From assembly GCA_964016885.1 (NCBI GenBank), contig OZ024743.1:303490001-303554000 (forward strand): DNA of 64,000 nucleotides, in the 5' to 3' direction. Numbering within the stretch: position 1 is the first letter of the stretch; each line of letters opens with the position of its first letter. The notes beneath the pieces are model-generated. The model was not told the DNA's origin. It did not search any database and worked only from the letters and a program-made list of their open reading frames with translations. A program made the position numbers and the translations under genes. Origin of the DNA: Eledone cirrhosa (taxonomy: Eukaryota). Positions 1 through 64,000 of this stretch are shown here, piece by piece.

Positions 1-133
1 TATACGTATATATGTACACATATATATACATGCATACACACACATACACACATAAATATATACACAAAAATATGAATATTAAAATAAACATAAATAAACT
101 CACACAGATAAGTAAAAATACAAATAAACACAT

Positions 134-174
<41 letters not shown>

Positions 175-225
175 TATATATATACATACACATACACGCA
201 TATATACAAATTCATACGCACGCGC

Positions 226-300
<75 letters not shown>

Positions 301-869
301 TACACATATATACACTTATTTACAGATATATAATCACAAATACACACACACGCACATATACATGCATACATATATATATACACATATATACATATAAATA
401 CACGCACATATACAGACATACACACAAACACACACACATGTAAAAAAGAATAATCAAAAACCTATAAATGTAAGTACACATGAGTCTGTCTCCAAATGCG
501 CACGCTCACAGCCCTATGTGAGAACATAGAACCTAGTGGGTAAGTGAGGACAAGAGGGGGTTTAAAAATGAAATAATAAATACAATTATATGTAAGGGAG
601 AAATGTATGCGAAGTGATCTAGATAAGAGTATCTGGTTAAAGAGTAAACTGAGTAAAGGATAAAGGTGGTGGGTGTATATGTGAAAAGGGTAAGATAGAA
701 AGTAGGGGGGAATATAAGTCAACTGAAAAATTATCATAATAGGAAAAATATAAATATAAGGAGATATAGAAGGAGATGAGGGAGAAAAAGAATATATGGG
801 TTAGGAATATGAGTTCAGAGAGTAATAATATTCGTAGTGAATGGAAGGCGTAATGAGTAAAGGAGAAGC

Positions 870-1620
870 TCAGGGTGGTTGAGTCTTCGTAGGAATGTCA
901 ATCCAGTTACAAAGTAGATGCGATTTCAGGCGTGGACAACATCTGAAGATCTTGGTCTTGGAGTTGAGGCAAGTGGAAGGGGCTTTCCAATTTTGGAGAA
1001 TTCTAAATTCTTCCGTGGTGCACAAATAACATTTCTTTGTGCCCCTTTGGTATTCTCTTGAATGATCTAAAATAGACCAATGAATAGTGTACGGAATGTT
1101 TTTGTCTTTGAAATCCCACACTTTATTTGAGAGAGCCGTTGCTGTTTATTTTCAGGGTGTTTAAAAGAAGCTACATTTGCATAATACCTGATTTTGAACC
1201 TGTCCTAAGTCACTCCTGGTTGGATGGTTATTAAATAACGGTGTCAATTTGGCCTCATACACAATGGGCATTCTTCCAGCTTCCTGCAACTGCATCCTGG
1301 ATTTACTCTCGTACGATTAGAGTTGGTAATTTTAGTCTTCAATGATGGACAGCAAGAGTAACTGATTTTAACTATATTTCTATTAAATATCTTATTATAT
1401 CTATGATTAGGGGGGAAAATGTTTGTCTAGGAAGTCAAGGAATTTCCTCCCTACATTAGTGTTGACAGTTAGAGAGAAGGGGGTGTAAACCAAATAATTG
1501 TTCTTTTCCTGTTATTGTGTTTAGTGTTAGAGGGAGGAGAAGGTAAATATTTAATATGTTCTGTGAAGCCGCTGTTAGTGAGGGCCTTATTATCATAAGG
1601 GGCGGCTTTGTTAAAAAAGT
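870..1620 (-). mobile_element. Decayed Penelope-like element, 3' part (GIY-YIG C-terminal region)
   Basis: ORF 870-1121 reads W..IL.....Y....KKCYLC..EE..I....LNSK..I..CC, the same pattern as 35123-35305. Upstream frameshifted remnants are consistent with the PLE linker. Confidence 0.7.
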
Positions 1621-1686
1621 CTAGAGACGAAGATAAGGCAGAAATTCTACGGCTAATGTTAGGAACAAAAAATATATATATATATA

Positions 1687-1753
<67 letters not shown>

Positions 1754-2730
1754 TTTACTTTCATTCCTTTTCTCCGATTGGTTTTCAGAAATTGTGTCCT
1801 ATCACTAATATACAAATATGACGATATGATACACGTAACTGTGAGAAATATACAATGGTAGTGACCGATCTATCTCTCAACTGAGAGAGGTAGGGTTTTC
1901 AAACATGACAAATAGCATACATACACATGTACACCATTTCCTAACACAGAGAACCAAACACCTGGTATCATCGCCTCCATCCCCCCCCTTCAATGAAAGT
2001 AATTGTTATTCTATCCTAATCAACTCCGTATAGATGAAACTGGGATGCTGTCTCAAAACACCACAGGCATAGTCAATAAACTGCGATGCCCACTTTATTA
2101 GATAATGGCGTGTTTCTTTATTTATCTATGGGGAAACACGCACGGCCAATAGCTTAGAAAATCACAATGCTTATGTAATTTCATTATGAGTATATAAAAA
2201 TGCCTAGAAACATTTAGCCGTACTTTTGTCGTTAAAATATTCATAGCTGAGCAAAAAATTCTAACTTCTTGCAAGATCGATTATATCATGTATATCAGAA
2301 GAAAAATACATCTAATAACTGGGTTAGAAATCAATACCGTTTTGAAGTAAATTTCGCAATCGGAATTTTAGAAATAAAACGAAATGTCAACTGAGATGTG
2401 TAAGCCTGCCAAATACAGTTAATTAAGTTGTCGCTTATTCATGTCATTTTATTCGACGTAGAAGTGTACTGATACGTTCAAGTTGCTTTGAGATAAATCA
2501 CAGGATTTTTTTTTAAATGGTGAAAATATAGAATTAAGTCACACTTACTTGCATGTGTTGGTTATCCTTACGGATAAAAGTAATATTTTAAATATCTCAA
2601 GGTGACTTTCACAATGTATAAAAACCACGTGAATAGGTTTTCGAAAATGCAGCTATAACAAAGTATAAATTCGATTCCTTATTCATATTTTATGCAAACA
2701 TACAGTGCAGTCACACGCACACTTCATATA

Positions 2731-3550
2731 CGAGGTGTGTCAGAAAAGTTCCTGGATGATGTCACAAAAGATTTATTTCAAACCCAAACTTCCAACTAAG
2801 AGTTTCTGCCACGCTTGCATACACTCCGCAGTTCCGTCGTCAAGGCCATTTTGATGTCGTCCACGTCTTCCGAACGGGTACACTCCGGGTCGTACTCGAA
2901 GATCTATGACTCATCACCGGTGATGACTTTCCCTAGCAAGTCTGGTTCGGTTTCAAGACGCTCGAGGATGTCCTGGCACATTTGCATACGTCGACCCTTC
3001 TGGTCATCGTTCAGCAGTTTCGAGACCATCTTCGCGCAGACTTTCCGCATGTCCAAATCTTCAGTGAGAATTTTCCAGACGCTGTCCAGATTCATGGCCA
3101 GCTCATTTGCCATCAGTTGAACAGTAAGCCGACGATCGCTATGCACCATCTACCTGACACGCTCAACGTTGACCTCAGTCCTGGTTGTTGAGGGCCTTCC
3201 GCTCCTGCGGTCATCTTCCACGTCCTCGCGTCCTTCTTTAAACCTCTTGCACCACTCAAAAACACGTGAGCGTGATATCGTCTCATCTCCATACACTTTC
3301 TGCAGCGGAGTTTTCCCCAACCGTACCAGAAACCTCAACTTTGTTCGTTGCTCTGTGTTCATTGCTTGACAACCTGAAACAGGACATGTATATAAAATTA
3401 TGAAGAAAAAAGTGTAATCGCTGCAGAGAGCTTGGATTACAGTAACATACTCAAGGGGGATTACTTTGAAGGAGAAAATTCTTAGTGTGAAGTTTGGGTT
3501 TGAAATAAATATTTTGTGACATCAGCCCTGGAACTTTGCTGACACACCTC

Positions 3551-3551
<1 letters not shown>
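2731..3551 (-). mobile_element. Internally deleted mariner-family DNA transposon
   Basis: Imperfect terminal inverted repeats of about 70 bp (cgaggtgtgtcag... / ...ctgacacacctcg) flanked by TA. Minus-strand ORFs 3150-3362 and 2904-3149 give mariner HTH regions (VYGDE..SRSRVFEWCKRFKEGREDVEDD.RSGRP) and the ITGDES motif. Confidence 0.9.
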
Positions 3552-3613
<62 letters not shown>

Positions 3614-3898
3614 CAAATAACGAAACGAAATTAAATTTCGTTTCGCTTCTAACTCACTTTTGTATGACTGACGCTTAAACAATTAAGTTAAAGTGTACAT
3701 CTACATATGTATACGGAAGTATTAGTATGCATATAAATACACACATGTATACATATGTACATGTACTCAGCTTTTCACTAGACACTTTACAGTGAGTGTC
3801 AGCTAGTCTGTATGTAACCACACAGGCGGACCGGGTTTTAGAGTCATACGAGTTTTCAAGGAAACACATTTCCTCTATTCTCCAGAGGGCCAGACAGG

Positions 3899-3943
3899 AA
3901 TATTGGACTAGTTTCGATGTTATTACATCTCATCAGCAATATT
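3899..3943 (-). ncRNA. Type I hammerhead ribozyme (first copy; recurs every 469 bp on the minus strand in blocks 1 and 3)
   Basis: Minus strand reads AAUAUUG CUGAUGA GAUGU-AAUA-ACAUC GAAA CUAG UC CAAUAUU: 7-bp stem I, full catalytic core, 5-bp stem II, minimal palindromic stem III, GUC cleavage triplet. Confidence 0.92.
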
Positions 3944-6900
3944 TACCCATCTTCCGGCTTCTCTGGAGAATTGTAAAAGCACATATCGTTATATGCTTTT
4001 TCTATGAAAATTAGTAGTGGGTAGACCAATTTGCATAGAACGTGAGTCATTGTACGCACCGGTTCAGCGGAAACGATAAAAACAAATAACGAAACGAAAT
4101 TAAATTTCGTTTCGCTTCTAACTCACTTTTGTATGACTGACGCTTAAACAATTAAGTTAAAGTGTACATCTACATATGTATACGGAAGTATTAGTATGCA
4201 TATAAATACACACATGTATACATATGTACATGTACTCAGCTTTTCACTAGACACTTTACAGTGAGTGTCAGCTAGTCTGTATGTAACCACACAGGCGGAC
4301 CGGGTTTTAGAGTCATACGAGTTTTCAAGGAAACACATTTCCTCTATTCTCCAGAGGGCCAGACAGGAATATTGGACTAGTTTCGATGTTATTACATCTC
4401 ATCAGCAATATTTACCCATCTTCCGGCTTCTCTGGAGAATTGTAAAAGCACATATCGTTATATGCTTTTTCTATGAAAATAAGTAGTGGGTAGACCAATT
4501 TGCATAGAACGTGAGTCATTGTACGCACCGGTTCAGCGGAAACGATAAAAACAAATAACGAAACGAAATTAAATTTCGTTTCGCTTCTAACTCACTTTTG
4601 TATGACTGACGCTTAAACAATTAAGTTAAAGTGTACATCTACATATGTATACGGAAGTATTAGTATGCATATAAATACACACATGTATACATATGTACAT
4701 GTACTCAGCTTTTCACTAGACACTTTACAGTGAGTGTCAGCTAGTCTGTATGTAACCACACAGGCGGACCGGGTTTTAGAGTCATACGAGTTTTCAAGGA
4801 AACACATTTCCTCTATTCTCCAGAGGGCCAGCCAGGAATATTGGACTAGTTTCGATGTTATTACATCTCATCAGCAATATTTACCCATCTTCCGGCTTCT
4901 CTGGAGAATTGTAAAAGCACATATCGTTATATGCTTTTTCTATGAAAATTAGTAGTGGGTAGACCAATTTGCATAGAACGTGAGTCATTGTACGCACCGG
5001 TTCAGCGGAAACGATAAAAACAAATAACGAAACGAAATTAAATTTCGTTTCGCTTCTAACTCACTTTTGTATGACTGACGCTTAAACAATTAAGTTAAAG
5101 TGTACATCTACATATGTATACGGAAGTATTAGTATGCATATAAATACACACATGTATACATATGTACATGTACTCAGCTTTTCACTAGACACTTTACAGT
5201 GAGTGTCAGCTAGTCTGTATGTAACCACACAGGCGGACCGGGTTTTAGAGTCATACGAGTTTTCAAGGAAACACATTTCCTCTATTCTCCAGAGGGCCAG
5301 ACAGGAATATTGGACTAGTTTCGATGTTATTACATCTCATCAGCAATATTTACCCATCTTCCGGCTTCTCTGGAGAATTGTAAAAGCACATATCGTTATA
5401 TGCTTTTTCTATGAAAATTAGTAGTGGGTAGACCAATTTGCATAGAACGTGAGTCATTGTACGCACCGGTTCAGCGGAAACGATAAAAACAAATAACGAA
5501 ACGAAATTAAATTTCGTTTCGCTTCTAACTCACTTTTGTATGACTGACGCTTAAACAATTAAGTTAAAGTGTACATCTACATATGTATACGGAAGTATTA
5601 GTATGCATATAAATACACACATGTATACATATGTACATGTACTCAGCTTTTCACTAGACACTTTACAGTGAGTGTCAGCTAGTCTGTATGTAACCACACA
5701 GGCGGACCGGGTTTTAGAGTCATACGAGTTTTCAAGGAAACACATTTCCTCTATTCTCCAGAGGGCCAGACAGGAATATTGGACTAGTTTCGATGTTATT
5801 ACATCTCATCAGCAATATTTACCCATCTTCCGGCTTCTCTGGAGAATTGTAAAAGCACATATCGTTATATGCTTTTTCTATGAAAATTAGTAGTGGCTAG
5901 ACCAATTTGCATAGAACGTGAGTCATTGTACGCACCGGTTCAGCGGAAACGATAAAAACAAATAACGAAACGAAATTAAATTTCGTTTCGCTTCTAACTC
6001 ACTTTTGTATGACTGACGCTTAAACAATTAAGTTAAAGTGTACATCTACATATGTATACGGAAGTATTAGTATGCATATAAATACACACATGTATACATA
6101 TGTACATGTACTCAGCTTTTCACTAGACACTTTACAGTGAGTGTCAGCTAGTCTGTATGTAACCACACAGGCGGACCGGGTTTTAGAGTCATACGAGTTT
6201 TCAAGGAAACACATTTCCTCTATTCTCCAGAGGGCCAGACAGGAATATTGGACTAGTTTCGATGTTATTACATCTCATCAGCAATATTTACCCATCTTCC
6301 GGCTTCTCTGGAGAATTGTAAAAGCACATATCGTTATATGCTTTTTCTATGAAAATTAGTAGTGGGTAGACCAATTTGCATAGAACGTGAGTCATTGTAC
6401 GCACCGGTTCAGCGGAAACGATAAAAACAAATAACGAAACGAAATTAAATTTCGTTTCGCTTCTAACTCACTTTTGTATGACTGACGCTTAAACAATTAA
6501 GTTAAAGTGTACATCTACATATGTATACGGAAGTATTAGTATGCATATAAATACACACATGTATACATATGTACATGTACTCAGCTTTTCACTAGACACT
6601 TTACAGTGAGTGTCAGCTAGTCTGTATGTAACCACACAGGCGGACCGGGTTTTAGAGTCATACGAGTTTTCAAGGAAACACATTTCCTCTATTCTCCAGA
6701 GGGCCAGACAGGAATATTGGACTAGTTTCGATGTTATTACATCTCATCAGCAATATTTACCCATCTTCCGGCTTCTCTGGAGAATTGTAAAAGCAGATAT
6801 CGTTATATGCTTTTTCTATGAAAATTAGTAGTGGGTAGACCAATTTGCATAGAACGTGAGTCATTGTACGCACCGGTTCAGCGGAAACGATAAAAACAAA

Positions 6901-7459
6901 TAACGAAACGAAATTAAATTTCGTTTCGCTTCTAACTCACTTTTGTATGACTGACGCTTAAACAATTAAGTTAAAGTGTACATCTACATATGTATACGGA
7001 AGTATTAGTATGCATATAAATACACACATGTATACATATGTACATGTACTCAGCTTTTCACTAGACACTTTACAGTGAGTGTCAGCTAGTCTGTATGTAA
7101 CCACACAGGCGGACCGGGTTTTAGAGTCATACGAGTTTTCAAGGAAACACATTTCCTCTATTCTCCAGAGGGCCAGACAGGAATATTGGACTAGTTTCGA
7201 TGTTATTACATCTCATCAGCAATATTTACCCATCTTCCGGCTTCTCTGGAGAATTGTAAAAGCACATATCGTTATATGCTTTTTCTATGAAAACGAAATT
7301 TAATTTCGTTTCGTTATTTGTTTTTATCGTTTCCGCTGAACCGGTGCGTACAATGACTCACGTTCTATGCAAATTGGTCTACCCACTACTAATTTTCATA
7401 GAAAAAGCATATAACGATATGTGCTTTTACAATTCTCCAGAGAAGCCGGAAGATGGGTA

Positions 7460-7504
7460 AATATTGCTGATGAGATGTAATAACATCGAAACTAGTCCAA
7501 TATT
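7460..7504 (+). ncRNA. Type I hammerhead ribozyme (first plus-strand copy; recurs every 469 bp in blocks 2 and 4)
   Basis: aatattg ctgatga gatgt aata acatc gaaa ctag tc caatatt read directly on the + strand. Confidence 0.92.
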
Positions 7505-10500
7505 CCTGTCTGGCCCTCTGGAGAATAGAGGAAATGTGTTTCCTTGAAAACTCGTATGACTCTAAAACCCGGTCCGCCTGTGTGGTTACATACAGACTAG
7601 CTGACACTCACTGTAAAGTGTCTAGTGAAAAGCTGAGTACATGTACATATGTATACATGTGTGTATTTATATGCATACTAATACTTCCGTATACATATGT
7701 AGATGTACACTTTAACTTAATTGTTTAAGCGTCAGTCATACAAAAGTGAGTTAGAAGCGAAACGAAATTTAATTTCGTTTCGTTATTTGTTTTTATCGTT
7801 TCCGCTGAACCGGTGCGTACAATGACTCACGTTCTATGCAAATTGGTCTACCCACTACTAATTTTCATAGAAAAAGCATATAGCGATATGTGCTTTTACA
7901 ATTCTCCAGAGAAGCCGGAAGATGGGTAAATATTGCTGATGAGATGTAATAACATCGAAACTAGTCCAATATTCCTGTCTGGCCCTCTGGAGAATAGAGG
8001 AAATGTGTTTCCTTGAAAACTCGTATGACTCTAAAACCCGGTCCGCCTGTGTGGTTACATACAGACTAGCTGACACTCACTGTAAAGTGTCTAGTGAAAA
8101 GCTGAGTACATGTACATATGTATACATGTGTGTATTTATATGCATACTAATACTTCCGTATACATATGTAGATGTACACTTTAACTTAATTGTTTAAGCG
8201 TCAGTCATACAAAAGTGAGTTAGAAGCGAAACGAAATTTAATTTCGTTTCGTTATTTGTTTTTATCGTTTCCGCTGAACCGGTGCGTACAATGACTCACG
8301 TTCTATGCAAATTGGTCTACCCACTACTAATTTTCATAGAAAAAGCATATAACGATATGTGCTTTTACAATTCTCCAGAGAAGCCGGAAGATGGGTAAAT
8401 ATTGCTGATGAGATGTAATAACATCGAAACTAGTCCAATATTCCTGTCTGGCCCTCTGGAGAATAGAGGAAATGTGTTTCCTTGAAAACTCGTATGACTC
8501 TAAAACCCGGTCCGCCTGTGTGGTTACATACAGACTAGCTGACACTCACTGTAAAGTGTCTAGTGAAAAGCTGAGTACATGTACATATGTATACATGTGT
8601 GTATTTATATGCATACTAATACTTCCGTATACATATGTAGATGTACACTTTAACTTAATTGTTTAAGCGTCAGTCATACAAAAGTGAGTTAGAAGCGAAA
8701 CGAAATTTAATTTCGTTTCGTTATTTGTTTTTATCGTTTCCGCTGAACCGGTGCGTACAATGACTCACGTTCTATGCAAATTGGTCTACCCACTACTAAT
8801 TTTCATAGAAAAAGCATATAACGATATGTGCTTTTACAATTCTCCAGAGAAGCCGGAAGATGGGTAAATATTGCTGATGAGATGTAATAACATCGAAACT
8901 AGTCCAATATTCCTGTCTGGCCCTCTGGAGAATAGAGGAAATGTGTTTCCTTGAAAACTCGTATGACTCTAAAACCCGGTCCGCCTGTGTGGTTACATAC
9001 AGACTAGCTGACACTCACTGTAAAGTGTCTAGTGAAAAGCTGAGTACATGTACATATGTATACATGTGTGTATTTATATGCATACTAATACTTCCGTATA
9101 CATATGTAGATGTACACTTTAACTTAATTGTTTAAGCGTCAGTCATACAAAAGTGAGTTAGAAGCGAAACGAAATTTAATTTCGTTTCGTTATTTGTTTT
9201 TATCGTTTCCGCTGAACCGGTGCGTACAATGACTCACGTTCTATGCAAATTGGTCTACCCACTACTAATTTTCATAGAAAAAGCATATAACGATATGTGC
9301 TTTTACAATTCTCCAGAGAAGCCGGAAGATGGGTAAATATTGCTGATGAGATGTAATAACATCGAAACTAGTCCAATATTCCTGTCTGGCCCTCTGGAGA
9401 ATAGAGGAAATGTGTTTCCTTGAAAACTCGTATGACTCTAAAACCCGGTCCGCCTGTGTGGTTACATACAGACTAGCTGACACTCACTGTAAAGTGTCTA
9501 GTGAAAAGCTGAGTACATGTACATATGTATACATGTGTGTATTTATATGCATACTAATACTTCCGTATACATATGTAGATGTACACTTTAACTTAATTGT
9601 TTAAGCGTCAGTCATACAAAAGTGAGTTAGAAGCGAAACGAAATTTAATTTCGTTTCGTTATTTGTTTTTATCGTTTCCGCTGAACCGGTGCGTACAATG
9701 ACTCACGTTCTATGCAAATTGGTCTACCCACTACTAATTTTCATAGAAAAAGCATATAACGATATGTGCTTTTACAATTCTCCAGAGAAGCCGGAAGATG
9801 GGTAAATATTGCTGATGAGATGTAATAACATCGAAACTAGTCCAATATTCCTGTCTGGCCCTCTGGAGAATAGAGGAAATGTGTTTCCTTGAAAACTCGT
9901 ATGACTCTAAAACCCGGTCCGCCTGTGTGGTTACATACAGACTAGCTGACACTCACTGTAAAGTGTCTAGTGAAAAGCTGAGTACATGTACATATGTATA
10001 CATGTGTGTATTTATATGCATACTAATACTTCCGTATACATATGTAGATGTACACTTTAACTTAATTGTTTAAGCGTCAGTCATACAAAAGTGAGTTAGA
10101 AGCGAAACGAAATTTAATTTCGTTTCGTTATTTGTTTTTATCGTTTCCGCTGAACCGGTGCGTACAATGACTCACGTTCTATGCAAATTGGTCTACCCAC
10201 TACTAATTTTCATAGAAAAAGCATATAACGATATGTGCTTTTACAATTCTCCAGAGAAGCCGGAAGATGGGTAAATATTGCTGATGAGATGTAATAACAT
10301 CGAAACTAGTCCAATATTCCTGTCTGGCCCTCTGGAGAATAGAGGAAATGTGTTTCCTTGAAAACTCGTATGACTCTAAAACCCGGTCCGCCTGTGTGGT
10401 TACATACAGACTAGCTGACACTCACTGTAAAGTGTCTAGTGAAAAGCTGAGTACATGTACATATGTATACATGTGTGTATTTATATGCATACTAATACTT

Positions 10501-11978
10501 CCGTATACATATGTAGATGTACACTTTAACTTAATTGTTTAAGCGTCAGTCATACAAAAGTGAGTTAGAAGCGAAACGAAATTTAATTTCGTTTCGTTAT
10601 TTGTTTTTATCGTTTCCGCTGAACCGGTGCGTACAATGACTCACGTTCTATGCAAATTGGTCTACCCACTACTAATTTTCATAGAAAAAGCATATAACGA
10701 TATGTGCTTTTACAATTCTCCAGAGAAGCCGGAAGATGGGTAAATATTGCTGATGAGATGTAATAACATCGAAACTAGTCCAATATTCCTGTCTGGCCCT
10801 CTGGAGAATAGAGGAAATGTGTTTCCTTGAAAACTCGTATGACTCTAAAACCCGGTCCGCCTGTGTGGTTACATACAGACTAGCTGACACTCACTGTAAA
10901 GTGTCTAGTGAAAAGCTGAGTACATGTACATATGTATACATGTGTGTATTTATATGCATACTAATACTTCCGTATACATATGTAGATGTACACTTTAACT
11001 TAATTGTTTAAGCGTCAGTCATACAAAAGTGAGTTAGAAGCGAAACGAAATTTAATTTCGTTTCGTTATTTGTTTTTATCGTTTCCGCTGAACCGGTGCG
11101 TACAATGACTCACGTTCTATGCAAATTGGTCTACCCACTACTAATTTTCATAGAAAAAGCATATAACGATATGTGCTTTTACAATTCTCCAGAGAAGCCG
11201 GAAGATGGGTAAATATTGCTGATGAGATGTAATAACATCGAAACTAGTCCAATATTCCTGGCTGGCCCTCTGGAGAATAGAGGAAATGTGTTTCCTTGAA
11301 AACTCGTATGACTCTAAAACCCGGTCCGCCTGTGTGGTTACATACAGACTAGCTGACACTCACTGTAAAGTGTCTAGTGAAAAGCTGAGTACATGTACAT
11401 ATGTATACATGTGTGTATTTATATGCATACTAATACTTCCGTATACATATGTAGATGTACACTTTAACTTAATTGTTTAAGCGTCAGTCATACAAAAGTG
11501 AGTTAGAAGCGAAACGAAATTTAATTTCGTTTCGTTATTTGTTTTTATCGTTTCCGCTGAACCGGTGCGTACAATGACTCACGTTCTATGCAAATTGGTC
11601 TACCCACTACTTATTTTCATAGAAAAAGCATATAACGATATGTGCTTTTACAATTCTCCAGAGAAGCTGGAAGATGGGTAAATATTGCTGATGAGATGTA
11701 ATAACATCGAAACCAGTCCAATATTCCTGTCTGGCCCTCTGGAGAATAGAGGAAATGTGTTTCCTTGAAAACTCGTATGACTCTAAAACCCGGTCCGCCT
11801 GTGTGGTTACATACAGACTAGCTGACACTCACTGTAAAGTGTCTAGTGAAAAGCTGAGTACATGTACATATGTATACATGTGTGTATTTATATGCATACT
11901 AATACTTCCGTATACATATGTAGATGTACACTTTAACTTAATTGTTTAAGCGTCAGTCATACAAAAGTGAGTTAGAAG

Positions 11979-12003
11979 CGAAACGAAATTAAATTTCGTT
12001 TCG
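11979..12003. repeat. 25-bp palindrome at the centre of a roughly 6.4-kb inverted repeat
   Basis: cgaaacgaaat-taa-atttcgtttcg is present once per unit. Here both flanks are mirror images (gttagaag... / ...cttctaac). Confidence 0.95.
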
Positions 12004-15000
12004 CTTCTAACTCACTTTTGTATGACTGACGCTTAAACAATTAAGTTAAAGTGTACATCTACATATGTATACGGAAGTATTAGTATGCATATAAATACAC
12101 ACATGTATACATATGTACATGTACTCAGCTTTTCACTAGACACTTTACAGTGAGTGTCAGCTAGTCTGTATGTAACCACACAGGCGGACCGGGTTTTAGA
12201 GTCATACGAGTTTTCAAGGAAACACATTTCCTCTATTCTCCAGAGGGCCAGACAGGAATATTGGACTAGTTTCGATGTTATTACATCTCATCAGCAATAT
12301 TTACCCATCTTCCGGCTTCTCTGGAGAATTGTAAAAGCACATATCGTTATATGCTTTTTCTATGAAAATATGTAGTGGGTAGACCAATTTGCATAGAACG
12401 TGAGTCATTGTACGCACCGGTTCAGCGGAAACGATAAAAACAAATAACGAAACGAAATTAAATTTCGTTTCGCTTCTAACTCACTTTTGTATGACTGACG
12501 CTTAAACAATTAAGTTAAAGTGTACATCTACATATGTATACGGAAGTATTAGTATGCATATAAATACACACATGTATACATATGTACATGTACTCAGCTT
12601 TTCACTAGACACTTTACAGTGAGTGTCAGCTAGTCTGTATGTAACCACACAGGCGGACCGGGTTTTAGAGTCATACGAGTTTTCAAGGAAACACATTTCC
12701 TCTATTCTCCAGAGGGCCAGCCAGGAATATTGGACTAGTTTCGATGTTATTACATCTCATCAGCAATATTTACCCATCTTCCGGCTTCTCTGGAGAATTG
12801 TAAAAGCACATATCGTTATATGCTTTTTCTATGAAAATTAGTAGTGGGTAGACCAATTTGCATAGAACGTGAGTCATTGTACGCACCGGTTCAGCGGAAA
12901 CGATAAAAACAAATAACGAAACGAAATTAAATTTCGTTTCGCTTCTAACTCACTTTTGTATGACTGACGCTTAAACAATTAAGTTAAAGTGTACATCTAC
13001 ATATGTATACGGAAGTATTAGTATGCATATAAATACACACATGTATACATATGTACATGTACTCAGCTTTTCACTAGACACTTTACAGTGAGTGTCAGCT
13101 AGTCTGTATGTAACCACACAGGCGGACCGGGTTTTAGAGTCATACGAGTTTTCAAGGAAACACATTTCCTCTATTCTCCAGAGGGCCAGACAGGAATATT
13201 GGACTAGTTTCGATGTTATTACATCTCATCAGCAATATTTACCCATCTTCCGGCTTCTCTGGAGAATTGTAAAAGCACATATCGTTATATGCTTTTTCTA
13301 TGAAAATTAGTAGTGGGTAGACCAATTTGCATAGAACGTGAGTCATTGTACGCACCGGTTCAGCGGAAACGATAAAAACAAATAACGAAACGAAATTAAA
13401 TTTCGTTTCGCTTCTAACTCACTTTTGTATGACTGACGCTTAAACAATTAAGTTAAAGTGTACATCTACATATGTATACGGAAGTATTAGTATGCATATA
13501 AATACACACATGTATACATATGTACATGTACTCAGCTTTTCACTAGACACTTTACAGTGAGTGTCAGCTAGTCTGTATGTAACCACACAGGCGGACCGGG
13601 TTTTAGAGTCATACGAGTTTTCAAGGAAACACATTTCCTCTATTCTCCAGAGGGCCAGACAGGAATATTGGACTAGTTTCGATGTTATTACATCTCATCA
13701 GCAATATTTACCCATCTTCCGGCTTCTCTGGAGAATTGTAAAAGCACATATCGTTATATGCTTTTTCTATGAAAATTAGTAGTGGGTAGACCAATTTGCA
13801 TAGAACGTGAGTCATTGTACGCACCGGTTCAGCGGAAACGATAAAAACAAATAACGAAACGAAATTAAATTTCGTTTCGCTTCTAACTCACTTTTGTATG
13901 ACTGACGCTTAAACAATTAAGTTAAAGTGTACATCTACATATGTATACGGAAGTATTAGTATGCATATAAATACACACATGTATACATATGTACATGTAC
14001 TCAGCTTTTCACTAGACACTTTACAGTGAGTGTCAGCTAGTCTGTATGTAACCACACAGGCGGACCGGGTTTTAGAGTCATACGAGTTTTCAAGGAAACA
14101 CATTTCCTCTATTCTCCAGAGGGCCAGACAGGAATATTGGACTAGTTTCGATGTTATTACATCTCATCAGCAATATTTACCCATCTTCCGGCTTCTCTGG
14201 AGAATTGTAAAAGCACATATCGTTATATGCTTTTTCTATGAAAATTAGTAGTGGGTAGACCAATTTGCATAGAACGTGAGTCATTGTACGCACCGGTTCA
14301 GCGGAAACGATAAAAACAAATAACGAAACGAAATTAAATTTCGTTTCGCTTCTAACTCACTTTTGTATGACTGACGCTTAAACAATTAAGTTAAAGTGTA
14401 CATCTACATATGTATACGGAAGTATTAGTATGCATATAAATACACACATGTATACATATGTACATGTACTCAGCTTTTCACTAGACACTTTACAGTGAGT
14501 GTCAGCTAGTCTGTATGTAACCACACAGGCGGACCGGGTTTTAGAGTCATACGAGTTTTCAAGGAAACACATTTCCTCTATTCTCCAGAGGGCCAGACAG
14601 GAATATTGGACTAGTTTCGATGTTATTACATCTCATCAGCAATATTTACCCATCTTCCGGCTTCTCTGGAGAATTGTAAAAGCACATATCGTTATATGCT
14701 TTTTCTATGAAAATTAGTAGTGGGTAGACCAATTTGCATAGAACGTGAGTCATTGTACGCACCGGTTCAGCGGAAACGATAAAAACAAATAACGAAACGA
14801 AATTAAATTTCGTTTCGCTTCTAACTCACTTTTGTATGACTGACGCTTAAACAATTAAGTTAAAGTGTACATCTACATATGTATACGGAAGTATTAGTAT
14901 GCATATAAATACACACATGTATACATATGTACATGTACTCAGCTTTTCACTAGACACTTTACAGTGAGTGTCAGCTAGTCTGTATGTAACCACACAGGCG

Positions 15001-17956
15001 GACCGGGTTTTAGAGTCATACGAGTTTTCAAGGAAACACATTTCCTCTATTCTCCAGAGGGCCAGACAGGAATATTGGACTAGTTTCGATGTTATTACAT
15101 CTCATCAGCAATATTTACCCATCTTCCGGCTTCTCTGGAGAATTGTAAAAGCACATATCGTTATATGCTTTTTCTATGAAAACGAAATTTAATTTCGTTT
15201 CGTTATTTGTTTTTATCGTTTCCGCTGAACCGGTGCGTACAATGACTCACGTTCTATGCAAATTGGTCTACCCACTACTAATTTTCATAGAAAAAGCATA
15301 TAACGATATGTGCTTTTACAATTCTCCAGAGAAGCCGGAAGATGGGTAAATATTGCTGATGAGATGTAATAACATCGAAACTAGTCCAATATTCCTGTCT
15401 GGCCCTCTGGAGAATAGAGGAAATGTGTTTCCTTGAAAACTCGTATGACTCTAAAACCCGGTCCGCCTGTGTGGTTACATACAGACTAGCTGACACTCAC
15501 TGTAAAGTGTCTAGTGAAAAGCTGAGTACATGTACATATGTATACATGTGTGTATTTATATGCATACTAATACTTCCGTATACATATGTAGATGTACACT
15601 TTAACTTAATTGTTTAAGCGTCAGTCATACAAAAGTGAGTTAGAAGCGAAACGAAATTTAATTTCGTTTCGTTATTTGTTTTTATCGTTTCCGCTGAACC
15701 GGTGCGTACAATGACTCACGTTCTATGCAAATTGGTCTACCCACTACTAATTTTCATAGAAAAAGCATATAACGATATGTGCTTTTACAATTCTCCAGAG
15801 AAGCCGGAAGATGGGTAAATATTGCTGATGAGATGTAATAACATCGAAACTAGTCCAATATTCCTGTCTGGCCCTCTGGAGAATAGAGGAAATGTGTTTC
15901 CTTGAAAACTCGTATGACTCTAAAACCCGGTCCGCCTGTGTGGTTACATACAGACTAGCTGACACTCACTGTAAAGTGTCTAGTGAAAAGCTGAGTACAT
16001 GTACATATGTATACATGTGTGTATTTATATGCATACTAATACTTCCGTATACATATGTAGATGTACACTTTAACTTAATTGTTTAAGCGTCAGTCATACA
16101 AAAGTGAGTTAGAAGCGAAACGAAATTTAATTTCGTTTCGTTATTTGTTTTTATCGTTTCCGCTGAACCGGTGCGTACAATGACTCACGTTCTATGCAAA
16201 TTGGTCTACCCACTACTAATTTTCATAGAAAAAGCATATAACGATATGTGCTTTTACAATTCTCCAGAGAAGCCGGAAGATGGGTAAATATTGCTGATGA
16301 GATGTAATAACATCGAAACTAGTCCAATATTCCTGTCTGGCCCTCTGGAGAATAGAGGAAATGTGTTTCCTTGAAAACTCGTATGACTCTAAAACCCGGT
16401 CCGCCTGTGTGGTTACATACAGACTAGCTGACACTCACTGTAAAGTGTCTAGTGAAAAGCTGAGTACATGTACATATGTATACATGTGTGTATTTATATG
16501 CATACTAATACTTCCGTATACATATGTAGATGTACACTTTAACTTAATTGTTTAAGCGTCAGTCATACAAAAGTGAGTTAGAAGCGAAACGAAATTTAAT
16601 TTCGTTTCGTTATTTGTTTTTATCGTTTCCGCTGAACCGGTGCGTACAATGACTCACGTTCTATGCAAATTGGTCTAGCCACTACTAATTTTCATAGAAA
16701 AAGCATATAACGATATGTGCTTTTACAATTCTCCAGAGAAGCCGGAAGATGGGTAAATATTGCTGATGAGATGTAATAACATCGAAACTAGTCCAATATT
16801 CCTGTCTGGCCCTCTGGAGAATAGAGGAAATGTGTTTCCTTGAAAACTCGTATGACTCTAAAACCCGGTCCGCCTGTGTGGTTACATACAGACTAGCTGA
16901 CACTCACTGTAAAGTGTCTAGTGAAAAGCTGAGTACATGTACATATGTATACATGTGTGTATTTATATGCATACTAATACTTCCGTATACATATGTAGAT
17001 GTACACTTTAACTTAATTGTTTAAGCGTCAGTCATACAAAAGTGAGTTAGAAGCGAAACGAAATTTAATTTCGTTTCGTTATTTGTTTTTATCGTTTCCG
17101 CTGAACCGGTGCGTACAATGACTCACGTTCTATGCAAATTGGTCTACCCACTACTAATTTTCATAGAAAAAGCATATAACGATATGTGCTTTTACAATTC
17201 TCCAGAGAAGCCGGAAGATGGGTAAATATTGCTGATGAGATGTAATAACATCGAAACTAGTCCAATATTCCTGGCTGGCCCTCTGGAGAATAGAGGAAAT
17301 GTGTTTCCTTGAAAACTCGTATGACTCTAAAACCCGGTCCGCCTGTGTGGTTACATACAGACTAGCTGACACTCACTGTAAAGTGTCTAGTGAAAAGCTG
17401 AGTACATGTACATATGTATACATGTGTGTATTTATATGCATACTAATACTTCCGTATACATATGTAGATGTACACTTTAACTTAATTGTTTAAGCGTCAG
17501 TCATACAAAAGTGAGTTAGAAGCGAAACGAAATTTAATTTCATTTCGTTATTTGTTTTTATCGCTTCCGCTGAACCGGTGCGTACAATGACTCACGTTCT
17601 ATGCAAATTGGTCTACCCACTACTAATTTTCATAGAAAAAGCATATAACGATATGTGCTTTTACAATTCTCCAGAGAAGCCGGAAGATGGGTAAATATTG
17701 CTGATGAGATGTAATAACATCGAAACTAGTCCAATATTCCTGTCTGGCCCTCTGGAGAATAGAGGAAATGTGTTTCCTTGAAAACTCGTATGACTCTAAA
17801 ACCCGGTCCGCCTGTGTGGTTACATACAGACTAGCTGACACTCACTGTAAAGTGTCTAGTGAAAAGCTGAGTACATGTACATATGTATACATGTGTGTAT
17901 TTATATGCATACTAATACTTCCGTATACATATGTAGATGTACACTTTAACTTAATT

Positions 17957-18051
<95 letters not shown>

Positions 18052-18299
18052 GGTTTATGTTGGTTTAATATTAAAACAAGCTTACTGTATATTTCGTATA
18101 CATTTTGTAAAATACCTAGATCGTCTTTAACTAATTAAAATCTTAGTTATGTACCTATATAAAAAGATTATTTGCGGCTTTTCATAATCAACCAGTTTCC
18201 CGATTATCATCTAGAACGTTGAATGATCAAATAACATTTGAAATAATCTGCAAATGAATTACTACGCCGACACGTTTCTAAAAAGTAACATCAATCTCA

Positions 18300-19880
18300 T
18301 CTCATTTTTGAGAGATTGCTGATATCACGAATAATACACCTCCTTGAATCTGCTGAACTCCAGCCATCATGAGTTTTGTGGTGGCAGGAACTGCCTGTGG
18401 TAGTTTCTGCATTACATCGATGACATCCTAAATTATTTGAGAGATGGCACCAACGAGGATGTAATTTACTTTGATTTCAGCAAGGCATTTGACAGAGTGG
18501 ATCATCGCCAGATTCCAGCAGGTTGTGCTCAAAGGAAAATGATTAAGATCAGCCAAGATCAGTAGTAGAGTCCCACAAGGCAGTTTGGTTCCATATAATT
18601 TCATTATTTATAACAATGACGGTGGATTGGCAGTGGAAAAGACGGTGGAAAGGGCGGTGGATTGGCAGTATCGGTAGAGGGTCGGACGCCATGCTTTGAC
18701 GTATAGAGTTACGGCCCTTGCCATTCTGAGTTCAAATCCCGCCGAGGTTAACTTTGCCTTTCATCCTTACGGAGTCGATAAAATAAAGTACCAGTAATGC
18801 ACTGGGTAATTGCTGGCCTTGTGCCAAATGTAGAAACAATTATTTATAACAATGACATTATCGACGTCGTCAAGCACAGCAAGATAAATATTTTCGCAAA
18901 TAGTTGCAATCTCCAGACGGATCTCAATGGAGTGGGAGCCGGATATGCCTTCAATTGGATGCGCATGCTGTTATCCTATGGGCATAGGACAAATAATAAT
19001 ATTATGTTAAATTAGGATACATCTGATTTAATCTATTTTTGAAAAGATGATGCTTTGAAATTACCAAATTATATTCCCTCAGATGAAACCCTCGAATCAT
19101 CAAACAACCCCAGGTACCTTGGAACACTGTAACAACATCAGAGACCTTGTAGATTACAATATTAGCTGAAGTACTAATATAAACACCAATGTTGACTCGG
19201 ACTGTAGGATATCTGTCTGGATTTTCAGAGCCTTCCGTACTAGAGAGATTCGCAGCATTTTCCCACTCTACTCTACCTGCTCCCGGCCTCACCTGGAATA
19301 AAATTGTTCATTATGGTCTCCATACACAAAATAAAGTATTATGAATATTGAAGCATTTCAGTGGTCAACGACAAGGAAGATAGACGTTATACCCCGCCCT
19401 AACTAGTGGGGTTATTTATATTCCCAGACTCTACTCACTGCAATGCTGCCATTAACACTACATCGTCTGTATATTGTGCAAAACATTCTCTCAATATTGC
19501 CAAACTCATGTTGTCATCTACTATAATATCCATCCATGACTTGATCCCCGTGCTACCGATCCAATAGAAAAATAAGATAAGCATCTCATAGCAAGTATAC
19601 CACACAACTACTTCACCTCAGCTCGCCCCACTATCTTTAATATGATAGCAAAATATATCAAGAGAGAAACAGATTCCAAAATATTAAAAAAAGTATCCTG
19701 GACGAATGTGTGCAGGAAATCCCAGATAGAAGCATTACACACGGATATATCTCTGAAAACAACAACAAATATTTACTAGATTGGACGATGGTGAACAAAA
19801 CATGAAGTAGTCGTGAACTCATGATCAGAAAAACTTCGCTGGGTGGTGCTATTAATTCAGACATGGCCAGGGCGAACAGT
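18300..19880 (+). mobile_element. Highly decayed CR1/L2-type LINE reverse transcriptase remnant
   Basis: DVIYFDFSKAFDRVDH at about 18458-18505 and a VPQGS-like motif at about 18570. Many stops and frameshifts; boundaries approximate. Confidence 0.65.
18621..18838 (+). mobile_element. tRNA-derived SINE with 18-bp TSD, inserted in the LINE relic
   Basis: A-box-like tggcagtatcgg and B-box-like gagttcaaatcc. TSD attatttataacaatgac at 18603-18620 and 18839-18856. Homologous copies at 43.5 kb and 62 kb. Confidence 0.85.
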
Positions 19881-19948
19881 GGTCTAAACCTTTGAAACTT
19901 ATGAAAAAAAAAATATATATATAACTTTCATAAATTTCAATGGTTCAG

Positions 19949-20023
<75 letters not shown>

Positions 20024-20025
20024 GT

Positions 20026-20096
<71 letters not shown>

Positions 20097-20208
20097 GTAT
20101 ATATATATATATATCAAAAGTATATATTGAGTTAAAAACTCACATTAGTCCCTTACAGTCAATGTAGAACAAGGAAACATTAAGATTTACAAACCGATTA
20201 TGATAAGA

Positions 20209-20283
20209 ACATCCAGACACCTTCGGGTAGAACTGTTTCGCAATTCAGTGGATATTTAAAGATCCAATGCTCTTCATGGATGT
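20209..20283 (-). ncRNA. Degenerate type I hammerhead motif
   Basis: ACAUCCA UGAAGA GCA...UGC GAAA CA...UG UC UGGAUGU: perfect 7-bp stem I, but core C3 is missing. Confidence 0.5.
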
Positions 20284-22048
20284 TCGGATCAGTAATCACT
20301 CCTCTACTAATTTCCTTAGAAGACTAAATAATGCGCATGTGTTATGAGAGAGAAATCGCACATGGTATCGTGTGTCGACCGGGTCAAATAGAACGTAAAC
20401 TACTATAAAATAGCAACCAGATCCATTCAATATATTAAATCTCTGCAAAAGAGAAGGAGCTCAATTTATCAGTTTTCCACAAATAATTTCATTTGTCGAG
20501 ATTTGAGAGACTGAATCTGAACATGAAATTACAATATTAACTTCAACCAAAATTATAACTTGTATTTATAAAAGATAGAATGCAAGAATTTACATTAATA
20601 ATCTCAATTATTTTCTAGTATACGCATGAAAAATACAGAGAAGTAGCTCTGATGAGTATTCAAGGCTGCTTATTTAATTGTATGCATCAGGAAAGATCAA
20701 GTGTCCTCGCAACATCACATGCACAACAGAATTATACATCAGTTATCAATTTCTTTTTGCAATTAGGTAAATCGATGTATATTAAATCTATAAAAATTGA
20801 ACAGAAATGTTAAATCTAGCGAATGTAAATTAATTCGTAAATTTCATCTTTGCATATATAGCTGAAGTAGAACTGTTTTAATGCTATTTCGAATCATAAT
20901 TATACAGTAACGCTTAAAAGATTCAAGTAGAACTTTAATTAAAATCCTGCAAATTCACATCATTCATAATCTTCAGCAGCAAATATATATTTGTAATCAG
21001 CAGAGGTGGATAATATCGTCGTTATGTATTGTGTCTTAGTGTCATTTTTACAAATATCTCTTTTCTATATAATTCAATGAGCACGGAATTCCTTACTTCT
21101 TGTATGATCTTAGGTTCTATTCATTTATTTTCTTTGATGAGATTCTGAACAGACGCACATTTAGAACTGATCAAAATCAGTGAGTGAACACACCTTCAAT
21201 ATATCTTTGTTTATTATCTATCTAATACAGCTTGTTACTCCTTTCAATTTCCTACAACTTTTCCAAATGTTGAAATACTTATTATACTACATTTGACTTT
21301 GGTAGTTGGTTGGTGTTCAGAAGATATCATTCAGCTAATAAGCACTATTTAGGATTTAACTGACAATTATGATGACCCGCAAAACGTAACTGCTCTCTGT
21401 CTAAAGTATATAGAAAGCAATGGTCTTAGGATGATGCAATTTGGTGAGTACATTGAAGACTTTTCAGACGCCAATTATAGAATGAAAAGCTTATTGTAAG
21501 TATTGTGTGATGCATAACTATGTATAACTTACTGTTCTTAGTTTAGATGTAGTTTTTCATTGACAGATGTATTTAATCATACTTCGGTGGAGGTCTTATG
21601 TTTTGACCTAGGGTTTTAGTACTTGCATCCCAAACAATAACCTGTCAGCACATTTATATATAAAATATATCATTTATATACCCACAAATCTAACCCCAGT
21701 CGTGTATATACACAAATATAAAAACATCTGAAACTGTTATGGGTTAAAAATGTTAATTCCAAATAAACATTGTAAAAGACACATGAGTAAAACAGAATAG
21801 CGCAAGTTTTCTCTACAAAACACTTCCAGTATCGCAGAAAAAAATCGTTCGTTCTAAAATGTCAAGTTGAGATGTCTAAAAAGCGAAACTATCTATTACA
21901 TTTAAACTTTCAATAAAAGGTAACATTTTCTGTAAATATCACTGACATAAACGTTCTGATATCGCTATTGTCCAGAGAAAGGGAAATGAAACCCGTATGA
22001 TTAACGTCCATAACAAACGTTTCTATAACATGAATAACAATACTTAAG

Positions 22049-22612
22049 AGCAACGATGGTTGCCAAACACTGTACAGCTAAGAATCCTGGCTGTTTGTTT
22101 ACAAACAAACCGAGCATAACAATAAATGTTCTGTAAACCCATACGTACATATATAAATATGTGTGTGCATGTATGTATGTATATATATACTACTGTACGT
22201 CTGTATACATATATGTACGTATACATACTTATAAGTATCAGCCGTACTAAGAGTGAGAAATGAAATTTCATTTTTTCCATTTATCGTTTTCGGTACACCC
22301 GGCCGACTAACTCACTCAATATAAAAAATTAGGCTGCTCAACCGTTAATATGCATATGACAGGAAGGTATACGGTGCTGATGACAGCTAATAAGCTAGAA
22401 ACTAGTTCATCGTTCATTTGTCAGTATTGAACAAAGGGGCAACGATGGTTGCCGAATACTGTACGGCTAATAATCCGGGCTGTTTGTTTAAAACAAACCG
22501 AGCATTATAATAAATGTTCGGTAATTCCATACGTGCATATATATATGTGTGCATGTATGTATGTATATACATACTACTGTACGTCTGTATACATATATGT
22601 ATGTACGTATTT
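22049..22612 (+). repeat. Diverged tandem repeat of about 390 bp (about 1.5 units) related to the 469-bp unit
   Basis: gcaacgatggttgcc...ctgtatacatatatgta occurs at about 22050 and 22439. The segment 22235-22310 resembles the array's gtgag...gaaacgaaattt...tttatcgtttccg...ccgg region. Confidence 0.7.
22371..22413 (+). ncRNA. Type I hammerhead ribozyme (diverged relative of the array ribozyme)
   Basis: acggtg ctgatga cagct aata agcta gaaa ctag tt catcgt: same AAUA loop II and CUAG stem III, different but paired stems I and II, GUU triplet. Confidence 0.8.
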
Positions 22613-25470
22613 AAATACGTAAGGCATAACACACAATATGGAGACAAGAAAACTAACTAAAATTTGAAAGGTAATTACATTTAGTTTCTCAATGTTATAT
22701 AAACACACCCAATTTCTATCTGTATATACATCTATCTACATATATGTTTCTCTCAATGTGGGAAATTGATATAAACAGAACAATATTCTCAATTGTTGAG
22801 AAATAATTTCTTATTTATAGTTGGATTCATGCAATTGAATCTTAACGGCTCATATCTAAGTTCTTCAGAAATATATAAGTAATGATTCAACCGTAAACAG
22901 ATATTTTCATTCTAAACATACATATTCAATTATTTTTAAAACATGAATGGAAATAAGGCTACATATATGTATATCCGTATTCATGTATGTATCAAGGTGG
23001 GTATGCATATATGTGTGTACACATGTATGTATGTATATTTATGAATATATATGTTTGTAAGTATTTATGTATCTATTTGTGTATGTATGTACATCAGATC
23101 AACGATAATCTCACTGTTATTAAAATTCTGAATGCTGGTTGCTAGAATATAAGAACGGTTCTTGATCCTACAACCGTGGGATGACCGGAGATGAGATCAT
23201 CTCATGTATCCAATGAGCTACGTCCTTATAACCAGGAAGTTGTTTACTTGTCAAAAATGTCTTTGTTTGATGAGAATCACAAAACGGAATGCACTATTGT
23301 CTACACCTCTTTGGAAACGGTGGGTGAATCGAATAAGAAGAGATCCTTGCGTGGCTTTTGCAGGTATATAGGGATTTATAGACAGTCTTGGTGAATTTGC
23401 ATTGCGTATAAACGACCATTTATTTATATTAAGTTATCAACTGCAAAAGGTAAATAGTTGATGTTTTTTTAGTCTATAGGTTCCAATACTATCTGCTTCT
23501 TAAGATGATAAATTATACTTCTATCAAGCTTTAAAATATGTATTACGCAGTATTTTCATTGTGTGTAAGGTTGTCATCGTTGGCTAATGTAATGCTAGTG
23601 TAGGTAATGTCCATGAAAGATGGTGAGTGATTGCTAGGCCTTGTACTGTGCATTGCAAAATTAAAGCACAAAGTTTGCTACAAATGTGTATAGTGAACAG
23701 TATGTCCCAGCAAAATGATAGATGTGAAACCGTCTAGATGCACCCAAGACGTAAAGAGTGTCATATTATGTGATATTCTCGGCTATGTGAAAAAACATTA
23801 AAGTTGGTTCAGTGCGAATGAAAAGGAGATGGAAAACATTTTGCAAGAGATGACAAATAATCTGTTGAGCATTCTTAAAAAGAGAAATGGCATGGAATCA
23901 AGAAGGCTTCGTGAAATGATTGTGATTTTTCGTAGCAAGGATGGAAATGAGTTCGTCTGGATTCTGCTCGGTGTTCTAAGAAGACAGCAACAGCGTGATG
24001 AAAGAGTATGTATGGATGAGTGCCGTTGTCCCAACTGCATGTCTTTTGGAGAACAGAGCAGTGGAAAGCGTCCGCTTATAAAACCAGGAAGCGATATAAT
24101 GACTTCATTAATGTTTCACACAATCACGCTTACATCGATGGAGCAAGATGTTTCGCTGATGCCTGCGATAGATGTAAATAGAGAAATATGATTAATCAAA
24201 GCAATATTACTTTCAAGTTTTCTAGGGAACATAATAAGTAATTCAAACGGGATGTCAGAAAGGTTCTTGCTGTCAGATCACCACAAAAACTTTATGATAT
24301 GTATAATTTATCATTTAGAAATTAATATGCAAAATCCGCACCAATCGGACAGTTAAAAATAGTCATCTTTGCAGTCTTGAAAATAGAGCTCCCTGCCGAT
24401 TACTAAATTGCCAGGGTCGGAAATACAACATAAAAAAACCAGTTTCAAAAAATGCGGGTCAGCTGGCGACCGCGAAAGACCCATTAAAGACTAAAATGTG
24501 CTTCATGACAGCCATATTGACATACTGAGAGCCATTTACACCTGCAAAATAGCGTGAGTATGGTCTAAAATACAACATTCATTTGCAATATCCACACTTA
24601 CTCGATCACGGGGTGGCTATTATCATGTATGTATGTATCTATTTATTTATGTATGTATATATGAATGTAGTGTCCAACGTTCTTTTCACGAAACAGTTAT
24701 GCGTTCTACCTCTCTGACCTATAGAAGCTCAAATGGATGTTGCTTATTGATACATTAAATATCATAGTAAAGGCGTTATCCTGGAGGATATCAACAAAGA
24801 TGTTCTGAAAACCATACCATATCAAGGATCTTATTCTTTCGGAAGGAGAATTCCATCCCAATAGAATTAGGAGGTCGTTTCAGGGATCCAGGTTGCCATT
24901 ATTATCCGGGGCTATATATGTAATGACAAACATATCGCAATGATCTCTGTAATTCAAATGTTTCGAAAAAAGAAACATGGATCTGTCGCTGAATATAAAT
25001 TGTATCTGCTGCAGAAAGTATCACTGCTTACTACTTCCTACATGAAGGTCTGAAAATTATAGCCCGCGAAGATTGTGATAATGTCTGACTTTGCCGTCAC
25101 TTCAGAATACCCTTCCTACCCAAGCTGTAATGGAAATTCATCAGTACATAAGCCACGCTTAATTTTCTCGTCGAGAACATCACGTAGTGAAGGAGGACTG
25201 CTCCTCATGTAAGATGGAAACCAAAAGTATCTAACAAGCATTTGTGTTGCACGCATCAAAGACCACGATGCAAAGAGAGCCGCTAACCAACAAGGTAACA
25301 GTCGACCATGGATGTTCGGTTATCAGTTAGTCACCACTATTAGGTTGCTAGTTGGAGCGGAAAAGTGACTGATGATTATGTTCACGCAATTCTGTCAAAA
25401 TGTTATCGCACTTGATTGCATTCCATATGCGCTGGTGAGATTGGAGGTCCACGGGATAGTGGTGTTAGCT

Positions 25471-25503
<33 letters not shown>

Positions 25504-26228
25504 GTTTGTTTGTGTGTGTGTATGTGTATGTCTGTGTGTGTATGTGTGTGTGTCTGTGTGTGTGTAAGTGTGAGAGAGAGAGAGAGTAGGTGTGTGTTTG
25601 TGTGCCTGCATATATGTGCAATCATTCCTTATTTGAACTGACTGTTCTTTCTCACTAAATCACATAGAAAGCATATACTTCTATGCAATATGTATTTACT
25701 CTCCTCTTCATCCACACTAATGTTTCAACACACTGCATATGTACGCGCGTTTAACTGATTAGTTAGATGTTTTCATTGAATGCTATATTTCACCTCAGAA
25801 TACATGTATAGTATTTAGCCAGGAGAGTATGCAATACATAGTCTATTATCTGTTTTCTTATGAAATACGTGTGAAGATAATTTTTTCAACTGTAAACATC
25901 TCTTTCTTTTATATTAGAAGGAAAAAAATGAAAAGTACTCGATCTACAGATTGGAAGAAAGAAACACTGAGTGCCTTGGTATTTCCATTGCTACTATTAT
26001 ATGCCAGACACAACACCTGATTGGTAAAAAGAACTAGCATAAAATACACATACCGCCTGCTCCAAGAAACAAGACTACGAAGTTATGACAGTGCGTCCAA
26101 CACTCTAGCCACGAAACCATTCTGCTTTACAAATCACGAGTGGAATCGACCCTAGGCTGCCTAGATTTAAACAAGGAATGCTATAAACAATACTACATTC
26201 ATAACGTATTCTAGACAGCTGGTTCAAT

Positions 26229-26286
<58 letters not shown>

Positions 26287-26289
26287 CCT

Positions 26290-26816
26290 GTAACCAGTGT
26301 ATATAAATCACAGACACCCACATATATATACTCGCACACATACATATATATACATAAACACACGTATATATGTGGGCCTTCCAGTTTCATTCACATTATA
26401 CGCATGTCTTTGTATATTTTAATTATTTGAAAATTATTTTTATGTGAGCATGATGTAAACAAATATATTTTGAAGTGAACGTGACTCAACGGGTCACGCG
26501 TGGTCTAGTATACTATTAAAACCCTGTGATTGCTTGCTTGCTTGTCTGTAATGTAATGCAGCCAAAAGAGCGCATAATAGAAAAATACTTTGAAAGGAAG
26601 TTGACCCAGAAATGGGAATACAAATGGAATAAAACAAGTTTGGTGTAAATCAGAGAAGGGGTTCTCGAGATATGGGGGTTTTCCGGGTACCTTCATAAAC
26701 AGAGAGAAAGAATGAGAGAGAGAGAGAGAGATATACAGAGAGGGGTGGAGATAGTGGTTGTGAGAGAATAGTTTGAAAGAGAGACATGGAGATAGAGAGA
26801 GGTGACAGAAAAGGAG

Positions 26817-26861
<45 letters not shown>

Positions 26862-26984
26862 GGGGGAGAGAGAGAGAGATGGTGATGTTGTTGCGTATAT
26901 ATATGTGTGGGTGTGTGTATATATATATATATGTCTGTGTATATGTGTGTGTGTGTCTATAACCAGTGTATATAGATCATAGAC

Positions 26985-27025
<41 letters not shown>

Positions 27026-27205
27026 GCATAAATATATATATGTATACGCACACACACACATTTATATATATACGTACACTTACGTATATATATATATAGA
27101 CCTTCCAGTTTCATTTCACATATATGTCAGTGTATATTTTAATTATTTAAAAATGATTTTTAAGTGAACATGATTTTAAAACATATTTTGAAACGAACTT
27201 GATTC
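26290..27205. repeat. Local diverged direct duplication around a GA-rich tract
   Basis: taaccagtgtatata..cagacacc and ccttccagtttcatt...tatattttaattattt occur at about 26290-26490 and 26960-27205. Confidence 0.6.
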
Positions 27206-27649
27206 ATAATAATGAGGAGGGATCAATTTCTCATCTCTTGTAAACATCTCCGCATACCATAATGGAAGCCATATTTTTGCTATGCATAACTGAAAGAACT
27301 TGGGAAGTGTCTTACACTATCACTCGTGAGTTGCGACGGTTTGTACCTCTCTGGATAGACAGTCACCACTCACCGGGGCAAACTACAACTTCTGCAAGGG
27401 TTGGTCTTATCCATCATACTATACACATGCATGTTATGGACCCTGACCACTAAAATGCAAATAAAGATCAAAATAGAGGAGATTAGGTGCTATGGAAAAA
27501 GGCTGGAAATCTCACATCCGTAAGAGAATTATCTAGTAATGGTGCAAATTTGAAGATCTACTGACCATGGTGATTTGAAGACGGGAATTTTGATAGCTAT
27601 AACTTTGATCTTCACTGTTGCGATTTTCATCTATTTTCAAATGAATAGT

Positions 27650-28630
27650 GACATACATCAAGCTAACTCAGTATGTAAAAGGCTTTCTGTAGTCGTTGCT
27701 TTCAAGGCATTGGTCGAACGATGAAAGTTGCGTGGGCTCTTTTACGCATGGAGCTAGAAGCTGATAAGGATGCTGTACACATAAGTAACCGCCTGCTCAA
27801 TATGTTTGATACCAGCAGAACTCTCAAATATGTACGAAATATGCAGAAAAGAATCGAATAGAAGCAGACAAAAAAAACAATTACCGCTGCTACTAATAAG
27901 CACAATGCATAATTAATAATCATCAGATAGGCACAAAATGTTTGTTGCGCAAGTTGAAACATCAACAGTAGGGAATATTTCGTTTGTTCTCTGATGAGAA
28001 GAACTTTAATCAGGACCAAATGGTCAACCGAAGGAATTACAGCCGGATATGCAGAAATCCTAAATACATTCCAACAATCACGCAAAGAAAGTTTCCTGCA
28101 ATTGTGATGTTTGTGGGAATCGGGAGCAACCAGGAAGATGTCATACATCCTTACTTCTTCGGGGCTTAAGTATAAATTGCAACTGAGAATAAGGAGGTGT
28201 TTGAGAAGGATGTGAGAACTTCGATAGAGAGCGTAAGCAAACGAAGATCGTACACCAAACAACATGCCTTTGCCCTGTCACAAGGCTAAAACAACACCAA
28301 CATGGATGAGTTACAATCTCCAACATCAATTCACCCAAACTTACCCATGCCAATGACATTATAGCTCTCCAGGCAAGAAAAATCTGGAGTACGTCGTAAG
28401 GGTTGAGGTCAATTGGAAGCATATGCAATGTCTACATAGAACTGTAGGACCTCTGAAGTCCACCATAGCTAAAATAATGTAACAAAAAGATGAAGATCAT
28501 CGTATTCGGTAATGCTAAATTTTCAGACCTCGTATTGTAGCAGTCACCGATTTTAACGGGGGTTTCATTCAATAAATGCATCAAAATGTGGCTCGAGATT
28601 ATTTAATTAAACATTTTGTCAAATAAAGCT
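27650..28630 (+). mobile_element. Decayed IS630-Tc1-mariner transposase
   Basis: FSDEKNFNQDQMVNRRN.R catalytic-domain motif at about 27985. Multiple stops downstream; ends not resolved. Confidence 0.6.
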
Positions 28631-29127
28631 CTTCTTTCCTGATATATGTGTATTTTAAAGAATTCCTACACATGTTTTAAAAAAACTGAGTAAACATGTA
28701 TGTATATTTGTTTTTATGTGGGACTACATTAAGCATTAGGAAATAAAAGCTCTTCATTAGGTAACAATTGCAAAGTAATGAAACAATAATTTACATTGCT
28801 CTTGTGTAAATTCTAAAGAATTCATTTAAACAAATGGTATAGTATGTAGATTGCGAAGGAAATCAATCTTACGTTGTTGTAGCTTATAGAAATATGATTC
28901 CTGTGCGAATAATGTATGTTTAGAATATAGTTATCAAATATATTATTTAATGTGTACAAATATTGTATTATTTAGAAAATAGCAATATCGAAACTGAACA
29001 ATTGTTCAATTGTCGGAGCTAACTATTGGGCTCTATATTTACCTATATAGATATATATCAATCTGTTTATCTATCTAGCTAACGATGCCCTTTTCATCTT
29101 ATCAGAAACATACATCCTTTCACCACA

Positions 29128-29219
<92 letters not shown>

Positions 29220-29942
29220 ATATATATGAAATAGAGTGGTTTTTAACGTGATGGTTCACGCATACGAAGGGAATTCGAGAGATGTGGGGCGCGATTTCTC
29301 ACACTTCTGTTTAATTTTTTTGCGTTTCGAAATTTACACAATGCTCTCAACTATTCTTTATAGAAATCAGCTATCATTTTTGGTATTTGCATTATCGCAC
29401 CAACATTTCAAATTCCAAATTCTGACAACATTACTCCTGTCAGAATTGGTCGTCGCACGCATACTCTCGAACAGACACACACATACATATATTCTGTATT
29501 CATGCCAAAACACCCACATACCCACACACACGCATATATTTATATAAGAATATATCCACACCACATTCATACTCAAATACTATACTCTCAAGGGCGATTG
29601 CAACTTGTTATAAAATATTGATATTTAATTTACAAAGGAGAATTGTATGATTATTCAAACATAATAAGATTTAAGCTTCAGGAAGGGAATCACAATAAGC
29701 ACAGTAAATGCAATAAGGAAATTACAATTCTTCCATGGCCGTCATATAATATATAATGTTCATACCTATAAACAATCTGAAGTTTTGACACATATGTATA
29801 CATTTGTGTTTTACCTCTGGCATGAGAAATACAGAAAACGAAACTAGTTAATATAGAGAAATTTTGTGAAATGTCAAATGCACGGAAAATTGTCTGAATA
29901 TTCGCGCACAAGAACAGAAACTGCTTCACATTTGTAGTTGAG

Positions 29943-30016
<74 letters not shown>

Positions 30017-30042
30017 CACCCCTGATCCTTTCCCTAGTATAC

Positions 30043-30074
<32 letters not shown>

Positions 30075-30088
30075 CGTGTGTGTGTGTG

Positions 30089-30174
<86 letters not shown>

Positions 30175-30387
30175 CGCGCGCGTCTGTGTGTGTGTCTGTG
30201 TATTATAAGAATATTGTAGATTGCAGGATCAGTTTCACTTGTCTCAATATATCAAGATACGAATGACACTCTTATATTCTTTCAGAAGTTCTCAGTATAA
30301 GAAATATATACATATTTTGCCATTGAAATATTTAGTACCTGACTGGGCCATCCAACAATCCGCTTATATATATATGTATATATATAT

Positions 30388-30680
30388 AGGAAGATGTGTT
30401 AACCCTTCACTACGTTTATTTAGTGGTGACACGCGTTTCACTATTGATGAGCGCAAGGTTCGTCCGACGAGCTTTCGTTTCCAGAGTCGGACCAGATCGA
30501 TACAGAACGAATCTTGAGCTGATCAATAACGAAATGTGCTTCACCACTCAATAAAATTAATGAAGATATAACAAATCAGCCCTTTACTATTATATTTACG
30601 TTCTAATTAGCTCTACAGACGTAAATCTACGCCTCGAGTGTTCGCCTCGCTGAACCTACAGTAACTGCACATTACACTCC

Positions 30681-30684
<4 letters not shown>
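30388..30684. mobile_element. Short non-autonomous element in (TA)n with internal fold-back; second partial copy at about 37536-37680 in opposite orientation
   Basis: ctctacagacgtaaat...actgcacattacactccct matches the reverse complement at 37536-37610. Imperfect hairpin at 30423-30547. Confidence 0.6.
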
Positions 30685-30720
<36 letters not shown>

Positions 30721-30723
<3 letters not shown>

Positions 30724-33700
30724 AGAGTATTGGAGTTTGCTTGAAGCATTGGGGAATAATAAGTAAATATCTTTGAGTCGTTTGGAAGCCTCGACAATGC
30801 AAATGGGTAGATCTCCGGGTAACAAGATCCGGTGGTGGAGAGAGAGATGGAAGAGGGTGTACGTTGAATGCGTGGTGAGTATAAGATGTGTAAGATGTGT
30901 AGAAGAAAGAAGGGAAGAGTATAAAGGATAAAATTAAAATAACAACGCAAGAGCGAGTTACCTTGGGAGAGATTTAATAGTCCCTATATATTTCGGATTC
31001 ACATCCATCAACTGGGGTTTTTTTCCGGGGTGGGGGAAAGGTTGTCTGTCGGACAGGTGCGAAACGCGTCCTCCGCTGTTTGTTATTTTGAACATCTGAG
31101 GTATTCGGCAGAGCGCGCGTGCGCGTGAAATGGGGTCGGTCGGGCAGAGGTCAGCGGCCGAATGAGGGAGTGGGCTGGCGCTAGCTGTCAGTACATTCTC
31201 TGCATGTTTGTTAAATGTTACTGTGTGCGTGTGCGTGTGTTGTTGTCTCGCTTGAGTGTGTGTGTGTGTGCGTGTGTTGTTGCCTTGTTCCTCTGTATTG
31301 GCAGTGTAGTATGTTCGTATGGTGGAATGCTACTGTGTGTGTGTGCGTGTGCGTAGTTGTCTCATTTGGGTGTGTGTGTGTGTGCGTGTGTTGTGTGTTG
31401 CTGCATCGTTTGTTAACTTAAACCAGCCATCTCATTTCGCTTCTCTCGGATCGGTTGTTTATTTGCGGTTGCAGGCGTTTGATAAAAAGCGCTTCCTTGA
31501 TACGTAACGTGCCGACGTTTCTTTCAGTCGCTAGAATTGTGACAATGGGCCTTCCGTCTTTGTTTCCCCATGTTTCTATGTGTTTCCAGAAAGACGAGGC
31601 CCTGGATTTAGTGTGTTCCTTGATACGGATGTGCAAAGGTCGGATTGTGCTACCTATCTAGTATTGGTTGCACCTGTCACATTCTATCTTATACACGACG
31701 TATGTTCGTAGGCAACAGTTCGCATGGCGTATCGGGCAGTCTCTGAGGGAGCATGCGTCAGTAGATTTCCCGAGTTTCCTGGAAAGGAATCTTCGCAGGG
31801 AGGGGCCCGAGTGGGCCAGGTTGTTGTCGAGGACCTCCCTCCGTATAGCCTTGCGGATAGCCTTGTTGGTATTCTCGCCCAGGTGTGGCATTTTAAGGAA
31901 GCACTTACCTTGGGTGCCTCTCTGTCTCGTGTGTCCGGTGTCTCCTATTCTGCCTGTGATCGAGGTAGGGTACCCGTTCGTCTCCAGCACCTCGAGGAAT
32001 CGCTTCGTATGAGTGACACCACTCGCGGGATCGCTGCATCTGTTTTTGATTCGCGCGATATCGTTCGTGATGTATCCTCTTTTGGCACTGTTAGGGAGGG
32101 CGCACTTGTAGTGAACGAACAGGTCCCTGCAGGCTGCCTTTCGGTAGAAGTTGCAGTGGATCCTTCCCTGTTCCGTGATGTTGATTCGGAAGTCGAGGAG
32201 GGCAAGTGACTCGTCTTCGTTGGGGTGTTCAACACTGAAGTCAATGTTCTCGTCCGTGTTGTTGAACGTCTCATAGGGAAAAGAATTCTGCGTCATTAGC
32301 AGAGAGGCCTACAACACCTTGACGATGACAACCTCTACTCCAAGGTCACGGGAATCACTCCCGAGCAGATAGAAAAGCACATCAACGCCGCCTGGACCAA
32401 CATCTGCGACCGGCGGAACCTCCCGAAGAAGCTGAGATACAACCTCCTCACGAGGAACAGCAGACTACCCGCCTTCTACCACCTCGTGAAAACACACAAA
32501 CAGGGACCCGACCTGAAGATCAGGCCCATCGTATCGAAAGTGGGGGACCACTCTACGAAATGTCATGGCTCCTAGCCAGAATACTCAAACCCATCTTAGA
32601 CACCTTGCCGGGACACGTTAACAGTTCCGAGGAGGTGTTGAAGCGCTTGCATCAAATGGATCCTGACACCAGAAGGAATAACAGATATGCCTTCAGCCTT
32701 GATGTAGTCGCTCTCTACACCTCGGTCCCGGCACTCCCGGCCGTCAATATACTGATGGAACGCGTCCATCCACCGACCTACACTGCTTCGGGCTCACCAC
32801 CACTGACATCCACCAACTCCTATCCATCGTCGTCGACAACATCTACTTCGGATTCCTTGACCAAACATACCAACAAACCTCGGGATTGCCCACGGGATCA
32901 AGCCTATCAGGTGTGCTAGCGATCTCTTACATGGACAACCTCGAACGCAAGGCTCTCAACGCCTGCCATCCCCAACGCCGTAGCCTTTTTCTCAAGGTAC
33001 GTGGACGATATCCTCATCGGCACATCTTCCCAAGACACGGTGAACAGAATCTATGAGACGTTCAACTACACGGACGAGAACATTGACTTCAGTGTTGAAT
33101 ACCCCAAAGAAAACCTGTCACTTGCCCTCCTCGACTTCCGAATCAACATCACGGAACATGGAAGGATCCACTGCAACTTCTACCGAAAGGCAGCCTACAG
33201 GGACCTGTTCGTTCACTACAAGTCCGCCCTCACTAACAGTGCCAAAGAGGATACATCACGAACGAGATCGCGCGAATCAAAAACAGATGCAGCGATCCCG
33301 CGAGTGGTGTCACTCATGCAAGCGATTCCTCGAGGTGCTGGAAACGAACGGGTACCCTACCTCGATCACAGACAGAATAGGAGATATCAGACACAGAGAG
33401 GCACCCAAGGTAAGTGCTTCCTTAAAATGCCACACCTGGGCGAGAATACCACAAACGCTATCCGCAAGGCTATACGGAGGGATGGCTTCGACATCCACCT
33501 GGCCCACTCGGGCCCCTCCCTGCGAAGATGCCTCTCCAGGAAACCCGGGAAATCTACTGACGCATGCTCCCTCAGAGACTGCCCGATACTCCATGCGAAC
33601 TGTTGCCTACGCACATACGTGGTGTATAAGATAGAATGTGACAGGTGCAACCAATACTACATAGGTAGCACAATCCGACATTTGCACATCCGGATAAAGG

Positions 33701-34550
33701 AACACACTAAAACCAGGGCCTCATCTTTCTGGAAACACATAGAAAAATGCGGAAACAATGACGATAGGCCCATTGTCACAATTCTAGCGACTGAAAGAAA
33801 CGTCGGCACGTTACGTATCAAGGAAGTGCTTTTTATCAAACCCCTGCAACCACAAATAAACAACCGATCAGAGAGAAGCGAAATGAGATGGCTGGTTTAA
33901 GTTAACAAACGATGCAGCAACACACAACACACGCACACACACACACACAAACGATACAACTACACACACACACACGCACACACATACAGAAGCATTCCAC
34001 CATACGAACATACTACACTGCCAATACAGAGGAACAAGGCAACAACACACGCACACACACACTCAAACGAGACAACAACACACGCACACACACACACAGT
34101 AACATTTAACCAACAGGCAGAGAATGGACTGACAGCTAGCGCCACTCCACTCCCTCATTCATCCGCTGACCTCTGCCCGCCGACGCCGTTTCACGCGCAC
34201 GCGGGCTCTGCCGAATACCTCAGATATTCAAAACAACAAACAGCGGAGGACGCGTTTCGCACCTGTCCGGCAGACAACCTTTCCCCCACCCCGGAAAAAA
34301 AACCCAGTTGATGGATGTGAATCAGAAATATATAGGGACTATTAAATCTCTCCCAAGGTTGTGTTGTTATTTTAATTTTATGCTTTATACCCTTCCCTTC
34401 ATTCTTCTACATATCTTACACATCTTATACACACCACTCATCTCAACGTACATCCACTTACATCTCTCTCTCCACCACCGGATCTTGTTACCCGGAGATT
34501 TACCCATTTGCGTTGTCGAGGCTTCCAAACGACTTAAATATATTTACTTA
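30721..34550 (+). mobile_element. Penelope-like element, 5'-truncated, with a 1.5-kb inverted copy of its 3' half
   Basis: RT motifs LKIRPIVS, FSLDVVALYTSVP and YVDDI; GIY-YIG VVYKIECDRCNQYYIGST..L..RIKEH. About 30760-32276 is the reverse complement of about 33051-34550. (TA)n on both sides. Confidence 0.9.
32277..33900 (+). pseudogene. Frameshifted PLE RT plus GIY-YIG endonuclease ORF
   Basis: ORF pieces 32560-32919 and 33001-33900 carry consecutive RT and EN motifs in different frames. Confidence 0.85.
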
Positions 34551-34659
34551 TATATATATATATATATGTGTGTGCGTGTAAAAGTTATTTTTAAATTGTT
34601 GGGATACAACAAGCAAATCTTTTTAGAACTAGGAATATATTATGGTTCGCTCCATCTTT

Positions 34660-35305
34660 CTCATTAAATATTAAAACCCCTACTGCTAAACTATTTTTTA
34701 AAGCTCTTGGCAAATGCTTCCCTAGAACACATAGATATTACTCAATTTTTAATAGACATACTATAAAATTAACTTATTCATCCACCAACAATTTAGCGCA
34801 AAATATTAATAGAATTAATAATAGAAATTTAAAACCTAACCAAAATACCACTAATAACCCAAGCAATATCCAACTTGATAAATGTAACTGTAGAAATAAA
34901 TCTAACTTTCCGTTAAATAACAATTGCTTAGATAAAAATATAGTATATAATTGTAATGTAAAAACTAATTTAAATTCATTTAATTATGTGGGATCCACTT
35001 CCACAGAGTTTAAATCCCGCTTCAATAATCATAAAAATTATTTTACAAATCCAAGCAAAAAATGTTCAACTTCTCTATCTAGCTTATTATGGGACCTCAA
35101 ATAAAAGCACGTTAAATATTCGTTGCTTTGGAATATTATTGCAAAAGCTACTCCTTTTAACTCCTCTTCTGAAAATTGTGATCTTTGTATAGAGGAAATA
35201 TTCTTTATATTAAAGACCAAACATTCCCTGAACCTACGGAACAATTTATTCCGTTGCTGCAGACATAGATTGAACTCAACGTTTAAAAATAAATTTAAAA
35301 TGTAA
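34660..35305 (+). mobile_element. AT-rich decayed Penelope-like 3' fragment (GIY-YIG)
   Basis: CNCRNK...CLDKNIVY...YVGST..FK.RF.NH, then W.II.....F......CDLCIEE.F.I.....LN.R......CRH. Confidence 0.75.
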
Positions 35306-37080
35306 TATATAAGTAATTAATTAATACTATTAATATATTTAACCTATCGATAAATCATTAGATTCCTTCATTTTGCATGCTTAAACTCTCAAGTAAAACA
35401 CTTTGCTTCCTAAATATAAATAAATATTAAAAAACTCTTCTAGAGAAACATACTGAAAGCTCTTAAAAGCTCTTAAATATTATTTAATAGTTTCTCCTAT
35501 TTTTGAAAGTTTCTCTCTTGAAAGTCTCTCTTTCTTTCTCGTATGTTAAATATACGAAGAACATTTTTATACCAAATCTATTAAACATATTATTATTATT
35601 ATTTTAAAATTATAACTTGAAATATTCTATAATATTTAAAAAAATATATTGATTTAAAGTTATATTGCTTATAATTATATTTCCAAATCGTAATATAATT
35701 CTTTTTTATTTTATTTTATTTATTTTTTATTTTATTTTATTTCATTTCATTTCATTTCATTTTATTTCATTTCATTTTATTTCATTTCATTTCATTTCAT
35801 TTCATTTCATTTTATTTTATTTTATATTATTTCATATATATTATGTACTTCACTTATAATATTTACTGTATTTATATATCTATCTCTCTCTATATGTGTG
35901 TATATATATATATTTATATATATGTATATGCATGTATATATATTCATGTGTGTGTATGTATGTCTATATATATATATGTGTGTGATGCATATCTACCTAT
36001 ATGTGTAGGTACGTCTATGTATATATATATGTGGGAATTGCGTATATATATGCGTATATATATGTGTATATGCATACAATTCGATTGCACTCGTTTATAA
36101 GGATTCTCTTAAGGTTCGTGATAAATAAACCTATATCATAACAGTCACAACTACATAACAGGTACATTTATTAGATATAAAACTTATATATAAAAAAAAT
36201 GTGTATAATAACATAAAGTGTGTATAACATACACTTTCCTTTAATATCTTAACAATTGGAACATTGTTTTGATATTACATAGAAATGATTTTCTCTATTT
36301 TTTTCTAAGATGTTCTATGAAAAATCTATAAGTTTATGAAAATTCCTGTATCATAAATTAAAAAATCCTTTATACTTTGTATGTATATATTATGTACGTA
36401 GATATATATGTATATGTATTTGTATGTATATATATTTATATGTATATATATCTGTGTGTGCGTGTGTATATATATGAATATATTCTTTTAATAATATATA
36501 GATTTTTTTTATAATATATAGTCTTAACAATAATATATAGATTTCTTAATATATAGATCTCAATTTTTAATGTATAGATCTCAATAATTTAAATGATAAA
36601 CTAAACATTTAATCATATTTAAACAATGGTTAAAATTCTCATATTATATATGTATCTTCCACTCATGATTATTTACATTTCTCTATTCATCCATAAAAAA
36701 TAAATATTTATTTATTCTTTCACTTCATCTCAAATGTTAAGATAACTCAACAACCTATCCCTTAGAGCTTTCGCTCTCTCTTCTCTTTTCTCTCTCTATT
36801 TTTTCTTTTTTTTTCTCTCTCTTGTTCTTCTCTCTATCTCTTTCTCCCTAACACAGTGGCTTATTTAAAAATATCCAACACTAATTATCATAATAGTATA
36901 AATAAAATGATAACCCCAATATCCGGGAGCTTCCAACAGTAATGGTTGCATTCTTTAAGGGTATGTCAATATTTATTTATAAAACTGCTCTATATTATAT
37001 TTTATCTGACTTGGTGTCCTTGAAATATCTATAATGAAATAAATATGGTTTTATAAATATAGTTTCCATTTGTTAATATC

Positions 37081-37539
<459 letters not shown>

Positions 37540-37847
37540 AGTGTAATGTGCAGTTACTCAAGGTTCACCGAGGCGAGCACTCGATGCGTAAATATACGTC
37601 TGTAGAGCTAATCAGAGTGTAAATATAATAGTAAAGGGATGATTTGTTATATCTTCATGACGTTTATTGCGTGTGTGACTATAAATACTATTACCAACGC
37701 GTTCGCCACTTTACATTTTGCATTCTTTCTAATAGTCATATCTATCATCAATCTGAGACTTATAAAAAAAATATTCTGACAAATCCTGACTAAATAGTCA
37801 TTCACTCACACAAATGCCCCCCCCCCCTCACACACACACACACACGC

Positions 37848-37880
<33 letters not shown>

Positions 37881-38274
37881 TATACTCACACACACACATA
37901 CATACACATACACTCACACTCACACACACATACACACACACACATAAACACAGACGCAGACATATAAACAAAGATTACGGAATAGATACTCCTGCTTTCA
38001 CTATAATTTCTATTGATTTTAGCTTGTTTCCACGTTTTCTACACCTCATCCCTATCTTCATCTCTTGGAGAACTAAAAAGCATCATTCTTCCGTTCGAAA
38101 TCCTTTCCTTTTTTCACGTTCCATATCCCAAGTATATATCTAGATTTCGGTCTTCCTTTCTTGTATCATAATTTCATAAAATTTTGCTTCTACATGGCGC
38201 ACACCCACATTCAAACATACACACACACACTCACAAACACATTCACATACACAGAGAACAAATATAATTATAAG

Positions 38275-38290
38275 TCTATAATTATATATT

Positions 38291-38323
<33 letters not shown>

Positions 38324-39143
38324 GTATGTATATCTGTATATATACAAATAAGTATGTGTGAGTGTCTGTGTGTCTGTGTAATACCTATAGCGGCCTACAT
38401 CTTACGACTGATTTTCATGAAACATTACAGGCTCATATATTAGTCATCGGGGAGTGTTTTATATATATCAGCGTATCGTTTTTTTTTTATTCCGGGGTCA
38501 TTCAGCAGATAAAAATCGATAGGGGAGACAACTTTTTTTAAAAGCGAAAAATAAGATTTTTGGCTCTAGCTCCCACATTTTGCCACCGATTTCATTCAAA
38601 CTTTAAAGCAAAATAGAATTAAACATTGCACATCCAGTAATGGCTTTATATTTTGCGTTTTTTGTACAGGGACGCAACGGCAGCCGCTTAAACGTTCAAA
38701 ACTACCACTTTTAGACTCAATTTTCCACTTTTTCGGCTCTAGCTTCAACATTAATCAACGTACACTGTTCAAATTTTACACTACGCTAGATCTGATTATT
38801 TCACGTATTAAAGTGGCTTTATATTTTGGATTTCTTGTTCATGAATGGCGTGTCAGCCGCTTAAATATTTGAAAATACCACCTTTTCACTCAAATTTCCG
38901 CCTTTTCGGCTCGAGCTCCCACATTTTTCAACTGATTTGGTTTAAATTCGAAACTCCCTCCCCCAGCATGCCCCTTCGTCAGTCACCCGCGTTTCGCAGT
39001 GATCGAGGTCATCAGCACCCTCCCCCGCATGGCCTGCGTGTGGGCTTAGATGTGTCATCGAGAAGCAGTCGATAAGATCAACTCCCTTTCATCAAAGCAG
39101 ATATTATTTGACCTACCCAGTCAACGCTGGGTACTGCTGCTAG
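38275..39143 (+). mobile_element. Probable non-autonomous Helitron
   Basis: 3' hairpin tacccag-tcaacg-ctgggta followed by CTAG|T at 39140-39143. Three internal subrepeats about 172 bp apart (ttt..ggctc.agct.c.acatt). 5' end uncertain. Confidence 0.55.
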
Positions 39144-39165
39144 TATGTATATATATATAATATAT

Positions 39166-39232
<67 letters not shown>

Positions 39233-39233
<1 letters not shown>

Positions 39234-39428
39234 CAACAAGTATGACCCCGACGGCAACGCTCAAGCCGTTTCGACGGCTATTTCTAGACTCAGTCCAGAA
39301 ATAGCCATCGAAACGGCTTGAGCTTTGCCATAGGGGTCATACTTGTTCCTATTACACACTCTACTACCCTAAGTATTGAGTACTTTGGTGCGTTATAGTC
39401 CATCTGGTTCCTTACCACAATTCCTTCG

Positions 39429-39431
<3 letters not shown>
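39233..39431. mobile_element. Short (TA)n-embedded element with a hairpin of about 55-bp arms; deleted second copy at 59036-59143
   Basis: aacaagtatgacccc...ggggtcatacttgtt inverted repeat. Both copies share the tail ttgagtactttggtgcgtta...ttccttcgtta. Confidence 0.75.
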
Positions 39432-39483
<52 letters not shown>

Positions 39484-39619
39484 ATATGATATATAGCTCT
39501 GATTGTTTAATTTATTAATTTTTCATTCAGCCACAAAGTGACCAGTTGCAAAACATGTATTTGTATATGTATGTATATATATATGTAAACTTTTATATAT
39601 ATATATATAGAGAGAGAGA

Positions 39620-40306
39620 GAGAATTGATACCTCTACCAACATATGCGTACAGATGTACACTAATGTGTAACTATATTTATCCCATTACAGAAACTAATT
39701 AGTTGGAGTGAAAATTTTAGTAAGTAAGTTAATTTTTAATTTTTAAATTTTTCTTATTTTACGTCTTTCATATAATCGTTCTGCATCCCCCTGCATAGAA
39801 CCACCTAGGTACTTTGACATAACTTATATATTTACTAGCATTAGTGTACATCTGTATGCATATGTTGGTAGATGTATTAATTCTCTATATTTATCTCCAT
39901 ATTATTTGTTGAGCAAACTTGCCAAATCTACTGCTAATTCATTGTAGTAGTAGTAGACTCTTGTCATAATACCACCCTACTCCTAACTGACTAACCTCAG
40001 TGTTACGTGATTGATTCTTTAGAATCTACCACTGACCAGAGGCAGTGAACTTTTTCAGTGCTATGGAATTTAGTCCTCGCTAGCTTATTACATCCACTGA
40101 ATTATTATTTTTATATGGGTTCTAGTGTCCGCGCATTGCCTGGGAACTTAGCTGAGAATAGACTCCCTGATAACCTAATGAATTCTCGATAGTTATATTG
40201 TGTAACTATATTTATCCCATTACAGAAACTAATTAGTTGGTGTGAAATTTTTAGTAAGTAAGTTAATTTTTAATTTTTAAAATTTTCTTATTTTACGTCT
40301 TTCATA
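39620..40306 (+). mobile_element. PLE-type terminal remnant: inverted plus direct repeat with degenerate hammerhead
   Basis: Inverted repeat at about 39620-39667 / 39840-39885; direct repeat at about 39667-39773 / 40200-40306; actcc ctgataa ... gaaa ctaattag tt gg(a/t)gt. Confidence 0.55.
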
Positions 40307-40327
40307 TATATATATATATATATATAA

Positions 40328-41372
40328 TAAAAAAAATGCGATGTAGTTTCAGATGTTAAAGTACTTCAATGATAATACTGTGATACATATTTCAATGGCG
40401 ACAGTGGCCTCACGGTTCGGTGCGACAATGCCGTGACATCATCAGACAGCTTGTTACATAATAAGGTTACATATGTATCTCCTATCATATGTATCTCCTA
40501 TCTCATTTTTCATCTATATATTTAATGTTTTTTTTGTATTTTTTGTGCATTTTATATTTAGCGTTTTTTGTTTTGTTCCATGTGATAGTGATATTAACTA
40601 TGTAATTTACCCTCCGTTCTACTGTACGATACTATCGTTCAATATGTAGATAATATATCTGTAACATGGATCCCCCTTTCAAAACGTCTTACTATAACTT
40701 AAACATCTCCATATTTATTAGTGATTATATGTACATATATTGTTTTTACTTACTTCAATCTAGATTCTAACTCGTAAATTTTATTTTTATTTTTTAATTT
40801 CGATTTTTAATTTTTGGTTTTAATTTCCAACTCTCATTGATAATTTCCACTGTGAAACCATAATACCTAGAAATAAGTATATGTTCTCTTAGCGGTTGAT
40901 GGTCAATTCTACTATCCGTGCTTAATTTAGGGGTAGTATTGAGACCTATTGATACTCATACTCCCCCACCCCACTAGCTTTCGGCTGGCTGCCACTAACA
41001 GGGTGGCCAGCAGTAAACCATAACCGTGTCATATTACAGGCCTGGTTGAGAGGGGGACCTGCCTAGGCGAGTTTCGTAGAACTCTGCGGTAGTTGATGGT
41101 CCACTTCCTTCGGACTTGCTCCTGCGCAGACCGTTGGGGGTGAATTGGGACTCACAAGGGAACGGGCGAAGAACTCAGGAGCACACGCTTTGTGCGTTCC
41201 CATGTCGATTCAATTTGGATTGCCTCGAAAACATAACCTTATTATGTAACAAGCTGTCTGATGATGTCATGGCACTGGGCGCACCGAACCGTGTGGCCAC
41301 TGTCGCCATTGAAATATGTATCACAGCATTACCATTAAAGGACTTTAACATCTGAAACTACTTCGCTTTTTC
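40328..41372. mobile_element. Element with inverted termini of about 140 bp, each containing a hammerhead motif
   Basis: 40328-40469 is the diverged reverse complement of 41234-41372. Confidence 0.75.
41253..41327 (+). ncRNA. Type I hammerhead with long stem II (inverse copy at 40377-40450, minus strand)
   Basis: gctgt ctgatga tgtc-atggc...gccat-t gaaa tatgta tc acagc: 5-bp stem I, intact core, AUC triplet. Base of stem II imperfect. Confidence 0.65.
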
Positions 41373-41826
41373 TTATTCGATATATATTCCGTCACTCTAA
41401 GGTGGAGAAAGTACGTTGAGTGCTTGAATTGATTTGCTTCAAAGTTTACCTTAAGAATTTAACTCCAAAACGTTGAGCGCTCTATGGTGTAACCGATATA
41501 GTGGAGAAAAGAGGAACCAGCCATCAGCTACACCCGGATATTCCCTCTACCATGGAGATGGAGTACACACACTGGAAATCCCTGATACTGGACGGACATA
41601 AAATTATAAACTAACTTTTGACAGGATAGTCTGAAATAGCGATGTATATATGAATGTATATATAGTGTATTTGGTAATACTATACATACATTCATATATA
41701 CATCGCTATTTCAGAGCACTAATTCTAATTTTCAATTTTTGCTCGACCGGCAACCGCTCTGTATAATCAGTTTCTGATTATTACTGGAATTCTATAAGAG
41801 TCCAACATTCCTAATTTTTCAACAGA

Positions 41827-41896
41827 CAAGGGGAGTGCTAACCCCTGAGGAATACCAACAGTATGAAACATAGATCTGTCAGTTTATCTCCCTTTG
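41827..41896 (+). ncRNA. Degenerate type I hammerhead
   Basis: ctgagga atac-caaca-gtat gaaa ca-tagatc-tg tc. Distal stem I caaggggag/ctccctttg is paired; proximal stem I is mismatched. Adjacent hairpin at 41631-41713. Confidence 0.55.
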
Positions 41897-41996
41897 TTTG
41901 ATGAAAAAAGAAGTGACATAGTCAGTACTTTAAAACAGTAGCGTAAGGTCTTCACCTAATACACTATATATACATTCATATATGTATGTATATATA

Positions 41997-42100
<104 letters not shown>

Positions 42101-43487
42101 TATAGATATATATGTGTGTGTGTATTTATATGATTGTTACAGAACCTATCCTACATTCGAAGAGAATTATTCCAATCCAATGCTATACAAAAATATCTAT
42201 AAGTGTTTGCGTAGTTGCTTCAAGTGAACAATTGAAAGAAAATGTTCATATCTGTGTCATATAAATATGTGAGTGAGTGCGTGTTTCTTGCGTTCGGTAT
42301 GCAAGAGTGGGAGAGTGAATTTATATTTTGTGTGTTTTTGTATATTTGTTTATGTATGTATATTCCAAATACAAAACTTAGCATATCATGTTATAATTTA
42401 ATCACCATCATATTATATCATTATTTGTTACAAGTGTCGATGAAACAAAGCACGAGTATCGTACTGGGATCGATTTAATCGACCCCACCCCCACAAAAAA
42501 CAGAAATGCTGGCCTTGTACCTATAGTAGAAATCATTATGTGTTACTAGTATTTATTTCGTATTTTAGAAATTTTGTACTAAAAGATATTATATCTAATC
42601 GTTTACACTTTCTTCCAATATATGCACAGTTAAAATATCAATAGTTTAAGCAAAATTATGAAACTGCCGTAACTTATGTTTCATAGAATATTAGAATTAA
42701 AAACAAAGACATTCATGAGAATTTCTATTTGCGATTATATATTACTTATAACTCAATCTAATGACAGGAAATGTGTGATGGTCTAGGTTTCATGGATAAG
42801 TGCAAGCCATTTAAAAATATGTTAATATTTAAATTCATTTGGGAAGAGGAGCTATTTGACAATTTTAAACGAGTCTTACATTTGTGACGAAGATTTGATA
42901 TGTTGGCTCTCACTTCTTAACCTGGGTAGAAAAATATCAAAATCATTGTGAACGGAATAATGTCTTGAAATTAATTTTATGTAGACAGTTCTCTCTATTC
43001 AGTGGATCCTCGTAGGTGACTAAAAACATCAGTTTGATACGAATTATGGGAAATTATTAACAATCGTCAAGAATCCATGGCAAATGTAATATATCGCTAG
43101 CTGGCATAATTTACAATAAAAAGCATTGATATATTTGCAATACAATTATCATTGCACAGTATGGAAATTAATACAGTTATATGATACCCACCAGAGAACA
43201 CTTTACTCTACTCATATTAATAATATGAACAGTATAACTTCCTTGTTTATTATCTCAAATTACTCAGTGACAATGATATTAGCGTTTTCAATGGAGACAT
43301 GTCAGATGTAGTAGTTGCAGCAACTGTATAAAATATTTAATTAAATTAAGTTTGTATTGAAAAAAAATTACAGTTCAGAAAAATATCTTTGTGGCAGAAA
43401 AAGCTGCGTTCTACCATGAGAAACTAAACGTTATTCATTCTCCAGTTAGTATGATTACAATGGTTAAGAACATTATATAAGAATAAT

Positions 43488-43790
43488 TGTTTCTACTGTT
43501 GGCACAAGGGCAGCAATTACCCAGTGTATTACTGGTACTTTATTTTATCGACCCCGTAAAGATGAAAGGCAAAGTTAATCTCGGCGGGATTTGAACTCAG
43601 AATGGCAAGGGCCGCAACACAATGCGTCAAAGCATGGCGTCCGACCCTATAAGAATAATTGTTTCTACTTTAGGCACAAGGCCAGCAATTACCCAGTGCA
43701 TTACTGGTACTTTATTTTATCGACCCCGTAAGGATGAAAGGCAAAGTCAACCTCGGCGGGATTTTAACTCAGATCGTAAATGGACGTAAC
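43488..43790 (-). mobile_element. Two tandem 5'-truncated copies of the tRNA-derived SINE
   Basis: Both are reverse complements of 18621-18838. tataagaataat occurs at 43476, 43648 and 43791. Confidence 0.85.
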
Positions 43791-44237
43791 TATAAGAATA
43801 ATGACAGATAAAGATATTATAAATAGTATGAATGAAATAAAAAATACGAATCATGATCTTCCTCATATTAAATTTAGTTAATCCTATACGCGGACATTCA
43901 AGACGTATCAACAAGTAATTGAAAACAATGACTACAATTTCATAGTTTTTCATGAGAAGAACGTGAGAAAATGACTCGGCTCCAGTTTCATAATTTTTGT
44001 TAGGCAATTTTCATATTCCCCCATCATTACTTTAAGATTATTTCGGAAGAGAAAAGATACTAAATCCGAGTGTGTATTAGTGATTCAGAGGTCTCGGGGT
44101 TCCATATTCAGGATCGCAATGGTATTAATGTTGGCGCATTGGCCAAATAATATCGCACATGTGCTATTAGAATAGTGTGGGTGTGATATATATACATACA
44201 CACACACACACACATAAACACACACACACACACATAA

Positions 44238-44274
<37 letters not shown>

Positions 44275-44282
44275 CATACACA

Positions 44283-44349
<67 letters not shown>

Positions 44350-44352
<3 letters not shown>

Positions 44353-44625
44353 TGTTATTGTCAGCATTGTTGAAATATTCACCACCAAGTTTCCCATCAA
44401 ACATACTACCGACTCCGGGTCCGTCGCTCTACATGATTTCAGACTGAACATCTCTGATAACGGATTTCTACCACAAAGCGGCGGCCAGCAGAGACTTGTT
44501 TGTTCATTACAAATATGTCCTCCCCAAAAGCTCTAAAAATGGGTACATCTTCAACGAAATGGTTCGCATACACAACGAAGTCATAAGCAGAGTAGGACGG
44601 ATAGAGAAATGACTTCTCCGAATGA
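44350..44625 (+). mobile_element. Penelope-like RT fragment
   Basis: DFRLNI and RDLFVHYK..LP...K.GYI.NE..RI, similar to 33130-33280. Confidence 0.65.
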
Positions 44626-44845
44626 ACATGTATATGAAACATTTTTTTTCTTCCCATCTTTATTTCATTTTCATTGCCTTGATCGTTACTATTACTATTA
44701 TCACCATTTGTACAAATATGCACTTTAACAATATCCGCAATTGACAATGCATTTAATACGGAAACCGGTATTGTATATAAATTAATGTTTTGATATATCA
44801 CTGAAAATAATATATTCAACATTTTCTACTGAAATAATCGTTTTC

Positions 44846-44961
<116 letters not shown>

Positions 44962-45819
44962 CTAAGATGCTTCCATAGGCGGTAAAATAACAATAGATAA
45001 CAAGTTAAGATTTACAACATGATATAACCCTACGAACGTTTCAATGTTGGATCGTAGCTTGTGGCTCCGTAAATATACTTTGGGCCAGTGCGTGGTACCA
45101 GATATCGCAGGAGCATAGATGTCGTTGTAATCATTGCATGGAACTTGATTCCGAATAATGCCATTGCTTCATACTTAAACATGAACAACGCAGTCGTGGC
45201 ATTTTACTCCTCCTAGGTACTTGCCTAAGGCCAGAAATACCATGCATCGCAGACAATAGCACATATCAGCCAATGCCTGTTCTTGAAACTTGTTTTAAGC
45301 GAGGAAAGGTTTTCTACGGAGTCAATCCTAATCTCTGAACATTCAAATGTATTTGCCCCAAAATAAGGACTGGTTTATATCATTGGATGCTAACTAAGAC
45401 GGAGGTTTTTTTAGAGTGATCTTCTAGAGAAATGTCGTAATGAAGACTGGGCGTCTCTTGCACCACAAACAATACGAAAACATTAAAACGGAAAAAAAAT
45501 GATGGGATGGCTGTTAAATCTGCTGAGTGATTCCGCCATTTGACACGTCTTGTGTTTTGTTGCGCAGGGTGTCTAAAATCACCGCCCAGAATACGCAGGC
45601 TCGCTGGGGTTTTCGGTTTATTTGCGGACAACCCGGCAATGCACAAATTGTATTGGGTTACATGTTACCAGTAGTGCTAAAGAGTGACCTAACATAAATA
45701 TACATACATACATACATGATGATGGCTGCCCCCTCGTTATCGAGTATGGCCATTGCACAAGAAAAAAAAAAATAAAAACAAAAAAAAAAAATAATGATAA
45801 TAATAAATAAATTAAAACA

Positions 45820-45864
<45 letters not shown>

Positions 45865-46436
45865 CATACATATATACATACACACATACATACACATACA
45901 CACACACATATACACATATACATTAATAACAATAATAATAATAATAATAATAGCAATAATAATAATAACGACAACAACAATAGTAATATACATATTCATA
46001 TATATATACACACACACGCACGCACATAAGCATATCTACACACACAAACACACACACACACACGATAGCAACTAACAGTGCTGCGATCGAATGTGGCTTT
46101 TTAGCCCAGCCAATGATCTAAAATGTCTTGCACAGAGTCGGCAACCAAAACATTCACTGGGAATAGTCGGCTGTGGTTGGAGTTCGTGTACTTTTGCATG
46201 TCGCTTGAGCCCTCCTGCTGATTTTCATTCTCTACCACATGTTTGGCAAGTATGATGAGTAGCATCTCCAACAGCAGCCTGGTAATCAACCACTGGTCTT
46301 ACTTTATGACTGCGAAGATGACTTTCGAGTCCAGCTTTGCTTAGGCAGAGTCTCGTACAGACGCTGCATGTCAGCACCATAGGAGGACCCACGCCGTCTG
46401 GAAATGCAACAGCAATGCCCTTCCTTACGTCCCGCT

Positions 46437-48704
46437 TTACTTTCTCGTGTGCGATTCGAGATGCCTCAAAGGCACTTTTCCCTCATATACAGTCTTTCTC
46501 CATTTATTACGATCAGCAGCAATATTTTCCCATGTACCAGCAGAGATGTTAGCGTCTTTCAGAGAGGCTTTCAAGGAATTCTTATACCTCTTTTTTGGTT
46601 TATGTGGCGGTCGTTTTCCTTTAACCAACTCTCCATAGAAGAGTTGTTTTGGTATTCTAGAATCCTTCATCATGGCAAGCTGACCACTCCAACGGAGTCG
46701 TTGCTGAAGCACAAGAGCTTCTATACTGTCAATCATAGAGCTTTCCAAAATCTCGACATCACTGATGTGGTCCCTCCAGTGAACGCCATGGATCCGTCTG
46801 AGACACATCTGATGGAAACGCTCCAATTGCTTAAGGTGGCGTCGATATGTGACCCACATCTCGCAGGCATAAAGAAGAAAAGAGAGTACACATGCCCTGT
46901 ACACCTTTACCTTTGTCCTCCTGCATATGTCTCGCCGACCCCAGAGTCGCCTTTCTAGCTTTCCGAAAGCATCACTTGCTTTCCTAATCCTAAATGAGAT
47001 TTCACCGTCAAGGTTGCCATATCGATTGACAATGCTTCCCAGGTAGACAAACTGATCAACTACTCCAAGTCGTCTGCCATACACATAGATGTTTGGTTCA
47101 ATGTACTGCTTACCAGGGGCAGGTTGGTACATGACGACGGTTTTCTTGAGACTGACAGTCAAACCCAGGGCAGTGCAAGCGTCAGAAAATGCATTCAAAA
47201 TGTGCTGCATATCACTCTCTGTGTGCGCTACAAGATCGCAATCATCTGCATACAAGAGGTCTCTTATGACTGATGTAATTACTTTTGTCTTCGCAGCAAA
47301 GCGCCTGATGTTAAATATGCTGCCTGAGGTTCGATATCGGATGTAAACACCATGCTCGCAATTCCTGAATGCAATACAGAAAACCATTGCAAAGTATATG
47401 GCAAACAGGGTCGGTGCCGGAATATCCCCCTGTTTCACTCCATTTTTTACTGAGATAGGCTCCGACATGTTACCTCCGACATTAACCCAAGCCTTCATGT
47501 CGTCATGGAAAGACCTAACTAAAGCAAGGAACTTATCAGGGCAACCAAGTTTCTGGAGAACCTTCCATAATGCATCTCTGTTGACAGTATCGAAAGCCTT
47601 TGTCAGATCGACAAAAACCTGATACAGATCCAAGCCCTGTTCAATGCACTTCTCCTGCAGCTGTCTAGCTGAGAAGATCATATCAGTAGTGCCGCGTCCA
47701 GCACGAAAACCAGATTGACTTTCAGGAAGGACACAATCTGCAATGTGTGTCAGCAGACGGTCCAGAAGCACCCTACATAAAACTTTCCCTACGACAGAAA
47801 GCAATGATATACCTCTGTAGTTCCCACAATCATTCCTGTTACCCTTTCCCTTGTACAAGACCACCATTACTGCATCTCTCCAGACCTCAGGCACGGATTC
47901 ATTAGCCCATATCCCTCCAAACAGAGAGTGAAGATGTTGCAGGAGTTTCTCACCACCATATTGTAGGAGCTCATCATGTATGCCATCCATACCTGGAGAT
48001 CTTCCACTGTTCAGCTTCGAAATAGCCACTGCAACCTCCACAAGCGTCGGAGGTTCTGCGAGAGCTACTTTCACAGGACTTTCCGGAATGAGACTGAGGA
48101 AATCTTCACCGACGACAGACGGCTGATTCAAAAGATCATCAAAGTGCTCTCGCCACCTTCGTAGAATTCCCTGTGAGTCACGAAGAAATTCTTTGCCATC
48201 CTTGCTGCGAATCGGTGTCACCAGAGAAGAAGACGGTCCATAAACCTCAAGCAAGAGACTGTACAACAGCTTTGTGTTATTGCAATCAGACGCAGTTTGT
48301 ATCTCACCAGCCTTCTCACTCCACCACTGATCCTTCATCTGAGAAAGACTCCGCCTAACACGTGATTTTACATCCCTGATCTCCTCATGCAACGTATTCC
48401 TCTCCTGTGGTTTTGCCGTCAAGTAGTGTGACAGAGCACGCCTCTTATCAGCCAACAAGTCTTCTATATGTACATTATTCTTATTAAACCAGTCCTGATG
48501 TTTTCTCTGTACCAATCCCAGAACACGTCTGCCTACATCATAAACCGACTTTTTAAGGGTCGGCCAATCCTCACCAAGATCTGCAGCCTGCATCTCTTCT
48601 TCCAATGTCCTCTTCACATTTGTATCCTTAAGACGAGCAGCATTCAATCTTTTGGGCAGGGTAACACCAGGAGCCCGGATTTTACGTTTGGTGATTAGAT
48701 TCAC
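46437..48704 (-). pseudogene. RTE reverse transcriptase part (755 aa, out of frame with the APE part)
   Basis: ORF track; complete set of RT motifs. Confidence 0.88.
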
Positions 48705-48707
48705 TTT

Positions 48708-49530
48708 TTAGCGTACCAGGCGGTGGTCCGTCCAGAACTCAGCTCCACGAAGAACACGAACACACTGCACATCCTGTCTGTCACGCATCCTGACTAGGAC
48801 GTAGCCCAAAAAATGCCATTCCTTAGATGCAGGATGCATCCATGTGGTCTTGAATTTGTTCTTCTGTTGGAACATGGTGCTGGTAACACACAGATCCAGC
48901 TCCTCACACATCTGCAGCAAGAGCATACCATTGCTGTTACACTTTCCCACCCCATGCCTTCCGATTACATTCCATGTGTTAAAATCCCTACCCACTATAG
49001 CATTAAAGTCACCAAGCACGATGACTTTGTCTGCCTGAGGGATATTTCTTAGAACACCTTTCAAGGCATGGTAAAAGGACAGTTTTTCTTCATCGACAGA
49101 ATTCATAGTTGGAGCATACACACTCACCAGGGTAGCATATCTTCCCTTGTCCAGCGGAACTATCATGGACATAAGACGTTCACTAATCCCTACTGGGAAT
49201 TCTTCTAATGTATTCACCAGTACAGTCTTAACAGCAAATCCTACCGCAGCCTCTCTTCTGGTTCCTTCATCTCTTCCTTTCCAGAAGAATATATATTCTC
49301 CACAAAATTCCGTAAGATGACCATCTCCAGCTAACCTCGTCTCAGATAAAGCCACGATGTCAAGATCGTAACGTCGAAGCTCCTTTGCAACGAGAGCGGT
49401 CCTTCGTTCAGGACGCTCCAAAGAATCCCTGTCAAGCAGCGTCCGTACGTTCCAGCAGCCAAGACTAAATGCCCTGTTTGGCTCTATTACAATGGCACGA
49501 TGACGGGCGGGCCCAGGTTGTGATAACTTG
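48708..49530 (-). pseudogene. RTE apurinic-like endonuclease part
   Basis: ORF 48708-49730; the N-terminal roughly 65 aa are read-through of unrelated low-complexity DNA. Confidence 0.85.
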
Positions 49531-49864
49531 GGGCCCCTGCCCTTATTGCCAATGATCTCTTTTGTTCCAGAACCCAAATTGGCAATTATCTCGTTTACAT
49601 TGTTCGGGAACATCATTGAATTTGAAAAAAAAAATAAAAATAAAAAAAAAATAAATAAAGTAATAATAATAGTAATAATAATAATAATAATAATAATAGG
49701 GAAGAAGACGCACGAGGTGACGGAGGTCATGAAATCGCTCCCGTAAGTTTTGAATTTTTAACATATTTAAATCATTTGTGAAATAACAACTCTTAGTACA
49801 AATGCTACGTAAAGCACCCGGCTTGAGCCCCAAAAAAATTCGGACCCAAAATATATTGTTATAA

Positions 49865-50519
49865 GGCTCAAATATTCAAATATTCAACTTTGTATTGTAC
49901 ACTGTATATCCAAAAAAAAATGGCTATAAATGGAAGAAGAAGAACCCCCCCCCCCCTCCTCTCCTCTGGCTACACTATATAGGACAGCTAAACTCACCAA
50001 CACCAGAAACTAGATACACCACCCACCCCATCATCTGTGTACACTGAACACAACAGCATTTTCACCTTCACCGCCACCGCTCACTACGGCCATCATTACC
50101 ACCACTATCCCATCACCGCCGCCACCACCCCTTGACTCCTTCACTGCTGCTGCCACCGCTACAGCACCATCACTACAGTAATACGGCTCAAATATTCAAA
50201 TATTCAACTTTGTATTGTACACTGTATATCCAAAAAAAAAAAAAATAAAATGGCTATAAATGGAAGAAGAAGAACCCCCCCCCCCCCCCTCCTCTCCTCT
50301 GGCTACACTATATAGGACAGCGAAACTCACCAACACCAGAAACTAGATACACCACCCACCCCATCATCTGTGTACACTAAACACAACAGCATTTTCACCT
50401 TCACCGCCACCGCTCACTACGGCCATCATTACCACCACTATCCCATCACCGCCGCCACCACCCCCTGACTCCTTCACTGCTGCTGCCACCGCTACAGCAC
50501 CATCACTACAGTAATACGG
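49865..50519. repeat. Recent tandem duplication of about 320 bp
   Basis: ggctcaaatattcaaatattc...cagtaatac starts at 49865 and 50185. Copies differ mainly in homopolymer length. Confidence 0.9.
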
Positions 50520-50899
50520 TCGCATCACCGCCACCACTGCCTCGGTATCGACATCACCACCACCACTGTCTCAGTATCGCCAACGCCGCCAGTCTCTGCT
50601 GGCTACCACTTCCACATTATAGAATTCCTACTACTAACAAAGAGGAAGGCATCAAAATATATAGATAGACTCAAAAGAAAAAAGAAAAAACAAACAACAA
50701 AAGCAGCACAGCAACAACAGTAAAAAACGAGAATAACAGAGAAAAACAAAAACAAAAAAAGAAACCCCAAAAACGTAAAGAAAATAAGAATGAAGAGAGA
50801 AGCAGGCGGACGGACAGAGAAGAGGTGGGAAAAAGTAAAACTTAAAAAACAAAAACTAAGTCAGACATTCGAATACTACATTACAATGAAACTTATGCT

Positions 50900-53800
50900 T
50901 ATTCATTTTTGGGGCCCTTTCTGCCCGTGTGTTTGTTTGTTTATGTGTGTCCGTATACAGCGTGGTGATAATGCCACACAAGGGCCAAGTGGGATGGCGG
51001 ATCCACAGATGGCTATGTAAACATACATTCGCCAATCCTCGATAAGAGTGTTTAAATATCGAACATAAACAGTTCGAATAACGGTGAAATGGAGACTAGA
51101 ACGTCATGTGACAGACTCTCACCCAACAGATGCCCCCTGGCTCAGCAGCGGGAACCTGACTGTCAACCAAATACTGCTGATGTTGGAGGAAGAAGAAGAA
51201 GGAAAGGGGCCAGAACCAACTGGACGAAAGAATTGAATAGAACTGTTATGCAATGCTACCTGAAAAGTAACCCCAAGGAGAGGGGCTACAGGAGACGGAT
51301 GCATAACATCTGGAACGAGATTGGTTTATTTAAATTAGATGAACAAAAATTGGCCGGGCAGGCTCGGGTAATAAGAACTAATGGGTGGATAAGCGAGTTG
51401 GAACTGGAGGAACTGAGCAGAGAGAATGGCTTGGAGATGGCGGGTGTAGTATGCCAGACAAGCGAGCCGGTTGGAAATGAAGGTGAGGAGGTCCTGAGAA
51501 CGGAGGAACCACCCGAAGCAGACAATGATCTGAATACTGAGATAAATAATACCTGGAACAGAGAAACGGCCACTGAGGAGATGAATGCTGACGGGCTAGG
51601 ACAAGATTCGGTTGACATCCTAAATTTAGTGGTAGATGAGTTGAACAATGATAGTGGGAGACCTATGAACCTAAGATTTGTAGACAGGAAAAAGTTAAAA
51701 GAAACAACAGCTAAGGTAAACAAAGTCATCCCATACCTTGAGGCGAGGAGTCTTCACCAGTGCAACAATATCCTCAAAGCAACAGCAAATACGGTGAGGA
51801 AACTACTTGGTATAAAAGCGAGAGGAAACAACAGACAAGAAAGAGCAGAGCCGTGGTGGAAGATGCGACTGAGTGGGCAAATCGGGGAAATGAGAAATGA
51901 CATAGGAAAGCTTGAGTCACTACTGAATGGGACACTAAAAAACATAGGCACTAAAAATAGACTGGAAATAAAATACAAAACTAGGAGTAAAAAGCTAAAT
52001 ATTATCATAGAGGAATTGAAGCAACGCATTGTAGCAAAGAGTGCCAAAATCAGGCGATACGAGAACAGAGTCAGTCAGTATAAACAGAACCGCATGTTCG
52101 ACAACAACCAGAAGATGTTGTTTGGACAGCTTGAGGGGAAAGAAAGAGGCAACGACTTGATCCCTGGGGCGGAACAAGCTAAAACATTCTGGAGAGGAAT
52201 ATGGGAGCAGGATGTTAGACACAATGCCCAGGCAGGGTGGATTGAGACAGTACAGAGGGAGATCGGTGAGCAGGCACAGCAACAGACTGATTTGAGTATC
52301 ACAGTTGAAACTCTTAAGGGGCAAGCCAAAAAACTAACCAACTGGAAATCACCAGGCCCAGATGGTGTGCAGGGGTATTGGATTAAACATTTAACATCCC
52401 TCCACCCGAAGCTGACGGCCATGTTCAATGACTGCTTGGTGTCGGGTGAGGTGCCAGAGTGGTTGACAAAAGGTACCACAGTTCTGATAATGAAAGACCG
52501 AATCAAGGGTAATGATGTTACCAACTATAGACCTATCACATGTCTGCCCGTAATGTGGAAACTGTTGACGAGCATTGTGTCTGAGGAAATCTACCATCAC
52601 CTCCACACAAACAACTTGTTGCCGGACGAACAGAAAGGATGCCGAAAGAAGTCACGTGGTACAAAGGACCAGTTGCTTATTGATAAGATGGTAATGGGGA
52701 ATTGCAGGAGGAGACACACTGATCTTGCCATGGGATGGATAGACTACAGAAAGGCATTTGACATGGTGCCTCATTCCTGGATCACCAAAAGCCTGGAGAT
52801 CTTCAGGGTGGCAGATAACATCAGACAGTTGCTGGGCAGGAGTATGGGGTCCTGGGAGACAGAGTTGACATCAACTGGAGTATCCTTGGGAAGCGTGAAG
52901 ATCAAGAGAGGTATCTTCCAGGGAGATAGCCTGTCCCCTCTGTTGTTTGTCCTTGCCCTGATGCCCTTGACCATTATGCTGCGAAAAGTGAGAGCAGGAT
53001 ACAAGTTGGGAAGGGGAGAGCTTACCATCAATCACCTCCTCTTCATGGACGATCTTAAGCTCTTCGGGAAAAGTGAGAAGGAGTTGGATGTGCTTGTTGA
53101 CACTGTCCGTATTTTCAGCAGTGATATATGTATGCAGTTTGGTATTGGTAAATGTGGAGTCATTGTGATGAGGAGGGGTAGGTTGAGCAGAAGTAACGGG
53201 ATCCAGATACCAACAGGTGAGATGATAAAGGAAATTGACTCTGAGGAAGGATACAAGTATTTGGGCGTTCTGGAGGCTGATGGCATAAAGAACAAAAAAA
53301 TGAAGGAATTGTTAAGAACTGAATACATTCGGAGAGTAAGGAGCGTATTGAAGTCACATCTGAACAGCAGAAATGCCATAAGCGCAGTAAATTCCCGAGC
53401 TGTGTCTATTATTAGGTACAGTGCGGGAATTCTGAGATGGAATGTTGCTGAACAAAAAGAAATGGATAGGAAGACTAGGAAGCTATTGACTATCTACAAC
53501 ATGTTCCACAAGAGGAGTGATGTCGATAGACTCTACCTAAGGAGATCTGAGGGTGGAAGAGGTCTTATCAGCATAGAGGACTGTGTTCAGATGGAGAAAA
53601 ACAACCTATACAAATACGTGACCTATAGTAAGGAGCCAATGCTCAGAGCTGTACTGAAGGAGGGGACAGTAGGCCAGGGGATACCCAAGGAGGAAATAAC
53701 ATCAAGGAGGAAGAGCAGCCTTAAGGGAAAATCCCTTCATAGTACCTTCTTTGAGAAAACTGAATTTAGAGATCCACAGACATGGAACTGGTTGAGAAGA

Positions 53801-54567
53801 GGAGACCTCAAAAAGGCTACAGAAGGAATGCTAATGGCTGCGCAGGAGCAGGCCCTCAAAACGAAGTGGTTGAAGCACCATATCTACAAGGAGGAGGCTA
53901 GCCCACTGTGCAGGATCTGTGGAGAGAGAGAGGAGACTGTGGCTCACATTGTGCCCGAGTGTAAACACCTAGCCCAGACCCACTATAAGGGCTGGAGACA
54001 CGATGTGATGGGCAGGGTGATCCACTGGCACCTGTGCAAAGTAAACAATCTACCACATTCTGAGAAATGGTATGAGCATAGGCCAGAGGCGGTGATGGAG
54101 AACAGTCAGGTGAAGGTGCTGTGGGATTTTAGGATACAGACGGACAAAAAACTGGAACACAATAGACCTGACCTGGTGGTTGTGGACAAAGAAAAAAGAT
54201 CGTGCCTGATTGTGGATGTGGCCTGCCCGTTCGACACGAGAGTGCAAGAGAAGGAGAGGGAGAAAATTAACCGATACCAGGACCTAAAGTGGGAGGTGAA
54301 AAGGATTTGGAACTGCCATGAAGTCAAAGTGATCCCGATTGTCATAGGCGCACTGGGGACTATCTCCAAAGGTTTCCAGGGATGGTTAAAGAAAATCGGC
54401 CCCTTCACGCTTTTTGGAACGCTTCAAAAGGCATGCTTGCTTGGAACGGCAAGAACCCTCCGATACGTCCTGAATATCTGAGGCTGCAGGTAGTGGCTTG
54501 ATATTCAATCCAACGGACTTTCCAGTTAACCAACATCAATGACTGAGATTCAAGGAATAACAATAAC

Positions 54568-54604
<37 letters not shown>
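50900..54604 (+). mobile_element. R4/Dong-clade non-LTR retrotransposon, apparently full length
   Basis: Single long ORF, short 3' UTR, (TAA)n tail at 54557-54604. 5' boundary approximate. Confidence 0.88.
51089..54481 (+). CDS. RT plus restriction-like endonuclease polyprotein (1130 aa)
   Basis: NWKSPGPDG, NYRPITCL, WIDYRKAFD, GIFQGDSLSP, HLLFMDDLK; CCHC finger CRIC...ETVAHI...C; RHD; RPDL...D RLE motif. No stop codons. Confidence 0.93.
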   Translation: METRTSCDRLSPNRCPLAQQREPDCQPNTADVGGRRRRKGARTNWTKELNRTVMQCYLKSNPKERGYRRRMHNIWNEIGLFKLDEQKLAGQARVIRTNGWISELELEELSRENGLEMAGVVCQTSEPVGNEGEEVLRTEEPPEADNDLNTEINNTWNRETATEEMNADGLGQDSVDILNLVVDELNNDSGRPMNLRFVDRKKLKETTAKVNKVIPYLEARSLHQCNNILKATANTVRKLLGIKARGNNRQERAEPWWKMRLSGQIGEMRNDIGKLESLLNGTLKNIGTKNRLEIKYKTRSKKLNIIIEELKQRIVAKSAKIRRYENRVSQYKQNRMFDNNQKMLFGQLEGKERGNDLIPGAEQAKTFWRGIWEQDVRHNAQAGWIETVQREIGEQAQQQTDLSITVETLKGQAKKLTNWKSPGPDGVQGYWIKHLTSLHPKLTAMFNDCLVSGEVPEWLTKGTTVLIMKDRIKGNDVTNYRPITCLPVMWKLLTSIVSEEIYHHLHTNNLLPDEQKGCRKKSRGTKDQLLIDKMVMGNCRRRHTDLAMGWIDYRKAFDMVPHSWITKSLEIFRVADNIRQLLGRSMGSWETELTSTGVSLGSVKIKRGIFQGDSLSPLLFVLALMPLTIMLRKVRAGYKLGRGELTINHLLFMDDLKLFGKSEKELDVLVDTVRIFSSDICMQFGIGKCGVIVMRRGRLSRSNGIQIPTGEMIKEIDSEEGYKYLGVLEADGIKNKKMKELLRTEYIRRVRSVLKSHLNSRNAISAVNSRAVSIIRYSAGILRWNVAEQKEMDRKTRKLLTIYNMFHKRSDVDRLYLRRSEGGRGLISIEDCVQMEKNNLYKYVTYSKEPMLRAVLKEGTVGQGIPKEEITSRRKSSLKGKSLHSTFFEKTEFRDPQTWNWLRRGDLKKATEGMLMAAQEQALKTKWLKHHIYKEEASPLCRICGEREETVAHIVPECKHLAQTHYKGWRHDVMGRVIHWHLCKVNNLPHSEKWYEHRPEAVMENSQVKVLWDFRIQTDKKLEHNRPDLVVVDKEKRSCLIVDVACPFDTRVQEKEREKINRYQDLKWEVKRIWNCHEVKVIPIVIGALGTISKGFQGWLKKIGPFTLFGTLQKACLLGTARTLRYVLNI

Positions 54605-55147
54605 GTACACTATTAATAATTATTAATGCACTCGTGCAATGCCTGTGCGTGACGAATATTTTTAAAGTGAGGAAAGACTGTGCACTGAGCCAATCCCACT
54701 CTCTGAGCGACAGTAGCTATAACCCGAAAAGAAGAAAAGATCAACATCATCGGTAATTACTGAGGCGCAGGTTTTATATCGGAGTTAACCCAGTTTCCTG
54801 AGATGCTTTCTCCTAGAAGAATACCCTGACAAGGGCTAGGGGTTCTTCACTCCCAGTGGTTTGACTGCGCGATCGGGCATCCAGCCCGATTATTTCTATG
54901 TCCCCGCGCAAAAAAATAAAAAATAAAAAAAATCACTTATTGACACTTATACGTACGACATACACACACACGCATACATATGCGTGCACACAGCAACACT
55001 CATACATACAACAAACACACACACACGCTACTCTACTCACTTACACCCACACACACACATATATATATATATATATTACCGTCATTACTGATACAAGATT
55101 ACAAGATTATGTCAACCGTATACATACATACATACATACATGCATAC

Positions 55148-55216
<69 letters not shown>

Positions 55217-55219
55217 TAA

Positions 55220-55590
55220 ATGGAAAAGAAAATCCTGACACATTGTTCACAGTGAAAAATAGTTTAATTAGGAATAAGTGAGAATGAATAATTGTATTGG
55301 TTAGTATTCAGTTTTGGTTTTAAGTTTTACCGGTTGCGCATTTCTAATGCTTTTCAAAAATAATTTTGAGATAGAGCGTCCCTGATGCTTGCTCTGATCT
55401 GATTAGTTTTGGGAATTCTACCTGTATTTATGTGAAAAAAATTGGCTCCAGCGGTATTAAAATAAGTTTCGCGCCAATTCGTGTTGCAAAAATTCTTGTT
55501 GTCAAAACAATTTTGATTGGTCGGTAGAGGTCATGTGAATGTTAAAAATTGATTTTGCGCCAAATGTAGGTTTGTGTCGGCTGATTGAGA
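55220..55590 (-). mobile_element. Decayed Penelope-like GIY-YIG fragment
   Basis: Remnants similar in pattern to the PLE ends at 870-1121 and 34660-35305; heavily degraded. Confidence 0.4.
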
Positions 55591-55620
55591 AGTCACTGGA
55601 AAATAAGTCTTTCAAAACAA

Positions 55621-55654
<34 letters not shown>

Positions 55655-55753
55655 TAGTAGTAGTAGTAGTAAAGAGGTTCTTTGTTGTGATAATGGTCAG
55701 CAGGGATGTGTGTGCGAACCGCCGCCTGTTGACAGTTCAAGTGCCTATTAAGA

Positions 55754-55787
<34 letters not shown>

Positions 55788-55990
55788 GCAGAGTACTTTG
55801 TGGTAGAGGGATGGTCTGTAGGAATGTGTCTGTAAGTGTGTGAGGGATATTTTAACATGGTAAAAGATATTTTTCAGCTCTTGTCTTATACGGAGATGTG
55901 TGTTTGTGGGTGTGTGTGTGTGTGCGTGCATGTGTGTGTGTGTGTGTATATGTATCTTTGTATGTTAATGTACGCGTGTGTATAAGTGTG

Positions 55991-56084
<94 letters not shown>

Positions 56085-56539
56085 AATGTGTGTGTGTGTG
56101 TGTGTGTGTGGGTGGACCAGTATTTATTGCTGGTAAAATGGTGTACATTATTTGGTATTTTCAGTAAAAATGATTCTCTCAATAGAACACCAAAAACCTT
56201 AATAATAAAAGGTGTGAAATGATATTGTCATAATACCAAGGTGTGTGTGAGTGTATCCAGATTGTACGTACTGAAAGGGGAATCCATTAGGCTGTGCCGT
56301 ATTGGAATACTTGTGTATAAATATGTATGTGCCCATCAGTGTGCAATGCATGTGTGCGTTTATATATGTGTATAATCGGCACGTTTATATCTATACACAT
56401 CAAAAGGTATGCCAATTTGTGTATATTTGTGATGCACCATAGAACATGTGTGTTTACGGATGTCATTGTGTTTATATGTGGATAGAGATGTATGCTGATG
56501 GAGGTATGTATGTTGACGTGTGTATGTTGTCGGTTCGTC

Positions 56540-58540
56540 TTAGGGAGAAGGGTTTAGACGGTGTTCGTATTTGTTAATAAAGTAAGATTCCTTGCTGATG
56601 CGCTGGGTGTGGGTGGCATTATCTTTAAATTTGTAGAGGGGAAAGATTCTGAAGATGGGATGATTTTGGGCGGCACAGGTGTCAATGTGTTCACTCAGTG
56701 GTATTTTCCTGTATTCCCGTATTTTAATTTGGGATCTATGGACAGTCATGCGTTGGCAGAGGCTGTTTTTGTTCTGGCCTATGTATTGTTCTTGACAACT
56801 TGAGCAAGTTAATAGATATATTAGATTTTCTGATGCGCATGTGAAATTGTGTTTTACTATAAAACGTTGTCCTTCTTTGAAATAGAATTCCGAACCTTCT
56901 ATTAGGTTGATGCATATGCCACAGTTGGGTCTATCGCATTTTTTTACTGTGGGTCTCGTTGTTGTGGTTGGCAGTACTTTGGCATGTGTTAGGAAGTGTT
57001 TCATTGACTTAGATTGTCTTTTGCTCTTTAGGATATCGTCGTTCGTAGGATTTGGCTCATTCTATGGTCATTTTTCAACACAGGGATGTTCTGGAGGATG
57101 GTGTCAAATGCCTCATTGTGTGGAGAAGTATGGAAGAGCTTTTAGTTTCGGTTGATTTACTTTAGTGTGTCTAAGGTCCTGGGTACTGAGTTTTAGGGCA
57201 CGTTGGACTCCATTGTCAATTAGTGATGCAGGGTAGTCCCTGCCTATGAGTGTGTCCTTTAGTTCTTGTAGCCGTAAGTAGCCGGTGTTTTTATTGGAGA
57301 CTATAGTACAGATTCTCTTGGCTAAGTTGTAGGGAATATTAATGTTAACGTGTCTAGGGTGGCAAGAGTTGAAAGGAAGATATTGCTTGGAGTCTGTGGG
57401 CTTGTAGTATATGTCTGTTTCTATTTTTTGTTATGGATCTTAATGAGGATGTCGAGGAAGGGGAGTTGTTGATGGCTGTATTCCATCGTGAAGTTAATAT
57501 TCGTGTTGAGCCCATTTATAAGGGTGTGAAATTCTTTAAGTTTCTCGATGTTTTCGTGCCAAAGGATGAAGCACTCATCTAGATATCGCTTCCAGTTCCT
57601 TTCTATGTGTAAGTGGAGAGTGTTTCCAAATTTGTTTAGGACTTTAGTGTAGAGGGTGATTTCTAGGTATCCCATGACTAGGTTGGCATAAGTGGGGGCT
57701 GTTTTCGTTCCCATAGCGGTCCCAGATTTTTGCCTGTAGGGTTTGTTATTGAAAACGAAGTAATTGTTCTCCAAGCAATTGTTCTCACGAATTCTTTGTT
57801 GATGCGTTGTGGGAGTTCATTGTGGTAATTATCCAGCCAGAATTGGATAGCTTCTATTCCTAGATTGTGGGGATGTTGGAGTATAGTTTGACTACATCGA
57901 ACGTCACTAGTAGGGTTTGTTCAGAAAGGGGCATATTGGGGAGGTGATTGAGCATATCTAGGTCGTCCCTTGTATAGCTTTTGATGTGTTTGAAAAAAGG
58001 CTTGAGAAGGGTATCAATGAAGTTGCTAAGGCGGTGGGTTTCGCAAGCGGGGCCTGCTATTATAGGTCTTAATTTGAGATCATTGGGTGTGGGGACATTG
58101 ATGACTATGTCTGTGGCTTCCTTGCATGCCTTACTTATTAATTCGCTTTTATGTACTTTAGGGATACCGTAGAAAAGGCTGGATTTAATTGTGAAGTCTG
58201 TGATGAAGCTGATTTCCTTGTTAGTGAGTCCCGCTTTGTATTGGTTGATCATAGTTTTTAGGTTTCACATGATGTTCTGTTGATTGTAGTGTTCAGCCTT
58301 TTCGTAGTTTGTTTCGTTTTCCAAAGTAGAGAGCTCTAAGTTCATAGAGAATTCTGTCTCCATTAGGTCTACTGTACTCCCTTTATCAGCCTCTTTAATT
58401 GTAATGGTTCTGTCGGTTTTTAATCTATTTAATTCTTCCCGTTCTTTCTTTTAGAGGTTTGGCTTGTGTTTTTGTCTGTGCAAGTGTTGGTAAGGGAAGT
58501 TTGTGTATATATATATATATACACAAACTTCCCTTACCAA
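56540..58540 (-). mobile_element. Penelope-like element (Neptune-like Cys linker), frameshifted
   Basis: FYGIPKVHK, LKLRPIIAG, FDVVKLYSNIP, YRQKSGTAMGT..APTYANL, LPFLDI; C..PNC.IC linker; NLIYLLTC..C...YIGQ GIY-YIG. Confidence 0.88.
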
Positions 58541-58802
58541 TATATATATATATACATATATAGATATATAGATATATATATATAGAGAGAGAGTAGTTAA
58601 GTATCGAGAGAGAGAAAAAAAGAAGAAATAGGTGATACATGTAGTTGTTTGCCAATAGCATATGCAAGGGATGATCAATGCGTGTACCTGCAGTGTCAAA
58701 TATTAGAAGTGTTAATAGCTAGTGGGCGAGAAAATCAGCAGAGCGGATACACGTTGAGAGATGTATAAAGTAGAACAAACCGTTAAAATATGTTTATTTA
58801 AA

Positions 58803-58847
58803 ATACCACCTACGTACGTTTCGCCCGAAAGGGCTTCTCAAGGGCAT
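58803..58847 (-). ncRNA. Minimal hammerhead with U3-A8 core variant, upstream of the PLE ORF
   Basis: CC UUGAGAA GCCC-UUUC-GGGC GAAA CGUACG UA GG: perfect stem II, palindromic stem III, weak stem I. Confidence 0.6.
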
Positions 58848-59140
58848 AAAAGCTAAAAAGCGTTCCTTACATGACCCGGAATGGGTTTTTAGAAATAACT
58901 TCACGTCACAGTTCATTTTTCGTAACAAAACATGTATTGATTTTGCAGTAGGGAGATAACTCTAGCCGGTGTTAGAGCAGCAATTCTCCAGGTGACTTTT
59001 TATGTGTCATTACTTTTTATATATATATATATATAAGAACGAGTAGGACCCCGACGGCTGAGCTCAAGCCGTTTCGACGGCTAATTGAGTACTTTGGTGC
59101 GTTATGGTGGTCCATCTGGTTCCTTACCACATTTCCTTCG

Positions 59141-59215
<75 letters not shown>

Positions 59216-59499
59216 AGTATACATATATATAGGCAAATATGTATATATATATATATTTAAGTATACATATATATTTGCAAATATGTATATATATATATAT
59301 AGTAATAATAATCAATTTAGAGGGCTCGATAAGGATAAATATATATCAAATATATAAGAACCGTAGAGCAAATATTTATTAAACTTTAATCTATTATTTA
59401 TATATATATATATATAGTAATAATAATAAAATTGAAGACTAAATCCAGAGAGGGCTCGATAAGGAAAATATATAACAAATATATAAGAACCGAAGAGCA

Positions 59500-59953
59500 A
59501 ATATTTATTAAAATAACAGATTAAAGTTTAAGCAAAGAATCGCTGCTTTCACCCTTAACGGGATCTTCTGAAACTAACAAAGTCAATCTGTAAACGCAGA
59601 ACTGGATATTTCAAAAAACGTTGCAACCGGAGGAAGACAGGAAGACGATACTTTGGTTCATGGTGAAACATTAGTCTACGACCTCTTTTATACCATAAAC
59701 GTGATTCTGTCCTTGCACGTAATTGTTTTTCACCGCCCCTATTAATGACGTATTATTCGTTTTTTCCCGTTCTTTGCCAGCGAACGTCACCATGAACCAA
59801 AGTATCGTCTTCCTGTCTTCCTCCGGTTGCAACGTTTTTTGAAATATCCAGTTCTGCGTTTACGGATTGACTTTGTTAGTTTCAGAAGATCCCGTTAAGG
59901 GTGAAAGCAGTGATTCTTTGCTTAAACTGTAATCTGTTATTTTAATAAATATA
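59500..59953. mobile_element. Fold-back element with inverted arms of about 165 bp next to (TA)n
   Basis: About 59502-59666 pairs with about 59788-59952. Preceded by a direct repeat of about 63 bp (59319 and 59449). Confidence 0.8.
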
Positions 59954-59961
59954 TATATATG

Positions 59962-60035
<74 letters not shown>

Positions 60036-60161
60036 TTATATAAAAACATATATACATATACATATATCTATATCTATATATTCATATATATATACATAAT
60101 ACATATATATATATGTGTGTGTGTGTGTGTGTATATATATATACATATATACATATATATA

Positions 60162-60207
<46 letters not shown>

Positions 60208-60703
60208 CGTGTGTGTGTGCGTGTGTTTTTCTATGATGTATAAATAATCTGACATTCTTCGGTTCTGTTTGATGCGTCCTTTATGTTTGCTTTTTTCACT
60301 AAATCAGTGAGTCAAATTTAATATTAATATTGTCTCTGGCTCTACTTGCCGCATTGTGTTGAATTAAATACCGTGTTTATTTCATTAAATCGAAACATTG
60401 CTTTATGTCTAGAAAAGCTCTGTTCATACACACTTGCGTTTAAACTGTTTTTAGAATTTAATTATATTTTATAGGTATATTGGCAATAGAATATTGCTCT
60501 TAATATCAACAAGTCTATGGCATATTAATTTCCTTCGCGGACTGCAATGCCTATATATTTCAAATTCCACGTTCAGTGAAGTTCGATATTAAAAAGTTGA
60601 TACGTATGTATACCTGATACACAAAGCACGTGCCTACACTCACGCACACATGCATACACACATATATGTATAAATATAAGTATAATACCTACTTCTCTCT
60701 ATC

Positions 60704-60836
<133 letters not shown>

Positions 60837-61199
60837 GTATATATACATATATAAATATATGTATGTTTTAAGGATTTACGTAGAAAAGTTAAAGGAAAGA
60901 AGAGTGATCTATGTATAGTACAGAGTTATGTAACTGCATAATAAACAACACAATATAATTATTCAATTACCAAAGGTTTCAGGAAACTAGAGGATCATTC
61001 CAGAAACGTCCAGATCGTTCAACAGATGAAACGGATTTCTTATGGGTATAAAGTTTGAAATTAATATCTATTGAACATTAAGTGAGACTGGGTTAAGATA
61101 ACATCTTATAACGGAAAAATATATATATACTTGTATACACACATTTAATTAAACATGTATACACACATCAAATACATGCGTGCATCTATAACTACATCC

Positions 61200-62000
61200 T
61201 TCTCCCCCTGTTGAAGTAAAATCCCCCCAACGCACTTGGGATGCCTTCCAGTTGCAGCCTGGCCTCAAACAGGCTCACGCGCCAGCTCGACCAGCACCAC
61301 CTTGCTTGTTTTCGTGCGGCCGCCAAAGGCCACAGTGGTACCTGGCTCCATGCCAGGCCCTCCATCTCCACTGCCACGCAGCTAGACAACCATAGCCTGG
61401 GAATCGGCGTTTTCATGAGGCTCGGCTTCCGGATCTGCCAGCCACACCAATGTCGTTGCGGTTCCACCGTGGACTCTTTCGGCCTCCTCCCGCTTTCCTG
61501 TCGCCACAGTGCCGGCCGCATTCCACGCCATGCTGCTCTTAATGAGGTCATTAAGCATTGCTTGGACGCTGCAGCCTTCCTTTCCGAGCTCGAGCCGATG
61601 GGGCTGGATCGAGGGGACGGCAAAAGGCCACATGGCATGACCGTCTTACCGTTCCGCGGTGGCAAACCCCTCGTCTGGGATGCCACTTGCACCGACACTT
61701 TCTGCAGCTGCAACCTGGTGCAGTCTGCGACTGACCCAGATTCTGCTACACGTCGGGCTGAAGGGGCCAAACTCCTCAAATACCGGTCGCCCTCCGACAG
61801 GTTTGCGGTCGTTCCCCTGGCAGTGGATACTTCTGGTGTCCTCGGCCCCAGGGCTACCTCCTTACTCACCACCATAGGCGCTGAGCTAGCTAGCCGCAGG
61901 TGTGAGGCCCGCGAGTTGGAGTGGCTTTTCCAGCGTCTCCCTTGCCGTCCTCCGGGGAAACGCCCTATCCAATCTGTTCGCCGGGGCTGTGGGCGGGCCC
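61200..62000 (+). mobile_element. CRE-clade-like non-LTR retrotransposon 3' fragment (RLE domain)
   Basis: CRCG..VD..G...LSC....GR..RH..LN, EP.GL...DGKRP(H)G.T..P...GK.LVWD.TC. The catalytic PD is mutated to PH. Confidence 0.75.
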
Positions 62001-62021
62001 CATCGCGTACCATTACATTAG

Positions 62022-62116
62022 GAAATTAACTTTGCCTTTCATCCTTACGGGGTCGATAAAATAAAGTACTAGTAATGTCCTGTGTAATTTCTGGCCTTGT
62101 GCCAATAGTAGAAACA
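62022..62116 (+). mobile_element. 5'-truncated SINE copy with 10-bp TSD
   Basis: Matches the 3' half of 18621-18838. attacattag at 62012-62021 and 62117-62126. Confidence 0.8.
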
Positions 62117-62734
62117 ATTACATTAGTTAAATATCATTCTTTCATCTGATACAACACAATAAAGACTAAAGTGTTTAAAAAAAAAAGAATTTATGTTTAA
62201 GTCAAAAAAGAAAAAGAATTATATCCAGTATTTCCAAATACATTCTTACATAGGTATATAACAGTGTCAACCACATATATATTGTGTTTATATATATATG
62301 TTTGTAGATTTATATATATATATATCTTGTATATATATATGTATATGTATACACACACACATTCAACACAGAGTAGAGAGTTTGACAGCAGGTCGGTGAC
62401 TTTAGTCTAGATAGGGTACGACATGTGTAAATGTAAATGTGGTGGTAGGGAGAGAGTGTAGACGTGATTGTGGTACGGGGGCAGTGAGATGTATCTAGTT
62501 CATTTGTCCGTTTTCTTCTCTTTGCAAAATGTGAATGTTAGCCATGTTATATTGAGATGTACGTAAATGTAAAATGTAAAATATAAATAAGGATTGCTCT
62601 GCTAAAATATATGAAAATATTTGTGTAATTTCCACTAACTTCTGTCGTGACATTCCCGAGTCTAGTGACCAAAAAATTGTTGTATTTTGATGTTTCAGAA
62701 AATAAAAATTAATTAAAAACTTACCCCAACAGGA

Positions 62735-64000
62735 ATGAACTTATGGTGGCTGCTGGGATGTGTAATCGAGGAGGGGACAGACACTACCCTCCTGGATATC
62801 AAAAGGACAGAGAGAGAAGACTGGTACGGAATGGATTTGGAGATTCTTCTCCAAATGAACCTGGAGGACATGAACAACATCCTGGATTTCCTGCAGGACG
62901 GGACAACAATCCAACTAATCACTAAGGGAAGAGGCCACACTGCTTCGTATGCAGGGAAGCAACGCATCTTCAATCCTTCTGCCCTCAGCGCAAACATGTA
63001 GGGGGTTGCAAACCTCCTTTGTTCCCAACGCCAGTGCCAGCACGGAAAGCTGCACCACTACCACCAAAAACAACACCAACAAAGACACGGACATCAACAT
63101 CAAAAACAGCCGGACCACCACCATCACCGACACCAATCCAGGGGAAAACGAGGAAAGCTCTCCCTTTCCCACTATCCTCCCCCAATTATACACATAGACA
63201 AAACAATAAACGTACACACAGACACAGATACACTTACAGGAACAGGCCCTTTGTCTTTGAGCAGCGAAGATGAAGGAAAACCCAAAAGTGCAAAAAAACA
63301 GAGAAAACTCACCAAAAAAAAGCCCCAACAAAACACAAAAACATACACAACAAAAAATACATACACCACTAACGCAAACAGTTCCCCAATAACATCACCA
63401 CCAACAGCAACATCCACACCACCCCCACAATCCCCGAAACGCAAACAACCTAAACAAACACACAAATATCTGAAATTGCAGACACCACACCAGCAACAAA
63501 CACAGACATACCCGAAACAACACCACCAAAACCATCACCACCACAGTCACCAAAACGAAAACAAATAAAACCACACCAACAAAATGTTAAAGACTCGTGC
63601 TAGTCAGAAGGGCCAACGATAAACTGATGGTCCTCTTAGCACGAAGCGAGGACATTCAAACAGAGGGGGTGAATTTTTAAATGAGCACATTTTGCGTGAC
63701 AGAAGATTTGCTTCTCGTCCGAATATCACTCGATTCTTTCAAAGAAATTCGAGAGAGCTTTCCTCAAGACGTGGGAACCCCGAATGTGAAACCCACATCG
63801 AGACTTTTAAAGGAGTTCCCAAAAGAAACCCCACCAACCATGGAGGTCGAACGACCCGACCTTCACAAGACCCCGGGAGGTAAGTAAACCTACCTTATCT
63901 CTTTTAGCTTGCCAACATGGCCATATTAAGAGTAGGTAATTTAAATGTTCGCGGCCTGGGGTCACTCTGGAAGCAGGGTCGCCTGCTCAACGACCTCAGG
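62735..64000 (+). mobile_element. Tx1/L1-like LINE: decayed gag-like ORF1 and start of ORF2 (runs off the window)
   Basis: CX2CX4HX4C knuckle CFVCREATHLQSFC at 62941-62982. ATG at 63917 opens MAILRVGNLNVRGLGSLWKQ, an APE N-terminus. Confidence 0.65.

Follow-up and report, generated by a model that had tools for sequence, protein, structure and literature searches.

The question raised by this locus of Eledone cirrhosa is how a tandem array of one short repeat unit came to change orientation three times. The window, that is, the whole 64-kb stretch of contig OZ024743.1 that was analysed, is without any N and holds a four-armed array of a 469-bp unit at 3607-17961, bounded on both sides by (TA)n tracts; the four-armed structure is known here from the assembled sequence alone. 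An earlier note on this DNA had ascribed all three switches to one 25-bp palindrome and had proposed rolling-hairpin replication. The parts of the array, with positions in the window, are as follows.

3552..3609, unstranded: left (TA)n target microsatellite, adjoining the end of a mariner-like remnant
3607..7293, minus strand: arm A, 7.9 units, antisense to the putative ribozyme; its outer end, which bears the tail, is unit position 38
3607..3675, minus strand: one-sided tail of 69 nt, unit 439-469 plus 1-38, with the hairpin inside
7291..7293, unstranded: head-to-head junction J, copy 1, unit 104 joined to unit 2-4 with an AAA overlap
7291..11990, plus strand: arm B, 10.0 units, sense; the outer 6.8 units mirror arm C
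8227..8251, plus strand: the 25-nt quasi-palindrome in its usual form, which every unit has once; -9.9 kcal/mol as DNA
8387..8457, plus strand: a copy of the putative hammerhead motif, minimal type I, with CUGAUGA core and GAAAC-UA-GUC; 31 copies in the array
8800..15182, unstranded: long palindrome, arms of 3,191 bp, 3 mismatches, all at most 380 bp from the centre
11979..12003, unstranded: tail-to-tail junction H, hairpin centre at 11991
11991..15182, minus strand: arm C, 6.8 units, antisense; repeats arm A directly at offset 7,889, beginning at that arm's second hairpin and running inward
15180..15182, unstranded: head-to-head junction J, copy 2, unit 104 joined to unit 2-4 with an AAA overlap
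15180..17961, plus strand: arm D, 5.9 units, sense; its outer end is unit position 438
17960..18048, unstranded: right (TA)n target microsatellite

Much of the earlier description was borne out. The switch at 11991 is centred on a 25-nt quasi-palindrome (12-bp arms, 1-nt centre), and the palindrome arms, given before as about 3.2 kb, are of that length; the AAA-overlap junctions at 7293 and 15182, 3 nt of overlap in each, are identical across 60 bp; and the array does start 14 bp ahead of the hairpin, at unit position 38. The orientation of the arms needs a correction, in that the arms formerly called forward, A and C, are those antisense to the ribozyme motif. The tail is on the left outer end and the right outer end is without one; any target-site duplication would be masked by the (TA)n on both flanks.

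The unit is tandem, with 37% GC. The hammerhead core, stems I and II and a minimal stem III can be recognised in 31 of 31 copies, of which 30 are unchanged and one has a loop III change at 11714. The motif scores 31.8 bits against Rfam HH9 (E 4.8e-6), under the gathering score of 52, and at gathering score Rfam gave no match in the 64-kb window. The ribozyme is predicted to cut after unit position 208, and a computed fold predicts a strongly self-paired unit circle (z -10.7). No ORF of 120 aa lies within the array, barring one that runs out through the TA tract, and no RNA run is among the sequencing runs listed for the unit, where the best share of words is 0.75. A type I hammerhead motif in every unit, together with a short, low-GC, non-coding sequence without LTR that occurs as dispersed multimers, supports the earlier view that the unit is retrozyme-like. 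Metazoan non-LTR retrozymes are described with units of 150-450 bp (Cervera and de la Pena 2020, PMC7229834; Li, Clavereau and Pollet 2026, 10.64898/2026.07.22.740005), and the features shared with those accounts are the non-coding, low-GC tandem unit, the type I hammerhead in each unit, the dispersed dimers to multimers, the strongly self-paired circle (predicted here) and a palindromic loop III; at 469 bp, however, the present unit is slightly over the range. Inverted two-armed insertions with two fixed ends do not seem to be mentioned in these accounts, although their supplements may show inverted copies.

The family to which the array belongs numbers at least 1,908 insertions, counted by exact tail ends. 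A positional sample took in 80 loci (79 distinct), selected for a tail end at unit 38. An inverted arm is present in 69 of the 79 distinct loci, nine being single-armed and one not read to its end, and of the 67 two-armed copies that are complete, 63 have their other end, opposite the tail end at 38, at unit 430-438. Both fixed ends flank the hairpin; the position of the junction between the arms is scattered. A second long orientation switch was found in none of the 80 sampled loci. The assembly of this genome contains single arms that are 26 to more than 32 units long, and long arrays of the family carry internal duplications at the DNA level, with 37 variants recurring within one arm.

As far as sequence can tell, the inverted 5'-truncated second arm, the one-sided tail and the two fixed termini match the footprint of a Penelope-like insertion. 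An inverted 5'-truncated copy and a one-sided tail are described for endonuclease-bearing Penelope-like insertions (PMC8557442), and in vitro two RT start sites bound the tail while both DNA strands are cut and extended (PMC11167929). The likeness includes the head-to-head inverted truncated copy, the one-sided tail and microsatellite targets (PMC8557442, PMC3846280, PMC11167929), and also a minimal hammerhead, palindromes at some inverted junctions and two RT start sites round a stem-loop. Since the inverted head-to-head form is described as the Penelope-like norm (PMC8557442, PMC3846280), the inversion as such is not new. The present insertions differ in that each arm consists of repeats of a single short unit with no RT/GIY-YIG ORF, and in a tail of about 69-74 nt where 30-40 is given for Penelope-like elements. 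ORFs with RT and GIY-YIG exist in the genome; the unit was found as a pLTR at 0 of 45 GIY-YIG loci (the best 30 plus 15 longer stretches), and these 45 yielded just one separate retrozyme insertion plus weak matches to a related hammerhead repeat. With no RT/GIY-YIG ORF in the unit and no pLTR shared among the 45 loci, the array appears not to be an autonomous Penelope-like element.

The two copies of J are in the same orientation. Furthermore, 4090-10072 recurs as a direct 5,983-bp duplication at 11979-17961 (offset 7,889) with few mismatches, and unit-specific variants are in register between the two copies. The exact J 31-mer occurs twice in the 3.0 Gb genome, both times in this array, and H is unique genome-wide but for one tail-to-tail hairpin junction 10 bp from a 200-N assembly gap. 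All three orientation switches are present as first described, but judged by these comparisons they amount to two events, the two J copies being duplicates of one.

Variants 220G and 102T lie in units 6 and 7, counted from J, in arm A and arm C alike, and they are mirrored in arm B, 730 and 379 bp from the centre. Left-arm units 1-7 are present in A, outer B and C with their variants in register and with the junction at the 25-nt hairpin; variant types common to several arms are 3 of 10 here, compared with 8 of 299 variants in 48 other loci. At 11991 the bottom strand carries the sense base, which is what reading through C and copying B from it should give. Variant 93G is in arms A and D and absent from B and C, and 220G is also in D; two switches alone do not give this, which would need one conversion between the outer arms plus an ancestral shared variant. 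Three sites distinguish arm A from arm C, and several distinguish B from D. In the register of a 100-nt loop, arm A is not the mirror of B, nor C that of D. Systematic sequencing error was rejected as the source of 220G, 102T and 93G, none of which is present in 37 other near-identical loci. Short contigs from 4 runs (other or uncertain samples) cover the unit, with TA loose ends at unit position 38 in 2 studies; they list no strand-change joint, although such contigs cannot show absence and are silent on H and J.

No other local DNA hairpin of the unit is as strong as the 25-nt one, and head-to-head junctions centred on the latter number 27 genome-wide, where about 0.2 would be expected (random position pairs, 1,908 insertions). 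Both ends fall inside the hairpin at 0 of 69 sampled junctions. Arm ends lie in the hairpin in 11 of 136 cases (9.2 expected, P 0.32), with a slight enrichment in its far arm (9 of 136, 5.1 expected, P 0.065). Loop distances at ordinary junctions are weakly below random (mean 101 vs 114 nt, permutation P 0.048), and 10 of 69 junctions have a loop distance of 25 nt or less, 8.8 being expected. Of 100 junction-nearest variants, one is mirrored between arms, a count whose power is limited in that most variants may postdate insertion. With loop lengths near random and so few mirrored variants, fold-back was rejected as the general origin of ordinary junctions. Near-identical J-type junctions occur at 2 other loci (0.43 expected, P 0.07), and J-type junctions in all are about 0.2% of insertions; a preferred 100-nt loop was also rejected, the J-type junction being found at 3 loci and at 2 in the control window. 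These data support the hairpin as a real but minor inversion hot spot, and do not bear out the earlier proposal that it is a defined stop and self-priming site. The breakpoints mapped at other loci are scattered, an outcome that the earlier note had itself named as refuting, and the rolling-hairpin reading is largely refuted by this.

We consider it probable that the array began as an ordinary two-armed retrozyme insertion, mobilised by a Penelope-type enzyme, and that part of this insertion was afterwards duplicated on the spot. Two DNA template switches would have brought the duplication about, and one of these would have been a fold-back at the 25-nt hairpin. In the first step, an RT/GIY-YIG enzyme of this type, suggested by the family pattern, would prime reverse transcription from both ends of a cut (TA)n, with RNA start sites fixed at unit 38 and 433-438 on either side of the hairpin. 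The two cDNAs would then be joined at a variable point, here J, to give left arm, J and right arm. In a second step, during later DNA synthesis, the bottom strand may have copied D, J and C, read through the hairpin, snapped back there and copied its own new strand, which would be outer B; return to the parental template at a homologous right-arm unit would lead to a second copying of J and the left arm. Given identical units, this second switch would leave no junction to be seen. The outcome would resemble an inverted triplication, with two J copies in the same orientation and one hairpin-centred junction, and fold-back at the hairpin is most likely how the array centre formed. Inverted triplications are reported to have junctions at short inverted repeats (PMC10766186), and ODIRA and DUP-TRP/INV-DUP (PMC10766186; see also PMC11293582, PMC4352052) share with the array the threefold segment with one copy inverted, the junction at a short inverted repeat, the long palindrome and the masking of the second junction by homologous repeats; the rearrangement here differs in its size of 8 kb, in lying inside one repeat array, and in being a single case known from assembly alone. 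Several points count against the proposal: instability in vivo is to be expected of a perfect 3.2-kb palindrome (PMC10766186), the distribution of 93G and 220G does not follow from the two switches, the sole other tail-to-tail hairpin junction is the one beside the assembly gap, and no autonomous partner emerged among the 45 GIY-YIG loci.

The same gap bears on the possibility, unlikely but to be taken seriously, that the array is an assembly artefact. In that case the locus would in truth hold an insertion with two arms and 6-8 kb long, and the assembler would have passed twice along the left arm and J, misled by a read that folded back at the hairpin or by two haplotypes joined through such a read. 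A read of this kind would account equally for the mirrored variants and for the centre base; H is unique, one comparable junction abuts a contig gap, and all 3 palindrome mismatches are close to the centre. Fold-back reads make up to about 0.6% of ONT genomic reads according to PMC12870357, but they are virtually absent from the HiFi data tested there, which may or may not be the platform of this assembly. Against an artefact, no N occurs anywhere in the window, the two copies of the duplicated block depart from each other at the sites that separate A from C and B from D, and, with single arms of 26 units and more assembled, many reads should span a 6-8 kb locus.

There is little chance that the array arose in one step, by unequal exchange or break repair between the right-arm hairpin and the left-arm hairpin of the sister chromatid, followed by contraction of D and conversion of the palindrome. 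The palindrome is the only sequence that reads alike in both orientations, and such an exchange accounts for the direct duplication, for two copies of J and one H, and for the presence of 220G in the penultimate unit of B as well as of D. However, the exact mirror register of 220G and 102T would then be a coincidence, with odds of about 1 in 8, or the result of a subsequent conversion; a loss of 4 or more units from D is required; and the homology is just 24 of 25 bp.

It is also improbable that a Penelope-type enzyme itself turns at the tail hairpin and copies the integration intermediate back and forth, the hairpin serving as both recognition element and snap-back primer, to give occasional multi-armed palindromic concatemers. 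If it did, such a snap-back step would have left its first genomic trace in the array and in the 27 hairpin-centred junctions.

In parvovirus rolling-hairpin replication, head-to-head and tail-to-tail junctions alternate and are centred on the hairpin; each arm of such a replicon is the full complement of the preceding one, and the copied hairpin junction alternates in orientation. The array shares the hairpin-centred alternation, but differs in its unequal arms, its non-alternating J, the lack of a Rep protein or resolution site, and its absence from the rest of the family. That one strand was rolled back and forth in retrotransposition, with the hairpin as stop and primer and each junction formed anew, is therefore very unlikely indeed. 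All three junctions do touch the hairpin, the 27 hairpin-centred junctions, the two other J-type loci and the slight excess of far-arm ends point the same way, and self-priming has been proposed for Penelope palindromic junctions (PMC3846280). Nevertheless, arms of 5.9, 6.8, 10.0 and 7.9 units cannot each copy the preceding one, and a recopied hairpin loop should be inverted, yet both J copies, themselves one duplicated event, read the same way. Nor are A/B and C/D mirrored in the 100-nt-loop register; J-type junctions barely exceed the control window, and the family lacks both the second long switch (0/80) and mirrored junction-nearest variants (1/100). A literature search returned no paper combining rolling hairpin with retrotransposon and ribozyme. 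Insertion of a second element into the first at the hairpin was dismissed, there being no internal tails or TA tracts and the J copies being identical.

As the rolling-hairpin claim fails, the four-armed array is most likely a one-off. If reads confirm it, insertions of this kind would have a fold-back site of their own, from which palindromes of several kilobases can arise via inverted triplication; if not, the locus marks a sequence where long-read assemblies of this genome fail. The family itself is a large natural data set on the open question of how Penelope-like elements form tandem and inverted insertions, and its pattern of two fixed starts round a strong hairpin with a variable junction matches the two start sites described in vitro (PMC11167929). 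A decayed Penelope-like copy elsewhere in the same window also has its tails out, with an extra tail on one arm.

The array of the 469-bp unit spans 14.4 kb (3607-17961) and is bordered by (TA)n tracts, 58 bp long on the left and 89 bp on the right. With the origin of unit numbering at window position 8228 and the + strand as ribozyme sense, it comprises four arms of alternating orientation:

3607 to 7291-7293, antisense: arm A, 7.9 units, starting at unit position 38
7291-7293 to 11991, sense: arm B, 10.0 units
11991 to 15180-15182, antisense: arm C, 6.8 units
15180-15182 to 17961, sense: arm D, 5.9 units, ending at unit position 438

One identical head-to-head junction, J, links A to B and C to D, joining unit position 104 to 2-4 through an AAA overlap. 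The tail-to-tail B/C boundary, H, is the centre of a 25-nt quasi-palindrome (the hairpin) at 11991 and is surrounded by a palindrome with 3,191-bp arms and 3 mismatches. The three orientation switches and hairpin-centred palindrome described in the earlier note are confirmed; the window contains no N bases. To the left, a mariner-like remnant (3000-3551; weak Mos1 HTH match, below cut-off) runs up to the TA tract, and to the right 18404-18565 holds what we take, from its motif, to be a short RT-like peptide remnant.

The unit encodes no protein and carries a putative minimal type I hammerhead motif, with stem I at 171-177/209-215 and a core of CUGAUGA at 178, a 5-bp stem II, GAAAC-UA-GUC and the palindromic ACTAGT; the match to Rfam HH9 (31.8 bits, E 4.8e-6) falls short of the gathering score. 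Folded as a circle, the ribozyme-defined monomer has a predicted energy of -154.7 kcal/mol, compared with -94.8 for its 60 shuffled versions (z -10.7). No other local DNA hairpin of the unit is predicted to be as strong as the 25-mer. In sequence and predicted fold, the unit fits metazoan non-LTR retrozymes as described in excerpts of PMC7229834.

In the 3.0 Gb of genome searched, 1,908 sites exactly match the tail end together with the TA after it, so the family has at least this many insertions. Segmentation covered 80 of the first 83 places listed among these matches, all of them selected by their 38 end: one repeated another and was left out, one (over 32 units) was not read as far as a junction, nine consist of a single arm, and the other 69, of which 12 were set by hand, carry a second arm in inverse orientation. 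Since the second end lies at 430-438 in 63 of the 67 two-armed loci read to both ends, the usual insertion is two-armed, tails out, with ends at 38 and 433-438; the hairpin sits inside the 69-74 nt (the tail) separating these fixed end sites. The 37 best-scoring loci of the family search have the identical form. Judged by variants, the two arms of an ordinary insertion do not mirror each other (8 of 299 variants are common to both arms at 48 loci), and 37 variants recur within a single arm, showing that long arrays undergo internal DNA-level duplication. The sole mirrored case among 100 junction-nearest variants is at L052, where the units closest to the junction on either side both have the centre base of the hairpin flipped (positions 4254 and 4448), which suggests local fold-back or palindrome correction.

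Among other observations, variants repeat at fixed unit intervals in long arms of 14 to more than 30 units (L056, L095, L133, L144, L168), which shows either that several units at a time were duplicated in tandem after insertion or that the multimeric template was heterogeneous. A subfamily that is older and 85-90% identical, with units of 463-471 bp (L073, L076, L095, L113 and others), has the same two termini and a 14-bp-arm version of the hairpin. One insertion with its flank was found twice, ~18 kb apart (L119, L120; G000:C1:55.97 and 55.99 Mb), suggesting segmental or false duplication.

The proposal that the hairpin is a defined turning point does not hold: none of the 69 sampled junctions has both ends in it, arm ends fall there near expectation (11 of 136, 9.2 expected, P 0.32; far arm, 9 of 136, 5.1 expected, P 0.065), and junctions elsewhere are scattered. 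Nor was a second long switch seen in the first 9,500 bases read at the 80 sampled loci. J-type junctions occur at two other loci, against two for a control window. Exact hairpin-centred head-to-head junctions nevertheless number 27 genome-wide (~1.4% of insertions), far above the 0.2 expected from random position pairs, which makes the hairpin a minor hot spot, of the kind expected if cDNA snaps back there or if two cDNA ends anneal over the 25 nt. Most of 20 such junctions examined (L072-L091) keep the two fixed outer ends; in about half, one arm is the tail alone and the other 0.93 unit, in total about one unit length.

Genome-wide, the exact J sequence is present only twice, both times in this array; the block 4090-10072 repeats at an offset of 7,889; and, counted from J, units 6 and 7 carry variants 220G and 102T in A as well as in C, with mirrored counterparts in B about 11991. 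J therefore arose once and was then duplicated, and the outer part of B is complementary to C. H is unique in the genome for the unit's subfamily; its one counterpart has the flanks of the older subfamily and lies 10 bp from a gap of 200 N. A single nascent bottom strand with two template switches could account for the four arms: it would copy D, J and C, snap back at a hairpin to copy itself, then pair with a homologous unit in the right arm of the parental strand and from there copy J and the left arm once more. At 11991 the polarity of the centre base is the one that snap-back self-copying predicts, and the scheme follows the logic of inverted triplications, whose junctions lie at short inverted repeats (excerpt of PMC10766186). 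The fit is not perfect: to explain 93G, which is confined to A and D, and the presence of 220G in D, one has to assume a conversion and an ancestral variant.

A read folding back at the hairpin would yield the same mirror and centre base, and such reads make up ~0.6% of ONT genomic reads and are virtually absent from HiFi (excerpt of PMC12870357). The duplicated blocks are not identical, however, and far longer arrays are assembled in this genome, so a real structure is favoured and an assembly artefact appears unlikely; caution is due because the second tail-to-tail case adjoins a gap and long perfect palindromes are expected to be unstable. Rolling-hairpin synthesis, in which each arm is copied from its predecessor and junctions form anew, is not borne out, since lengths run 5.9, 6.8, 10.0, 7.9, both J share one direction where a copied J should be inverted, A does not mirror B, and J would form twice independently with a chance of ~0.1-0.2%, from its frequency elsewhere; a literature search combining rolling hairpin, retrotransposon and ribozyme gave no match. 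Most likely the four arms result from a later, one-off duplication at the hairpin. The earlier interpretation is supported in part: the retrozyme-like unit and a role of the hairpin as a minor hot spot stand, a defined stop and rolling-hairpin replication do not.

Penelope-like insertions carry an inverted 5'-truncated copy with the tail at one end (excerpts of PMC8557442 and PMC3846280), and in vitro two RT start sites bound the Penelope tail while both DNA strands are cut and extended (PMC11167929, in part). The element is a retrozyme-like family whose two-armed, tails-out, two-fixed-end insertions show this footprint. A decayed Penelope-like insertion of the same form, with both ends in (TA)n, lies in the window at ~30720-34551; its inverted arms (30759-32276 and 34551-33051) are 92% identical, a GIY-YIG match falls within 32920-33897, and one arm has ~38 extra nt of tail. 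No partner enzyme was identified among 45 GIY-YIG loci compared with the unit. Long open RT + GIY-YIG frames of 938 and 1,096 aa (L202 2809-5622, -; L204 2775-6062, +) mark candidate autonomous Penelope-like elements, without demonstrated tie to the unit.

A second, divergent hammerhead repeat (window 22050-22605, L196, L215) comprises a TA-rich block, AAGAGTGAG, a degenerate hairpin and a hammerhead with ACTAGT loop; this layout matches that of the unit, so it probably represents a related retrozyme-like family. LINE-type remnants lie at 46437-49757 (-; endonuclease and RT, interrupted by a single stop) and 51056-54481 (+; an uninterrupted 1,141-aa frame with RT domain).

What the first reader, a model, noticed from the sequence alone, without database searches (positions are those of the whole stretch)
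21950..22620. An older, diverged member of the same ribozyme-repeat family 4 kb downstream shows covariation
Seen: the hammerhead at 22371-22413 keeps CUGAUGA, loop AAUA, GAAA and CUAG. Stem I (acggtg/catcgt) and stem II (agct/agct) have different sequences that still pair. Upstream, gagtgagaaatgaaatttcatttt...tttatcgttttcggtacacccgg parallels the array's hairpin region in the same order, and the element repeats at about 390 bp. Inference: compensatory change supports real ribozyme function, and the hairpin-plus-TTTATCGTTT module may be a conserved cis element of a multi-subfamily system.
Basis: partly seen in the sequence, partly recalled or inferred. Interest (0 to 1): 0.72.

Follow-up and report, generated by a model that had tools for sequence, protein, structure and literature searches.

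The report
Decayed sister-family hammerhead retrozyme copy
This is an aged, probably crippled copy of a small self-cutting RNA repeat that is distantly related to the young repeat array next to it; such repeats are a known kind of mobile element in animal genomes.

Summary
The element is real and related to the 469-bp array (A). B spans about 22047-22614, not from 21950. It is 1.46 units of a 389-bp repeat with a single type I hammerhead. Five of 12 stem I/II pairs change on both sides and still pair (neutral simulation P 6e-5 to 7e-3), which points to past selection on the fold. The hammerhead stems fold with probability 0.22 or less, against 0.6-1.0 in A, so this copy is probably impaired. 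B is a sister lineage, not an old A copy. TTTATCGTTT is no more conserved than background (P=0.89), and covariation outside the ribozyme is borderline at best. This is a new member of the known non-LTR retrozymes. One lead remains: A's and B's ends fall around the hairpin module, as a Penelope 'tail' would, but three ends are not significant (P=0.11).

The parts
22047..22614 (+). Element B: 1.46 units of a 389-bp, 35% GC repeat, 5'-truncated partial tandem, one hammerhead
   Evidence: 3' end uncertain by about 4-10 nt
22050..22438 (+). One full 389-bp unit of B, collinear with the 469-bp array unit
   Evidence: 264 of 378 aligned columns identical, 480 columns in all
22439..22614 (+). Second, partial unit of B
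   Evidence: 89% identical to 22050-22221 over 172 columns
22357..22423 (+). Extended type I hammerhead with possible distal helix I; GGUA 22366-22369 sits at the same distance from the core as in the array
   Evidence: Rfam HH9 19.7 bits, E=0.0063 in a 111-nt search, below the gathering score of 52
22371..22413 (+). Stem I, core, stem II and helix III; C·A at 10.1-11.1 (22384/22397); palindromic ACUAGU 22401-22406; predicted cut after U17 at 22407
22141..22222 (+). AT-rich long hairpin (repeated at 22529-22610), positionally matching the array's AT-rich hairpin; low complexity
   Evidence: microsatellites elsewhere also score against the array's version
22225..22317 (+). Module homologous to the array's hairpin region: palindrome 22225-22238, stem 22251-22257/22311-22317 enclosing palindrome 22258-22273, TTTATCGTTT 22280-22289 and a small CGG/CCG hairpin
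   Evidence: special conservation not shown
3607..17960 (.). Relative A: young 469-bp hammerhead array, four blocks of alternating orientation, 31 hammerhead cores, both outer ends in (TA)n

Best explanation
B is an older, partly decayed genomic copy of a non-autonomous non-LTR retrozyme, from a sister family of the young 469-bp array. Likely life cycle of the family (inferred from published work, not shown here): tandem units are transcribed; canonical type I hammerheads with a one-to-two-pair palindromic helix III cut the RNA into unit lengths, best as dimers; units are circularised by a host ligase; a Penelope-like element's reverse transcriptase and GIY-YIG endonuclease nick AT-rich DNA and copy the RNA back as a 5'-truncated partial tandem. 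The A and B lineages diverged while both needed a folding ribozyme, which left five compensatory pairs. After insertion B decayed (its two copies now differ by about 11%). With one hammerhead, C·A at 10.1-11.1, U17 and a competing hairpin, this copy probably cleaves poorly and cannot release a unit-length RNA by itself. Shown: homology, anatomy, covariation count, relative age, predicted misfolding. Inferred: cleavage, circular RNA, Penelope dependence, loss of activity.
For: Collinear alignment over the whole unit. With hammerhead and AT-rich stretch removed, the upstream part beats 1000 of 1000 dinucleotide shuffles and 1388 of 1388 genomic windows in 3 of 4 scoring schemes; nhmmer E=9.2e-4. 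5 both-side changes in 12 stem pairs: not reached in 5000 column permutations, neutral simulation P=6.5e-5 at 30% and 6.7e-3 at 50% substitution. Helix sizes and palindromic loop 3 match the definition of canonical metazoan type I hammerheads, where G10.1-C11.1 is called highly conserved (PMC4209133 passages). Unit size and low GC fit non-LTR retrozymes (PMC7229834). Circular monomers fold better than shuffles (A z=-10.1, B z=-3.7, 60 shuffles each). Stem probabilities 0.61-1.0 in A, 0.00-0.22 in B. Penelope-type elements are present in the window, one with inverted arms, (TA)n targets and a one-sided tail, like array A.
Against: No activity or expression data. Only two lineages are available. 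The tool's own shuffle gives 17 of 500 for covariation. In the strictest scoring scheme the upstream match is weak (7 of 1000 shuffles, 14 of 1388 windows) and its reverse-complement control does as well (6 of 1000). The post-hammerhead part is weak, with no nhmmer hit. No base pair with p>0.5 is shared in register between the A and B circle folds (0 of 103). A natural axolotl hammerhead with a U·U mismatch at the base of helix II still cleaves (22% in one hour), and GUU is listed as cleavable (PMC3138052 passage), so B need not be dead. The window's Penelope elements share no sequence with A or B.
Confidence: 0.72

Rival explanations
1. B is a solo or partial pseudo-LTR of an autonomous Penelope-like element, 5'-truncated, rather than an independent retrozyme; array A arose from a related pLTR.
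For: Partial tandems and 5' truncation are typical of PLEs (Craig et al. passages). 24 of 57 Xenopus retrozyme families match known elements, 21 of those 22 elements being PLEs, at their pLTRs (bioRxiv 10.64898/2026.07.22.740005). B has one hammerhead, so it fails that paper's definition of an active retrozyme.
Against: The 389-bp repeat is head-to-tail with no ORF of 100 codons or more within it. The ribozyme is canonical, whereas metazoan PLE hammerheads are mostly minimal. It is collinear with a unit that forms a 30-copy array. No homology to either PLE in the window.
Confidence: 0.13
2. B's ribozyme is an active variant; C·A and U17 are fixed subfamily features, and it cleaves as a dimer in trans or with protein help.
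For: All core boxes, loop AAUA, upstream GGUA and the ACUAGU palindrome are intact. A mismatch at the base of helix II is tolerated in axolotl. A PLE hammerhead needed its protein to cleave (PMC11167929).
Against: Forcing the hammerhead fold costs 4.2-5.8 kcal/mol in B against 2.8 in A. B's copies have decayed by about 11%, enough for one or two hits in the ribozyme (inference). Only 1 of 9 predicted Xenopus dimers cleaved in vitro.
Confidence: 0.1
3. The likeness is convergent or composition-driven: any canonical type I hammerhead shares these letters, and the rest is AT-rich noise; or the paired changes came from template switching in DNA hairpins without selection.
For: The unrelated Rfam HH9 consensus also has a UA bulge and an A-rich loop 2, so those letters are not family marks. 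Microsatellites reach similar scores when the AT-rich stretch is left in.
Against: The match holds with both removed, order and spacing are kept over the unit, and stem I's arms are 31 nt apart around an unchanged core.
Confidence: 0.05

Closest known systems
Metazoan non-LTR retrozymes (Cervera and de la Peña 2020, PMC7229834; mussel 350-390 bp, axolotl Rtz331/Rtz353)
   Same: Short low-GC tandem repeat with a canonical type I hammerhead and weak palindromic helix III; two related families in one genome, as in axolotl; self-paired circular fold.
   Different: B has one hammerhead and 1.46 units; expression and cleavage untested; A's 469-bp unit is above the 150-450 bp range quoted there, though within the 51-972 bp of Li et al. 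2026.
Penelope-like element pLTRs and tails (Craig et al. 2021, PMC8557442; Frangieh et al. 2024, PMC11167929)
   Same: Partial tandem, 5' truncation, AT-rich target; relative A shows inverted blocks, (TA)n flanks and two different 3' ends.
   Different: No ORF; canonical rather than minimal hammerhead; A's end difference is about 70 nt, not 30-40; no sequence link to a PLE found.
Rfam Hammerhead_HH9 (RF02275)
   Same: Best Rfam hammerhead match for both A and B; same helix layout.
   Different: Both are below the gathering score (31.8 and 19.7 against 52); helix III is shorter. It works like HH9 but is not a member.

Membership tests
Canonical type I hammerhead | Core boxes CUGANGA, GAAA, UH | tested here: met
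   22377-22383, 22398-22401, 22406-22407; H is U
Canonical type I hammerhead | Helix I about 6 bp; helix III 1-2 bp with palindromic loop (PMC4209133) | tested here: met
   6 pairs in stem I, ACUAGU palindrome
Canonical type I hammerhead | Helix II closed by the conserved G10.1-C11.1 pair | tested here: not met
   C·A in B, G-C in A
Canonical type I hammerhead | Loop 1/loop 2 tertiary contact | tested here: inconclusive
   GGUA and AAUA kept at the same spacing in A and B and in line with the HH9 consensus; contact not modelled
Canonical type I hammerhead | Self-cleavage | not testable with these tools
   Folding predicts poor formation in B
Non-LTR retrozyme | Short tandem unit of a few hundred bp, GC below 45-50%, non-coding | tested here: met
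   389 bp, 35% GC, no ORF of 100 codons or more
Non-LTR retrozyme | Two or more consecutive units with a complete hammerhead (criterion for an active copy, Li et al. 2026) | tested here: not met
   One hammerhead in B; met by relative A. B is filed as a remnant, not an active retrozyme
Non-LTR retrozyme | Dispersed copies across the genome | not testable with these tools
   No eukaryotic genome collection; no other copy in the window; no match in prokaryotic genomes
Non-LTR retrozyme | Linear and circular monomer RNA | not testable with these tools
   No RNA data
Same family as array A | At least 80% identity over 80% of length (90% clustering in Li et al. 2026) | tested here: not met
   70% of aligned columns, 55% of all columns: related sister family
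Penelope-like element pLTR | Adjacent RT plus GIY-YIG ORF | tested here: not met
   None within B; nearest GIY-YIG ORF about 10 kb away and unrelated in sequence
Penelope-mobilised insertion | Fixed internal 3' ends with an optional tail, AT-rich target | tested here: inconclusive
   Ends at A+210 to 214 (B), A+229 and A+299; P=0.11 for three ends

The most novel reading that the evidence does not exclude
The hairpin module shared by A and B is the cis signal at which a Penelope-type reverse transcriptase binds and starts internally. A's two outer ends (229 and about 299 nt past the cut site) bracket the palindrome like a 70-nt Penelope tail, the array folds back at that palindrome, and B ends within about 20 nt of the first site. 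This would be insertion-structure evidence that canonical-hammerhead retrozymes are copied by Penelope proteins, and it would name the signal. I did not find this described for retrozymes in searches or in the sections read.
Probability: 0.3. Interest if true: 0.6.

Novelty: new member of a known kind. Interest (0 to 1): 0.3.

Why it matters
As it stands it is a modest datum: two sister retrozyme families in one locus, with compensatory changes of a kind already reported for genomic hammerheads (PMC4209133). It would matter more if the shared module proves to be the Penelope initiation signal. The enzyme that mobilises animal retrozymes is inferred only from co-occurrence and pLTR homology, and this pair gives a defined RNA region and predicted start sites to test.

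Tried and rejected
Rfam at gathering threshold: no hit in the window. In a 6-kb E-value search B had no hammerhead hit, and the microRNA-family hits are AT-repeat artefacts. First alignment control gave genomic windows as high as the module; the high scorers printed were microsatellites matching A's AT-rich stretch, so the test was redone without it. A third relative at 21940-22049: rejected. Other CUGANGA...GAAA candidates outside the array (7 besides B, such as 20649, 38992, 41845): none passes the structural scan. Conserved whole-unit structure: similar hairpin order by eye, but 0 of 103 pairs shared in register, covariation P 0.03-0.16, and RNAalifold's 3 double changes in 21 pairs rest on a different alignment register. 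TTTATCGTTT as a special motif: rejected. Free cofolding of two hammerheads did not give the double-hammerhead helix III in either A or B; the constrained version crashed, so dimer formation is untested. Helitron 3' end (hairpin plus CTAG): rejected because the element does not end there. Target-site duplication: only a possible TTAA, too weak to claim. Scan of prokaryotic genomes with the hammerhead pattern: 0 matches. Two protein searches to name the host gave no close named relative. Lünse et al. 2016 was not held.

Full report
Setting. The window is AT-rich DNA full of microsatellites, LINE and Penelope-type ORFs, so an animal genome. It reminds me of octopus DNA, but that is recalled and comes from no call; two protein searches named no close host. 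Array A (3607-17960) holds 469-bp units in four blocks of alternating orientation with 31 hammerhead cores. The finding, here called B, lies 4 kb downstream.

What is there. B runs from about 22047 to 22614: one full 389-bp unit plus 0.46 of a second, 89% identical over 172 columns, 35% GC. B has one hammerhead. It is the only hit outside the array among 32 hits of a structural type I scan, and 30 shuffles gave none. Rfam scores it 19.7 bits against HH9 (E=0.0063 in a 111-nt search; no hit in a 6-kb search), the array's 31.8, both below the gathering score of 52.

Homology outside the ribozyme. The units align collinearly, 264 of 378 aligned columns and 480 columns in all. A first control was confounded by microsatellites matching A's AT-rich stretch. 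With the hammerhead and that stretch removed, 22233-22370 beat 1000 of 1000 dinucleotide shuffles and 1388 of 1388 genomic windows in 3 of 4 scoring schemes (z 8.1-10.5). In the fourth, 7 of 1000 shuffles and 14 of 1388 windows matched it, and so did the reverse-complement control. nhmmer gave E=9.2e-4. The part after the hammerhead is weak (copy 1: 1 to 26 of 1000 shuffles; copy 2: 0 to 963; no nhmmer hit).

Covariation. Of 14 pairs in helices I-III, 7 are unchanged, 5 change on both sides and still pair (one as G-U), and 2 are broken in B. That tool's shuffle gives 17 of 500, close to the floor for two sequences. Permuting B's letters among columns never reached 5 in 5000 trials, and neutral mutation of A's 12 stem pairs reached 5 with P=6.5e-5 at 30% substitution and 6.7e-3 at 50%, near the stems' own rate. 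So the fold was under selection while A and B diverged. This is one contrast between two lineages. Loop AAUA and the upstream UA are general type I features also seen in the HH9 consensus, not family marks.

Is this copy active? Position 17 is U, not C. Both letters fall in a competing hairpin over GAAA. Stem probabilities are 0.00-0.22 in B and 0.61-1.0 in A over three flank lengths. With a one-to-two-pair palindromic helix III such ribozymes work best as dimers, and B has no second copy. Against this, an axolotl hammerhead with a U·U base in helix II cleaves 22% in an hour, and GUU is listed as cleavable (PMC3138052, passages). I judge B impaired; this is not shown.

Age and family. 27 full A units differ from a reference unit by 0.56 bases on average (3 more run off block ends and were left out), so B is the older insertion. 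In 186 ungapped three-way columns, both B copies share a base against A in 56, one copy alone differs in 17, all differ in 9. Most A/B difference predates the insertion: B is a sister family, not a worn A copy.

The proposed cis element. The module is homologous and both versions fold with a palindromic hairpin inside a GUGAG/CUCAC stem. But identity there (0.55-0.62 per column) is no higher than in the rest of the unit, a 10-nt exact run is expected (P=0.89), and covariation outside the ribozyme has P 0.03-0.16 over three alignments, with 0 of 103 confident pairs shared in register. A positional clue remains. A's outer ends are both 3' ends in (TA)n, at +229 and about +299 from the cut site, bracketing the palindrome (+261 to +285); the array folds back at that palindrome; B ends at the equivalent of +210 to +214. 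A Penelope protein starts reverse transcription at two internal sites downstream of its hammerhead, which yields the one-sided tail (PMC11167929, parts 1-2 of 4). A Penelope insertion at 30722-34555 in this window shows that pattern: inverted arms 92% identical, (TA)n flanks and a tail of about 39 nt at one end. Three ends within 90 of 469 nt has P=0.11, and AT microhomology could also place them, so this is a lead only. No PLE in the window shares the module.

Comparison with what is known. B fits metazoan non-LTR retrozymes: tandem units of 150-450 bp, low GC, type I hammerhead, expressed as circles, with two families in axolotl and 350-390 bp units in mussel (PMC7229834, passages and parts 2-3 of 6). 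Li et al. 2026 (bioRxiv 10.64898/2026.07.22.740005, parts 1-3 of 5) link them to PLE pLTRs and define active copies by two consecutive hammerheads, which B lacks. Hammerhead families 'full of covariations' within one genome were reported in 2014. Also read as passages: Craig et al. 2021, PMC6155905, PMC6765202, and an octopus repeat annotation whose main text has no occurrence of 'ribozyme' (PMC13282606). Searches found no paper on cephalopod retrozymes, which bears only if the host guess is right.

Verdict. Observation mostly right with material omissions; interpretation partly supported. A decayed member of a sister family of a known element class. Interest 0.3; the Penelope-initiation reading has probability about 0.3 and would deserve about 0.6.

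Noticed in passing
window 3607-17960: Array A folds back at the centre of its palindrome (about 11990) and has two identical head-to-head junctions (7291, 15180); both outer ends are 3' ends in (TA)n, about 70 nt apart in unit position. A variant at unit position 49 recurs near the 3' end of all four blocks. Real Penelope-type inversion or assembly fold-back is not settled.
   Followed up: partly
window 30722-34555: Penelope-type insertion, RT plus C-terminal GIY-YIG, ORF broken; inverted arms 92% identical, (TA)n flanks, tail of about 39 nt at the left end; no hammerhead in the scan.
   Followed up: partly
window 56540-58500 (-): Second Penelope-type fragment with a CX4CxxC linker before GIY-YIG, Neptune-like.
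   Followed up: partly
window 34595-35300: AT-rich ORF fragment that reads like another GIY-YIG end by eye; no Pfam hit for 34595-35101.
   Followed up: no
window 46437-49757 (-) and 51056-54481 (+): Two LINE-type RT ORFs; the second is an open 1141-codon frame.
   Followed up: partly
window 22604-22621: Perfect 18-bp palindrome at B's 3' end; could be a short fold-back at insertion or chance in AT-rich DNA.
   Followed up: no
window 11681-11725: One array hammerhead, next to the fold-back, has a change that breaks the helix III palindrome.
   Followed up: no
window 18400-19400: By eye, decayed LINE pieces and a SINE-like stretch near 18700-18830 between A and B; labels are recalled, not tested.
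   Followed up: no
window 49861-50519: Two-copy 333-bp tandem repeat, 94% matches, no hammerhead core.
   Followed up: no
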